From: Prorocentrum cordatum
Taxonomy: Eukaryota
Direction of reading: 5' to 3'
Length of the DNA: 55,808 nt
Assembly (NCBI GenBank): GCA_963575745.1
Contig: CAUYUJ010000131.1
Span: 62,001-117,808, forward strand
Numbering within the stretch: position 1 is the stretch's first letter; the number at the start of each line of letters is the position of its first letter. The notes beneath the pieces were generated by a model. It made no database searches. It was given only the letters and a program-made list of their open reading frames with translations, and was not told where the DNA came from. The position numbers and the translations under genes were made by a program. Positions 1 to 55,808 of the stretch are shown one piece after another.

Positions 1-904
1 AAACTACTCCGCGCCACGCCCTATAATAGATTTAGATGGGATGCGCCCGCGAGCGGAGTAGTTGGAGTAGTTTTACTCCGAACTACTCCACATTGCTGCT
101 CTATTGGCGAAGGCTGATTGAAGAAACTTTCGTAACAGTGATGTAGTTGCCACCCCTGGAAGGCCAAAGAACGAGGAACCTGGGGGCCGAAAATCCTCAG
201 GACCCTTGAGGCAAAATACGGGCAAAAACTGCACCAGCATCAGCGTTCAGAGGCCCGACGGATTTCTTCGGTCGGCGCTCGACCAAAACCCGTACGGACG
301 TCCGAAAGTCCATGCTTACGCCTTCCGTTGTCATCCGATGGGGCACGTCTGACCGCCACCTGGGCCCAGGGAGGGTACAAGGAGGCAGAGCGCTGCAGAC
401 AGCCTCGAGGCCCATTTCCTTCGTGGCGGGCTGCTTCGTCCTCGAGGCGGCACGGCAACGCTTGTCGAGCGAGCGGATCTGCCCTCTGCCGCCGTCCGAG
501 GGGAGGACAACGGGGACCACGACCAAGACTGAACGCGGAAACGTCGCGTCCATCTGGGTCCCCGTCGATCCTGGTCGGCGTCCATTCGCGGACAGTCCTC
601 CAGAACGGGCGACGGCCGACGTGGAGCATGACCGAGATCGACGTCGACGGAGTCCCGCGACACCTCTCCCCCGAACTGTCGAGATTGGCGAGCCGGCGGG
701 AGAGGGGGAGCGCCGGCGCCGGCCAGAGCAGGCCACGCGGGCGTCAAGAAGGAGGTGCCCCTCGGGGGCCCGTTCGTCCGCGGCCAGGGGCCCTGCGAGA
801 GAGGGGAGAGGGAGAGGGCTCGCCTGCTCTGGCCACGCCGTGGTCGGCGGGTGCGCGGCGATCTGCTGCGGCCCTCGTGCGCGGCAGGGGCGCCGCAGGA
901 GGGA

Positions 905-956
905 CGGCGACGACAACGACGACGACGACGATGACGACGACGACGACGACAACGAC

Positions 957-987
<31 letters not shown>

Positions 988-1040
988 GCGGCGACGACGA
1001 CGACGGCGGCGGCAGTGGCAGCGGCGGCGGCGACGGCGAC
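905..1040. repeat. (GAC/GGC)n trinucleotide microsatellite
   Basis: Direct gacgacgac run grading into ggc; explains the poly-D/T/S/V ORFs here. Confidence 0.95.
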
Positions 1041-1505
1041 AGTAGCAGGCACCAAGCAGTCGCGCGCGTCACTCTCGGCGCCGTAGGTGCGATGGCAGCG
1101 GCGGCGACGCAGACGACAATGACGGTGGTCATCTTGTGAAACAGCATGGTCTTTGTCGACGGCCCTCACGCCACTATCTGAATTCACGGTGAGGGCACTG
1201 GACGAGGAAACATTGGACAACTCATCCAGGGCATTGAAGCCATTGGAACTCCAATCGTGGAGCGGCCATGGATATCGCCGCAGCCAGATTGCACATGCTT
1301 TCACGAACGCCACCACCCTAAACTCCGCCATCCTGGCACCGTCTATACTCGCTCCCTTATCCTGGCGCCCCGCCCATCTGCGGAATACCATATTCTGCTG
1401 ACCGGGGGGCTGACCACGATGGAGCAAGGTGAATGAATGAGGGAGGGGGTAGGAACGAGGAGGGAGGGTCCGAGGAGAAAGGATTGGGGGAGGACGCATC
1501 AGACT

Positions 1506-1507
<2 letters not shown>

Positions 1508-1547
<40 letters not shown>
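1508..1547. repeat. (TA)n microsatellite, followed by a degenerate TACA/TGCA tract (~1765-1960)
   Basis: Direct sequence. Confidence 0.95.
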
Positions 1548-1549
<2 letters not shown>

Positions 1550-2329
1550 CGTGCTGGCTTCCAAGTGCAAAAATCTGACCCGCACTCACCAAATCTGACG
1601 CCTGAGACAATCGTTACACGAATACCTTATGTGTACACACATGCACCTTTTTAACATCGTTTTGTGGGTGACGAAGACTTCGGGGGGGGTCATCCTGCGC
1701 GGTTAGCACTGGACGACCAAAACATCCACGAGAGGAAACGCATCCGGACATCAACCTTGATGAGTACATGAATATACATGTACATACATCTGTATATATA
1801 TACACATATACATACATGTGTATATAGACAGACAGACTGACATACAGACAGACCGACAGAAAGGCAGAGAAATGTAAGTATGTACGTACATGCATGCATG
1901 CAAGCATGCATGCATGCATACATACATATACACACATACATGCATACATGCAAACATACAAGTGCGTCCTTCTGTGAACCTCAGGAGCTGATGGCCTCGA
2001 TATTGCCACCCACACCTGCCGTGGCCTCTCCTTTCCCCGCCACGCTCCTGCCTTGCATCGGGCATTGGGTCAGCTTCCCCCCCACACTAACAATAGCCCT
2101 GATAATGATGGGTGCGTGCTCGTCACTGGGCTCACCACGACCTGGCCCCGGGATCTCCTTGCCAGCAGGATCGGTCATGCGGCGGCACACGACGTCATCC
2201 CATTCGCCCACCAATGACAATGCTCCCTCAAAACGGCACTGGTTCCCGCTGGCGCCAGTGACTGGGCGGAAAGGAATCTTGGACCCCTCCTCTTTTGACA
2301 GCTCCGCCGCGCACCACATCTGGCCATCT

Positions 2330-4810
2330 CGGGGCTACTCTTGGCAGCTGCGCCCCCCCCGGGCTGGCCTCCTACGACGCCTGGCACAAGGATGAGCAGA
2401 CGAAAGCTGTGAGGGATGCCACATGGGCCAGGGCCATGGGACAGGCTGCCTCACGCGTGCAGAGCACAGACTACGCCCGGTTGTCCGCTGGCAGGCGCGC
2501 CAAGCTCTGGAACTGCCACGTGGCCTCTCTCGCCCCATACCATGCCCACTTCGTCACGCTGAGCTCTCCCCATCGAGGGCCATGCGCGCGCGCATTTAAG
2601 GTGGCGTTATAGGCGTGGCCGTCACTCGCTATGCCCCCGGGCACTTCTGACAGACCTCGTGCCCGTCTTTGACAACCGCGCTGGCCCCAGCAGCGTCGCT
2701 GCCTCCTGCGCAACACCTGCCCTCGCCTACGGCCGCCCTGACTCCTGGGCCCCCCACGTGCCTCCCACTGGGCGGCCACGACCTGGGCCGCCCACGCTCA
2801 GCGGGCGCGGAGCTTCCCCGAGCAGCCACACGGCCCCCGTCGACGGCCCACGCCCGCCACTGTCCAGGGCTCAAGCTGCTTTCCTGAGGAAACGCGCCCC
2901 CCTCCAAGGACTTGGTCTCCACGCGAACCGGGGCCCTGGGCCCGGTCGCGACTGTTACGTTGCTGCAGGCTTCCTGGGCCGACCAGGTGGCGCGGCGACG
3001 CGGACCGCCTCGACCACGGGCGCAGCGCGCGCGGGCAGCCCGCTGTCCTCAGCTGGCACACGCCCACGCAGGCTCGGCGCCGCGCCGAGCGGCAGTCCGC
3101 CTGCCTCGACGCGCGGGCGCCCTCGCCAACCAAATGGGCAGAGCTGCCCGACCACCTCCTGCCATCCCAGCTGCACGCCACCGCCCAGGAGGTCAGGACC
3201 CTATGCGCCCCCATCCCTGCCACCCTTCCCCTCAGCCCCTGGGTGGCTTCACCGTCTGCCTGCTCTGCGGACTGAGGGGGGCTGGGGCGACGCACTCACG
3301 GTCGCGGCGCACGGCTGGCGCCCTCGCTAAGTCGGCCCAGCGCCCGAACGACTAACGACGCACCTGCCAATTTCGCTGACGCCATCTGCCAACCTGGGCC
3401 CCATGGAGGCCTCATCGCCACGATCGTGTACCAAAGAGCGCACCTTTGCTCGATGACTCTGGCTCATCCGTCTCTCCGCGCCCCCCGCCCGGCCGCTCTC
3501 ATCTGCGCTGCGGCCCATGCCTGTCTCGACCCCGACTGCTCGGCTGGCAACGACGGCGGGGGCGCCGACTGGGAGGCCCCCCCTTCCGCCCATCGCGCTG
3601 ACGACGCCGGAGCTCGCCACCGCCCTCTGCACCAGGTGAAACCCCGTTCCGCCCCCCCTCCGGGCAGCCCCGCCCATGCCGGGCGCGACCGCGATGCGGC
3701 GCGCGGCGGCGATCAACCTTGCAGGGCCCATGTCTCGCCCCATGGCTGCCACGGACCTGGCCCTCTGCTGGTTCTGCGGTCGGACTCGCCCGCCACGAGC
3801 TGGCTTAACCCCGGGCCCAGGTGGGCCCCACCCCCTCGCCACACCTGCAATGATGAGGCCTCCGCCAAGTGGCGCGCCCCTCGCTGCACACCGAGCTGCA
3901 CGCATACTCCGCTCCTCGCGGCAAGAAAGGCGCTGCCCCTCGACGCTGAAGTCTTGTGCCACGAAGCCTCACGCTCGACCCTCGCGCTGGTCTGTTGCCC
4001 AGCGAGCTCGCCTCTGACGGGGGGGCCAAGAAGTTGTTCCACCTCCCCGTGGCTGGGGGCGCTAGTTCCATAATCTGGCATCACGCTGGCCCCGCTGGCC
4101 CCTCCTCCCCGCGCCGCTCGTCGCCAGGACCATGGCACCCCCCACATGCAATAAGTCCTGGGCTGCTGGGGGCTCGAGGTCCTGCTCACTCTGTGCACCC
4201 CCATCGCCGCGCCCGCCTCGTCGGGGGCAATTTCCCCATCCTCCGCAATGGCGCAGGCACCGGAAGGTTCCCACGCGTTGCCCTCCAGGCTCAAATAAAA
4301 AAGAAATTGAATGCGGTCGCGCATGCCGGCCGGGCCCTTCAATGGCTCGCCGTCCGAAGCAGGCTCAACAGGGGCAGCGACCACCTTGCTACCCTCGGCA
4401 CTCTGGGCTACGGCCCGACGCTTCGCAGGCGAACTCGCCGAATCTCGGCATCTGCACGAGATAAACCGCCCCCCCCCCCTTGGCCCGCCCCCCCCCCCCC
4501 CCCCACACAGCGCTAGCCTCGCAGCGAGTCCAGAGCAACCGCTCGGGGGGTCATGTCTGGGAAGGGGGGCCGGTAGAGTGGCTCGCCGAGGATGGCGGCA
4601 AACGACCGGCCGAGATAGCAAGCCTCAGTCATGGAAGAAGGGCAGACCCGCGGCGCGTGAAGGCGGTCATCGGCGTGCGAGCGCACCCTAGCCGTTCCGG
4701 CTGCGGCGCCTCCCGCTTCGCCGGGGCCGCGTGGTCTATAGGCCCCCGCAGACGCGCCACTACTGGCCCTGCTTCTGCAAACGCCGCGGAAGACAACGGA
4801 GCTGGGGGCA
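2330..4810 (+). pseudogene. Highly degenerate non-LTR retrotransposon ORF2 3' remnant
   Basis: Broken frames with LINE thumb-like text (RLSAGRRAKLWNCHVASLAPY), a CxxC...H knuckle (CLLCGLRGAGATH) and an RNase H-like SANAAE; many frameshifts. Confidence 0.4.
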
Positions 4811-5439
4811 TGTAGGAAGAAGGTCCACCTCCGAAAGAAATTGACTTCTTCGCTGCGTCTCATAAATGACAAGCACCTAGGCGCGGGCCAGAGCGAGGCC
4901 ACCCCTGTTTTGGACGCCCCCGAAGCGCAGCTCTCTCGCGACCAGGCCCACGCCCCTGCCCGCCTCGCCCGGCGTTGAAGCGGCGCGCCCAGGGGGGGAG
5001 CGCGACTGGGCGGGCCTTCTCAGGAGGCTCGGAAGCCCGGCAGCCTTCTGAGAGGGACTCGCAGCCTTCCCCGAAGACACTGGAAACCTCCTAGAAGGCG
5101 CGGTGCTTCTGAGAAGTCCCGTCGCCTTCACCTTCTCACTTCCCCCCTGGCTCGCTGCCGAATGCTCCCCTTGGCTACCCGCCGCAAGAGTCAGGTCCGA
5201 ATTGGCAACCTCCCCCAAGTTCCGCCGTCGACTTCACCGAGCGCCTCCTTCCCCGCGACCCTCGCCGCGCGCAGGTCTCCGAGCGCCACCCTCGGCCTTG
5301 CCCCGCGGCGCTCCCCACCACGGTGCCGGGCCCGGAACTGGGCACGCCCCCTGCTTTCCAACCGCCCGTCTTGCCCCCCCCCCCCCCCCCGCGGGCACCT
5401 CATCCTACTATCAGGAACCAACAGAAGCATACCTCGGCG

Positions 5440-7900
5440 ATTGGATTCGGGGGCGAGGTTTGTCATTGCCCCGCTTGCAAGACACAGCACAGCCCCTGGC
5501 GGCCAATGTCCGAAAGGTTGGTTGAATGGCGACTGCGCGTGCCAAGAGGACCCCTGAATCTCCTTACAGCGCACGTGCTGCACTACCGGCACGGGGCCGA
5601 CGACTGGTGCGCTATCTTCGACGAGCTCGTAACCATATGGCCTAAGCGAGGCAATCCTGCCTGCGCCATGGCGCCTGGCAACTTCAACGCGAAGATCTTC
5701 GAACAGCAGCGGGAGACAGGCGAAATTGTAAAAAATTGCGTATGCGTAGCAAGTGGCCACAACGAGTAAAGACCTGAACAGCAACTTATTGGTAGACGCA
5801 CGCCGCGCCACGACCTCCATCATTGCGAACGCAATTTTCAACATGGGGCGAAAATTCTAGCGACATAAAATTCTCCCGACGGAAACGCAGCTGAAGACAC
5901 CCACGAAGAAGGAGATGGACCACTGTTTGGTGGGCGCTGCAAGTTTGGAAAACATCATATATATATATATATATAATCGTCAAAGCGCGACGCGCCGTTA
6001 GCATCCAGGCACTTCATACTGCAGATATTGTCTGACATCACTTCGGCCACAGACCAGCCCTACAACAAACAAGATGGACACGAAGCGCAAACTATACGGG
6101 GCAAGGCTGTCCTGGCAGAACACGATTGCGATGTTTTCTGTGGCGAAGCGCGTGGAAACATCACCCCTGCTGCTTTGGATGCGCATGCCGAGCACATCAG
6201 TCAAGTCATGCACAACGCGTCCAAGGTCACACACGAGCTCTCGAGGTAAGCACACAGGCCCCAGATATCGCAGGAAGTATTGGACTTCTTACCATCTAAG
6301 GATACCGATCGTCGGCACAGAGATGAGGAGAAAAAAGAAAAAAACTTGCAAGCTGCACGACAACTCTGGCAAAGGCACCGCAAAAAAGCCGGCCCAAGCC
6401 AAAAATCCAGACGGCATTCTTGCCGGTAGAAGTCGACACGCTGAAACACCAGCGAAATATTTGGAACATAACCATTGACCAATTACCAACCCTGGCGAAA
6501 AACCGACCTCAAATTCGGCAATGGGACGCACGCTGCCGGTGGCGACGCACGCTTTCATGTGGAAAAACTCGCAGCGGCCATGAAGAAGCTGTTCCTTGCG
6601 GGAGCAGCTGGAGCCAATGCAAAGCCGCCAAAGATGTGGAAGCCCTTGTTGCGCAATGGGGACGCATTGGACGAACTACTCCCGTCATGCACAACATACT
6701 GTAAATGCAACAGTGAACCCACTGGTTCGAAAATTACCTGCGTTACGCTTCTGTACAAAAAGCTGGACACAAGTCTCCTAGAAAATTACAGGCCAATTAT
6801 ATGATTCACGATCGTTTGAAAAATATGGCATCGATGCTGAAAAAATACTTCACAAAGGAAGTGCAGGAGAAAGGAGGCGGAATACTCAGTACGGGTTTCG
6901 CGCTAGTCGGAGCAGCACTCAAGCTACTTAAGTGTGAATTGTGCGCAGGATGCTTGATGCGGCATCGATGCATGCCACACGTGGACTCACTGCTGTTTTC
7001 GTGGGATGGTTCACGGGGTTTTGACATAATCAAGCGCGACGTCCTTCTCGAGCCGCTGTACCGTTTTGACGTGCAGGACGAGCGGTTAAATTTCGTCCTT
7101 CTCGAGGCGTTTCACCGTTTTGAAATATGCAGGACGACTGGTTAATTTGATCGCCGAAATACACAGCTAACAAATATCTGTACTTAGACATGGATATATG
7201 GTGATTCTACTATCAAAAAATGCTGGCCTTGCCCAGTGGCGCCCACTCTCTCCCTGCTCTATTCATAATCGCGAAGTCTGTCATATTCTTCAACGCTGGC
7301 ATGTCCATGGAAAAAGTAAGCAGGGACGCCCAAGAACAACCATGTGTTGTCCGTTCCAGCCTGCTCTGATGACACCACGTTGGTCAGCAGCCATACAGGC
7401 AAACTACAAAATTGGCCAAATTTTGTTAGCAAAGAAAAGATAAAATACGGTCTGGAGCGCAGCTGGGATACCACAGCTGCTAGGCGAATCAATAACAATG
7501 GAGGTTTTAAGTCCCCATGGGAAACGAATAAAAAATGTTGACGAAAGAAAATCCCTGGGTCGACTTCCCATTGTAAATGTCTCGGCACAGGTTGACCCGC
7601 CCCGCCAACAGGGAGAGGCAAAAAAAAAATCCCAAGCCATTCTAAAAGGTTGGTCGCACCCGACTATATCGGAAAGCAAGACAAACCACCTATATCATGC
7701 AAGTATGACACCAAAGAGGACGTGCTACATATTTTCCCCATGGCTGCTCCAAGCCGACAAACGTCTGCTCGGCGGCTTCCGCGACTTGCGCCGGCGAAGA
7801 ATATTAGGCAGATCTTGTTGAACAATTTCACGGGATTTCTCGCAGGGACGTCTGGATTTGGCTTGCCGGCTTTCTTTGCGCGACACCCTGCACAGCCAAC
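5440..7900 (+). pseudogene. Degenerate LINE ORF2 (endonuclease + RT) remnant
   Basis: PGNFNAK (APE GDFN-like, ~5680), TLLYKKLDTSLLENYRPI (RT region-1 NYRPI, ~6745-6800) and DGSRGFDIIKR (DxxKAFD-like, ~7005-7037) occur in the correct order; AT-richer block with many stops. Confidence 0.7.
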
Positions 7901-10269
7901 ACAGGAAGCTATGTGAAAGCGGCTCTTCCAGAGAACTACTCTCGCTAAACGCCAACCTGGGGCCCCAGATCTTCAGGGCCGCGCAGGTGGGACGTCAACC
8001 AAACAACGCGGGCAACCTAGGCAGCCGCGCGCCGACTGTGCACATTATGACTTCAATGATAAGTTGCTCTGGTCTCCCCCTTTCGCCCATCGCGCCCCCC
8101 CCCATCTTCCCCTTCTTGCCTCGCCCCCCTTACGGGCACTGCGCACAAAGGCTTTCAAGCAGGCAGCAAACGCATGAACCTCAAAGCAGCTCTGCCAACC
8201 GATGTGCCGCACTTGCGCCTGGCACACTGGACACCCAGGGGTCTGCTGTTGGGACTTTCCCGAGATCCGAGAGCATGATGTTTGTCCATCGGGCGGTTCT
8301 TCTTGGATTTCGGCATCCAGGGCCCGCTACTGGTCCGGAGACTTTCACTAAGGGGTCCAAATGCACTCCCCTGGGCACGACTTTACGCTGTCCAGCTCAG
8401 TGAGGATGGGAAGTAGTCGCGTTCTGGAACGCGTTCTGGAACCGAGACAAGACACACTGGTGCCCAAGGGAAGAGGAATCAAGCTGGCGCCATACTGCAG
8501 AATCGCGGGCGGAACTCGCCCAGGCAGTTTGCCACACGAGTCGCTGGAAAATTGGTGCCTACCGCCCCCGCAGGTCTTCACTCCGAGCCCCCCTCAGTGA
8601 CACGGGGCACTGCAGCGTGTCCATCGAGATGGCCACTTCCCGCTACGTCAGGTGGCGCATTTTTGCGAAGTGGCGGTGCCCCCTGACTAGTTGGATAATT
8701 CGTTTCCGTTCTCTCGCGTGCACTGTTGACTGCGTGCACGGCGTACGAAGGTCAGAAAAACATAAAAAGTTCTCAGTCCACGCAAGCGGGCGCCCTTGGT
8801 CCCACATACGAAGACAAAGTTTGAGCATCGTGTAACAGAGGGGACTTGCTTTCGAAACATCTAGGAAAGACACACATGTCGGATTGCGTTTTCACTGTTG
8901 GTTTTTCGGGGAGGCCTTCCGCCAAAATCCGCGCGCGACACTCAGAGCCACAATCACCCACGACCAAAAAATATGTTTTTCTCTCGCGCCTCTATCGCAT
9001 TGTACTGCCTCGTCCTCCCCCCCTCCTCACGAAAACTAGCGCTCCGGACCGATTCGCCGAAGACACCCTCACAAGTTTCGTTTCTATGATCGGGCTCCTC
9101 GACAAGGCGCACGTTGGACACAATGTTGCAGGGCACTGGCGTGAAGACGTGCCTGCAGCAACGAATCTTTCCTCAAGCACTTCGGTGGCCTGGTCGGAGC
9201 GTTTGCACGATACAAGCGTGCTCGGTTTTGTATGGTATCCTCGCCGACCCGGGCCTCCTCCACTATTCGTGCACTTAGCTTGCTCCCCTCCCGCTAAGGA
9301 GCGGACGTCCCCCAGCTAATTTCCAAGCGCCTGGTGGCTCCCAACATACATCCCAACGCTTCCCCTTGTTGACCCCTCCCCTGCCTCGTTGAATCTTTCT
9401 CTCCCCGATCCCCTCGCCATCTTCGAACATTCTGGCCTCCCTTCCCCTCCTGCCGCCCCCCTTCCCCCCCGCCCAACCCACCACCCTGCCTCTGCCCCTC
9501 CTCACCACCCCCAGCTGAAAGAGAGAGCACGCCTTGACAGCCAGTCCCGCGAGCCGCCCCTCCGACATACTGTTGCACAAGATAACCCATGAAGCAACGC
9601 AGTGGACTCGCGCCCATGGGAGGACTCAGCTCTTCTGCGGCTCTGACGACGCGCCCGACGGGAGGTGGGGATCCGCGGTCGCGGCTGAGGCCCTCGCAAT
9701 CGCCTGCGACATCCTGGCCGCTGCTCGCCCAAGTGTCGCACGCCAATGAGTGCACCGAGCTGGCCCGGCTGGCCTTGGAAGTGCCCCCCCCCTCGGCCAG
9801 GTGGACGAAGCACCTCGGCCTCTGCGCAAAGCCAACACGGCGATCCTCTCTCGATTCCCCACCACCAGTTCCCCCGCCCCCCCGGACGCAACTCTGCCAA
9901 TGACTGTGGGGCCCCCTCTCTGGGCGCGCGCCCAGACATGCGGCCCCTTTTTCTGGGCCCCCTGGCACTGACCATCCTTCCACCGCCACTGGCCTCGCAA
10001 CCCCCATTCACCCCGGCGCCCCCCGCACCGACGCAGACCGCCTCATCACGCACCTGGCTCCCGCCCCTGCTTCGGCCTCCCTCTCTCGCCTGTCTGCGTG
10101 CAGGACCCCTGGCACGGGCAAGTCTTGGGCTGCCCTCTCCCAGGCAACATGCTTCACCGATCCACTTCCGTGCCCCCCTGCTGGTGAGGGAATCAGCGGC
10201 AAGTTGGCCGAGAAGGTCGTCAAGGACCCACTTTGTCAGCATTAAGGGCTCGAGTGGGACACGACCTGT

Positions 10270-10435
10270 CTTTTTCTTGGGCCTCCGCAGCGGCGGCCAC
10301 AATTCCGACGACGCGCCACGCGCCGCGCGCCTGCGCCGCTGGCCCAGCGCCCCGGTGCGCCCCTGGGAGGATGCGGGCGAGGCAGGGCGCAGGATGGTCT
10401 TTCACCACCCTTCGTGGGGCCCCCACTGAGAATAA
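10270..10435 (-). other. Conserved structured motif B, copy 1 (probable retroelement 3'-terminal RNA element)
   Basis: Minus strand reads ATTCTCAGTGGGGGCCCCACGAAGGGTGGTGAAAGACC...TGTGGCCGCCGCTGCGGAGGCCCAAGAAAAA; both ends match 24624-24820. Confidence 0.6.
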
Positions 10436-11179
10436 AGCAAGCTTGCAGCCCCCGCCGACCCACCCACCATCGCGCGCCGCTAGGCGACGGCGCCAGCCCA
10501 CCGAGACAGGGCAAGCCCCCCAGCCCGAGCAAGACGCCTGGCAGCAGATCCGCGGGCGCGGCCAGCAAGGGTCGGAACAAGAGAACACAGCGGAAGCAGC
10601 AGCGGGTGTTGGGAAAAACGGACCTCCTCCCCGCGCACGCCCAGCAGGGGCGGCCGGACAGCAAGCGCGGGGGACAAGGGCGAGACGGCACGGCAGGGGA
10701 AGGCACGGCAACGGGACCCAGGGCACGGCACAACACGGGACCCAGGACACGGCACAACACGGACCCCGAGGACGGCACAGCACGGCAGCACAGCAACGGC
10801 GGCCCGGGCACGGCACCGCGCAGACCCACCACGACACGGCACAGGAGCACAAGGCCACGAAAAGCAAGCACGCGGGAACGGAACACCACAAGGAGGCAGA
10901 AGCAGGAGGCAGGAAGCAACACGCGCAGGGAGGAGGCAGAACGGGCGGGATCAGCAATGGAAAGCTTTGCGTGCGCACCGTGCCACGAATAGAGAACCAC
11001 GACAGACGAGGGGAGGCACAGAAGGGACGAGGCAGCAAGAAGAGAAAACGGGCGAGACAGAGAGAGAGAGAGAGACAAGCACGAGAGGGCGCAGCAGAAC
11101 AGAGAAGCACAAGAGGGCGCAGCAGGACAGAGAAGCACAGCGGGGCGCAGCAGGACTGCGAAGTACAACGGAGCGTGTA

Positions 11180-11200
11180 TGTCACACACAAACACACACA

Positions 11201-11242
<42 letters not shown>

Positions 11243-11450
11243 CACACACAAAAAAACACAGCACAACACAACACAACACAACACAACACAACACAACACA
11301 ACACAACACAACACAACACAACACAGCACAGCACAACACAACACAACACAACACAACAAACACAACACACACACACAACACACAACACACAACACACAAC
11401 ACACAACACACACACACAACACACACACAACCCACACACACACAACACAC

Positions 11451-11485
<35 letters not shown>

Positions 11486-12067
11486 CAAACAACCGCAGAC
11501 GCACAACGCACGCAGCACCACACACACCAACAACAACACACACACCACACGCACAGCACACCACACACATTACACACAACACACACAACACACACACACA
11601 CACACACAACACACACGCATACCTACCCACCGCACGGACACACAACACACACACACACCACACACACAAACACGCACGCACGCACGTGCACGACGCACGA
11701 CGCACGCACACAGCACACACACACAACACCACACACACACCACACACACAACACACACACACACACACACACGACACAGCCAACGCGCACACACAACGAC
11801 GCACACACGCACAACCACCCACACCAACACAGCACACACCACACAAACACACACACACGCACACGCACGCACACACAAGGCAACGCACACGCACACGCAC
11901 ACGCAAACACACACAGCACAGCACACGCACACCGACAGCACACGCGCCACGCACAGCACACGCAACGCACACGCACAGCACACGCACACGCTACGCACAG
12001 CACAGCAACCACGCACCGCACGCACAAACACACACACACACACACACACACACAACACACACACACA

Positions 12068-12111
<44 letters not shown>

Positions 12112-12276
12112 CACACACACACAAACACCACACACCACACACACACACACAACACCACACACAACACACACACAACACACACACACCACACACACACACA
12201 CGCGCGCGCGCGCGCCGCCCGCCCGCCCGCCCGCCGCCCGCCCGCCCCGCCGCGCCCGCGCGCCCGCACGCACGCC

Positions 12277-12352
<76 letters not shown>

Positions 12353-12365
12353 CACACACACACAG
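11180..12365. repeat. Compound CA-rich microsatellite (CA, CAACA, CGCA units)
   Basis: Direct sequence; explains the long H/T and C/V ORFs. Confidence 0.95.
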
Positions 12366-13407
12366 GCAGATAAACAGACATCCTGATACAGAGTGTGGGG
12401 GACTGCGCCGAGCACTGCTTCGAGTGAAAGCCTGAGGTGGACCAAGGCTGACTAGAAGAACGCGTGGCGACGAGGAAGGGCAGGGGGCAAGAACAGAGGA
12501 AACCATGGAGGGGCGGGGCAAGGAGGGGGGAGCAGGTGCAAAGGGCAGCAAGCGGAGACAACCAGAGAAGACCACACAAACGTGGACCGCACCACGACAG
12601 AGAGACCAGAAGATGGGCGCAACGCAAGGACACGGGCCAGGCACGGGCATCCGCGAGAGGGAGGAGAAGCAGTACAGGCAAGCAGGCACGATGGGGAGCG
12701 CGCGCGACAGCGTGGGTAGCAAAGGATCAAACTCGCACTTTGCCACCGCGCGCACACAGTCCAGAGTCGCCCTGCGCGCTGGCCCCTCTAGGGCAAAGGC
12801 CACGAGGGTGCCGACACTCGCCTGGCACTTCCCTGCCCAGGCACCGGCCCGGGGCCCACACCGGGCGCGCCACAAACGGCACGGCCCCGCAAGCAGGCAA
12901 GGCCTAAAGATGCGTGGCGCAGGGGGACGGCGAGACGGGAGGGAAACCAAGGCAGGACGGGAGGGAAAAGGCAAGAAGAGGCGAGACCACAGAGAGGACC
13001 TAAGCTCAGCCGAGGCCGAGCCAGAAAGAGGTCAGGCCACACATCTACACCCTGCCACGAGCCCCACAACGGGGCAGCGTAGGAACGCAGAGCGGAGCCC
13101 CCCGCACTTGGACAAGAAAATGAGCGCCCACACGATGGAAGACCCCCGCCACCGGCCAGCAGAGATAAAACAAGAGAGCGAGGAGAATCATAAGCAAGGC
13201 GAAACAAACAAGGCACGCGAAGGCAAACTGAAGGAGACAAGAAGGCGTCGGACAAGTGGATCAACCCTCGCTGGCACACTACAACGCAACAGGACGCGAG
13301 GGGGGGACACGCCAGATTACCAGGCCAATACACGAGGGCACCAGGCACAGATGCAAGCCAGCAGCGGCAGCAGACACCGGGAACCGAGGGGCGCAACAAC
13401 ACCGGGA

Positions 13408-13451
13408 ACCGTAGCCATTTTGGCTCAAGCCATTTTGGCTCAAGGCTCAAG
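13408..13451 (+). other. Dinoflagellate spliced leader (full 22 nt) plus two relict SLs
   Basis: ACCGTAGCCATTTTGGCTCAAG (13408-13429), CCATTTTGGCTCAAG (13430-13444), GCTCAAG (13445-13451). No GT donor follows, so this is not an SL RNA gene. Confidence 0.95.
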
Positions 13452-14538
13452 CTCGCCGTATGTCGTGGGGCGCCCCTGGTCGTCCCGGCGGGGCGGGCGT
13501 GGCGCGCCGGCCATGTGCGGCCAACGCCGCCAGTGCCGCCATCGCTCGCGCCGCTCCCGCTTTTCTTGTCTGCTCTGGCTGCCTCCTGGTTGGCCCGTTG
13601 TCCAGCAGCGCGCCCGGCGAGCGGCTGTCTGGGGAAGGGGTTCAGCTTACGTGGCTCTGGCTCCCATACGTTGCCATCTTTGGCTTTGTCGGGGAAGGCT
13701 GGCCGCCGAGGCTCCCTCGAGCCGCGGGGGACCAGCGTTGTCCGTGGCCTTCCTTGCATGCTCTCTGGCTTTGGGCGGGGTTGCAAAGCCGCAAAGCCCT
13801 CCGGTGTGCCTTGCCTTGTAATGTGTGAATGGGCGATCTGCAGGCTGCCATTTGTGTGTCAATGCGGTTGTGTAGCAAGGGGTAGTTTATGGAAGTCGGG
13901 AGCACTTGTTGCTGTTTTCAGCTTGGCCCCTTTTTGTCTCGGCCCGGCGTCGCAAGCAAGCAGGCGCGCAAGTACGCTCATGTGGGTTGTCGTGTGTGGT
14001 GCTGTCGCTACGCAAGCAAGCGAGCTGTTTTGCTATGCCCTGTGTCCGCAAGCGCGCGTTGTTACTTCGACATGCTTTGTCTACCCACCTTATACCTCTG
14101 TCCGGTGAGAGTCCACGCAACTGCACTTCGTAGCATCCAGGGTTCACGAGCCAGCGTGTCGCCGTAAGGGAGAATGAGAGTCCAGTGTGCCCCCCTCCTC
14201 CCCTCCTCCTTGTCCCTTCTGCTCGCGCCTCCTGCCTCCCGCCTGCATTCCCTTTATCGTTCACGTGATTTGTGTTGTTCGTTTGAGCAGTTGCAGCACG
14301 AGCTACGTAGCAGAGTTTGTGCACCCCTTGGCCAGTGTAGCGCAAGCAAACATGCCTTATGCAGCGTACTTGGGAATTGGTAGTGGGCAGAATCACAGCG
14401 CATGCAAGTATCCTGGGCCTCTCTGCTGCCCCCCCTCCCCGCTTGCCTCTCCGTCCGCGCCGCCTGGCCCGATCGTCTGCCGCGCACATAGCCCAGGGCG
14501 GACGCGTGGGCGCCCCCCGCGGCCGGGGAGTGCCGGCG

Positions 14539-15879
14539 ATGGCGTCGCTGCGCCAATATACCCTTTCCGTAAGGGATCGAAACGCTTTCTGGGAGAACTT
14601 TCAGGCAGTCTGCCGCCTGCGAGCAGTACCAGAGCAGGAATACCGGATGAGAGCCAATGATATGAAATGCACCCTGAATGGTCGAACGTTAGGCTCTGTT
14701 ATGCTTGGCGAGAACGCATTGCGGCTGGAGGAGGTGGTGCTGGCAAGGTCCCCTACTTTGATTGCCCTTCGAGCCCAGTGGAGGGAGATCGAGGGAGAGC
14801 TTGCAGCAGCCCCCTCGCAGGAGGCGGCTCCTGCACTCGGGAATTTAATATATGTTCAGGCTTCGCTTTGCTGGGGGCCCGATTTGCTGCCATTATTGAA
14901 GGCTGAGATCCCGAGGCTGCTGACAATGGATATCCCGGACTCTGCTGTTTTCCTTCAGTTAGCTTTGGGAGACCGCATAGTGCGTCAGATGGCCCGTTTC
15001 CCACAGATTCTCACGAGGGCTTTTCAGCCCAACCGCAGGGCACAGAACACAGCAGAGCTTTTCGCGAAGGGCGGTGTCCCCCGGGATTGGTCCGTCAGTC
15101 TTCCGGAGGCTGAGAGTGAGCCTGAACCGGAGGTCGACGCCGCCCCAGAGGTTTTTTCACCGGCGTCGAGGCTTCTTGCGCTTCGAGAGATGTCAACTTT
15201 CAGCCCGTCGGTGGCCCAGCTCAAGCGGATGGTCGCCGTCTTGGGGCCGAGGGTGGAGCTGACCCAGGCTGATTTGAAGCCCTTTCGAATCGCTGGTAGA
15301 AGTGATTACAGTGTCAAAAATCAATTGCTGTTTCTCTGTTTTGTCGGAGACCAGAAGTTGTACGGTCTTGGGAAGGAGCCATGTCGTTTCCACGTCCCGA
15401 GCGGGCGCGGCCCGCATGGTATTCGTAATGGATTCCACGGCCTCCGTCGCGACACCAGCCATTCTAGAGTTGATTCACATGATCCCCTTCACCAGGCCGT
15501 CCTGGCAGAGTTTGTTTACCATGGCGCGGATGCCATGCGGAAGGGGCTCCGGGGTAACGGGTTCGTGGTGCCGTCTGCCGTCGTGGGCTTGGAGGAATCC
15601 CTTACTGATCCGTTGAGGCAGGCCATTATGGCTGAAAGCGCACTGTGTATTTACGACAAGGTAGCTGCGGAGTGCCACGGAGGGGGCGGCAGAAAGCGGC
15701 ACCCCGCTGCCGCCGTCGCCGCGCCAGTGGATGAGGACGACCTCCCGCTGGTCAAGCGGGCTCGAGCGGGCGCAGAAAAGCTCCCGCTGCCAGCCCTCTG
15801 GACGTCCCGCGCCCTGCGTCGGCGGGCACCGTCCTGGGCCCCAAAAACCGGCCCCGGTTTTTGGTTCCCATGTCCTTAG
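14539..15879 (+). CDS. ORF0-A, 446 aa; putative helical DNA base-modification protein (aGPT-Pplase1/5hmU-DNA kinase-like, divergent)
   Basis: Long non-repetitive ORF; ggcgATGg start context like the ORF2s. Motifs in order: FRIAGRSDYSVKNQLLFL, EFVYHGADAMRKGL, AESALCIYDK. The ORF is well supported; the family call is tentative. Confidence 0.55.
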   Translation: MASLRQYTLSVRDRNAFWENFQAVCRLRAVPEQEYRMRANDMKCTLNGRTLGSVMLGENALRLEEVVLARSPTLIALRAQWREIEGELAAAPSQEAAPALGNLIYVQASLCWGPDLLPLLKAEIPRLLTMDIPDSAVFLQLALGDRIVRQMARFPQILTRAFQPNRRAQNTAELFAKGGVPRDWSVSLPEAESEPEPEVDAAPEVFSPASRLLALREMSTFSPSVAQLKRMVAVLGPRVELTQADLKPFRIAGRSDYSVKNQLLFLCFVGDQKLYGLGKEPCRFHVPSGRGPHGIRNGFHGLRRDTSHSRVDSHDPLHQAVLAEFVYHGADAMRKGLRGNGFVVPSAVVGLEESLTDPLRQAIMAESALCIYDKVAAECHGGGGRKRHPAAAVAAPVDEDDLPLVKRARAGAEKLPLPALWTSRALRRRAPSWAPKTGPGFWFPCP

Positions 15880-16065
15880 GGGGTGGAAACCGGGGCCGGT
15901 TTTTCTTGCTTCTTCCCCCCCCTTCCGGCCCCTCGGGGGCTGTCGTCCTGGGGCCGCGTGTCCGTGGTCCCCTGGTGCTCTGGGTCCCCGGTCCTGGGTC
16001 TGGCCGTTGCTGGTCCGCTTTTTCTTCGGGCTCCCCCGGGCCCCTTCCCTGGACTGGCGGTGTGG

Positions 16066-16195
<130 letters not shown>

Positions 16196-17055
16196 ATCCA
16201 TCTCTGTTCAGTCCGCACGACAATCTTGTTCTCAGCCCGTGTGCTGTCTTGTTTCCAGTCCGCACGCCGCCTTGCTAATTGCGCTGTGCGTTTTGATTCT
16301 CCTGTGCGTTGAGCCCACATTTCTTTGCCGGGGTATCTGGCCATCCTCGTTGCTTGTCCTCCGTCATTGCGCAAGCGCTCGTTGTGTGTTCGATGTTGCT
16401 TGCCACGCTGTGGTCCTCACTCGTATTCCCTTCGCTCCGCGCTGCCGCCGCCCCCCCGCTCCGGTGCCGCGCTGTGGTGTTTTGGTGCCGTGCCGCGTCG
16501 TGCCGTGCTCCGGGTGTCGCTGCCGTGCCTGCTGTGCCGTGTCGGTGCTGTGTCTTGGGCTTTGTCTCCGTGCCGTGTCGGTTGCGCCGTGTTCCGGTGC
16601 CGTGTCGGGCCGTCGCCGTGCTGTGCTCTCCTACCCGGGGGCGTTGCTGGTTTCTGTGCCGTGGAGTGTGGTGCCGAGCCGTGCTGCATGGTGTGGGGCA
16701 CCTCGCCTTTTGTCGTCCCCGATCGCCGGCCGTCTGTCGGGCAGCTCTTGGCTGTCACGGGAGGGGGTGGGTGCAAGAACCGGGGCTGGACGAGTAAATT
16801 TGCAAAGTCTTGCATGGCCCTGGCTGCTTGACAGGCTTCGAGTCCGGGTTTGGTGGGCTGCCCCGAGCCCTGGCCCGCTGTCCGGCCGCCGCTGTCTGGG
16901 CGCGCGCGGGGAGGAGTGCCGGATCCTTTCCAATACCAGGCTCCCGCGGCCGCGGGCTTTTCGTGTCCAAGTTGGGGTCTGCGGCGCAGGGGCCCCTGTC
17001 CCAGGTAGACGCCCGGCGCGCCCCGGCCCTGCAAGAGGCGTGGCTGGCCGCGGCC

Positions 17056-19056
17056 ATGCCGCCCCAGAGACGCCGCCGCAGCGAGCATGGGCGCGATGAG
17101 CGCCGTAGTCGCAGTCGGAGGCGGCGCGGCAGCACCAGCAGCAGCTCGCCCCCGAGGCGCCACCGCAGCCGCGCGAGGCCCAGGCCCAGCAAGTCCCAGT
17201 ACCCCTCGGGCCGCGGCCGCAGGTCCTCCAGCTCAAGTTCCTTACCCCCGCTGGCCAGCGGCGAGCCGCTGAGCGAGGTTGGCGGTGGTGGCGCGCCCAG
17301 CCCGTGCAGGCTCTCCGTCGCGCTGGGGGAGCTCATCCCGACGTCCCCGCCCCCGGGTAACTTCAGCATCCCTGGTGTGACGGGCAAGGCGCGGCCGGCG
17401 GCCCCGGCTCACGCTTTGTCGCCTGGCACCCCGCAGGCCGCTCGTCACGCCAGCGCGCCGCCTGGGCAGTGGCTGGGGGCATCACCGGCGTCGCCGCCGC
17501 CGCCACCGCCGCCTCCGCCGCCTCCGCCACAGGAGGACCCGCCGCAAGCCCCGTGCACCCCGACACCGGTTGCGTCTACCCCCTCCGGGAGCCCACGCCC
17601 CGCCTCCCCAGGGCCGCCGACCCTGAGCCCGCCGCCGCTTCCGGCGGGCTGGGAAAGCCGGCGCGACCCATACAACGGCCAGCTCTACTTCATTCACAGG
17701 ATCACGAAGGAGAGCCGTTGGGACCACCCAGCCGCGTCGCAGGCAGCGCCCTCGGATGGCGCGGGCGTGCCCCGTGCCTCCCCCGTGGCCGCGCCAGCCA
17801 AGGCGGCCCCGCGCGCGCAGCCCGACCGCGGCGGGGAGGGGCTGCCGACTGCCGCGGCTCAGGCTGCCCAGGCAGAGGCCCCCCCCAGTGAGCTCCAGTC
17901 CCTGAAGGAGTCCTTGTTCAAGCTCCAGCGCGAGAGGCCGGCGTGGGATTGTTACGCGGGCGAAACAGGCCAGAAGGTGTGGCTCCAGAGGAGCACCGGT
18001 GCAGTCCAGGCGACGGAACCCCACGAGGTCGCGGCGCACTTAGCCGAGGTTGCTAGCTTGCGGAATCGCCTGGCAGTTCTGGAGGGCCGCGCCCCGCCCG
18101 CGTGCCCGCCCACCAGCCAGTCGATAGCGGCGTCCACGCGCGTTGACTCTCAGACACGCGAGGTGCTCAATAGGAGGTTGGAGGCGGAGTCTGTGGAGCA
18201 GGCCCTCCTCCAGGCAGGGCGCGACAGTCTGCACAGCGCTGGCGCGCCTGCCCCGGCGGCGCCGGCGCTAGCCGAGCCCCGTGCCCCAGGCTTGGCTGCG
18301 GGCGCAGGCCCGCTTTCTTCGTTCATGCTGCGCGCGCAGCCCGCGTTCGTTGACCCCCGGGCGCGCGCGGTGGTCAAGAGGAGGCTGGAGGAGGAGGCTG
18401 TTGAGCAGGCCCTCCTCCAGGCGGGGCGCGACGATTTGCGCGTTGTTGGCGCCCCCGCCCGCGTGGCGCCGCCGCATGGCGCGCCTCAGGCCCCCGGGGC
18501 TCCGATCGCTGACCCGCTTGCCTCGGCCACGCTGCGCACGCAGGCAGAGCTTGATTCGGCAGTGGGGGGTTGGCAGCGCCAGCTGCGCGCCGCTGTGGGA
18601 GAGAGTAGGGACGGCCGCATCAGCATGGAAGCGGCGTTTTTGGTGAGCGCGTGCACGGCTCAAGAGGATCTCCACCGCATTGTCGGTGCGATGGGGGTCG
18701 ACATCGTGCATGGTGACACTCGCGGCCGAGCCGCCGCAGCAGCGCGCCCGGCCCCTCCCTTTGCCGTAGTGACGGGCGACTTCCATCAGCCAGGGCTGGA
18801 AGTCACGTTTAAAGTCGCCCCCGTGGCCAAATTGAGCATCCAACTAGTCAATAAAAGACAGGGCCGCGTGGTGGTCAAAGGCCGCCGGGGGGCCATGGAA
18901 GCGAATATCGAGGAGCTGCTGATGTATCTAGGGCCTGTGACCGAGCTGCGCGCCGCGGCGCCACCTGTGCAGCAGGTGGGCACCCCCGTGCCAGCCGTGC
19001 GCTTGTCGGCCCGGGAGCGCCTCGTGGGCGCCGAGGGCCTGCCCGGCTTTCAGTAG
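17056..19056 (+). CDS. LINE ORF1-A, 666 aa: RS-rich N-terminus, poly-Pro, WW domain, WW-like/coiled coil, conserved C-terminal domain
   Basis: PLPAGWESRRDPYNGQLYFIHRITKESRWDHP is a canonical WW; C-terminal GDFHQP..EVT...IQLVNKRQGR.VVKG.R...ANIEELLM.LGPV.E is conserved with copy B. Confidence 0.85.
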   Translation: MPPQRRRRSEHGRDERRSRSRRRRGSTSSSSPPRRHRSRARPRPSKSQYPSGRGRRSSSSSSLPPLASGEPLSEVGGGGAPSPCRLSVALGELIPTSPPPGNFSIPGVTGKARPAAPAHALSPGTPQAARHASAPPGQWLGASPASPPPPPPPPPPPPQEDPPQAPCTPTPVASTPSGSPRPASPGPPTLSPPPLPAGWESRRDPYNGQLYFIHRITKESRWDHPAASQAAPSDGAGVPRASPVAAPAKAAPRAQPDRGGEGLPTAAAQAAQAEAPPSELQSLKESLFKLQRERPAWDCYAGETGQKVWLQRSTGAVQATEPHEVAAHLAEVASLRNRLAVLEGRAPPACPPTSQSIAASTRVDSQTREVLNRRLEAESVEQALLQAGRDSLHSAGAPAPAAPALAEPRAPGLAAGAGPLSSFMLRAQPAFVDPRARAVVKRRLEEEAVEQALLQAGRDDLRVVGAPARVAPPHGAPQAPGAPIADPLASATLRTQAELDSAVGGWQRQLRAAVGESRDGRISMEAAFLVSACTAQEDLHRIVGAMGVDIVHGDTRGRAAAAARPAPPFAVVTGDFHQPGLEVTFKVAPVAKLSIQLVNKRQGRVVVKGRRGAMEANIEELLMYLGPVTELRAAAPPVQQVGTPVPAVRLSARERLVGAEGLPGFQ

Positions 19057-19198
19057 GTGAACGCCCTGTCAGGCGTCGGCGGGGGCCGCTAGCTGCGCCC
19101 CCCGTCGGGGCAGGGGAGTGGCAGTTCCTTTCTTTTTTGTTTTTTGTGCTTTCCTTTTCCTACCAGCGCCCGCCGCTCCTGTCCCCTTTTTTTATAAA

Positions 19199-19380
19199 TC
19201 GGCCTCGCGAAGCCTAGATGCGTTGAGCAGCGCGCGCTCACGCAGATCTGCATGCGCTTGCCCGACTTGCAGGCTAGGGCTCTAGCGTTAATTCATCCTG
19301 CATAAAAAGATTGCCTTTTGCATTGCGTTTGGGAGAACGGCCAGGCCTGGGCGCGATGCGAACGGTAAAAGAGGCCTCGG
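19199..19380 (+). ncRNA. Conserved structured inter-ORF RNA element, copy A
   Basis: 66-nt core differs at only 5 positions from copy B; compensatory and G-U-consistent changes; long flanking hairpin. Confidence 0.65.
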
Positions 19381-19955
19381 AGCTTGCTTGCGCTGCCTCT
19401 CTTTGTTGCCTTGCATTGTCGCGCGCGCGGGCCAGGGGCAGTTGCTGAGCATGGCAAGTGCGTGTTGCGCGCGCACGGGTGCGCGTTGCATGGGGGTGCG
19501 CGCTGGTCTGCGCTCCGCTCGTCCTGTCGTCCTGTGTCCTTGGTACGTCGCTCGCCATGCAAGTGTGACAGTGCAGGGAATTGTTCGTCGTCGTCCACTG
19601 CCCCTCTGAGCCCTAGTAGCGAGGCGCCTTCTGGTTCCCCGCCTCCCCCTCATGCCGAATGCCGCCCGCCCTCGGGCGAGTCGGCCTACCCCTGCTTAAG
19701 GTGTCGTGGAAAACGCGATGGCGGACCCCGGGCCGTCGGATCGTGGAGTGGCCTGCGGGCCCAGGGTTTGGCTGACCCTGGGCCACCGGACCCTGGGACG
19801 TGTCGGTTGGCTTAGGGCCGGGGCCCCCCTCCCCCTCCCCCTCCTCCTCATGGCCGCGTTGGAGCCCGTGACCCCCCCCTCCCGCCCTCCCCCCAGCAGC
19901 CGCTCTCTGAGAAACGGGGGGGGGAGCTGCCCGGCCGCGCGTCGTGGGCCGAGCG

Positions 19956-22900
19956 ATGGCGACTGAGGCTACCAGCTGCGTGCGGCGGGACCAGCGGGGA
20001 GAAACCCAGCGGCAGTTGAGCCCTTTTCGCGCCTTCTGCCAGGCGTGGCTGGCGCGAAGCCCCCGCAGGCTGGAGGCCGCGGCGGCCCTGCGCGATGCCC
20101 TGGCACTCTTGGAGCTCTTGCCGCCGCGCCCTGACCACATGCTGCAGGAAGGGGGGTCCGCGCTACGAGCGCTTTGGGCCTTTGCGGATGAAGTGGCTTA
20201 TATCTTGCGGCGAATCCTCGTTCCGCCCTTGCGTGCATTGGGACAGCATGCCGCAGCGGTAGGTTCGCCATTTGCCGGACCTCCGCCTGTCGAGGAGGTA
20301 GGCCCAGAGCGTGAGGCCTCCTGTGTCCCCCCCGCCCGCTCCGTCCTTCGTCTTGGCACTCTGAACCCGGGCCGGTGCGGTTTTCTCCAGTTAGGCGCCG
20401 ACCAGCTTCTGGAATGGCGTCTCGAGGCAGTCGCTTTTGCCCTGGACGCTCAGTCGGTTGACATCTGCATCCTCCCGGGGGCGCGGTTTCCCGAGGGCGC
20501 AACGCTTCCCCAAGGTTTCCCATATTGCTGGGATGGGGCGCGCTCGGGGTCGTGGGATTCGGTAGGCATCTTTTTCCGCCCCGAGGTAGAACACATGCTG
20601 CGCCCGGTGCCGGATTTTTCTTCAAACCGGGAGCAGTGGTTTGAGGTTTGGGGCGGAGGGGCCGCGCCCAGTCCTGCTGTCATCCTTTGCGCGTTCTACC
20701 CGAAGCACGGCGGGGACACAGACACCTGGAAGTCCATTGTAGCGCATGCGGCTTTATGTCGTCATCGGTACCCGCGGGCGCGCTTGATTTTAGGCGGAGA
20801 TGCAAATGTCCATTTGGACTATCTTGCTGACCATGTGGAGCCTTGTAGCTGCGCGCACTGCAAGCAATCCCCTGCAGACAGAGAGATCCAACAGTGGCTT
20901 GTGGCTGCAGGGCTTGGGGCTTTTAACCCCCCCGCGCCAACGCATGTGTCTGGCACCTGCATCGACCTTTTCATAGGCATGAGAGATTCGCCCCTTCCTG
21001 TCAAGGTCCTGCCGGATTTTATTGCGCTCTCCGACCACCGACTCGTCATGGCAGAGGTGCCCTGCCAGTTCACGGCCCCGTGGGCGGCGGGCTACGGGAG
21101 GGTCGCCTGGACGTCCGGACCCAGGTGGGACGAGGGCCTGAGGGAAATCTCCGGCACCCTCAGTGCGCTGAGCGAGAGCGTGGAAGCAATTACATGCGCC
21201 CCTTGGCTTCAGCCACCGTGGTTCGGAGGCAGGGCCAGCAGAGTGCAAAGGCGCGCCGTGGTTAACGTTGCGGCTTGGGCTCGCGATGCCGCCTACACCA
21301 TGGTGGGACACGCAGCGGGTGCCACCAAGGTGATAGGGGGCAAGCGTCGCCTCTCGCAGACCACTGCGCGTAGGTTGCTGAACCCAGCGTGTTTCACCTC
21401 GCATCAAGAGTTTAAGCTTGAAGTTGCGCGCGCAGCGTGGGGGGAGCGTAGGAGAGCCGCCCACCGCTATTTGCATTTGCGCGAGGCCAACCCCGGGGCC
21501 GCGGAGAGGTTCCTGTCGAGCTTCTTCCAGGTGCGCACCCGTTTTGAGGTGAGGCTGTCGGACCCGTCCACGGGGGCCGCGCTTACGCCCAGTGCGATGG
21601 TTGAGGCTGTCAGGCAGGATCTGTTTGCACGCGATCGCAATGACTTTGAGCAGGATCCGGGGGCCGAGGAGGCCATGGCACGGCAGGTTTCTTTGATCCG
21701 CAGCGCGGGTGCCCTCGAAGGCGCACCAGCCCGAGCTCCACCTTACACGGATGACGAGGTGCATGCTGTGTTGAGCGCTCTCAAGCCAGGCAAACGCACA
21801 ATTCATGGGTGTTACGCCGCCTTGCGCGCAGAGTCACCAGCGGGGGTACGGCTGACCAAGGCCCTAGTGAACCTCGCTCGCGCCGCCGGCGTGACCGCGA
21901 AAATCTGGTCACTCAGGCAGATCACCCCATTGCGTAAGTGCGGCCCAACCACAGTGCGCGCACTCTCCGCCCTGCGGCCAATTTCCATTGCAACGGAGAT
22001 GGCATCGGTACAAGACGCTCTCTGGATAGCCCGAAATAGCGGTGCGCTGGAGGCGTATTGTGGGCCTTGCCAGCAGGGGGGAGTCGGCGACGCCCTCACC
22101 CTAGTAATCGGCCTCGTCGTGCACGCCCAGCTGCGGCATGCGCAGGGCCTCCACACTTGGTGGGCTCTAGCAGATGGCAAGTGGGCTTTCGACGTGGCGT
22201 CCCGCCACGCCATGTTGGTGGGCGTGTACAACGCCGGAGTCCGCGGGCCTGATTGGCTCATTTTGGACGACGTGTTGGCGCAAGACCATCAGTGCCTGTC
22301 TTTGCATGGGCTGCTGAGCCCCGTTTTTATGCTTTCGCGCGGTACAGCTCAGGGCAGGCGGTTTTCTGTGCACGCTTTTAACACCCAGCTCCGTGGGCTT
22401 GCGGATGACATCGCAAAAGTGCTCCCGGAGGGGTGCAGCACGATTGTGCCTCCATTTGCTAGGGCAGCGCTCCTTGACGCGGAGGAAGTCACGCCGCCGG
22501 CGCAATGCGTTGAGCCGCCGCGGGGGGAGCTGCAGCTTGACGGGGTCGTGCAGGAGGTGTCGCTTTTGGCGGCGGCTGAGGAGTCGCCGTGGCCCCAGGC
22601 GAGGCGCTTCCTGCGCGGCGTCCTCAGCGCGCTGTCGTCGCAGGCTGATCGGGTTGCCGTGACAGAGCGTTTGGGGGCTTACCACGTGGAGTCACCGCAA
22701 TTCGTGGATGACATCACAACGCCCTGCCCGTCAGAGGGGGCCGTTAGGGCCGTTCTGTCGGAGGAAGAGTGGTCGGCGTGCAGCCGATACGCACGGCGCG
22801 TGAGGGCCCGCTTCAACTATGATAGGGGGAAGACGGCAGTCCTGCCCCTTCTGGACGCCCCCCCGCCCTTGCTAGCTGGAGCCCCTGTGGTGCGCGCGAA

Positions 22901-24029
22901 AGGGCTTCTAGGAGTTCTAGTGGACTCGGGCCTCACGTTTCTGCCGTTGCTGCACAGTACGCTCGCGAGGGGCAGGTCGCTGTTTGACGAACTTTTGCAG
23001 GCGGCGGAGTGCGGGGGCTTCTCCATCCCAGTTGCCGCAGCTCAAGTCCCTCCCCGCATTGAGTCGGTAATCCTATACGCTTCCCCGTTGTTGGCCCTAG
23101 CCGAGGGGGCTGAAGGGGCCCTCAACCGCTCACAGGTAGAGTGGGGCCGCAAGCTGCTGGGCTGCAATGCTGGCCCGCCCGTGCGTCACAGCGTGGTCGT
23201 GGCCCAATGCGGGTGGCCTTTGAGGCTGGGCACGAAGTTTCTTGAGCGTGCCTTGCTAGCGCGAGCCAGGCTCGCAGTCCTCCCGCTCGACCACCCGGCG
23301 TCCCGAGCCTGGCAGGCATCCCGGTGCCTGCACGCCCCCTCTTGGGTTACTGCGGTAGCTGCGCTCGCTGGCCGCCTTCCGTCGCCGCCAGTGCAACTGG
23401 ACCGACACCCGGCATGCGCTGGGGAGCAGTTGGAGGCTGCGCGCGCCCATCCAGCGAGGCGCAGGGCCCTCCTGGAGTGGTACCGCTGGCAGGTCGTGCG
23501 CCCAGCGCTGTTGGAGTATGACCGGCAAGCATTCAGGAAGGCAGCGTCATGTGTTCTCCCGGCGTTGCGCCGTTCCTTCGCTGAGCTTTGCCCGGGCCCG
23601 TCCCTCCCTGACTGGAATCTTCTGGGCTGGGAGTCGTCTCCAAACTTTTGGAAGCATTACCGGTTGTGGGCCGTCATACGCATGACGGGCTGCTGGCCCC
23701 TTGCCGTGCTTGGCCAGGGTGGGCTGCCAGCCACGCTCTCGCGGTGCGGGGCATGCGGAGCGTCGAATGTAGCAGTCGACCATCCCCTGGTAGCGTGTCA
23801 GGCCACGGTTCAGCACCGTGCCCTCCTTGCGCGCGACGGCCCGCCCATGCAGGGCGCCGCCCCGGAGTTCGCCTTACAAGTCCTTTTTTCCGAGGGTCTC
23901 CCGTCGCGTGCGCGTGCTGCGCACGTCAGTTACGTGGGCGCTGCAGTTTTGCAGGCTGCTTGGCCAGCGCCGCCCCCTCCGCCTCCGCCTCCCCCTCCGC
24001 CTCCCCCCCCGCGCGCCCCCCCGAGCTAG
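19956..24029 (+). CDS. LINE ORF2-A, 1357 aa: APE-type endonuclease, reverse transcriptase, C-terminal Cys/His knuckle
   Basis: EN: GTLNPG, AFYP, GGDANVH, CIDLF, LSDH. RT: LRPIS, ADGKWAFD, GTAQG, QFVDD, LLGV. Knuckle: CGAC..DHPLVAC. Confidence 0.93.
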   Translation: MATEATSCVRRDQRGETQRQLSPFRAFCQAWLARSPRRLEAAAALRDALALLELLPPRPDHMLQEGGSALRALWAFADEVAYILRRILVPPLRALGQHAAAVGSPFAGPPPVEEVGPEREASCVPPARSVLRLGTLNPGRCGFLQLGADQLLEWRLEAVAFALDAQSVDICILPGARFPEGATLPQGFPYCWDGARSGSWDSVGIFFRPEVEHMLRPVPDFSSNREQWFEVWGGGAAPSPAVILCAFYPKHGGDTDTWKSIVAHAALCRHRYPRARLILGGDANVHLDYLADHVEPCSCAHCKQSPADREIQQWLVAAGLGAFNPPAPTHVSGTCIDLFIGMRDSPLPVKVLPDFIALSDHRLVMAEVPCQFTAPWAAGYGRVAWTSGPRWDEGLREISGTLSALSESVEAITCAPWLQPPWFGGRASRVQRRAVVNVAAWARDAAYTMVGHAAGATKVIGGKRRLSQTTARRLLNPACFTSHQEFKLEVARAAWGERRRAAHRYLHLREANPGAAERFLSSFFQVRTRFEVRLSDPSTGAALTPSAMVEAVRQDLFARDRNDFEQDPGAEEAMARQVSLIRSAGALEGAPARAPPYTDDEVHAVLSALKPGKRTIHGCYAALRAESPAGVRLTKALVNLARAAGVTAKIWSLRQITPLRKCGPTTVRALSALRPISIATEMASVQDALWIARNSGALEAYCGPCQQGGVGDALTLVIGLVVHAQLRHAQGLHTWWALADGKWAFDVASRHAMLVGVYNAGVRGPDWLILDDVLAQDHQCLSLHGLLSPVFMLSRGTAQGRRFSVHAFNTQLRGLADDIAKVLPEGCSTIVPPFARAALLDAEEVTPPAQCVEPPRGELQLDGVVQEVSLLAAAEESPWPQARRFLRGVLSALSSQADRVAVTERLGAYHVESPQFVDDITTPCPSEGAVRAVLSEEEWSACSRYARRVRARFNYDRGKTAVLPLLDAPPPLLAGAPVVRAKGLLGVLVDSGLTFLPLLHSTLARGRSLFDELLQAAECGGFSIPVAAAQVPPRIESVILYASPLLALAEGAEGALNRSQVEWGRKLLGCNAGPPVRHSVVVAQCGWPLRLGTKFLERALLARARLAVLPLDHPASRAWQASRCLHAPSWVTAVAALAGRLPSPPVQLDRHPACAGEQLEAARAHPARRRALLEWYRWQVVRPALLEYDRQAFRKAASCVLPALRRSFAELCPGPSLPDWNLLGWESSPNFWKHYRLWAVIRMTGCWPLAVLGQGGLPATLSRCGACGASNVAVDHPLVACQATVQHRALLARDGPPMQGAAPEFALQVLFSEGLPSRARAAHVSYVGAAVLQAAWPAPPPPPPPPPPPPPPRAPPS

Positions 24030-24283
24030 AGTGGTTTCGTTCCCGCAACCAAGCCAGGGTGGTCTGAGGCACAACCTGCTATGCCGTATCCCTAGACAGG
24101 CGCTTGTTGGCCCTGCCCGGTTGTCCGTCCGCCGCGTGGGCTGCGAGGGGAGGGGGAACACGGGCGCGTGCCTCATGTGATCGAGCCTCCCCGCTCCGGC
24201 CGCCCCAGGAAGGTCCCGCGCTGCCCGTCCGGCGTGGGCGGGGAGGGCGGCAGGCAGAGAGGCTGGCGATGTGTGGGCAAGAT

Positions 24284-24450
24284 GGGGTGTGAAAGACCAC
24301 TACCTGACGGCGTACATATCCTCCCTCGGAGCGGCTGGTACCAGCAGCTGCGAGGGGCGGCGCGCCCGGGGCCGGGCGGCGGGCGCCCCGCGGGCGCCCG
24401 GCGCGGGACCCGGAGTGTGCTGTATGAGCGCGAAACGAAACGAACGACAA
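24284..24450 (+). other. Conserved 3'-UTR motif of LINE A
   Basis: GGGGTGTGAAAGACCAC...GGGGCCGGGCG...CCGGCGCG.GACCCG...TGTATGAGCG..AAA; matches 36557-36712. Confidence 0.6.
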
Positions 24451-24623
24451 GCGATTCAGCGGGGTAGGGGGGACGTAACATGAGCCAACGCTGCGCCACG
24501 CCCCATCCAGGCATGTCCTCGACAAGCACCACTTTCCCTTCATTGCCTTCCCTCGGCACACCCAACATTCACGAAAGCACTCATCAAACCCAAACTCACA
24601 CAAACACAGCAATGCACTCATCA

Positions 24624-24820
24624 TTTTTTTTTCTTGGCCTCTGCATCGGCGGCCACAGGTCGAGCGCTCGCCGCGCGCCGCGCGGCGCGCGCCCGGCCCG
24701 CGGGCCCCCACGGCGCCCGAGCGCGTCCCCCAAGAGAGAGGTGGACGAGATGGAACGCAGGGTGCCCCCGTCTCGGGTCGGGTCTTTCACCGCCCTTCGT
24801 AGGGCCCCCCGTGAGAATAT
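24624..24820 (-). other. Conserved structured motif B, copy 2, ending in a short A tract
   Basis: Homologous ends to 10270-10435; lies 3' of the minus-strand ORF2 fragment and ends in AAGAAAAAAAAA. Confidence 0.6.
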
Positions 24821-25679
24821 GAATACTCGCAGCCAACGCCGATCCACCCTCCCACGTGCACCCCGAGATGACGGCACCAGCCCTCAAAAAAGCGAGTGGC
24901 CGGCCCCCCCATCCCAAGGGAGACGCATGGGGGTTGGCCCCGCGCGTGCGGCCGGCAAAGGGAGTGGAGAGCATGACAAACAACAAGAAGACGAACAAGG
25001 ACAATTGAGTGCAAAAGCAAACAACAAAAAGAGGGCAAAGCAGATGCATCGGATAGGACACGTGGCCTAGACCCAGTACACTGTGCCCTGTGAGCGGTAC
25101 AAAATATCCAAGAACGACGACCGCAGTACGACTGTGAAGCAGGAGTAAGATCAACAAAAGGTGGAAACACAGGAACAAAAAGAAAGTGTAATGTGAATAG
25201 GCACAAACACTGCATGGTAAAGAAGAAGCTGTAAAGACGGCCAAACAAGGAGAGGGGCAGAAGGAAGAAGAAGAAAGGCACGAACGAAGGCAGGGACAAG
25301 GAAGGGAGGGGGAGGGGCGCAAGGGGGAGGAGGGACAGGGCAGAGAACGCGGGTTCGGCCTTGGGGAAAGGGTTCCACACAGGAATCGCCCTTCTGGTCT
25401 GCAGGACCGACGGGGGGCGCACCGTCAAACCAGGGGACGGAATTAGCACTGCTGGAAAAAAAAAAACATCATACGAGAGGGCACGGCACACCACGGCAAA
25501 CACCAAACAGCACGACACGGCACGGCCACGCAGACAGAAACGGCACGTTATTTACAAAGGCACGCACACACGGGAGCGACAATCTTCCATTCAAGTGAAG
25601 CATGGAAAATGAGAGCAACAGAGAAGAGAGATGATGATGGAAAGGGGCAGCAGGGGTGCACTGTAATGTTTCCTGGCCG

Positions 25680-26130
25680 TCCTGCCTTCGTGCTCGCGGC
25701 GCTCGACCAGCGGCCGGCTGTGATGGAAGAGAAACTCTGAGACTTGGGCGCCACAGGAGGGCGGAGGCAGAGGTAGCCGGGACCAGAGGGGAGCCCGGTG
25801 AGTGGCTGTCGCGGGGCACGCGTAAAGGGCGTGCCAGATGTCCACGTCCAGCGCGCCGCAGCTGCCGCAACGCGGCAGGGTGGTAACGCAAAGCGGAGCT
25901 CCCAAGACCTGAAGCGGCCAGCAGCCCGACACGCGAACAACCGCCCACAAGCGAAAGTGAAGCCACGAGGCAGGCCCAAAGGCACGGTCCAGCATGTCCC
26001 ACTGCAGCCCTGGCAACCCTATAGGCCAAGCCAAGAAAGGCAAGCGAAAGACAGGCAAGGCAGCGGCAGTCGCCCGTTGGAACGCGGCAAGATTAAGCGC
26101 CCGCGAAGGGCCAATCAACCACGTCCGGGA
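25680..26130 (-). pseudogene. 3' end of ORF2 of an older antisense member of the same LINE family
   Basis: FRLWAVVRVSGCWPLQVLG...LPRCGSCGALDVDIWHALYACPAT aligns with YRLWAVIRMTGCWPLAVLG...LSRCGACGASNVAVDHPLVACQAT of ORF2-A. Confidence 0.88.
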
Positions 26131-27031
26131 GGCTAGGTTTGGTGATCGGGGCAATTTATTTTGTTCGAAATGTAGGCCTGTTGTCTGCTCTTTTATTGAA
26201 TCTTGTGCCATCGTGGATTCTGAATCCAAAACAGCGATCTTGCGAACGCTTGAAGCCTTCATCGATCGGGATGCTGGCTCGGGCCGCGCTATAGATTCAG
26301 AGGGCCGCCATCACTCCGGTGTCTACCAGAGGCGTACTTGTCGCATTCTTTTTAATCAGGATCGCACATCTCGCCGCCTTGAAACACAGTTGGCTCCGAT
26401 TTTACAGGACGACTTGGCGGCAACAAAGATTGGGCAGATTTTTAGTGATGCGAATTTTTCGGCTAAGCGGTCCGAAGTGGATAACGAAAATCCAGATTGG
26501 GAAGAGCCGGCTGCCGGAGATGCCGTCCCAACGGTGCCCGGTAAATGGTTTGATTTCTTCTGCGGGTTTCCTAGCGTAGGTCCCTTCAAGTCATTATTTT
26601 GCTTGTATTGGCTCGGGACTACGGCTGTATCTGAGACCATTCGGATGGAGTGCAGACATTCCTTGGAAACTCATGTGATAGCAGACTGGGGCACAGGGCG
26701 TGCCCTGGCCGAGATAGCCAAAGACTGTGACCCAGATGGAAGAGTCCGAGCGGCGCTTCCGTTGAAGCAGCGGGATTCTTCCGCTCACGCTATCCGGCGT
26801 TGCTCTATTCTTCTCATTATTTTGTATTATTCCCCATTTGGTGATGCTATGCTGCGCGTTCTTCTCCCGCATGCGCGTGCCCACCGTGTCTGGAATTTCT
26901 CTCTTTTGCATTTGGAATTTGTGTTGTGTGAGCTGCGGAAAGCTTCAAGCAGTGTAGGCAGATTCAAGTATTATACTGACACTCCGTTGGAGCACCCGAG
27001 TGATAAAGTCGTTGTTCCCTCCTGGAGCTAA
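26130..27031 (+). CDS. ORF0-B (5'-truncated); aGPT-Pplase1/5hmU-DNA kinase helical domain-like
   Basis: Frame of track ORF 25994..27031. Motifs in order: TCRILFNQDRTS, GFPSVGPF, IADWGTGRALAEI, LHLEFVLCELRK. The ATG at 25994 lies in the antisense LINE and is probably not the real start. Confidence 0.6.
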
Positions 27032-27241
27032 GGGAATTGTTGCTCATTTGGTGATTTGTGTTTGGATATGTTTTAGCCGCTTGCCCAACAGTAATGCCAT
27101 CCATCGCGCGTTGGATATTCTTGGTTTTGGATATCGTATGACCCAATCAATGTTGAAGCAATTTGAGGGGGTAGTTATTATTTTGTTGTGCTTTTGCAGT
27201 GCCTATGATTGTGGCGGCTTGGGCCGGGGGCTGGAAAGAGC

Positions 27242-27464
27242 GCCCGTTGCTTTGCTTCTCTGCTTGTCTGCGTGAGTCGATTCCTCGAGGGAGCGTGCCG
27301 GCAACACGGCGGCAGCTGGGAAGATGGCGGGGGCGGCCATCTTCCCACCCCGTCTGGGGGTGCCCACCCCGGCGTTCGGCCGGGGGGACCGGGGGGACGT
27401 GGGGCATGCGGCAGGTGGGAAGACGTGAGGGGCGCCCATCTTCCCACCCCCCTGGGCGTCGCCG

Positions 27465-27501
<37 letters not shown>

Positions 27502-28520
27502 CGTGGTCGTCGTCGCCGTCGTCGTCGTCGTCGTTGCCGCCGTCTTTCGTCGTCGCCATTGTACCAGCGGCGCGTGGAGGGCTCTGCCAGGCGCCCCAAA
27601 GGCATGGAGCCCGCAACGCGTGCGGACGGGAAGCAGGGGGGACGCTGTCGACCCCCCACCAGCCCACGGCCGCTGCCGGGAAGAAGGTGGGGGCAGCCAT
27701 CTTCCCACCCCACCTCCTGGCGTGCCCCCCCTCTCGGCGTCCGGGCTGGGGGTAACTGGCGTGTCTGACGAGGCAGGCTGCTGGTGGGAAGATGGAGGGG
27801 GCGCCCGTCTTCCCACCCCCTTGTCGCACTTGCGCACGGCCGAAGCTGGGAAGATGGCGGGGGCGGTCGTCTTCCCACCCCCTCTCGGGTGTGCCCCCCG
27901 CGCACGGTCGCAACCGGGAAGATGGCGGGGGCGGCCGTCTTCCCACCCCCCTCCGGGGTCCCCTCTCGGCGCCCGGGTGGGGGAGACCAAAGTGTCCGAC
28001 GTGGGACAAGCGGCTGGTGGGAAGACGAGGGGGGCGCCCATCTTCCCACCCCCCCCTGGCGTCGCCGTCGCCTCCCCCCCCGTGCTGCCCCCCCCTCCCT
28101 CCTCCCTTGCCTGTCCCTCCCCTCTCCCCTCCCTCCCTCCCTTCCCTCCTCCCTGGCCTGCCCCCCCCCCCCGGCCGCCAAGGGAGATCTTCCCTTTTTC
28201 CGCTGGCCACCAGCGCGCCAGGCCGCAGGTGGGAAGATCGCGGGGGCGGCCGTCTTCCCACCCCCGGCCGCCGGTCGTCCCCCCCTCCTTCCTTGCTGCG
28301 CGCCAGCACCCCGCATCGCCGGCAGGGTGCTGTAGGGGCAGGGCTGTCCCGCTCTCCAGGCGCGGGTGGGAAGACGAGGGGGGGCGCCGTCTTCCCACCC
28401 CCTGGCTGGCCTCCCCGACAGCCGCCCGTCTGGGGGGGTGTCGCCCTCCCCCGCTTCGCAGGCCACCAGCGCGCCGGGCCGCAGGTGGGAAGATCATGGG
28501 GGCGGCCGTCTTCCCACCCC
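27242..28520. repeat. Array of 10 palindromic ~36-bp repeats (GGGAAGA...TCTTCCCACCCC) with variable spacers; includes (GTC)n at ~27457-27555
   Basis: Copies begin near 27316, 27414, 27677, 27783, 27846, 27915, 28016, 28228, 28365 and 28484. Confidence 0.9.
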
Positions 28521-28883
28521 CCCTCCTCCGAAGCTTGCGCCCGTCCCCGCAAGCGTATCCAAGTCATGTTTGTCGTCGTGATAACGGAGGTTCGGATTCC
28601 ACGGAGCCCTGCAATCCGTACGCTGTGCGTTCCTGCCGCCGCCCTCCCCCCTCCCCCGCCGTGCTGTGCGTGTGCCGTGTGTTTGTTCTGGCCGTGTCGT
28701 GTTGTGCCGTGGGGTTGCCGTGTCGTGTTGGTGCGGATTGTCGCGTTTCTCACATATGCAGGACCGGACCTCCGTCTTTATTTTTCCCGGTGGAACGTGT
28801 GCTCAAGGGCTTGCCACGCCACGCGCCGCCCGGTCCCTGCCCGCGCCCCGGAGCCCGCAACCCGGCCCCTCGGCCCCGCCGCG

Positions 28884-30518
28884 ATGCCGGTGGAGCGCAA
28901 CAGGAACCGGGACCGGGAGCGGAGCCGTAGTCGTGATCGGGACCGGGACCGCGACCGGGATCGCGACCGGGACCGCGACCGGGACCGGGACCGGGACCGG
29001 GACCGTGGCCGCCGGGACCGTCGGCGCCGCTGCAGCTCAAGGTCTTCTGAGCAGCCGGCCCCTGAGCAGACGTGTAGCCCGACAGAAGTGGCTGACTCGC
29101 CAGAGCGTGGCTTGTCGGCTGAGCTGAGTGCCATGCTGCCGTCTCAGCCAGTTACCCCGCGCCCGATTGAGGCCCCCCCCGGGGACTTCAGCGCTTTCCC
29201 CGGGGCGGCGCCGAAGGCTCGTGCAGTGCTCTCCCCGGCGCCCCCGGCGCGCGGCTTGGCGGTCTCTCCGCCGGAGGGGTGGGTCGGCGCGGCGCCTTTG
29301 TCGCCGCTGCCACCGCCCCCGCCGCCGCCGCCGCCGCCTGTCGCAGCGAATTCACCGGTGAGGCGGCAGCCCGCCCCCGAGGCGAAGTCCCCGGGCCCTC
29401 CGGACTTGTCGCCGCCGCCGCTGCCGGCGGGATGGGAGTCTCGCCGTGCGCCGTCTGGGGCTTTGTTCTTCCAGAACAGGCGTACAGGGGAAAGCCGGTG
29501 GGACCACCCGGGCACGGGCCCTGCTCTCCCAGTTCCGGCCCCTGCCCGCGCCACCGCAGACGCATCTGCTGCTCCGGAGGGGGCGCCGCCGGGGGGCGCG
29601 GCGACCCCGCCGATGGCAGCGTGGGCGAGGGCCGCGTTGCAGCTCACAGCGCCTGTGGTGGTGGCACCCGTGGCGGCTTCACCTGAAGCGATCCGTTCGC
29701 TGCGCCTGGAGCTGGAGGCCCTTCAGGCAGCGCGTCCGGATTGGGAGGAGTTTCGCGACCCCACCGGGGGCCAGATTTTGTGGTTCCAGAGGTCTACCCA
29801 GCAGGTGGTGATGCACCGGCCACCTGAAGTTGCAGCGTGGATCTCCCGCACCGCCGCCTTGAATGAGGAGATCAGCGAGCTATCGCGGTCCCGCGACCGC
29901 TCGCCTGCCGGGGTCCCGGCCGGCCCCGCTTCGCAGGCTCCCCCCCTGCAGGACGCGGCGGCTGGTGGCGCTGTGCCAAATGACGCCGCGCTTGCGACCC
30001 CCGCCCAGTCGCTCGCGCGTTTCACCAGGGCATCTGAGCTAGATGGGGCCGTGGGTGCCTGGCACAGCAGGCTCCACACTGCGGTGGGGGGGTCGACGGA
30101 CGGTCGCGTTGCCATGGAGGCGACGTTCCACACGCGGTGCTTGTCCCAGGGCGACCTGCATGCAATCGTCAGGGCGATGGGCGTCCACATCGAGGCTGCG
30201 GCTCCGAAGGGGCGCGGGGCACGGCCCGCCCTGGCCCCGCCTTTTGGCTTTGCCACGGGCGATTTTCATCAGCCCGCCGTCGAAGTCACTTGGAGGACGG
30301 GGCCGTTACTGAAGCTCACGATACAGCTCGTGAACAAGCGGCAGGGGCGCATTGTCGTCAAGGGCAAGAGGGCGGCTTTCGACGCCAATTTGGAAGAGCT
30401 CTTAATGTTTCTGGGGCCTGTCGCCGAGATTAGGACGGCTACGGCCCCGGCCCCGGCAGTGCACGGCGCCCCGGCCCCCCCGCGCGTGCGGGCGCGGGAC
30501 ATGTTGGGCCCTGGCTAG
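28884..30518 (+). CDS. LINE ORF1-B, 544 aa: RD/RS repeat, poly-Pro, WW, WW-like/coiled coil, conserved C-terminal domain
   Basis: PLPAGWESRRAPSGALFFQNRRTGESRWDHP; collinear with ORF1-A. Confidence 0.85.
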   Translation: MPVERNRNRDRERSRSRDRDRDRDRDRDRDRDRDRDRDRDRGRRDRRRRCSSRSSEQPAPEQTCSPTEVADSPERGLSAELSAMLPSQPVTPRPIEAPPGDFSAFPGAAPKARAVLSPAPPARGLAVSPPEGWVGAAPLSPLPPPPPPPPPPVAANSPVRRQPAPEAKSPGPPDLSPPPLPAGWESRRAPSGALFFQNRRTGESRWDHPGTGPALPVPAPARATADASAAPEGAPPGGAATPPMAAWARAALQLTAPVVVAPVAASPEAIRSLRLELEALQAARPDWEEFRDPTGGQILWFQRSTQQVVMHRPPEVAAWISRTAALNEEISELSRSRDRSPAGVPAGPASQAPPLQDAAAGGAVPNDAALATPAQSLARFTRASELDGAVGAWHSRLHTAVGGSTDGRVAMEATFHTRCLSQGDLHAIVRAMGVHIEAAAPKGRGARPALAPPFGFATGDFHQPAVEVTWRTGPLLKLTIQLVNKRQGRIVVKGKRAAFDANLEELLMFLGPVAEIRTATAPAPAVHGAPAPPRVRARDMLGPG

Positions 30519-30796
30519 TCTCGCCGCCCCACCCCCGCTTGCCTCGCCAGCAAGCGCTCGCGGCCCGGTTGGAGACCGGTGTCCTCGTTGAAGCCTCCTA
30601 GTGAGTCGTGTGCCCCACTCCAGCGCCCCCCTCTAATGTCGGCGTCGCCAGCGGGGGAGGGGGTGGGCGTGCCCCCGTCGCCCCCGCTGTCGGGGCGGAC
30701 AGCCGAAGCTCCTGTCCAGTTTGCCTGTCGCACTTGTTCTTTCCTCGATCTCCTTATGCCCTGTCATTGCCCGGGCTACGACGTTGTTTTTTCTCT

Positions 30797-30976
30797 TCGG
30801 CCCCGAGAAGCCTAGATGCGCGATGCCGCATGAGCTCGCGCAGATCTGCACGCGCTTGCCCGACTTGCAGGCTAGGGCCCCAGCGCTAATTCGTCCTGCA
30901 TAAAGAGTGTCTTTGGACGTGGCGCTTGGGGAGCGGCAAGGCCCGGGCGCGTTGTGCAAAGGAAAAGGCGCCTCGC
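30797..30976 (+). ncRNA. Conserved structured inter-ORF RNA element, copy B
   Basis: Homologous to 19199-19380. Confidence 0.65.
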
Positions 30977-31184
30977 GCGGGAAGCCGTCCCACTTACATT
31001 GTCTTCTGCTCGCGCTGTCTCGAGCTCATTGCGTGCAACGTCCGGCTTCGCAGCGATGTCCCCCGCGCTTATCTTGCATGCAGCGCGTGCTCACATGGCG
31101 CAGTCACCTTGTCCTTTCTCTGTTCGCGGTAGCACGCGCGTGCGGGGTCATGCTTCACTGCGTCTTTGTTCAGCTTCCACGTCA

Positions 31185-31587
31185 GCCCGTTGCTTTGCTT
31201 CTCTGCTCGTCTGCGTGAGTCGGCTCCTCGAGGGAGCGTGCCGGCAACACGGCGGCAGCTGGGAAGATGGCGGGGGGGGCCATCTTCCCACCCCTCCTGG
31301 GGGTGCCCACCCCGGCGTTCGGCCGGGGGGGCCGGGGGGACGTGGGGCTTGCGGCAGGTGGGAAGCAATGCGTGCGGCTGGGAAGCAGGGGGGAGGCTGT
31401 CGACCACCCACCTGCCCACGGCCGCTGCCGGGAAGACGGTGGGGGCGGCCATCTTCCCACCCCACCTCCTGGCGAGCCCCCCCCCTCTCGGCGTCCCGCT
31501 GGGGGTGACCAGCGTGTCTGACGAGGTCAGGCAGCAGGTGGGAAGATGGAGGGGGCGCCCGTCTTCCCACCCCCTTGTCGCACTTGC
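31185..31587. repeat. Second copy of the palindromic-repeat cassette (3 full and 1 half repeat)
   Basis: Close match to 27242-27833 with an internal deletion; absent from the copy A spacer. Confidence 0.88.
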
Positions 31588-31845
31588 ATGTCGCCGTGTG
31601 GTCGTGTCTTTCCCAGGCCACAGTGTTGCGCGCACGCAAGTCCCCACGTGCTTACATTCTATTGTCCCGTTGTCCCCTTCTCACGCCGTGTTGTGCTTGC
31701 ATGCAAAATCCTGCCTTGCAGCGGCGATGCGGCCCCCGCCCCTTGATTGCTTGCTGCGCCGTCGTCGTCGTCTCGCATTTCCCCTACCCCGTGCCACCCC
31801 TGCTCCGATAGGGCTCGAGCTAACGCCCTCTGGAGCGCCGAAGCG

Positions 31846-34800
31846 ATGGATCGCCGACGCGCCCCCTGGGAGGAGGAGGCGGCGACGCGCTCGCGGATGC
31901 GAGCGGAGGCCGCGCAGTCCCAGGCCCCGCTTCGTGAGAAGGCCATGCGGTGGTTAGGTGCGCCCCAGAGCCGCGCGGAGTTGGCGGCCGCCTCCAGGGA
32001 CTTCCTAGCCCTGCTGCACCTGGCTCCGGCGTGGCCAGATGGGGTGACTCGCCATGCGGGCACCGAAGCTGGCCCCCTATGGGCCTTCGCAGTGGAGCTG
32101 CAACATTTTCTCGCGCGCGCGCTGCTCCCGTCGCTGATGGCGCTTCCCGGGATCTCTCGCATTGTGGGGGGGCCCTACGTTGGGGGAGTTCCCCAGGCTG
32201 CTGCCGCAGAAGCGGCTGGGCGCGTCCTGGGGCCTGTCCCGCCCGCGCGCCCACTCTTCCGCATTGCCACGCTGAACCCGGGCCGCACGGGTTTTCTGCA
32301 CCTTGGTACGGACTTAATTCTTGAGTGGCGCCTGGAGGCAGTCGCACACGCTCTTGTCGAGCATGGCGTTGATGTCTGTATCCTGCCTGGCTCGCGGTTC
32401 CCGCCGGGCGCGTGGTTACCGCCAGGCTTTCCTTTTGTTTGGATTGGCCCGACGTCCACGGAGTGGGACACCGTGGGCCTCTTCGTGAGGCCCGAGTTGG
32501 AGCAGGCTGTCAGATTCGTTCCGGAGGCGTCGTCGGCGCGTGAGCAGTGGTTTGAAGTTTGGCCCTCCGCGTCGGCGCGCTCTCCGTGCCTCGTTCTCTG
32601 TGCCATGTACCCTGTCCATGGAGGAGACAGGGACACGTGGTCCTCTATCGTTGCCCATGCCGCGGAGTTTCAGGCCAAGTACCCGCTTGCCCGGCTTTTA
32701 ATTGGGGGTGACGGGAACGTGCACCTCACATACGTCGTCTCGCATGCGGTGACCTGCCGCTGCCTGCACTGCTCCCAACGCGGCCCTGACAGAGATATCC
32801 AGGCACTGCTGGACAGGGCTAACCTCAGGGCGTTCAACCCCCCCAAGCCGACCCACTCCTCCGGCACGTGCATTGACATTTTTATAGGTTTGCGCGGCGA
32901 CCCCCTACCTGTCCAGGTGGTGGAAGATTTCATAGCCCTTTCGGATCACAAGCTCGTCCTACTGGATGCGCCCTGTCTGGTCGAGCCGCACTTGGCCGCT
33001 GGCTTTGGTCGAGTAGCGTGGACCTCAGGTGCTGAATGGGAGGCCAGCCTCAGTGAGGTTGCGCCAACTTTGGCCGCGCTCGCCCACGCGGTTGAGCTTC
33101 TCCTGGAGTCCCAGTGGTTGCGCCCGGCCTGGCACGGAGGCTCGGCCACGAGGCTCCATCGCCGCGCAGTCCTAAATGTGGCTGCATGGTGCCGCGATGC
33201 AGTGTACACTATTGTTGGCCATGGCTCAGGAGCTGTCCGCCTTGTCGGGGGACCCGCGAGAGCGAGGGCACCAGCTGCGGTGCCGCTAGCCCCCTCCGCT
33301 TTTTCTAGCTTTGCTGACTTTAAACGGGCGACTGAAGAAGCAGCCTGGCAACAGCGTCGGAAGTCGGTGCACCGTTACCTACGCCTCCGGGAAATTAATA
33401 AAGGCGCCGCGGAGCGCTTCTTGTCTGGATTTTTCAAGGACGCGGACAGATTTGATATCCAGCTCGTCAGCCCAGTGACAGGGCGCACCCAGTCCACGAG
33501 CGAGATGCTCGATGCAATTCAGGCGGACCTGTTGGGGCGCGCTCAGAACGATTTCCCCCAATGCCCTGTGGAGAGGGACCGCATGTCTCGCGTGGTCTCA
33601 GGGATCCGGCGCGCAGGAGCCGCGTCCGGGCCCGAGCGCGCGCAGCCACTGTACAGCGAGACCGAAGTCGAAGAGGCCATTGCCTTGTTGAAGCTTGGTA
33701 AACGGACTGTGCATTTGTGCAACGCAGCGGTGAAGGCGCCAGTTCAAGAGGGTTTCCGCCTAACGCGGGCGCTGTTGAACTTGGGCCGCCGCCTTTGTGT
33801 CACGTCTCGCTTCTGGTCTCTCCGGCAGTTTTCACCTCTTCGGAAATCAGGCCCTCCCGTGGTCAGAAAGGTCTCTGCCCTTCGACCCGTGTCCTTCGCC
33901 AGCGACATGGCGTCTGTGCAAGACGCTTTGTGGATAGCGCGGAATGGGGCCCTCATTGAGGCATATTGCGGTGCAGCCCAACAGGGCGGGGTTGGAGACC
34001 CTGTATCCCAGGTTCTTGCCCTTGTCCTCAATGCGCAGCTACGACGCGCGTTTGACTGCCCAACCTGGTGGGCCATAGCTGACAATAAATGGGCTTTCGA
34101 TGTCGCCTCGATCGACGGCATGCTCCTCGGTGCATACAGCGCCGGGGTCGAGGGGGCCGATTGGCTCCTCTTGGACGACATCCTGGCCCAAGACCAACAG
34201 ACAGTGGGGCTCCACGGCCTGCTCTCTCCGGTCTTTTTCTTGAAATGTGGAACTGCCCAAGGTCGTCGCTTCTCCGTGCATATTTGTAACGCGCAGCTAC
34301 GCGCGCTGCGTGACGAAATCTCGGAAGCACTACCCGGTGGATGCGCTTCCTGCATCCCGCTGCTGATCAGAAGCGCCCTTTTGGATGCGGCCATTGCTAC
34401 GCCCCCCGCATGTAGGGAAAGCATGCCCTGGCGAGACCTGCCGGTTCAGGAGTTTAAGTCGAGTGTTGCGGGCATCTTAGAGCAGGCGGCCCCCCTTGCG
34501 GCGTCTGCTGAAGAGCGGCTCCGTGGCGTCTTCCAACGCCTCCCGGTGGAGGCGGACCGAGTGGCGCTTGCCGAGGCTACAGGGTCTTTCCATTTGCCTC
34601 CGGTTCAATTTGTCGACGATATCACCACGCCGTGCCCGTCTGAGGGCGCCGTGCGGGCAGTGATCTCCGATGAGAGCACCTCGGCATGTAGTCGCTATGC
34701 GTTCCGCATGAAGTCCTCGTTCACGTATGAGCGTGACAAGACATGCGTTTTGCCCTTGCTTGGTGCCCCGATCCCAGGCCGACCAGGTTGCCCAGTCGTA

Positions 34801-35808
34801 TCTCAGAAACACCTCCTCGGTGTTCTTGTCGATTCAGGGCTGACTTTTGGCCCGCTGCTGAACGAGCTCTGTGCTATCGGCGACTCCTGTTTCAAGAAGT
34901 TGCTTTTCGCGGCGGAGAGCGGAGGTTTTTCTGTGCCGGTGGCGGCCGCGCAGGTGCCGCCTCGTGTTGAGGCAGCTGTTCTTTTTGCGTGTCCGCTCCT
35001 TGCAGGAGTCCCTGGCGCCGAGGCTCGTTTCAACAAGCTTCAGGTGGGGTGGGGCCGCCGACTGCTGGGATGCCACGGCGGGCCGCCCATCAAGCACGTC
35101 GTGGTGGTCGCGCAATGCGGCTGGCGCATGCGAATGGGCACCCGGTTCATCGAGCGTGCGCTCATGGCTCGGGCTCGGCTAACCGTGCTCCCGCCCGACC
35201 ATCCTGGCGCAATCATGTACCGTGCTTCGCGCGCCCTCTGCGTCCCCACCTGGCTCTCGGACGCAGCGGCGCTGGCTTCCCGCCTGCCAGACCCGCCTCC
35301 TGACCTGGATTCTCACCCTTTGTTTCCCCCGGAGGCCCTCCGCGCTGCCCAGCTCGACCCAGCCCGAAGGAAGGTCCTCCTGCGGGAGTATCGGCGCTTT
35401 GCCTTGCGCCCGGCACTCCTCAGATACGACCAGCAGGCCTTCGCAGCGGGGGCCTCGCGGGTTTTGCCGAGCCTCAATCGGTCCTTTGCAGCGCTGTGCC
35501 CTGGTCCAGCACTCCCCGATGAGGGCATGCTGACCTGGGAGCCGGGGCCCTCCTTTTGGAGGTACTACCGTCTTTGGGCAGTCGCCCGGATGACGGGGGC
35601 ATGGCCGCTGCCTGTGTTAGGCGAGGTGGAACTCCCAGAAACCATCCCAGTGTGCCGTGCATGCCGCAGGCGCGGTGTCTCGCTCCGGCATGTCCTCGTT
35701 CGCTGTCCGGCCTTAGACCGGGCGCGCAAGGCACTGCCAGGCGTGGGGGAGGGCCGCGTTGGGCCGTCCGTCACTCCTGACTTGCTCTTGCAGATGCTTT
35801 TTTTGTGA
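31846..35808 (+). CDS. LINE ORF2-B: APE endonuclease, RT, knuckle; frameshift in a T run near the C-terminus
   Basis: ATLNPG, GGDGNVH, LSDH, LRPVS, ADNKWAFD, GTAQG, QFVDD, CRAC..RHVLVRC. The homologous tail (FCEGAEPVARASHIVFVG) continues in another frame to ~35960. Confidence 0.92.
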   Translation: MDRRRAPWEEEAATRSRMRAEAAQSQAPLREKAMRWLGAPQSRAELAAASRDFLALLHLAPAWPDGVTRHAGTEAGPLWAFAVELQHFLARALLPSLMALPGISRIVGGPYVGGVPQAAAAEAAGRVLGPVPPARPLFRIATLNPGRTGFLHLGTDLILEWRLEAVAHALVEHGVDVCILPGSRFPPGAWLPPGFPFVWIGPTSTEWDTVGLFVRPELEQAVRFVPEASSAREQWFEVWPSASARSPCLVLCAMYPVHGGDRDTWSSIVAHAAEFQAKYPLARLLIGGDGNVHLTYVVSHAVTCRCLHCSQRGPDRDIQALLDRANLRAFNPPKPTHSSGTCIDIFIGLRGDPLPVQVVEDFIALSDHKLVLLDAPCLVEPHLAAGFGRVAWTSGAEWEASLSEVAPTLAALAHAVELLLESQWLRPAWHGGSATRLHRRAVLNVAAWCRDAVYTIVGHGSGAVRLVGGPARARAPAAVPLAPSAFSSFADFKRATEEAAWQQRRKSVHRYLRLREINKGAAERFLSGFFKDADRFDIQLVSPVTGRTQSTSEMLDAIQADLLGRAQNDFPQCPVERDRMSRVVSGIRRAGAASGPERAQPLYSETEVEEAIALLKLGKRTVHLCNAAVKAPVQEGFRLTRALLNLGRRLCVTSRFWSLRQFSPLRKSGPPVVRKVSALRPVSFASDMASVQDALWIARNGALIEAYCGAAQQGGVGDPVSQVLALVLNAQLRRAFDCPTWWAIADNKWAFDVASIDGMLLGAYSAGVEGADWLLLDDILAQDQQTVGLHGLLSPVFFLKCGTAQGRRFSVHICNAQLRALRDEISEALPGGCASCIPLLIRSALLDAAIATPPACRESMPWRDLPVQEFKSSVAGILEQAAPLAASAEERLRGVFQRLPVEADRVALAEATGSFHLPPVQFVDDITTPCPSEGAVRAVISDESTSACSRYAFRMKSSFTYERDKTCVLPLLGAPIPGRPGCPVVSQKHLLGVLVDSGLTFGPLLNELCAIGDSCFKKLLFAAESGGFSVPVAAAQVPPRVEAAVLFACPLLAGVPGAEARFNKLQVGWGRRLLGCHGGPPIKHVVVVAQCGWRMRMGTRFIERALMARARLTVLPPDHPGAIMYRASRALCVPTWLSDAAALASRLPDPPPDLDSHPLFPPEALRAAQLDPARRKVLLREYRRFALRPALLRYDQQAFAAGASRVLPSLNRSFAALCPGPALPDEGMLTWEPGPSFWRYYRLWAVARMTGAWPLPVLGEVELPETIPVCRACRRRGVSLRHVLVRCPALDRARKALPGVGEGRVGPSVTPDLLLQMLFL

Positions 35809-36712
35809 GGGCGCGGAACCTGTGGCCCGTGCCAGCCACATTGTTTTCGTGGGCCGCGCAATCCTGCGCGCGGCCCCCAGGCCGGCCTCCTCCTCCTCCT
35901 CCTTTTCCTCCTCCTCCTCCTCCTCCTCCTCCTCCTCCTCCTCCTCCGCCTGCCATTCTTAGCTTGCTGCGTTAGGGCGCGCCGCGCGCCCTTCCATCGC
36001 TGCCCCCCTCGCGTGGCTGGTCCGGGGGGCACTGTCCGCCTCTGGCGGGGGGGGCGCCGTGGTCGCCAGGGGGCCTGAGAGGGCCGGGGGCCTTCACGCG
36101 CGGTGGCTGCATCAGCAGTGGGATCGCGAAGGGGCGGGCCGCCAAAATGCTTTCATTTCGCTTGTTTGCCCATGTCCCCCCTTGCCCGTCCTCCCGTGGT
36201 CTTGCGATCTTGCCCTCTCTCTGTCTCCCTGTCTCTTGCTCTCTCGGTCTCTCTCTCTCTCTCTCTCTCTCCGCTGGTCTAGGTAAGTGTCGCTTCCTGT
36301 GGATTGATCTGATCTCACGATTGTGTTTCCCCGTCCGTCTCCCTGCTGCTCCCGCCTCCCTTGCTCGTCTGTCTTATTGCTTCCCATAGCGTGTCTTGAC
36401 ACCTCAATGGCCCCTTCAATTGTTGCTTGCGCTCCTTTCTCTTGCATGTCTGACTTGCCTGCCCCCCGTCGACGTCGTCCGCCGCCTGCGTTCTGCGGGC
36501 GGGGGGGGAACGTTGGACCCCCCGCGCCACTCGTCACGCACCAGCCGGGGGAGGAAGGGGTGTGAGAGACCACCGCCTTGCCTCCGTCGGCTGGATGGCT
36601 CAGACCTGCACCCCTGTGGCAGTCCTGAGTCGCAGCGGCCGCGGGGCCGGGCGCCGGGCGACCGGCGCGCGGACCCGTGGACGGCTGTGTATAAGCGAAA
36701 TGTGAAATGTGA

Positions 36713-37122
36713 TGAGGCTATCCAGCGCCTCATTCAAAGCCAAGACGGCGCTCGCCCAGGTGAAGCAGGACGTGGCCGAGGCCAGCCTAAGCATGCTGGC
36801 GCCCGGGAGCGTTTCTGGCAGTAAGAAAAGCCTCGCCCGAGCCAAGATGGTGCGCTCCACCATCTTGGTACCCAGTCGCAAATGCCACCCGCACTGTGCA
36901 ATGACAACCTCGTCCGGCAGCGCTGGAACTATGGCGCAGCCGCGAAGGCGACGGGCCCAGGACGCTTGCAAAGAGTCCAGCGAGTAGCGGGCGCGCGGAG
37001 CAAGGAAGAGGAAAGGGGACGGGTAAAGCAACGCCGAGTCCACGCGCAAGGGCACCTGGGCCCACAAGACTGGGAGACCCAAGCCGCCCGTCTCCCGAGC
37101 AGAGAATAAGGATTCAAACAAG

Positions 37123-37124
<2 letters not shown>
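36713..37124 (-). pseudogene. Antisense LINE ORF2 fragment (post-thumb region)
   Basis: DLFESLFSARETGG...AQVPLRVDSALLY...VVIAQCGWHLRLGTKMVER aligns with ORF2-A and ORF2-B. Confidence 0.88.
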
Positions 37125-37153
<29 letters not shown>

Positions 37154-38120
37154 CCTCTCCCAGTCCCAGTCCCAGTCCCTGGCCGAGTCCGCAGCGAAAG
37201 GGGCCGCTGCACCTGGCTCCCTCCGGCTGGCCCCCTGGCTGGGCTGCCGACGCCCGCGGTCGCCTTAGGCGGCCCGGCGGGCCCGCCAGCCACCGCGCGG
37301 TCTTCGCGCCGCCAGCCGCCGCCGCCCGCCGCCCGCCCGGCCGAGCCGCCCTGCGTGCCTCGGCCTCGGAGCCGCGGGAGCGCTCGAGGCCCTGGCCCGG
37401 CCGGCTCCGCTCCGTGCCCGGGCAAGGCCGCCCGCGAAGGCCGCCAGAGCTGCCCCAGCCCGGCGGCCCGCGGCCGCAGCGCCCGCCGGCCCTGCCCGCC
37501 TGCCGTAACCCACGACGTCGGGTCCCAGCTTCGCGTCCAGCATCGCGCTGAGCAGCACGAATGCCTGTTGCCACTGCCCCCTCTTCTCGCCCGCGCTGAT
37601 CCCAGCATTGTAGCTGATGACACTTGGCGCCACCTTCGCCTCCCTCATCTCGCTGGGCAGCGAGAGAGCCCGCTGCCACTGCTCGCCGTTCGTGCACGCG
37701 CTGATCCCAGAGCTGTAGCTGATGACACTTGGCTCCACCTTCGCCTCCCGCATCCCGCTGAGCAGTGGGAGAGCCTGCTGCCACTGCTCGCCGTTCGCAC
37801 ACGCTCTGATCCCAGGGCTGATCCCAGAGTTGTAGCTGATGGCATCTGGCTCCGACCTCACTTCCCACATCTCGCAGAACAGCGATAGAGCCCGCTGCCA
37901 CTGCTCGCCTTTCGTACGCGCGCTGATCCCAAAGCTGTAGCTGTTAACATTCGGCTCCGATCTCACTTCCCACATCCCGCTGAGCAGTGATAGAGCCCGC
38001 TGCCACTGCTCGTCTTTCGCGCACGCGCTGATCCCAGAGCTATAGCTGATGGCATCTGGCTCCACCTTCGCCTCCCACATCTCGCTGAGCAGCGATAGAG
38101 CCCGCTGCCACTGCCACTGC
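37125..38120 (-). pseudogene. Polyadenylated PPR (pentatricopeptide repeat) retrocopy
   Basis: About 5-6 35-aa repeats (QWQRALSLLSEMxEAKVEPDxISYxSGISAC), a GC-rich 3' part and a 29-nt poly(A) (T run at 37125-37153). Confidence 0.88.
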
Positions 38121-38285
38121 TTGCCTTTAGCCAGCGTGGCCCAAAGGAGTGGGACAAAAGTGAGACGGGCATCAAAGAAGACCCCCAAGAGAAGCTTTGT
38201 GTCCACCACTGGGCATCCGACATCACCCTCGCCTCCCTATACAATGCTCCCAATCCACGTCCTTGGTGGACAGTAGCAGCTGCCA
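38121..38285 (-). pseudogene. Antisense LINE ORF2 fragment (RT motif 7/thumb start)
   Basis: GCPVVDTKLLLGVFFDARLTFVPLLWATLAKG matches GCPVVSQKHLLGVLVDSGLTFGPLL of ORF2-B. Confidence 0.85.
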
Positions 38286-39571
38286 CCAGACTCCCGTTCT
38301 GATGCCGTCCTTGCGCTGGGGGGTCGAGATTTTTCCTGTGCGGGGTCTTCGCCTAGCTTGTGCTGCACAATCACGATCCCCACCTCATTGTGTCCCTCAC
38401 GACGCCCTACCGCCTGTTCCCCTGCATCTTGCGCGCCCTTCTTCGTCTACTACGGCGGCGCGCTCCGACGGGGCTTCTCCGACCAAGAGCCCCAGGAGTG
38501 GCGCCCCATGCCCCCGAACCTCGCTGGGCCCACTAGGGGGCACGCCCTCCCCAGGGACGCCAACAGCAACCCAGGCCCCAACCCGCGAGAGCTGCTGTAG
38601 ACACTTCTTCTGGTCCGACAACCTACCCCCCCTGCCGTCCAGCAGACCAGCGCGCGCCCGCTGTGGCCTTTGCTTGCGCGGCGGTTCTCTGCCCCACTTG
38701 CGCCCCCCGTCGCAAACAAAGATCCTACGCGTGCTCTCTGCGGACAGCACACACGGGACCACGCACTGAACGCAGCCGAGGCCCGGCCCGTGTGCGACCC
38801 TCGCAGCCACAACCTCCAGGTGCCCCCGCAGGACACAGCAATCACAAGTCTTCCCTTCGACCGTCTCTCCAGGGTGGCCGTGGTCCTTCTCACGCCGGCG
38901 CCAAACGCACGCGATCGTGTAAACGCCGGGCAGCGAGGCTGCGACGTGCACGCGCCAGGGGACCTCCCGGCAGCGCCGAAACCTGTGCCGCTGCCACTGC
39001 CCTTCTACGCTGCTGCCCCCCCCCTCCCGATCTGGCCCACCGCCTGCTCTCTCCTCCGCCAGTTGGCTGCCAGTTGGCTGCCAGTTGGCTGCTCAAGCGC
39101 TGGGCGACTTTGCCTTCACCAAGGGCACTTCCAACAAAGCTGGCGAGTGCACCAAGAAGCCTTGTCGGCCTCGACAAACCTTCTCCTGCCCAGGGCAGGC
39201 CAAAACCAAACGCTGCGCTTGTCCACTTTGGCTTTCGGTCGTCGCCGACGTGGCAGACGAGCGCACAGCAAGGAAAGGCCACCTTAAGAACAACCCCGCG
39301 GAGGCCGCGCAGGAGGTGGCCAGAACCGAGCGGTCCAATGAAGCGAAGTAGACACGGATGACTGCACCCTCGGCGTCTTCCGCGTAGACATCCGCCCTTC
39401 CTGCGCGAGAGGCCCTTTGGCGCACGCACCATCTGCCAGGTCGATATTGCCCTCGTGGACGCTGGCGTCGCTCCTCTCCTGCGGGCCTCCGGGACCTCAG
39501 GCTGAGCCCGAGCGAGAGTCCACCAGTCCCGCAGCTTCGCTTGCGCGCGACACGTCTGCCCCCGCCCCCCG

Positions 39572-39635
39572 CCACCACCACCACCACCACCACCACCACC
39601 ACCACCACCACCACCACCACCACCACCATCACCGC
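39572..39635. repeat. (CAC)n microsatellite
   Basis: Direct sequence. Confidence 0.95.
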
Positions 39636-41026
39636 CACGAAAGAGAGCGGGAACAACAGCGAGTGAACTGCCACTCCCCCTCCCCCTCCCCCGTTTGCGC
39701 GCCGGCCGAGGTTCGCCACACCCCATCCACCGTGCCTGGCCGCCGCTGGCCTGCACTGCGCGGCCCCCGCCCCGCGATACATCCTTTCTCCCCCGGCGGG
39801 ACGGGTGGCCGCGGCACCTGCTCCTGAGGCCGGGGCGCCGCCTCACGCCAGGCTCCAGTCAGCGCTGGCCCAGGCCCCTCGAGTTCCCCACTTGGCCGAC
39901 ACATCGTGCCCGCGCATCTGCCGCAGTCTCCCAATCACAATTCCTGACCCTGCGGGCCGTCATCAGCGACCTGTCCATCGCGGCGTTTTGCGTGATGACC
40001 CCCCTCCCCCAGGCCTCGGGCGCGCTCCCTGATTGACCTTGGCCCACCTGCGACAATTTCCCCCTGCTGACGCTGCAACAGACACAGCACTGCAAACTTC
40101 GACCACCCCCCTCTCGACGACCACTCCCCAGGCAACCTTGGAGCAAGACCCCCATGTTGCGCGTCCTGGGGCCTTTCTTCGAACAAAAATCCGAGGTGAG
40201 GACCATCGAACTGACGATATCTGCCGCGCTGAGGACGCCCATGCGCGCTCCTTGCCCGGCCTGCGCCGCCCTTGTGGCCCTGGCTTTCCATCGAGGGCTT
40301 GCGCCCCCCCGCCTCGCTTGGCAGCCCCTGGCGGGACGGTGCCCCGCTCTGCTTCTCGGCCGCCGCGGTGGCCGACGCGCCGACTGGCTCGCCGGCTGTC
40401 GTGGCCCTGCTGCCTGCGACCTCTGCGGCCCCCCGCCGCCCACTGCCAGGCCTTCGCGGCCCCCGCCGCCCACTGCCAGGCCCCCCGCCGCCCACTGCCA
40501 GGCCCACTGTGCCCTTCTGCTTGCTCTGGCTGGCCTCGGCACCCGAGCACCAGGAGGCTCGTGGCCGCAGCCTCGTCCTCCCGCCGCCCCCCCCTGCCAT
40601 CCACGCCCGGATGGTCTGCGACGGCCGGCCGCTGCGAGACTCTGGGCGGTCTCTGAGGGCTCGGGCGTCTCATGGTGGCGCGCACGCGTTCGCTGCTTCA
40701 CGACCTCTTCCGCCCTGTCGCCGCGCGCAGGGCCGCGCGCAGGGCCGCGACGCCCCAAAAAATGCCCATAGGTATGAACAGAGCTAGATAACCACACTCT
40801 TCGAACCAAATCTCGTCAATCTACAAGGACTAATGTCTGCCGGTATGACTGCCTGCATGTCAGAAGAAGAAAAGAAAGAAGAAGAACAACAAAAAAAAAA
40901 AAGGAGGCGATCATAGATCCATCCATGTGAATGCATATATACACACATATGGTTCACGACTGTGTCGCTCTCACGTTATTCGTACCGATGTCGCTGTTAA
41001 TATGTCCGTCGGGATAACGTTCTATC

Positions 41027-41880
41027 CATACATACATACATACATACATACATACGTACATACATACATACATACATACATACATACATACATACATGCA
41101 TGCATGCATGCATACATACATACATACATACATACATACATACATACATACATACATGCATACATACATAGATACATGCATGCATACATACATATGTACA
41201 GGCAGACAGATGTGCGTAGATACATACATACACACACTCGCACATGCATGCATACATGAATATAGACATAAATGAAAAGAAACAAACCTGCTTGTGTTTG
41301 TACAGTTGTATGTGTATGTATACGGATAAGTATATGTGTGCGTGTGTACATGTAAATGTTCATGTATATGTATATGTGTATAGGTAAATTAACTCTATGT
41401 GTATGTGTACCTGTATATGTAAATGCATACGTATACTGCATGTATGTGTAGACGCAAATGTGTGATACATGCATGTGTATGCGCACGTGTATGTGTAAGT
41501 GGGTATGAAAAGTTAGAGCTAAATACACATGTGAATGTAAATGTAACTATGAGAGTATGAGCATAGGTACATGTATGCGTATATGTATGTGCATGTGTAC
41601 GTGAATATGTGTATGTGTACGTGGATGCATTGTGTACGTATGCGTAGTAGATGTGTACATGCATACATACATACATACAGACAGACAGACAGACATACAT
41701 ACATTCAGACATACCTCCATATACGTGTGTGGATTCACACGTGCTTGTGTAGGTATGTAGATAAGTAAGTCTGTATGTATGTCTGTATGGCTGTACGTAT
41801 GTATATGTATGTGTATGTGTCTGTCGGTTTGTATGTATGTATGTATGTATGTGGGTATGTATGTGTTTATGTATGTATGT
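41027..41880. repeat. (TACA)n/(TATG)n simple-repeat region with alternating orientation
   Basis: Direct sequence. Confidence 0.9.
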
Positions 41881-43054
41881 CTGTTGTTATCAACAACTTT
41901 CGGTTTTAACACTTGTCGAGAGATATTACTATCGATACTTCTGTCGGCCTCACTATCCGTTTATAGGGGTAACCGTCGGAGAAATCATCGGAGAACCCAG
42001 GAAAAAACAGTCGGGACAGAACTATGTCGACTAATCAATCCGTGAATTGGTCACACTATCAATATGTCGGCATTGTGATCAGTCTATCCGATCAGTCGAT
42101 CTATCGGTCCCACGTTCTATGTCTCGGGACACCCATCGGACGACCTTCCAGTCAGTACCTATATCCGTGGATCTACCAGTCTAACTATATAGCGGCCTCC
42201 CCCCTCTCACTGACAATTTATCAATCAATCGACCCCGCTATCTATGTATCGGGAGACAAGAGGGAGAACCATCGGGACAACGATCGTGACGTTCACCTCC
42301 AGTTGATACCAGGCAGCTGGGAGCACACATTGCTGGGCTCACGTGGAACATCCAGAGGCCTCGCGCTGAATAAATTTGCGGGCAGGGGCCGGCGTGCCCC
42401 ACCACGGAAGCGCCGAACGCCAGAAAGACGTCGGGCCGCATGCGTACCCAACTCTCGCACAAGCTGGCCGCGTCGTGTGTACAGTCGCATGTGCCACCAC
42501 CAGGAGCGCTGAGTGAGGAACGCAGGGGCCGCTCTGGCCACGGCGAACCTCGGCCACGAAAAAAGAACGGGCTCCACGACCCAGTCTCTCGAGGGGCGGG
42601 CCGACAAAAAACACGTCCCCATCCTGAGCCGAAGAAGGATCCCCTTACTTCAGCGTCCTGCCATGGGTACAGGCGAGGTCCTGGCTTTTCTTTTTTGCGC
42701 GCCCTGCCGACCTCAAGTCGGCTGTAGGCCAACTCTTGGTATTATTACTAATAAAAACAAATAAAAATATCAAAAGCATTTTTCAAAAACAAAAAATGTT
42801 TAACACTTTGTATAAGAACAAACTATTCACTCTTTTATACAGACCATTGTTTTGTCGGCGGCCTGCACCCCGCGAGGCCAGGCGTGGAGGAGCTGGAGGC
42901 ACGGGGCCCGGACGCGCGCGCACGCGCGCGGGCCTGGCGGCGGCGCCGCCATCGCGGCCCGGGCAGGCCCGCCCCGAGGCAACGCGCACGAGGTCGGGAG
43001 AAGAGGGCGAGGGGCAACGAGGGGAGGGACTGGCCTCAGGGGGGGGGGAGGGAG

Positions 43055-43116
43055 AGGAGGAGGAGGAGGAGGAGGAGGAGGAGGAGGAGGAGGAGGAGGA
43101 GGAGGAGGAGGAGGAG
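43055..43116. repeat. (GAG)n microsatellite
   Basis: Direct sequence. Confidence 0.95.
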
Positions 43117-44983
43117 GGGGGTGATGCATCGACCTGGAATCGGCGATGCATCGCCGATAGATCGGCGGCAGGCCCCCGATGGTGAATCCGCACCCTCCCA
43201 TGCAGGCTGGGGCCATCGGGCCCCCCTCGGCGATCCATGGGCGACTGGGGGTCGATGCATCCCCCCCTGTGCCCATCCCCCGAGAGGGGGAGAAAGGAGA
43301 GGGCGGAAGCAGCGAAAACAACAGGCGAGGGGCGTTGCAACTCCGGGAGCTGCAACAGGGTGCGGATCAAGAGAGAATTCGTCCCATTGCACGGAAGGAG
43401 GAGGCGCCCGTGCCTTTCGTCCTCCTGTTGCGTGGGATGTTCGAGCTGGGCCTGTTGCGCAACGAACCTTTTGTGGCAACCTCAGATAGCGACGTTCGCT
43501 TGCGGTGGGTGCTGGCGCCGTCGCGATTTGGGCAGGCGTTTCGCGGCAGACCGGGAAGAAAATACGATTCACAACAGGCGCGCGAGCAGCTGCAATCCCA
43601 CGACAGCAAGGGACGCGAGTAGTAGCACTGGCAGAAGACATTGCTTTCACCTCAACTTGATCACGACAGCACAATTGAAACAGACAACGACCACCCAACC
43701 AACCGCTTCTGTGCCAAAAAGCGTGTAGTGGACTTGTCGGATGCCAAATACTAGTTGGTGGGTGTTTCATGCACCCCGTGGGCGTCCTTACGCCCTCCAG
43801 TACTCAACGTTTTCATGAAGCTCCATGTGGCGTCTCTAACGGCGTAAGAAGCAACCCGCGGTGCATAGGACGCCCAGACTCGCCAAAGGATGTTCCAGAC
43901 AGCCACAAACATTGAAACACTGAATGACAAATAGCAGCGTGGAACGGGGACACCCCACTGCAAGGTACTGGCGACAAAACCGTCGTCAAGCCCAGGTGCC
44001 GCTTGCACTGGCAACGAATGACAATACGAATGCCGAACGTTATTACGACTGAAATTTCTACTGTAACGGCAATTATGAAAACGACTGCGAGGACTGCTAC
44101 GGAGATGATTACGACAATGGCGTCGAGGGTACGGTTGGATATGAGAGCGGCACGACAGCTGATCACGGCCATGCTGATGGAGGCGATGATGATCATGGTG
44201 AGTATGATGGTGACAATGTCGGCTGGTATGACAGACCGCCGACCTAGCCTCAAACAAGCACAAACGGGGCCGCAAAGAGTACCTGGGGACCCCTCAAACA
44301 TCCAGAGGACAGTCCACATGCGGCCAGGGCGTCTCTACCTTGTCAGCCCAGGATGTCCTGTGAGCGACGAAACGCAACGGGCCTTACGCGAGATGACATA
44401 GGAAGACCTTATGCTGCGGCTTACGCGGGCCGCCAACGCGGCACGCTACATCGGAAACGACAGCGCTGAAGCGCGATGAACCATGCATCCTGAAAAACGC
44501 GTGGGCGGGCGGGAGAGCCCGGAGATGGCACCTCCCTGGAAAAGCCACACACGGAAAGCGAGAATGCGGAACGCACCACGCTGTAAAGCAGGCAGCTGCG
44601 CGCATCACGACTGCAAAGCAGAAAATGCGGCCGGACCGTGTCCACTTGTCAACCGCGCTGCTGCTGCGGTTGCAGGCGCGCGGGTCCGGTTGCGGCTGCG
44701 GGTGCGCCGTGGCACAGGGAGGGCGCTGCGGAAGCGGCCGCGACCGCCCGCGGGCGGCCGCAATTCCCCCCACAGTGTTTGCACCCAGGGCTCGTTACTT
44801 CTTTGGGAAGGCGATTGGCAGAAGTCCCCACATCCAAACCCGGCTGATTGTTTTCTCGGGGCATTTTCCTCCGCCCCTCCCTTCCCCACCACACCTTGCG
44901 TCGGGGTTTTGCTTCCAACGTCCCGTTTGGGATTCTTGTTTTATCTGGACACCGTGCAATCCCCAGCCCGACTCACAAACAAC

Positions 44984-44984
<1 letters not shown>

Positions 44985-45022
<38 letters not shown>

Positions 45023-45173
45023 ACACACATTCAGATCATCACCATCCTCATCATCACAAGCACAATCACCATCACCATCACCGCCACCGTCGTCATCATC
45101 AGCGTCATCACCATGATCAGCACCACCATCATCATCATCATTATCATCATCATCATGATCACCAACGTCGTCG

Positions 45174-45221
<48 letters not shown>

Positions 45222-46148
45222 ACATCAACATCACCATCATCATGACAATTATGATCAACACCATCCATCATCACCCCCACCACCACCATCATCACCAGCA
45301 TCATCAATATCAACAACGCATCATCATCATCATCATCAGCAGCAGCATCATCAACAACAACCAAAAAAGGCAGAACAACCACAGCAACACCCGCAACGAC
45401 AACCATAACATCATGTGTCACTTCATATCCATCTTCATCATCAGCATCATCACCATCATCCCCATCATCATCATCACCGCCACCACCACCAGCATGATCA
45501 GCAGCAGTAGCATCAGCATCAATATCATCATCACCACCACCACGCAATCGTCATCAACATCACCCTTACCATCTCCATCATCACCAACACCATCACAATC
45601 ATCACCACCAGCAGCATCCTCACACTCATCCTCACCATCCGCATCCTCATCCACACCCTTTTCCATCATCATCACCACCATCCTCATCATCTACAATCAC
45701 CATCATCATCACCAGCACCATCGGCATCGGCATCATGATCACTGTCGCCACCATCACCATTGCCATTGCAATTGCCATCAAGGTCATCATCACCACGGCG
45801 ACCGTCACCATGACCCCTACCATCACCACGAGCAGCAGCTTCATCATCACCATCATCCTCACACCGAACATCACCACCACCAGCATCGTCATCATCATCA
45901 CCATCAGCATCATCACCATCTCCACCAGCATCATCATCACCATCATCACCACCACCACAAGCATCATCACTTGCATCATCATCATCATCAGCAGCAGCAT
46001 CCTCCTCCTCATCATCATTATCCTCGTCATCAGCATCATCATTGTCGTCATGATCCCCATCCCCACCATCACCATCAGCACCATCATCAGCAGCGGCCGC
46101 AAAATCACCATCGCCACCATCAGCAGCAGCATCGCGTCCTTACCATCA
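44985..46148. repeat. (CA)n followed by a long degenerate (CAT/CAC)n tract
   Basis: Direct sequence; explains the poly-H/I/M/D ORFs. Confidence 0.93.
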
Positions 46149-47603
46149 CGGAGCTGGCAGGGGAAGGGGCGGGGCCAGGCGGCGAAGGCCCCACCACGGC
46201 TGGCCGGTGAATCATAACGCCCTCCCCCGCCAAGCAACGGAAAGGAAGCGGGAAGGGCATAGCGATCTGGGTGAGCGCATCTAGCTGGTCCCTCAGCGCG
46301 GCCGCGCGAACTAGCGCGCGGGCCGCGCCAGGCGGAACCTCGGGCGAAAGGGGCGAGTGGCCCCACAACTTGCCGCCTCCAACTTGCGCCCCTCCAGGGG
46401 CCCTCTCATGGGCACTCCAATATGTCTTGGGGATTCCTGCGCGAGGAGGGGAACACGAGTAGGAGGGCGAGGAGGGGCAGCGAGGAAGGGGGCACGAGGA
46501 GGGCAAGGAGGGCGAAGAGGGGAGGGACGAGGAGGAAGACGAATGTCATGGCCCGCTAATAACCTTTTTTGGGGGGCAGCATCAGAGAAGTACCAGGGAT
46601 TTGGGATGCGTTTTGCGGTGCGCCAAACAGAGCATTGCGTCGCATGGTGTTCTTGAATGCGTTGTGTTGTTTGTGGTGCAGCGCTCTGAGATGTCTTTGT
46701 GAGGCAAGATCGTTGCCATTCTTTTAGAGTCTCCTACACAGGGAATTGCGGTGTAATCCGCGAGAAAACGAACGTTTTTGTTGTGCACGGCACGTTGGAA
46801 GCATGTTGCACTGCGCCCCCAAAAAAAACGCATACGTTTGTAACCCGCAAAGAAGGAATAATTACGCGCTGTAACTGGTCATGGAAAGAATATGTTTTGC
46901 ACTCGATTCGGAACGGGGGGAATTCGGAAAAGAGGATGAATTGTGAAAGCACAGCGCAAATAGGACACGCTAAACAAATCTTCAAAGGAGGGAAGGAAAA
47001 ATAAGAAACACCGCCGCGACAATCACAATCATGCGGCAATACACTATACAAAGAATGCGCCCGCGATTCGCAACAAGAGAAATCCTGTCTGAACGCGGAG
47101 GTCAGGCGCCCTTGTTCTAATGTGCAGCAAAAAAACCCGTCCTGCAATCCGCGCCAAAGGAGCCCGAAGTGCAATCCACCACAAGAGGAATTGTTGCACC
47201 ATCGCCTCTGCGACAACGCACCCTTCTCCCCGGACAAGTAGAGGGGAAAGAAGAACAAACAGTCATACAAAAATGCATTACTCCGACGGTAGGACCCCGG
47301 ATGTGAATCCTCTCGGTGAATCTGGAAATGCCCCTCATCGTCGCCCTCGTGATTGGTGAAGCGCCCTGACTGTCTCCGGCGCATCATTCTCCTTCTCGCC
47401 CTGGCGCGGGCCCCCCCCCGATCCCCACGTTGCCCCCTCCTGGCCCTCCTGCGTTTTTCCGCCCCCCGCCACCTCCCCCCCCTCTTGCAAGAGCGCCCGC
47501 GTCGCTGCTTTCCCGCGGCGCCGTCGCCGCCTCGAACAGCACGGGCGAATCTTTGAATGGCCACGTCGCGCAGCCGCCGGGGCAATCCCGCGGGCCAACG
47601 TGT

Positions 47604-48574
47604 GCTTTTGGCAGTAAAAGGTACCGATCGAGCTGAGATCAAGATAGCGAGCGGGAATGAGATCGAATATCACGGGAAAAAAAAACTAGAGCTCTAACCA
47701 ATGGTTGAATTTCGAGAACAAAATTTTCAACCGACCAAAAGTCACCAAAAGGTCCGTCGATATTTTTCTTGCCAACTAGCTCTCCAGCGCCCCGGAATTA
47801 CTCTTAAGCTTCCAGCAACTAGCTAAGGGAAGCTCTACGAGTTATGACTCGAACAATAGGAATAGTTTCGCGATTCTAGATCGGGCAGCAGACCGAGTTC
47901 AGAGCTCTGGATTCAACAGACGAACGCGACTGATGATTATAAATCGGTTTCTGTAAGTATAAGCTCTGTAGCTGTCATATAGCTCGAGTTAAGTACAGAA
48001 AACCGAGAGCGCCTGTCAAGATGACTCGAATAATACGAATAGGTTTGCGGACCTAGCCCGGCTAGCAGACCGAGTTCAGACCTCTGGATGCAACAGACAA
48101 ACACGCCTGATCATTCTGAATCGATAAGGTGTGCTTGCCAGCTCTGTAGCTGTCCTCTATCTCGAGTTCAGTCCAATATACCGAGAGCGCGTATCAAGAT
48201 GACTCGAAACGACCGATCCCGCCTGGACGCTTTTTGGCAGTGAAAGGTACCCAATCGAACTGAGATCAAGATGGCGAGCGGGAACAAGATCGAATATCAC
48301 GGGAAAAAATACTAGAGCTCCAACGAATTGGAGAATTTTGAGAACAAAATTTTCAACTGACCAAAAGTAAGCAAAAGGTCCGTCGGGATTTTTCTTGCCA
48401 ACTAGCTCTCCAGCGCGCCGGAATTACTCTTAAGCTTCCAGCAATAACTTGCTAAGGGAAGCTCTACGAGTTATTTTCAACCGACCAAAAGTCAGCAAAA
48501 GGTCCGTCGAGACTTTTCTTGCCAACTAGCTCTCGAACGCCCTGGAACTGGGAGCCGGCGGTAAACCGTCAACC
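47604..48574. repeat. Complex satellite: ~240-bp unit alternating with ~177-bp units
   Basis: 240-bp unit at ~47604, ~48229 and ~55520; GTTCAGA anchor at 47897 and 48074 (period 177). Confidence 0.88.
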
Positions 48575-48789
48575 AGGTTTTTTGCGGTCTTTGCGGTCGA
48601 CTGCGCGGGCCGTCAGGCCCAGTCGCTAGCAAGGAAACGGGTGACATACAGGTGAGCCAAACCGCCCACCACACGCATGCGGCAGGGAGCGAAGCTCACT
48701 TTCGAACAAGTGGCCATCAAGCGAAGCTCTTATTCGACACACGTGCATGCATGAACACACAAGCATGAAGAAAGCAACGCAATCACAAG

Positions 48790-51700
48790 TCACAAAAGTT
48801 CAAACTCAAAGTATGTGTGAAGAACCCGTGGAAGAACATCAGTGATATGTTCAATCGCCGACAGTTCGGCATCAGTAACTGAAGCATTGCTGTCGATAGA
48901 GAAAGCAGCACTATACACCTCCGTCCACACAATATCTCTGGAGCTCGGCTTACGACACGTCCGCGAGACACAACCGACATCAATCCAGCAACCGACTCCG
49001 ACACCCGCCGTCGACACTCCACCATCGAAGCCACAATCGATGGCACAATACCTGTAAAGATTCGAATACTCGTTGGGCTGCTGCCCGATACAATCCTGAA
49101 ATATGTTGATGCCCTCTCGGGCAGTATGAGTGAGCACGTCCGCCCTTGTATTCCATTCCCTGATGCAGTGTTCGATGAGGTCTCTTCCAGGAGCAAGCGG
49201 GCGTATGTGAAACATAAAAGACATACTATCCAGACGATTTATGATCCTGTCGACTCTCCTCTGAAAATCTTTGTTGATAACCAGCAAGTAACCTTGGCAC
49301 CATGATACAACCAAGAGGCTATCTCCATGGATACTTATGGGGACTCCGAAGGCCTCAAGATCCCACTCGGCATTTTCCCATTTGGATGTGTGCACAGCAA
49401 GTCGTTTAGCTAGACGATCATTGGCAGTTTGTGATCCCTCCTCCACTCCAAACTCCTGAAGTTCCTGTTGAGTTTGGATATGGACCTCCCCAGTAGCCCT
49501 AGGATGACTATGTGTTTTGGCACGGATCTGGAAACAGTCAAGCATTTCCCGAGAACAGACGCGTGCGGCGAACTGCTCGAAGGCCCCTGGAGTAGCACGG
49601 AAATCCCCCCACCACTTGGGCCCGGAGAACTCTGACAACATGTGGGTCCAATGTCTCTGTCCAATGGCAAGCCCCCCTCCCCGCTGGCGCTTCATCTGAC
49701 TGGATTCACGAAGGTAGATGTTCATGCGCAGGAACTCCGAGGCATCCGTACGGATGCGGTCCCACATAACACCATATGCACACAAGCACGCACGTACGCC
49801 ACGCCAAGTCCGACAAGCATTCCTCCACTCATCATATATGTCCGCCTGGATCACGTGGATAAACTCGCACATATCTTTTGCCAGATTCCAGTAAACACGA
49901 AGAAACCTCTGAACCAGGGAAGCGAAACCCATCTCCTGAAACTTCCTCCTGGCTTCCGCCTACCTCCTCCGACTCCACGTGGCCACATCCCCCTCGGCTC
50001 CCCTGGGGCACCTGAACATTTTGCAAAGACAGAGCCCTTCGAAGGCGTGCATACGCTGAATGGAATGATTGTCGAGTGTCATGCCCTCGATACCGTACAT
50101 AGCAATACCCTGAACCTTCTCCTGATACCTCCAGAATTTATCCCTAATACTCACAGCAGAACACCTGAAAGAGTTGGACATGCCATAGAAACTCTTGCGT
50201 GCCATGGACAGACGATGGTCCACATCAGGATGTGCAGGGGTATTGAACTCGGAATGGATCTCCACACCGAGCACATTCATCGAGGAAACTCTTCTGAAGC
50301 GCAGGACCTCAGATGTGGTAACTATGAGATCCTCCTCAGGTGAGCTAACCCCATCAGCATTACAACGAGGTGCCAGGCCACATGTCATAAAGAGCAGTGA
50401 TGACGCCTTCCACGTCATGCCAAAAGAAGCGAGTGGTAGTTTTAGATCGTGAACCACACTCCTGAGGTCAGCGGCCGAACCGGCTACGAGATAGACATTG
50501 TCAGCCCAGAGGAAGTGACTGATGAGGATCTCCTTACGGATGGACCCGTAGAGTCCCTCGACACGGTAGCCCAGTCTTTTTATGTCCCAAGATCTGAAGA
50601 CCTCGGCCCACATCGCCACGACAATCAGGTTGAACACCAGGGGCCCCTCGGGACCCCCCGCACGTATGCACCTATCCCAATGGAGCCCAGGAATTTCCAT
50701 CCCTTCCACGATCACAGTACCTATAGTACCACATAACGGGGCCAAAAGAGCGTATTGAAGATATGGAGGTACATGTGCGTTTTGTAAACCTCTTCTCACA
50801 TTAGCAAGACTACAATGATCGAACGCCTGTTTGATGTCCGCATTCGCGAGGTACACACACTCATTCTTTCCCCACGTATCCCCGTGTTCAGCCAATGTTT
50901 TTTTTAACTGCTAGTAATCTCCCAAGTCTTACGTGCCTCCTGGAACCCATAGATGCCTAAATTATGGAATAACCCAGAACGCTGAACGAAGTTCTCAGTC
51001 AGGCTAACAACACAGGCCGAGTACCAGCGAGAAATCGCATTTTGCATTACCAGGTATCGACCCTCGGACAACGCAGTAAGGCCAGGCACCTTAGGCATGA
51101 ACGATATCAGCACCTCCCTCCACCCGTCAGGATAGTTCTGAGAGCACGTGAAGATACGATCAAAGAGTAACTGAATGGAGCGAAGAGCAGACCAGGGGAG
51201 AGCACGAAGTATTTCCGTTGGCACGCGGTCGGGCCCAGTCGCCCGCGACGTCTTCAGGCGACTTCGCGCCCTGCAAAGAATGGTCATGCTGATGTACTCC
51301 GTACATCGACCGTCCTTGAAATTGGACACGGCCTCCTTCCTCAACTCCACCAACATCTTGATGCTCTCCTCCCTCACCTCCTCCGACGAATACTTTGCAG
51401 CAGAATAGTCCTGAATCTCCCGTCTCCACTCCTCCCTGTCCTCCGTCACCATCCCGTCTATGACAAGGTGCTTGATGCGGTGGCGAACCTTGCGCCTCGA
51501 AATGGGACTGTCCCACTCGGCGAGTGCGCGTCGGTAGGCCCTGCGATAACGATTGCACACCACTCTGAGCTCTCTGCGCCCCTCCTCCGACAGGGGTGGC
51601 ACAGCACGGCGTAGCCTCTCAAGACCACGCTGCAGCTCAGGCGGACGAACGGGCGGCAAACCTCGGCCCAACTTAGCCGTCGTATAGTTCACGTTCTCTG

Positions 51701-52763
51701 CATTCGTGAAAGCGCTCAAGAACCTGTCATATAGATCCCCAGGAGAACACGATACAGTGGCATCCCCAAGAAACCCATCGATACGTCTCCGAGCCATGAC
51801 CTCATCCTCCCATGTAAGACATTTAAACCCAACCAGAGAACGTTCACGAGCGGCAACTCTAGTAAAGGAGCGATGGATCTCCACACCTGGTTTGGAGAAA
51901 GCACCCTGCACCAGAGCGTGATCACTCAACCTGTAACGATTCGTTGATCCCCCGTTGTGGAATATGTTTTTAACCAGGATATCCGTAATTTCCCACTCCC
52001 TCGGAATCAGGATATAGTCCAGGACCTTTTTGGAGGCACCCCATCTCGTGGCCCCATAAGCTTCCCAGGCATGGGGCCTCTCAGCTTGAAACGTGTTCGC
52101 CGCCTTCAACCCCAGGCGGGCGAGTAATCCTAAGAAGTTACTGCGAAGCCGTTCTCTGCAATCCCTCCGTTCCCGTTGAGCACCTCCTTCATTGATCATC
52201 CTCCTCATCACCTTCGTAGCTCCTCCCACCGCCTCGTACTCCTCCCCAGTACGTGCACATGTGACACGGGCATGAGGCGGCAACTCAACGTTGGCATCCG
52301 TGAGAAAGACAAAGCTAGCCTTGCACCATCTGCCTCTCAGAGAACGCACAACACTCTCAAGTTGCTCGAACACAGATATCTGGATATCCTCACAATTAGG
52401 AACACCTGGATCAGGTAGATAGATACTGAAAATCACCAGAGGAGACTTCCCACTGCCGAAAACGATACCGCAGAAACGATCAAATTCGCATATACAATGT
52501 CGGATGGACGCCGCCCACTCATCACTAAAAAGAATAGCACACTTTGAACACCTGCTGGATCTAATACCCAAACGTAGTCTAGTAAGTACTGCATCGAATT
52601 TACCCCCAACGAGATTTTGAGTCTCCTGCAAGCCGAAGAGCGAACCCCTGATCTTCAAGGCCCTCAGGATTTCTTTCCCACGGAAATTCGCAGTGCCAGC
52701 CCTATTCAAGTTCCAAGATCCCACCTGGAGCCCTGGAAACGAACTGGGTCTGGTATTTCGTCG
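48790..52763 (-). pseudogene. LINE C ORF2: APE endonuclease, RT and RNase H-like domain, with one frameshift (~50900) and one in-frame TAG (49960-49962)
   Basis: GSWNLN, GLQET, SIYLP, TDAN, LDYIL, LSDH; ATGPD, ADIKQAFD, FLWADN, VLGV; GDSLLVV, REWNTRAD, FDGG, AELSA. Confidence 0.9.
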
Positions 52764-54086
52764 TCAGGCACGCCCGTTCACCTCAGCCTCAACCTCCGAA
52801 CGATCTCTAGAGAACGCTGGGTACACACGCTGAAGCTTCGCGAAACCGTCCACGCTGACCTCCCACAAGGACTTGGTGGTAGTGAACTCTGCAAGCATGA
52901 TGGGACGCTCACCTGAGTTCTGAGGAATAATCCAAATCGTGGAACGTGGGGGGCCCATCTCGCCTTTGATCGCAATCATGGGCATGCGGAGGTCGGTGCA
53001 TATCGAGCGTATCGTTCCACAGAAACGGCTGACAGCTTTTACATGATCACGTTTCCAACTCGGACACTCCACCGTCACACGAATGAGAGAGGGGTCGAAC
53101 TTCTGACGAACACCATCCACAAGCACCTGAGGCGGCTGAATAGTAATGCCTGGGGGTCGGTTCTCAATAGCTGCGAAAACCCGATCAATATCACGTTTCA
53201 CACGCCAGATCACATCACGATCAGTGCCACGTTTGAACTTAATCTTGAAAGAACCAAACATATATCTCCCTGCATTCCCCCTCTCCGTGGCATCGGGACA
53301 GATGTATGTGGCATCATCTTCTCCAAGGATCTTAATCACATTGTCAGCTATTTGCTTACAGTCAGACCACATGGGCATCTGTTCTGAGCGGGCGGTGCGG
53401 TCATTCCAGTTAGTGACCCAGCCTTTGAGTTCAATATACGTTGGCGTGAATAATGACGGACGCACTGCAGAACCTGTCCGAGAAGCAGCCACTGGAGCAC
53501 CACCATTACTGGGCCCTGATGTGATAGACGCACTCTTCTGCATATTACTGACCATAGTCTCAAGAGCTGTCTGGCGATTCTGAAGACTGTCGATGGCCGA
53601 ACCCTGCTTTTCAACGGTTTCCTCAAGACGTTCGAACTGCTCTCTTTGACCCTCGATACTCTCTTTGATGGACTCCGTGGAATCCTCGAACATGTACGTT
53701 ATTTTATGGAACATCGCCTCGATTTTGTCTTTCCCCTCCAACTCACGAGCCCTAGTCCTCTCCTTCTCCTCACGATTGCGTTTCTGAGGGGGCTGGTCAT
53801 GCATGGTAACGTCCGCGGCAGCCTTCTCGAAGGATCTAAGAGGAAGTGCACACCACGATTCAAGCCACTCGTCGTCCGTCTGTATCTGAACACCGTACTT
53901 TCTGAGCCAATCCTCGTCTTCAGACTCGAACAAGTCAGCCTCTGGTGCCGAACGCTTGCAACGTCGAGATAATACCTCACGAAATTGATACGAAGACACA
54001 ATATTCGTCGCACTGCCGCCCACAGTCAATACAACAAGAGAAAGATAAGCCGACACAATACACAGCACCAAATAAGCAGCAAACAA
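52764..54086 (-). CDS. LINE C ORF1, coiled-coil protein (first ATG at 53804; frame open further upstream)
   Basis: Long ORF directly upstream of the endonuclease; heptad-like IEGQREQFERLEETVEKQGSAIDSLQNRQTALETMVSNMQ. Confidence 0.8.
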   Translation of the reverse strand: MFAAYLVLCIVSAYLSLVVLTVGGSATNIVSSYQFREVLSRRCKRSAPEADLFESEDEDWLRKYGVQIQTDDEWLESWCALPLRSFEKAAADVTMHDQPPQKRNREEKERTRARELEGKDKIEAMFHKITYMFEDSTESIKESIEGQREQFERLEETVEKQGSAIDSLQNRQTALETMVSNMQKSASITSGPSNGGAPVAASRTGSAVRPSLFTPTYIELKGWVTNWNDRTARSEQMPMWSDCKQIADNVIKILGEDDATYICPDATERGNAGRYMFGSFKIKFKRGTDRDVIWRVKRDIDRVFAAIENRPPGITIQPPQVLVDGVRQKFDPSLIRVTVECPSWKRDHVKAVSRFCGTIRSICTDLRMPMIAIKGEMGPPRSTIWIIPQNSGERPIMLAEFTTTKSLWEVSVDGFAKLQRVYPAFSRDRSEVEAEVNGRA

Positions 54087-54375
54087 AGAAAGAGAAGCGG
54101 CGGCTGCAGGAGGTGTGGAAGTCGTCGCACTCCACTATGGCGCCACGGCGCCCCGCGGCACGTCCCTCGACGAGGACGACAGCCCTAGGCCCTGGGGCCC
54201 TGAGCCGAGATTCTTGAGCCGGGAGCCTCGTCGAGCTCTTGTCTGGCGCTGCTCGGAACACGTGAGGGAAGTGCTCTTATGTGTGAACTGCAAAAGTTTT
54301 AAAATTTGTAATTTTTATGTTTTTCCCCAAGGCGGTTCCCCCAAGTGTTTTGATAGACTGCAGCTACGAACCTGA

Positions 54376-55808
54376 GAACTGGGCGCCGGCGGTAAACCGT
54401 CAACCTTTCTTACCGCCGGGGGACTCGTAGAGCTTCCTGACCATATATTATGTCTAAAGAATTAGCAGAGAACGAACAGTTTTCCAGCCCGAGCGCTGAT
54501 AGTAGACTGATCTTAGGCGTCTAGTGATATTCCATTGCTGTGCTGAACAGTTCTATAGCTCATCTGCAGCGCGTAGAAAATACCATTAGGGAGAAAATAG
54601 CAGAGTACGAATCCGTGCTTGGCGTCTGCACTCACAACAGACCCAAACCAAGCGTCTAGATGCTTCGCGCCTCACGATGTCCTTCTAATTTTTCGGCCGA
54701 AGAGCAGCTCGAGTTCAGTGAAGAAATTCACCATCACTTGGGAAAAAAATCTGTCGGATACGAATGAACACCATCTGTCAAGGTGACTGAAGAACAAAGA
54801 TAGTTTTGCAGACCTAGCCCGAGTAGCAGACCCAGTTCAGACCTCTGGATGCAACAGACGAACGCGCATAATGATTCCGAAACAGTTTCTGTGCGTATCA
54901 GCTCTGCAACTCTCCTACAGCCCGAGTTACGTGCGAAAATCGACAGCACCTCTCAAGATGACTCGAACGATACGAATAATTTCGCGAACCTAGCTCGTGT
55001 AGCAGATCGAGTTCAGACCTCGGGATGGAACAGACGAGCGCGCCTGATTATTCTGCATTGGTTTCTGTGCGCATCAGCTCTGTAGCTCCCCTAGAGCTCG
55101 AGTTAAGTACAGCAAACCGACAGTCCCTGTTGAGATGACTCGAGCGATACGAATAGTTTTGCGGACCCAGCTCGAGTAGCAGACCGAGAGTTCAGACCTC
55201 TGCATGCGACAGGCGGACGCGCCTGATGTATCCGAATCGGTTTCTGTGATTACCAGCCCTGTAGCCCCCCTACAGCCCGATTTGAATGCAGAAAACCGAC
55301 AGCACCTCTCAAGATGACTCAAACAATACGAATAGCTTCGCGGATCTAGCTCGGGCAGCAAACCGAGTTAAGACCTCTGGATGCGACAGACGAACGCGCC
55401 TGATGATTCTGAATCGGTTTCTGTAAGTATTAGCTCCGTAGCTGCCCTACAGCTCGAGTTAAGTACAAAATACCGACAACGCGTATCAAGATGACTCGAA
55501 ACAGCCGATCCCGCCGGGATGCTTTTTGGCAGTAGAAGGTACCCGATCGAGCTCAGATCAAGACGGGGAGCGGGAATAAGATCGAATATCACGGGAAAAA
55601 ATACTAGAGCTCAAACGAATTGAGGAATTCCGAGAACAAAATTTTCAACCGACCAAAAGTCACCAAAAGGTCCGTCGATATTTTTCATGCCAACTAGCTC
55701 TCCAGCGCCCCTGAAGTACTCTTAAGCTTCCAGCAACTAGCTCAGGGAAGCTCTACGAGTTACTGGGCGCCAGCGGTAAACCGTCAACCTTTCCTACCGC
55801 CGGGGGAC
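54376..55808. repeat. Satellite continues: four ~177-bp tandem units, a 240-bp unit and an empty copy of the LINE target site
   Basis: Anchors at 54835, 55011, 55190 and 55367; uninterrupted target-like hairpin at ~55762-55808. Confidence 0.9.

What the first reader, a model, noticed from the sequence alone, without database searches (positions are those of the whole stretch)
19199..19380. Highly conserved pseudoknot-capable RNA between ORF1 and ORF2 (also 30797-30976)
Seen: a 66-nt core (19241-19306) is 61/66 identical between copies although surrounding spacer DNA does not align. It can form AYG/CRU (compensatory U-A to C-G), CGCU/AGCG and GCCC/GGGC stems. The loop UGCAGG can pair with downstream CCUGCA, giving a pseudoknot. 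A covarying hairpin lies 5' and a long G-U-rich hairpin with loop GARCGGCMAGG lies 3'. A pyrimidine tract precedes it in both copies. Inference: an IRES-like element, a self-cleaving ribozyme (partial HDV- or pistol-like features, no clean match) or a trans-splicing signal that releases ORF2 mRNA.
Basis: partly seen in the sequence, partly recalled or inferred. Interest (0 to 1): 0.8.

Follow-up and report, generated by a model that had tools for sequence, protein, structure and literature searches.

The report
Conserved RNA block between retroelement ORFs
Two old, diverged copies of a dinoflagellate LINE-like retroelement share one almost unchanged 180-base non-coding block between their two genes, probably a folded RNA signal of unknown family that acts at the boundary between the two messages.

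Summary
Two units (ORF1 with a WW domain, then an L1-like endonuclease/RT ORF2) are only 54-55% identical in protein. Their 0.9-1.3 kb ORF1-ORF2 spacers do not align, except for one block (19199-19380 and 30797-30976). Its 66-nt core is 61/66 identical, more conserved than any coding stretch of the units. Third-codon positions are as conserved as the others, so it is not coding. It is not a repeat: there are two copies in the window and two variants in four sequencing runs.

Evidence for RNA structure is modest. Single-sequence folds are no better than shuffles. After moving one gap, the consensus (closing stem plus three hairpins) has 6 double-compensatory pairs (null mean 2.3, P about 0.01-0.02). 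The plus strand scores better than the minus strand. The proposed pseudoknot lies in invariant sequence and cannot be tested.

No Rfam family matches, so membership of the HDV-like, pistol and IGR-IRES families is not supported. An IRES is unlikely: 7-10 upstream ATGs and 576-870 unconserved nt separate the block from the ORF2 start.

Best guess, held with low confidence: a cis-acting RNA processing module at the cistron boundary. No RNA data and no further copies could be obtained.

The parts
17056..19056 (+). ORF1 of unit A (666 aa). It has a WW domain and a conserved C-terminal domain of unknown fold.
   Evidence: ORF. (PF00397, E 5.5e-10). (55% identity to ORF1-B over the C-terminal 177 aa); model pLDDT 62, no fold match at E<=0.001.
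19127..19195 (+). Pyrimidine/T-rich tracts directly 5' of block A.
   Evidence: Read. The counterpart in B is 30735-30796.
19199..19380 (+). Conserved block, copy A. Closing stem 19201-19206 / 19371-19376. HP1 19212-19251. HP2 19254-19288 with an invariant 13-nt loop at 19264-19276. Linker 19289-19312, whose CCUGCA (19297-19302) can pair with loop UGCAGG (19268-19273). HP3 19313-19366. AAAAG at 19367-19371.
19241..19306 (+). 66-nt core, copy A (61/66 identical to 30839-30904).
19871..19899 (+). C-rich pyrimidine tract with AG at 19895-96 and 19898-99, 57-60 nt upstream of the ORF2-A ATG. No ATG lies in between. Candidate spliced-leader acceptor (inferred).
19956..24029 (+). ORF2 of unit A (1357 aa): endonuclease plus L1-like reverse transcriptase.
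   Evidence: 54% identity to ORF2-B. (PF14529 weak in A; PF03372 above its cut-off in homolog P0007). (family profile hits the RT part of human LINE-1 ORF2p chains, E 0.005-0.08).
29112..30518 (+). ORF1 of unit B. The open frame starts at 27792; homology to ORF1-A starts at about 29112. It has a WW domain.
30797..30976 (+). Conserved block, copy B. Closing stem 30799-30804 / 30967-30972. HP1 30810-30849. HP2 30852-30886 with loop 30862-30874. CCUGCA at 30895-30900. HP3 30910-30962. AAAAG at 30963-30967.
31770..31811 (+). Pyrimidine-rich tract with AG at 31810-11, 35 nt upstream of the ORF2-B ATG. No ATG lies in between. Candidate spliced-leader acceptor (inferred).
31846..35808 (+). ORF2 of unit B (1320 aa).

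Best explanation
What it is. The block is an old, selectively maintained, plus-strand RNA domain of about 180 nt. It belongs to the transcript of a dinoflagellate LINE-like two-ORF retroelement and was inherited from the common ancestor of units A and B. I put this general claim at about 0.65.

Anatomy. A closing stem encloses three hairpins. The tips of the outer two hairpins are free to vary. The middle hairpin, its 13-nt loop and the following linker are almost invariant. The loop and the linker can form a 6-bp pseudoknot. The same linker segment can alternatively pair with the 5' GCAG.

Favoured mechanism (about 0.35-0.4). The block is an RNA processing module at the cistron boundary. The unit is transcribed through both ORFs, and the block marks where the ORF1 part of the transcript is ended or cut. 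This could happen by directing 3'-end formation: a U-rich tract lies directly 5' of the block, and the dinoflagellate poly(A)-site motif AAAAG sits at its 3' edge. Or it could happen by cutting itself. ORF2 would then be expressed from its own message, trans-spliced at the pyrimidine-AG site 35-60 nt upstream of its ATG.

Shown: the conservation, the non-coding nature, the low copy number, the modest covariation, and the presence of the motifs. Inferred: every step about transcripts, cleavage, polyadenylation and trans-splicing.
For: Constraint
- The core is 61/66 identical, while the proteins are 54-55% identical and the rest of the spacer does not align.
- Inside the block, the tip of HP1 is only 9/18 identical. 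Unconstrained positions are therefore saturated, and the identity of the core is constraint rather than youth.

Not coding
- Of the 5 core differences, 3 fall on second codon positions, 1 on a first and 1 on a third position of the only frame open in both copies.
- 16 of 17 third positions in that frame are identical.

Structure
- On the re-gapped alignment the consensus energy is -53.15, against -42.7 +/- 4.7 for column shuffles (z -2.2, P 0.02).
- 6 pairs changed on both sides, 4 on one side, none broken. The same procedure on shuffles gives a mean of 2.3 double changes, with P(>=6) of 0.012-0.016.
- The minus strand gives z -1.4.

Context for a processing role
- The block begins 143 nt (A) and 279 nt (B) after the ORF1 stop, directly after T-rich tracts.
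- It ends at an AAAAG conserved in both copies (19367-71; 30963-67). Passages of PMC2488372 give AAAAG/C as the motif at the exact poly(A) site in several dinoflagellates.
- Each ORF2 ATG has a conserved context, and a pyrimidine tract plus AG lies 35-60 nt upstream with no ATG in between.
- 7 (A) and 10 (B) ATGs lie between the block and the ORF2 ATG. This argues against ORF2 being reached by ribosomes that start at or near the block.
- The block is the only conserved thing in the spacer.
Against: - Only two copies exist, so all covariation rests on n=2.
- The structural significance appears only after I moved one gap by hand. On the plain MAFFT alignment z is -0.63.
- Single-sequence folds are no more stable than shuffles.
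- Ordinary dinoflagellate genes need no such block for polyadenylation or trans-splicing. Passages of PMC2488372 report no consensus beyond AG and AAAAG/C.
- AAAAG is a 5-mer and could be chance. The second A-run (AUAAAAAG, 19303-09) is AUAAAGAG in B.
- A retroelement needs a full-length two-ORF RNA to copy itself. Obligatory cutting between the ORFs would be costly.
- Known LINE ribozymes sit at the element's 5' end, not between the ORFs (abstract of PMC8501958; the other cases are recalled).
- No Rfam family matches.
- No RNA run was available, so no transcript end is mapped.
Confidence: 0.37

Rival explanations
1. Translation element. The block recruits or redirects ribosomes on a bicistronic RNA so that ORF2 is made (IRES-like, shunt or reinitiation enhancer).
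For: - It lies between two ORFs of a LINE-like unit.
- Its size (about 180 nt) and pseudoknot potential recall the roughly 190-nt intergenic IRES of dicistroviruses (abstract start of PMC10275262 in the listing).
- Mouse L1 is reported to have IRESs upstream of both ORFs (abstract start of PMC3592465).
- The conservation and covariation are as given above.
Against: - The block is 576 nt (A) and 870 nt (B) from the ORF2 ATG.
- The sequence in between does not align, holds 7 and 10 ATGs, and in B carries a lineage-specific repeat insertion.
- No conserved ORF starts at the 3' edge of the block.
- No Rfam IRES family matches, apart from a 12-bit partial IRES_mnt row far below its cut-off.
Confidence: 0.1
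2. RNP assembly or packaging site. The invariant loop and linker are a binding site for the element's own ORF1 or ORF2 protein, or for a host factor, marking the full-length RNA for retrotransposition.
For: - Near-invariance of positions that are unpaired in the nested fold: HP2 loop 13/13, linker 20/24. This fits sequence-specific recognition.
- The variable hairpin tips with compensatory stems fit a scaffold that presents a site.
- Recalled precedent, from no call: a conserved 5' pseudoknot RNA bound by the R2 protein.
Against: - No test of binding was possible.
- The ORF1 C-terminal domain gave a low-confidence model without any fold match, so an RNA-binding fold is not shown.
- RT recognition sites of LINEs are usually at the 3' end. 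No second copy of the block lies downstream of ORF2.
Confidence: 0.14
3. DNA-level element. The block is an internal promoter or protein-binding site that drives or regulates transcription of the ORF2 part.
For: - The core is conserved regardless of predicted pairing.
- It holds a perfect 10-bp palindrome (19242-19251) conserved in both copies.
- Recalled precedent: the conserved 77-nt 5' signature of trypanosomatid L1Tc/ingi elements, which acts as an internal promoter.
Against: - Six double-compensatory changes keep pairing in the flanking helices.
- The G-U pairs of HP3 exist only on the plus strand, and the plus strand scores better than the minus strand.
- Nothing is known here about dinoflagellate promoters that could be tested.
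Confidence: 0.08
4. No function. The identity comes from a recent patch of gene conversion or recombination between the neighbouring units, or from a small mobile insert acquired by both.
For: - The units lie 11.6 kb apart in the same orientation, which favours conversion.
- Read on the minus strand, the block is followed by an A-run (A7-G in A, A6-C in B), as a retroposed small RNA would be.
Against: - Identity inside the block is patchy: 22/24, then 9/18, then 61/66, then 50/74. Compensatory changes occur in it. The block is therefore old, not a fresh uniform tract.
- The flanks are only about 60% identical or unalignable, which is poor substrate for conversion.
- It is not repeated. The CM finds only the 2 copies in 55.8 kb; the next hit scores 12.7 bits.
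- In three of the four runs laid at >=80% likeness, the only variant letters at the block are those of copy B (one contig per run); the fourth run had no depth there. Contig depth there (13.7 and 20.5 in X1) is like that of the neighbouring sequence.
- Both copies sit at the same relative place in diverged units.
Confidence: 0.08
5. Passenger RNA or intron feature. The spacer is a spliceosomal intron that joins ORF1 to ORF2, as public gene models draw it. The block is then an intronic element or an embedded small RNA gene.
For: - The gene model P0005 of this very locus, and the models P0002 and P0003 of paralogous loci, run from the ORF1 C-terminus straight into ORF2.
- A closing stem that pairs both ends of the block is typical of stable small RNAs.
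Against: - The same model also cuts 'introns' out of the uninterrupted ORF2 (33142-33405 and 33970-34434). It is therefore not evidence of splicing.
- ORF1 has a stop codon, and ORF2 an ATG in a conserved context, at matching places in both copies.
- No snRNA, snoRNA, tRNA, SRP or other family matches.
- By eye, no C/D or H/ACA boxes (consensus recalled) are conserved in both copies.
Confidence: 0.06

Closest known systems
Self-cleaving ribozymes carried by non-LTR retrotransposons: twister variants of Perere-3 (abstract of PMC8501958); HDV-like ribozymes of R2, RTE and L1Tc (recalled)
   Same: A compact RNA carried by a LINE-type element. The core is invariant, the peripheral helices are variable and covary, and a pseudoknot is possible. 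It lies upstream of the RT-encoding ORF.
   Different: Those ribozymes sit at the 5' end of the element; this block lies between ORF1 and ORF2. No Rfam ribozyme model matches. The order of the stems does not allow the HDV double pseudoknot. Cleavage is untested.
Pistol ribozyme
   Same: By eye only (consensus recalled): a hairpin whose loop can form a 6-bp pseudoknot with sequence a few nucleotides downstream, followed by another hairpin.
   Different: The Rfam pistol model gives no hit in either copy, even at E<=10. The conserved pistol nucleotides and the cleavage site were not identified.
Intergenic-region IRES of dicistroviruses, and the IRESs reported upstream of the mouse L1 ORFs (abstract starts seen in the listing)
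   Same: A structured RNA of about 180-190 nt between two ORFs of a bicistronic RNA.
   Different: An IGR IRES abuts the start codon. This block is 576-870 nt away from it, across unconserved, ATG-rich sequence. There is no Rfam match.
Dinoflagellate intercistronic processing signals: AAAAG/C at the poly(A) site and an AG acceptor for the spliced leader (passages of PMC2488372)
   Same: The place (after a stop codon, before the next cistron), an AAAAG at the 3' edge of the block, and a U-rich tract before it.
   Different: Ordinary genes show no long conserved or structured element there. A block of about 180 nt with a near-invariant 66-nt core would be specific to this element.

Membership tests
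HDV-like ribozymes | Match to a curated covariance model (HDV and the related drz families in Rfam) | tested here: not met
   No match at gathering score in the whole window. None at E<=10 in 341-nt stretches around either copy.
HDV-like ribozymes | Nested double pseudoknot with strand order P1-P2-P3-P3'-P1'-P1.1-P4-P2' (consensus recalled) | tested here: not met
   By reading. The 4-5 bp stem (19254/55-19258 with 19284-19288) directly flanks the GCCC/GGGC stem, which leaves no room for a P2 strand between them. No 3' P2 partner was found.
Pistol ribozyme | Match to the Rfam model, including the conserved linker nucleotides | tested here: not met
   No hit in either copy at E<=10. Only the hairpin-loop to downstream 6-bp pairing resembles it.
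Twister-sister ribozyme | Match to the Rfam model at or near the gathering score, in both copies | tested here: not met
   13.1 bits against a cut-off of 34, E 6.1, on the minus strand of copy A only. Nothing in copy B.
Any self-cleaving ribozyme | Site-specific self-cleavage of the transcript | not testable with these tools
   No RNA run holds the stretch.
Dicistrovirus-type IGR IRES | Rfam model match, and position directly at the start of the downstream ORF | tested here: not met
   No match. The ORF2 ATG is 576 nt (A) and 870 nt (B) downstream, with 7 and 10 ATGs in between.
SINE or other small mobile insert | Many dispersed copies at unrelated sites | tested here: not met
   2 copies in the window. 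In four runs laid at >=80% likeness, only copy-B letters appear as variants, and depth is like that of the neighbouring sequence. 0 hits in the metagenome, genome and viral collections.
Conserved structured RNA (general) | Compensatory base changes beyond chance | tested here: inconclusive
   6 double changes against a null mean of 2.3, P 0.012-0.016. This rests on n=2 sequences and one hand-moved gap. The MAFFT alignment gives z -0.63.
L1-like non-LTR retrotransposon (the host unit) | Endonuclease of the exo-endo-phosphatase type, followed by a LINE reverse transcriptase | tested here: met
   PF03372 in homolog P0007 (26.4 bits, cut-off 24.5) and a weak PF14529 hit in ORF2-A. A profile of 9 family members hits the RT part of human LINE-1 ORF2p chains, E 0.005-0.08. 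Pfam RVT_1 itself is not matched.
L1-like non-LTR retrotransposon (the host unit) | Element ends: target-site duplication and a 3' tail | tested here: inconclusive
   Homology between the units runs only from about 17311/29112 to the ORF2 stop. No TSD or clear tail was identified.
Spliceosomal intron (as in gene model P0005) | Spliced RNA that joins ORF1 to ORF2 | not testable with these tools
   There are no RNA data. The model also removes parts of the continuous ORF2, so it carries no weight.

The most novel reading that the evidence does not exclude
The block is a new class of self-cleaving or self-processing pseudoknotted RNA. It would split a dinoflagellate retroelement's two-ORF transcript between the cistrons. 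This would be a ribozyme at an internal cistron boundary rather than at the 5' end of the element, in a lineage where none is described. Nothing in the evidence excludes it. The pattern of an invariant core, variable covarying peripheral helices and pseudoknot potential is what small ribozymes look like, and no known family matches.
Probability: 0.15. Interest if true: 0.85.

Novelty: new variant of a known kind. Interest (0 to 1): 0.45.

Why it matters
Dinoflagellate genomes are huge and rich in retroelements, and their genes are expressed through polycistronic transcription with spliced-leader trans-splicing. How a two-ORF retroelement gets both proteins made in such a system, and still copies a full-length RNA, is not known.

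A non-coding RNA module held almost unchanged while the proteins drifted to 54% identity is a concrete handle on that question. It could be cloned and tested for cleavage, 3'-end formation, protein binding or translation. If it proved to be a ribozyme or an IRES-like element, it would be a new family. If it is a processing signal, it would be the first structured one described for dinoflagellate cistron boundaries.

The claim rests on two copies only, so its weight is limited until the family is surveyed.

Tried and rejected
Further copies (all failed)
- Exact 25-mer in metagenome contigs: 0.
- 22-mer in genome contigs and viral contigs: 0 each.
- The search for related loci with the ORF2 N-terminal alignment. 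The 4-sequence alignment gave 1 metagenome locus of 217 candidate stretches. That locus, L001, has only 119 nt upstream of a match to ORF2 residues 124-240, so it holds no spacer.
- The same query gave none of 18 candidates in viral contigs and none of 17 in genome contigs.
- Covariance model R1 over the window with filters off: only the two training copies, at 214 bits; the next hit scores 12.7 bits, E 0.057.
- Searches with the translated block, hoping gene callers had translated other copies. The minus-frame 130 aa gave 14 candidates, none scored. The plus-frame 35-aa profile against 1.84 billion proteins gave 3 hits, all tandem-repeat proteins matched in short repeated stretches, judged spurious.
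- Earlier findings of this scan: nothing in four look-ups.
- No whole genome is held for this window.

RNA evidence
- No RNA holder is listed among the 12 runs. All four runs laid are contigs, so no transcript ends can be read.

Other tests
- Coding reading: one frame is open through the block in both copies (35 aa in A, 88 aa in B). There is no shared ATG, and third positions are as conserved as the others, so I rejected it.
- Relic spliced leader in the spacers: none within 3 mismatches. The only relic is at 13409-13451.
- tRNA or tmRNA: none in the window.
- ORF1 relatives of 366-1166 aa: none scored among 8000 candidates. The words were probably swamped by proline- and alanine-rich sequence.
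- ORF1 C-terminal fold: pLDDT 62, no Foldseek PDB match at E<=0.001.
- ORF2-A alone against PDB sequences: 0 hits at E<=1. Only the family profile reached L1 ORF2p.
- Homology between the regions upstream of the two ORF1s, or downstream of the two ORF2s: none of note.

Full report
**What the window is.** The best relatives of the long ORFs are unnamed gene products: 7 of 13 hits from Prorocentrum cordatum, 2 of 13 from Polarella glacialis, and 4 unnamed ENA or JGI proteins. Three of the P. cordatum models map letter for letter onto this window. The DNA is therefore dinoflagellate, G+C 50-73%. No whole genome is held for it.

**The two units.**
- Unit A is ORF1 17056-19056 plus ORF2 19956-24029.
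- Unit B is ORF1 (homology from about 29112) to 30518 plus ORF2 31846-35808.
- Both ORF1s carry a WW domain. They share a C-terminal domain at 55% identity over 177 aa.
- The ORF2s are 54% identical over 1323 aa.
- ORF2 is a LINE-type protein. A homolog passes Pfam's endonuclease/exonuclease/phosphatase cut-off and ORF2-A hits the 'endonuclease-reverse transcriptase' model weakly. A profile of nine family members hits the RT part of five human LINE-1 ORF2p chain sequences, E 0.005-0.08.
- ORF2-A alone finds nothing in the PDB, and Pfam's RVT_1 is not matched. This is a very divergent L1-like lineage.
- Homology between the units runs only from inside ORF1 to the ORF2 stop.

**The observation.**
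- The spacers are 899 nt (A) and 1327 nt (B) and align only in one block, 19199-19380 against 30797-30976.
- The block is 142/182 identical. Its segments are 22/24, then a variable 9/18, then the 66-nt core at 61/66, then 50/74.
- Across a global alignment of both units, the twelve most conserved 66-column windows all fall in the block, with a top value of 0.909. The best coding window reaches 0.758; the mean is 0.495 and the sd 0.153.
- The 40-nt heart of the core occurs exactly twice in the window, against none expected.

**Not coding, not a repeat, not young.**
- One frame is open through the block in both copies. It has no shared ATG.
- Of the five core differences, three are at second codon positions, one at a first and one at a third. 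Sixteen of seventeen third positions are identical. That is the opposite of coding constraint at this divergence.
- A covariance model built from the two copies finds only them in 55.8 kb: 214 bits each, next hit 12.7 bits.
- I laid contigs of four public runs on unit A at 80% likeness. At the block, the only variant letters are those of copy B, from one contig in each of three runs; the fourth run (X7) has no depth there. Contig depths there are like those of the flanking sequence. This rules out a multi-copy SINE at that likeness.
- The 18-nt tip of the 5' hairpin inside the block is only 50% identical. Free positions are therefore saturated, and the identity of the core is constraint rather than a fresh conversion tract or a recent shared insert.

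**Structure.**
- On their own, the two sequences fold no better than dinucleotide shuffles: z -0.72 and -1.04 for the block, and 0.06 and 0.44 for the core.
- RNAalifold on the MAFFT alignment is also unremarkable: z -0.63, SCI 0.57.
- MAFFT, however, puts the 3' hairpin of the two copies one base out of register. After I moved one gap into the hairpin loop, the consensus becomes a closing stem around three hairpins.
- On that alignment the energy is -53.15 against -42.7 +/- 4.7 for column shuffles (z -2.2, P about 0.02). The 3' hairpin alone gives z -4.
- In that consensus plus the proposed pseudoknot, 37 of 47 pairs are unchanged, 4 changed on one side, 6 on both sides and none is broken. 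Sliding the partners by 1-3 columns gives 0-1 double changes.
- Running the same procedure on 500 column shuffles gives a mean of 2.3 double changes, with 6 or more in 1.2-1.6%.
- The reverse complement scores z -1.4. The G-U pairs of the 3' hairpin exist only on the plus strand.
- This is suggestive evidence for a plus-strand RNA fold. It rests on two sequences and one post-hoc gap.
- The pseudoknot (loop 19268-19273 with 19297-19302) lies wholly in invariant sequence. The same 3' segment can instead pair with 19242-19247, which is the MFE of the isolated core in both copies. The pseudoknot is therefore possible but untested.
- The 3-bp AYG/CRU covariation is weak. With four T>C changes and one A>G change in the core, some such pairing is likely by chance, and 19253 also finds partners in other models.

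**Known families.**
- Rfam has no match at gathering score in the window.
- At E<=10 in short stretches around each copy, A gives a 13-bit twister-sister row on the minus strand (E 6.1, cut-off 34) and a 12-bit partial IRES_mnt row (cut-off 100). B gives nothing.
- The stem order does not allow an HDV-type double pseudoknot.
- The likeness to pistol (hairpin loop pairing with a downstream segment) is by eye only.
- No tRNA was found.
- By eye, no snoRNA boxes are shared by both copies (consensus recalled).

**Context and mechanism.**
- The block starts 143 nt (A) and 279 nt (B) after the ORF1 stop, right after T-rich tracts.
- It ends at an AAAAG shared by both copies.
- Passages of PMC2488372 report AAAAG/C at the exact poly(A) site of dinoflagellate genes. 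They report no acceptor consensus beyond AG, and give typical lengths for the 3' UTR, the excised spacer and the 5' UTR.
- Between the block and the ORF2 ATG lie 576 nt (A) and 870 nt (B) that do not align, with 7 and 10 ATGs. In B this stretch also carries a lineage-specific hairpin-repeat insertion.
- Each ORF2 ATG sits in a shared context. A pyrimidine tract plus AG lies 35-60 nt upstream, with no ATG in between.
- I therefore favour a model in which ORF2 has its own trans-spliced message. The block is the element-specific module that ends or cuts the ORF1 part of the primary transcript, by directing 3'-end formation or by self-cleavage.
- I give the general claim (a functional plus-strand cis-RNA) about 0.65, and this mechanism about 0.37.
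- All transcript-level steps are inference. No RNA run holds the stretch.
- Against the model: ordinary dinoflagellate genes need no such block, the A-run motif is short, and a retroelement must also keep a full-length RNA.

**Rivals.**
- An RNP or packaging site fits the invariant loop and linker, but nothing could be tested. The ORF1 C-terminal domain gave a pLDDT-62 model without a fold match.
- A translation element is disfavoured by distance and upstream ATGs.
- A DNA-level promoter fits the conserved 10-bp palindrome. It is disfavoured by the compensatory changes and the strand asymmetry.
- A neutral conversion patch or shared insert is disfavoured by the patchy identity and the low copy number.
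- An intron feature is what the public gene models draw. P0005 of this locus, and P0002 and P0003 of paralogous loci, run from the ORF1 C-terminus into ORF2. But P0005 also removes parts of the uninterrupted ORF2, so the models are not evidence.

**Limits.**
- Every attempt to find a third copy failed.
- I found no paper describing this element. The searches were: dinoflagellate with LINE, ORF2 and spliced leader; P. cordatum with transposable elements; self-cleaving ribozyme with non-LTR retrotransposon and dinoflagellate; and WW domain with ORF1 and non-LTR retrotransposon, which gave one unrelated hit.

**Verdict.** This is a real, strongly constrained, probably structured non-coding RNA element of no known family, in the spacer of a divergent dinoflagellate L1-like element. 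Its function is open. It is worth a family-wide covariation survey and simple bench tests. The ribozyme, IRES and trans-splicing labels are not supported as they stand.

Noticed in passing
window 13409-13451 (+): A stack of relic spliced leaders: one full 21-nt match with 0 mismatches, followed by two truncated repeats of its 3' part. This is the hallmark of a retroposed, re-trans-spliced dinoflagellate mRNA. It lies 3.6 kb upstream of ORF1-A and directly after a 3-kb CA/A-rich microsatellite region (10.2-13.4 kb). Whether it marks the 5' end of unit A is open. No such relic lies near unit B or in either spacer.
   Followed up: partly
window 27242-28534 and 31185-31587 (+): 13 copies of a roughly 60-nt unit holding a perfect hairpin (GGGAAGATGG, about 9 nt, CCATCTTCCC). 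The stretch 27242-27833 upstream of ORF1-B is duplicated at 31185-31587 upstream of ORF2-B (96% and 91.5% identity). Both cistrons of unit B therefore share a leader-like segment that unit A lacks.
   Followed up: partly
window 17056-19056 and 29112-30518: A WW domain in the ORF1 of a LINE-like element. The library search for WW domain with ORF1 and non-LTR retrotransposon gave one unrelated paper. The C-terminal domain has no Pfam, PDB-sequence or fold match.
   Followed up: partly
window 19872-23718 versus 17102-19813: In run X1, the contig covering ORF2-A from 19872 has word depth 24.7. The contigs covering ORF1-A and the spacer have 10.5 and 13.7. This could mean an extra ORF2-only near-identical copy that begins close to the predicted acceptor site. 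The tool warns that contig depth is not copy number.
   Followed up: no
window 29106-35622 (gene model P0005; also P0011, P0001): The public gene models of this locus fuse ORF1-B to ORF2-B. They cut 'introns' out of the continuous ORF2 (33142-33405 and 33970-34434) and run on into downstream sequence. They look like prediction artefacts on a retroelement.
   Followed up: yes
window 25708-26058, 36654-37121, 38069-38227 (-): Fragments of further ORF2-like copies on the minus strand, 30-61% identical to family members by tblastn.
   Followed up: no
window 48790-54134 (-): A run of long minus-strand ORFs. The one at 49960-50910 hits Pfam RVT_1 at E 2.2e-5 (24.7 bits, below the cut-off of 29.6), so this may be a second, unrelated retroelement. 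It is flanked by roughly 177-nt tandem repeats at 47.6-48.5 kb and 54.8-55.8 kb.
   Followed up: partly
window 10271-10571 and 24628-24961: A 300-nt stretch before the microsatellite and spliced-leader relic is 68.5% identical to a stretch 600 nt after ORF2-A. The two may be flanks or a larger repeat period around unit A.
   Followed up: no
window 19944-19959 and 31834-31849: The sequence context around both ORF2 start codons is shared (CCGA-R-GCG-ATG-G), although the sequence upstream is otherwise unalignable.
   Followed up: no

What the first reader, a model, noticed from the sequence alone, without database searches (positions are those of the whole stretch)
26130..27031. ORF0-B: best match to the 5hmU-DNA kinase helical family
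Seen: four motifs in order, FIDR...YQRRTCRILFNQDRTSRRL, GFPSVGPF, VIADWGTGRALAEI and FSLLHLEFVLCELRK. These parallel the consensus I recall for aGPT-Pplase1 (FcNv.Re.DrvS; pGiGpF; GpGArrGL; LrdiEhsLCEfdK). The block has lower GC than the rest of the element, suggesting captured cargo. It is very divergent from ORF0-A, implying an old association or repeated capture.
Basis: inference. Interest (0 to 1): 0.78.

Follow-up and report, generated by a model that had tools for sequence, protein, structure and literature searches.

The report
Truncated dinoflagellate glycosylase-like gene copy
This is a front-truncated, intron-free copy of an undescribed dinoflagellate gene whose protein is predicted to fold like the phage enzymes that modify 5-hydroxymethyluracil DNA and keeps their key cysteine motif, but it is probably a stray gene copy beside a jumping element rather than part of it.

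Summary
All four motifs, the coordinates and the low G+C block are in the sequence. The ORF is a real gene fragment, 70% and 60% identical to 423- and 405-aa proteins, one named Karenia brevis by its source.

No Pfam or PHROG model matches, including HMUDK_hel (the former aGPT-Pplase1) and ADDT (the former aGPT-Pplase2). Profile-profile scores are marginal (P about 0.06). A confident AlphaFold model (pLDDT 87) gives only five long matches in the PDB. They are Qng1 twice, the phage PaMx11 5-PmdU glycinyltransferase, NTHL1 and AGOG, all helix-hairpin-helix glycosylase-type folds. The first three are also the top three hits, in the same order, of a genuine HMUDK_hel control model. The family's most conserved motif, C-E-x-R-K, has the spacing of HMUDK_hel's invariant C-E-x-D-K.

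I read it as a new dinoflagellate family, remotely related to that superfamily and outside PF18723.

The window copy lacks the first ~124 residues. It abuts an inverted LINE fragment and has no introns. The second LINE carries an unrelated ORF at the matching position. "ORF0" is therefore unlikely, and co-mobilised cargo stays possible.

The parts
26129..27031 (+). Homologous coding fragment with its stop codon. It corresponds to residues ~125-423 of the 423-aa relative P0002, that is the second CxxC of the zinc ribbon plus the whole helical domain.
   Evidence: tblastn; phmmer; alignments; AF2 model pLDDT 87.1, pTM 0.85
25994..26128 (+). Non-homologous 45-codon extension of the mechanical ORF back to an ATG. 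It reads through the antisense of a LINE fragment and is not part of the gene family.
   Evidence: Homology starts at query residue 46; a LINE ORF2 C-terminal match lies on the opposite strand
26330..26371 (+). Motif RRTCRILFNQDRTS. It aligns with HMUDK_hel RFCNVFRELDRVT and shares R, C, D, R and T/S at the same spacing. The predicted secondary structure around it, HHHHHE------HHH-HHHHHHHHHH, is identical in both models.
   Evidence: hhalign with -mact 0.05; DSSP strings
26567..26599 (+). FPSVGPFKSLF, a helix-hairpin-helix-like hairpin. F153 and F157 are invariant in the family. It aligns with the G-x-F of HMUDK_hel.
   Evidence: Best-scoring hhalign stretch; invariants
26687..26698 (+). WGTG loop. 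W187 is nearly invariant and G188 invariant. It aligns with the invariant G-P-G of HMUDK_hel.
26927..26941 (+). CELRK. C267, E268, R270 and K271 are invariant across 11 divergent members. The spacing matches HMUDK_hel's invariant C295-E296-x-D298-K299. The upstream E-x-x-L-C aligns with the E-T-V-L-C of M6 gp51 (ADDT), which per the Lee et al. passages (PMC8989533) contains the catalytic Cys and Glu.
   Evidence: PMC8989533 and PMC11472151 passages
27032..27241 (+). Low-G+C (0.457) flank after the stop, possibly a 3'UTR remnant. No poly(A) is visible, and it ends at a G+C-rich repeat.
25690..26058 (-). Inverted fragment of a LINE ORF2 C-terminus (residues 1205-1327 of ORF2-A, 40% identity). 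It abuts the truncated 5' end of the gene copy.
   Evidence: tblastn
27242..27833 (.). G+C-rich repeat containing a (CGT)n array at 27457-27555. A second copy at 31185-31587 (91-96% identical) lies between ORF1-B and ORF2-B. It bounds the block on the 3' side.
   Evidence: self-blastn; TRF

Best explanation
Window 26129-27031 is a 5'-truncated, intron-free copy of a nuclear gene family that, as far as sampled here, has named members only in dinoflagellates. Full-length members (366-472 aa) carry an N-terminal C4 zinc ribbon followed by a two-lobed, all-helical domain. [quoted passage not shown] It looks closest to the Qng1 / aGPT-Pplase branch (HMUDK_hel and the amino-acid:DNA transferases), but it is a separate family and not a member of PF18723. 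Shown here: the family is real and conserved, the fold is confidently predicted, the nearest solved structures are the same three as for genuine HMUDK_hel, and the invariant C-E-x-R-K lies on a C-terminal helix at the matching place. Inferred: intact proteins bind DNA, flip out a pyrimidine and use the conserved cysteine on C6, as PaMx11 gp46 does with Cys247. The likely substrate is 5-hydroxymethyluracil or a derivative, which replaces a large share of thymine in dinoflagellate DNA. The copy in this window lacks the start codon, the first ~124 residues and half the zinc ribbon. It is most likely a retroposed or fragmentary copy lodged among LINE debris, not a LINE-encoded ORF0, and probably non-functional despite its open frame.
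For: Family reality: hits at 70% (P0002) and 60% (P0003, named Karenia brevis by its source) over 87% of the query, and 44 hits at E<=1e-3. One member is an Effrenium voratum protein on a 267-kb contig. A complete intron-less 378-aa gene stands alone on metagenome contig L019, and an interrupted one on L020.

Sequence: hhalign aligns all four motifs collinearly. The local score of 22.1 was reached by 0 of 60 column shuffles. The HMUDK_hel HMM hits 5 of 37 family sequences, with best per-sequence P 1.6e-4 on the CExxK helix. That is comparable with the accepted HMUDK_hel-ADDT link in the same test (best P 0.029 and 3.8e-5).

Truncation and context: homology starts at 26129-26132. No N-terminal exon was found in 1,434 six-frame peptides of the window (best E 2.5). 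An inverted LINE fragment lies at 25690-26058. The closest relative's gene appears to have introns before RDPEGLL (P0004) and after QFPAE (P0167 versus P0002) at places where the window copy is continuous. One contig of run X5 matches from 26123 onward, but its first 36 letters do not.
Confidence: 0.55

Rival explanations
1. Co-mobilised cargo. A read-through (polycistronic) transcript spanning the upstream host gene, ORF1-B and ORF2-B was reverse-transcribed by the LINE machinery and 5'-truncated inside the host gene. On this reading the block belongs to this LINE-B insertion as transduced cargo, without being a LINE gene.
For: The strand and order are the same as ORF1-B (WW domain) and ORF2-B downstream. 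5' truncation is typical of LINE insertions. The layout is parallel in LINE-A: an unrelated ORF (14359-15879), a (CGT/GTC)n array, then ORF1-A and ORF2-A. A perfect dinoflagellate spliced leader plus relict lies at 13409-13444, about 0.9 kb upstream of ORF0-A, and could mark the 5' end of a retro-copied composite RNA.
Against: The block is separated from ORF1-B by a repeat (27242-27833) that also occurs between ORF1-B and ORF2-B, so later insertions have reshaped the region. The 5' neighbour is another, inverted LINE fragment. No second copy of the combination could be examined. Homologues L019 and L020 show no LINE ORFs on their short contigs.
Confidence: 0.2
2. Genuine LINE-encoded ORF0. The helical protein is a regular gene of this retrotransposon family, perhaps countering 5hmU-based silencing.
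For: Its position upstream of ORF1 and ORF2. 5hmU is enriched on LINEs and other TEs, and a dioxygenase inhibitor that lowers 5hmU activates 5hmU-marked TEs, in Amphidinium carterae (PMC11572971, abstract and passages).
Against: The sister element in the same window, with ORF2 55% identical, has an unrelated ORF at that position. Relatives are stand-alone genes of 366-472 aa, apparently with introns in some species. The window copy lacks a start and 124 residues. Its G+C and GC3 differ sharply from the LINE ORFs.
Confidence: 0.04
3. Last exon of an intact, intron-containing host gene whose upstream exon(s) lie outside the window or are too divergent to detect. The LINE fragment would then sit in an intron.
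For: An AG dinucleotide (26130-26131) directly precedes the first homologous codon. The frame is intact with all invariant residues. The X5 contig diverges from the window just upstream of 26123, as a spliced RNA would (the run's kind is not on record). L020 shows that the family can have interrupted genes.
Against: The family N-terminal HMM finds nothing in the whole 55.8-kb window (best E 2.5). The 26 kb upstream is filled by a same-strand LINE and other ORFs. A relative's sequence is continuous across the equivalent point (P0025).
Confidence: 0.1
4. The resemblance to HhH/aGPT-Pplase proteins is superficial. The family would then be an unrelated all-helical domain, for example a zinc-ribbon DNA- or RNA-binding factor, and the shared short motifs are chance.
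Against: The five long structural matches all belong to one superfamily, and the top three equal those of the HMUDK_hel control in the same order. Four motifs are collinear. The C-E-x-x-K spacing is identical and is the most conserved element in both families. HMM P-values are on a par with the accepted HMUDK_hel-ADDT link.
Confidence: 0.25

Closest known systems
HMUDK_hel, PF18723 (5-hmdU DNA kinase helical domain; formerly aGPT-Pplase clade 1), e.g. Pseudomonas phage M6 gp55
   Same: Length near 300 aa and an all-helical two-lobed predicted fold. Both models have the same three nearest PDB structures. The motifs R-x-C-(6)-D-R-x-T/S, G-x-F hairpin, G-x-G loop and L-C-E-x-x-K are collinear. 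The predicted secondary structure around the first motif is identical.
   Different: The Pfam model does not hit. The invariant F42, N44, R47, E48, D204, D216, R229 and the N81/Y125 segment are not kept, and an acidic disordered linker replaces the middle segment. The family has an added N-terminal zinc ribbon. It is eukaryotic and has no neighbouring P-loop 5-hmdU kinase or hydroxymethylase gene. Foldseek TM is 0.32-0.38, against 0.6-0.8 within the family.
Amino acid:DNA transferase, PF18724 (formerly aGPT-Pplase clade 2): M6 gp51, ViI gp247, PaMx11 gp46/PUGT (PDB 8z2m)
   Different: hhalign P 0.44 and no Pfam hit. The residue after Cys is Glu here, as in clade 1, and Lys in M6 gp51. An equivalent of Asp175 was not identified.
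Qng1 / DUF2419 queuosine-5'-monophosphate glycosylase (PDB 7u07, 7ugk)
   Different: No sequence or profile similarity was detected. No invariant Asp is found in the family to match the catalytic Asp that the Qng1 paper places in the HhH motif; the Lys equivalent was not examined. Qng1 has beta-hairpin insertions that block the DNA cleft (paper passages).
Dinoflagellate retrogenes / LINE-mediated retrocopies
   Same: An intron-free, 5'-truncated copy of a cellular gene lying among LINE fragments. A spliced-leader relict elsewhere in the same window shows that retroposition of mRNAs happened here.
   Different: No poly(A) tail, target-site duplication or spliced-leader relict was found at this copy itself.

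Membership tests
HMUDK_hel (PF18723, ex aGPT-Pplase1) | Match to the Pfam model at its gathering score (25 bits) | tested here: not met
   No hit at E<=10 for the ORF or for any of 36 family members. The same library scores M6 gp55 at 8.1e-56.
HMUDK_hel (PF18723, ex aGPT-Pplase1) | Invariant N-lobe motif F-x-N-x-x-R-E-x-D | tested here: not met
   The family has R-T-C-R-I-L-F-N-Q-D-R-T-S. Only the D of the invariant residues is kept, although R, C, D, R and T/S of the consensus RFCNVFRELDRVT align.
HMUDK_hel (PF18723, ex aGPT-Pplase1) | G-x-F hairpin and G-P-G loop | tested here: inconclusive
   G-P-F (F153 invariant) and W-G-x-G (G188 invariant) align with them and give the best hhalign stretch, but P is only 0.056-0.068.
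HMUDK_hel (PF18723, ex aGPT-Pplase1) | Invariant C-terminal L-C-E-x-D-K | tested here: met
   L-C-E-L-R-K, with C267, E268 and K271 invariant and the same spacing. The HMUDK_hel HMM hits this helix in 3 of 37 family sequences at P 1.6e-4 to 4.5e-3. The D is R here.
HMUDK_hel (PF18723, ex aGPT-Pplase1) | Gene neighbourhood with a P-loop 5-hmdU DNA kinase, a pyrimidine hydroxymethylase or ADDT | tested here: not met
   The neighbours in the window are LINE ORFs and repeats. Phage members sit beside such genes.
Amino acid:DNA transferase (PF18724, ex aGPT-Pplase2) | Pfam model match | tested here: not met
   No hit; hhalign P 0.44.
Amino acid:DNA transferase (PF18724, ex aGPT-Pplase2) | Catalytic cysteine with nearby glutamate (mutation abolishes activity in M6 gp51 and ViI gp247; Cys247 in PaMx11 gp46) | tested here: inconclusive
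   E263-x-x-L-C267 aligns with E-T-V-L-C of gp51 in a non-significant hhalign. The literature comes from passages of PMC8989533 and PMC11472151. No residue-level structural alignment was available.
HhH DNA-glycosylase superfamily (incl. Qng1) | Two-lobed helical fold with a central helix-hairpin-helix | tested here: inconclusive
HhH DNA-glycosylase superfamily (incl. Qng1) | Catalytic Asp about 20 residues after the hairpin | tested here: not met
   No invariant Asp among 11 divergent members. The role of the Asp is taken from PMC9881137 passages.
LINE ORF0 (a gene of the retrotransposon) | Homologous ORF at the same place in related copies of the element | tested here: not met
   LINE-A (ORF2 55% identical to LINE-B) has an unrelated 506-aa ORF there. 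Only two copies could be examined.
Processed retrocopy | Lack of parental introns, 5' truncation, poly(A), target-site duplication | tested here: inconclusive
   5' truncation is shown. The copy is continuous where P0004 and P0167 suggest introns in the closest relative. No poly(A) or duplication was seen. The parental gene of this organism was not available.

The most novel reading that the evidence does not exclude
Dinoflagellates, whose DNA carries 5-hydroxymethyluracil in place of a large share of thymine, encode their own cysteine-dependent, aGPT-Pplase-like DNA-base enzyme: a zinc ribbon plus an HhH-like domain with an invariant C-E-x-R-K. It would act on 5hmU or a phosphorylated or otherwise activated derivative. 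That implies either an undetected hypermodified thymidine or a dedicated 5hmU reader or eraser in a eukaryote. Copies carried along with LINEs could blunt 5hmU-based transposon silencing.
Probability: 0.15. Interest if true: 0.85.

Novelty: new variant of a known kind. Interest (0 to 1): 0.55.

Why it matters
Only the oxidising enzyme that makes dinoflagellate 5hmU, and its link to transposon silencing, have been described (PMC11572971). In the held library I found nothing that reads, removes or further modifies 5hmU in these organisms. The term 'aGPT-Pplase' gave 10 papers, none on dinoflagellates by title or abstract start. The terms 'pyrophosphorylase' + 'putrescinyl' + 'dinoflagellate' gave 0. 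'Thymine pyrophosphorylase' + 'eukaryot' gave 1 paper, on pelagiphages. A conserved, apparently expressed family with the fold and the cysteine motif of the phage thymidine-hypermodifying enzymes is a concrete, testable candidate. For annotation, the result also warns that ORFs lying upstream of dinoflagellate LINEs may be retro-copied host genes rather than element genes.

Tried and rejected
- No whole genome is held for this window, so copy number and other LINE-B copies could not be surveyed.
- ESM Atlas: the whole protein gave only scores <=0.79 to zf-BED-type clusters, and the helical part gave no usable hit.
- Foldseek against PDB and BFVD gave nothing at E<=1e-3.
- PDB sequence profile search: only weak Elf1 zinc-ribbon rows for the N-terminus, and no glycosylase.
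- PHROGs: no relevant family.
- A second large search with the alignment returned only 5 already known proteins.
- IMG/VR scan for relatives of the family: 63 pattern matches, none confirmed. No viral relative was found in that collection at that sensitivity.
It was repeated with an 8-row alignment.
- hhalign -glob gave a meaningless end alignment and was dropped.
- Sequencing runs: no RNA holder is listed, so nothing can be said about expression. Contigs of four runs cover the stretch only in pieces.
- P0010 (5,319 aa, Calx-beta-like repeats) and P0041 were rejected as repeat-driven false positives.
- Earlier-findings look-ups returned nothing.
- The Iyer et al. 2013 paper that defined aGPT-Pplases is not held. 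What I say of it comes from the Lee et al. passages or from recall.
- The size of BFVD (a few hundred thousand entries) is recalled, not taken from a call.

Full report
**What is in the sequence**

The window is dinoflagellate nuclear DNA. It holds a perfect 21-nt dinoflagellate spliced leader followed by a relict copy at 13409-13444. The named relatives of the ORF are from Karenia brevis and Effrenium voratum.

The mechanical ORF is 25994..27031 (+), 345 aa.

The block 26130-27241 has G+C 0.496. The 540 bp before it have 0.633 and the repeat after it 0.718. GC3 of the frame is 0.50, against 0.705 for the neighbouring LINE ORF2.

**A real, undescribed gene family**

The word-indexed search gave three hits: P0002 (423 aa, 70% identity), P0003 (405 aa, 60%, named Karenia brevis by its source) and the fragment P0004. 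The exhaustive phmmer search gave 44 proteins at E<=1e-3, 24 of them at <=1e-10.

Two of the 44 are false positives caused by repeats: P0010, a 5,319-aa repeat protein, and P0041. The rest are mostly from short ENA contigs of 1-2 kb. One, P0020, is an Effrenium voratum protein on a 267-kb contig.

Full-length members are 366-472 aa. They begin with C-x-x-C ... C-x-x-C, which gives weak Elf1-type zinc-ribbon matches (E 0.019-0.13, 7 PDB sequences). After a variable acidic linker, the helical domain continues to a conserved ...P-x-W end.

Across 11 divergent members the invariant residues, in window-protein numbering, are F153, F157, G188, G238, C267, E268, R270 and K271. W187, F264, P297 and W299 are nearly invariant.

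**Test of the HMUDK_hel / aGPT-Pplase reading by sequence**

Current Pfam calls clade 1 'HMUDK_hel' (PF18723; M6 gp55 scores 8.1e-56). It calls clade 2 'ADDT' (PF18724; M6 gp51 scores 1.4e-46).

Neither model, nor any glycosylase model, hits the ORF or any of the 36 family sequences, even at E<=10. PHROGs gave nothing relevant for 10 members.

I built three profiles:
- 37 family sequences.
- 16, later 81, HMUDK_hel sequences from named phages and IMG/VR loci.
- 7 ADDT sequences.

The hhalign results were:
- Family against HMUDK_hel: P 0.056 (16 sequences) and 0.068 (81 sequences). The best stretch covers the G-P-F hairpin and the G-x-G loop.
- Family against ADDT: P 0.44.
- The accepted pair, HMUDK_hel against ADDT: P 8.5e-4 and 3.7e-4.

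None of 60 column shuffles reached the real score, but 5 of 60 shuffles that keep 15-column blocks did.

With a permissive alignment threshold the four motifs align collinearly:
- R-R-T-C-R-I-L-F-N-Q-D-R-T-S with R-F-C-N-V-F-R-E-L-D-R-V-T.
- G-P-F with G-P-F.
- W-G-x-G with G-P-G.
- L-H-L-E-F-V-L-C-E-L-R-K with D-I-E-H-T-L-C-E-F-D-K.

The sequence evidence is therefore suggestive. It is comparable with the link between the two accepted clades in one test and weaker in another. It is not significant on its own.

**Test by structure**

AlphaFold2 on the 36-row alignment gave pLDDT 87.1 and pTM 0.85. The model has 14 helices and a disordered stretch at residues 113-132. Foldseek found nothing at E<=1e-3 in the PDB or BFVD.

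|---|---|---|---|
| 7u07 | Qng1 (rank 1) | 6.0 | 179 |
| 7ugk | human QNG1 | 5.6 | 179 |
| 8z2m | PaMx11 gp46, 5-PmdU glycinyltransferase (an ADDT) | 5.0 | 179 |
| 7rdt | NTHL1 | 4.5 | 157 |
| 1xqp | AGOG | 4.3 | 167 |

All five are helix-hairpin-helix glycosylase-type folds. The other 45 rows align 53-89 residues, all but one of them 72 or fewer, and are mostly helical-repeat-type proteins.

Four BFVD entries occur in the 50 listed rows of both models: PhiW-14 gp72, Lucky3 gp54, a Fortunato ADDT protein and A0A516L2W2.

Distances are large, however. TM-scores of the family model to HMUDK_hel entries are 0.32-0.38. The control scores 0.6-0.8 to its own family, 0.43-0.53 to ADDT and 0.25-0.40 (query-normalised) to classical glycosylases.

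The DSSP pattern around the first motif, HHHHHE------HHH-HHHHHHHHHH, is identical in the two models.

**What this means for membership and function**

The family fails the defining tests for PF18723:
- The Pfam model does not hit.
- Most N-lobe invariant residues are absent.
- The N81/Y125 segment is missing.
- There is no kinase or hydroxymethylase gene neighbourhood.

It should not be filed as a member. It keeps the hairpin, the glycine loop and above all the C-E-x-x-K helix, which is the most conserved element of both families.

In clade 2 enzymes the corresponding cysteine and a nearby glutamate are needed for activity. In PaMx11 gp46, Cys247 is proposed to attack C6 of 5-phosphomethyl-dU (PMC8989533 and PMC11472151, passages). 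No invariant aspartate follows the hairpin, so classical glycosylase chemistry is unlikely (PMC9881137 passages).

My best reading is a new dinoflagellate branch of this superfamily that flips out a pyrimidine and uses the cysteine. That 5hmU or a derivative is the substrate is an inference. It rests on the host's DNA chemistry: 22-45% of thymidine is 5hmU in three species, and 5hmU is enriched on transposons (PMC11572971, passages).

**Is it an ORF0 of the LINE?**

The window holds two same-strand LINE-like elements. Each has a WW-domain ORF1 (16810-19056, and inside 27792-30518) and an ORF2 (19944-24029 and 31747-35808). The ORF2 proteins are 55% identical, with a weak endonuclease/RT hit. 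The finding lies upstream of the second element.

Five observations argue against a LINE gene:
1. The first element has an unrelated 506-aa ORF in the matching position.
2. Relatives are stand-alone genes. L019 carries a complete 378-aa intron-less gene alone on a 2.6-kb contig, and in L020 the gene is interrupted.
3. The window copy lacks the first ~124 residues. An HMM of that part finds nothing among 1,434 six-frame peptides of the window (best E 2.5).
4. Immediately upstream lies an inverted fragment of a LINE ORF2 C-terminus, at 25690-26058. Immediately downstream lies a G+C-rich repeat that recurs at 31185-31587.
5. The composition differs sharply from the LINE ORFs.

P0004 and P0167 diverge from P0002 before RDPEGLL and after QFPAE. 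This suggests introns in the closest relative's gene at places where the window copy is continuous and fits a processed copy. No poly(A) or target-site duplication is visible.

The frame is intact and keeps every invariant residue. The copy is therefore either young or still used.

Two alternatives remain open. It may be cargo carried along with LINE-B on a read-through transcript. It may also be the last exon of a gene whose first exon lies outside the window. An AG precedes the first homologous codon. One contig of run X5, whose kind is not on record, departs from the window just upstream of 26123.

**Verdict**

- The interest lies in the family as a candidate 5hmU-directed protein in dinoflagellates. 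This truncated copy on its own is of little interest.

Noticed in passing
window 13409-13444 (+): A perfect 21-nt dinoflagellate spliced leader is followed directly by a relict copy (3 mismatches) and a further GCTCAAG. This is the hallmark of a recycled retrogene or retro-copied trans-spliced RNA. It lies about 0.9 kb upstream of 'ORF0-A' (14359-15879); 0 of 100 shuffles gave any match.
   Followed up: partly
window 16810-24029 and 27792-35808 (+): Two divergent LINE-like elements lie in tandem. Each has a WW-domain ORF1 (Pfam WW, E 6e-10 and 3e-9) and a ~1,355-aa ORF2, 55% identical to each other. Pfam barely recognises ORF2 (Exo_endo_phos_2, E 0.07). Further inverted ORF2 fragments lie at 25690-26058 and 36717-37121.
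   Followed up: partly
window 27242-28500 and 31185-31587: A G+C-rich repeat built of ~68-bp units with an internal palindrome (GGGAAGATGGCGG...CCGTCTTCCC) translates as WEDGRP..LPT / GGKMAAPAIFPP in several frames. A similar peptide (GKIRGDAVFPPPG) precedes the homologous part of P0004 from another source, so the repeat family may be widespread in dinoflagellates.
   Followed up: no
relatives P0002, P0003, L019:1061-2197 (N-terminal ~120 aa, absent from the window copy): The family's N-terminal C-x-x-C...C-x-x-C region gives weak but consistent matches to the Elf1 transcription-elongation zinc ribbon (7 PDB sequences, E 0.019-0.13).
   Followed up: no
window 10200-12450, 41000-42000 and 45000-46100: There are long low-complexity tracts. 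One is an AC-rich microsatellite reading THTHTH/CVCVCV at 10.2-12.4 kb, and another a strongly skewed tract at 45-46 kb. An A+T-rich island (G+C 0.364) lies at 41-42 kb, with internal direct and inverted repeats.
   Followed up: no
window 26396-27070 (pieces): Contigs from two metagenome runs and one run of another named organism (coded X2, X3, X5) match pieces of the block with 0-2 differences. The same runs match the adjacent LINE fragment only with 16-20 differences per 150-184 bases. Coverage is too thin to tell whether this reflects the same species or unusual conservation.
   Followed up: partly
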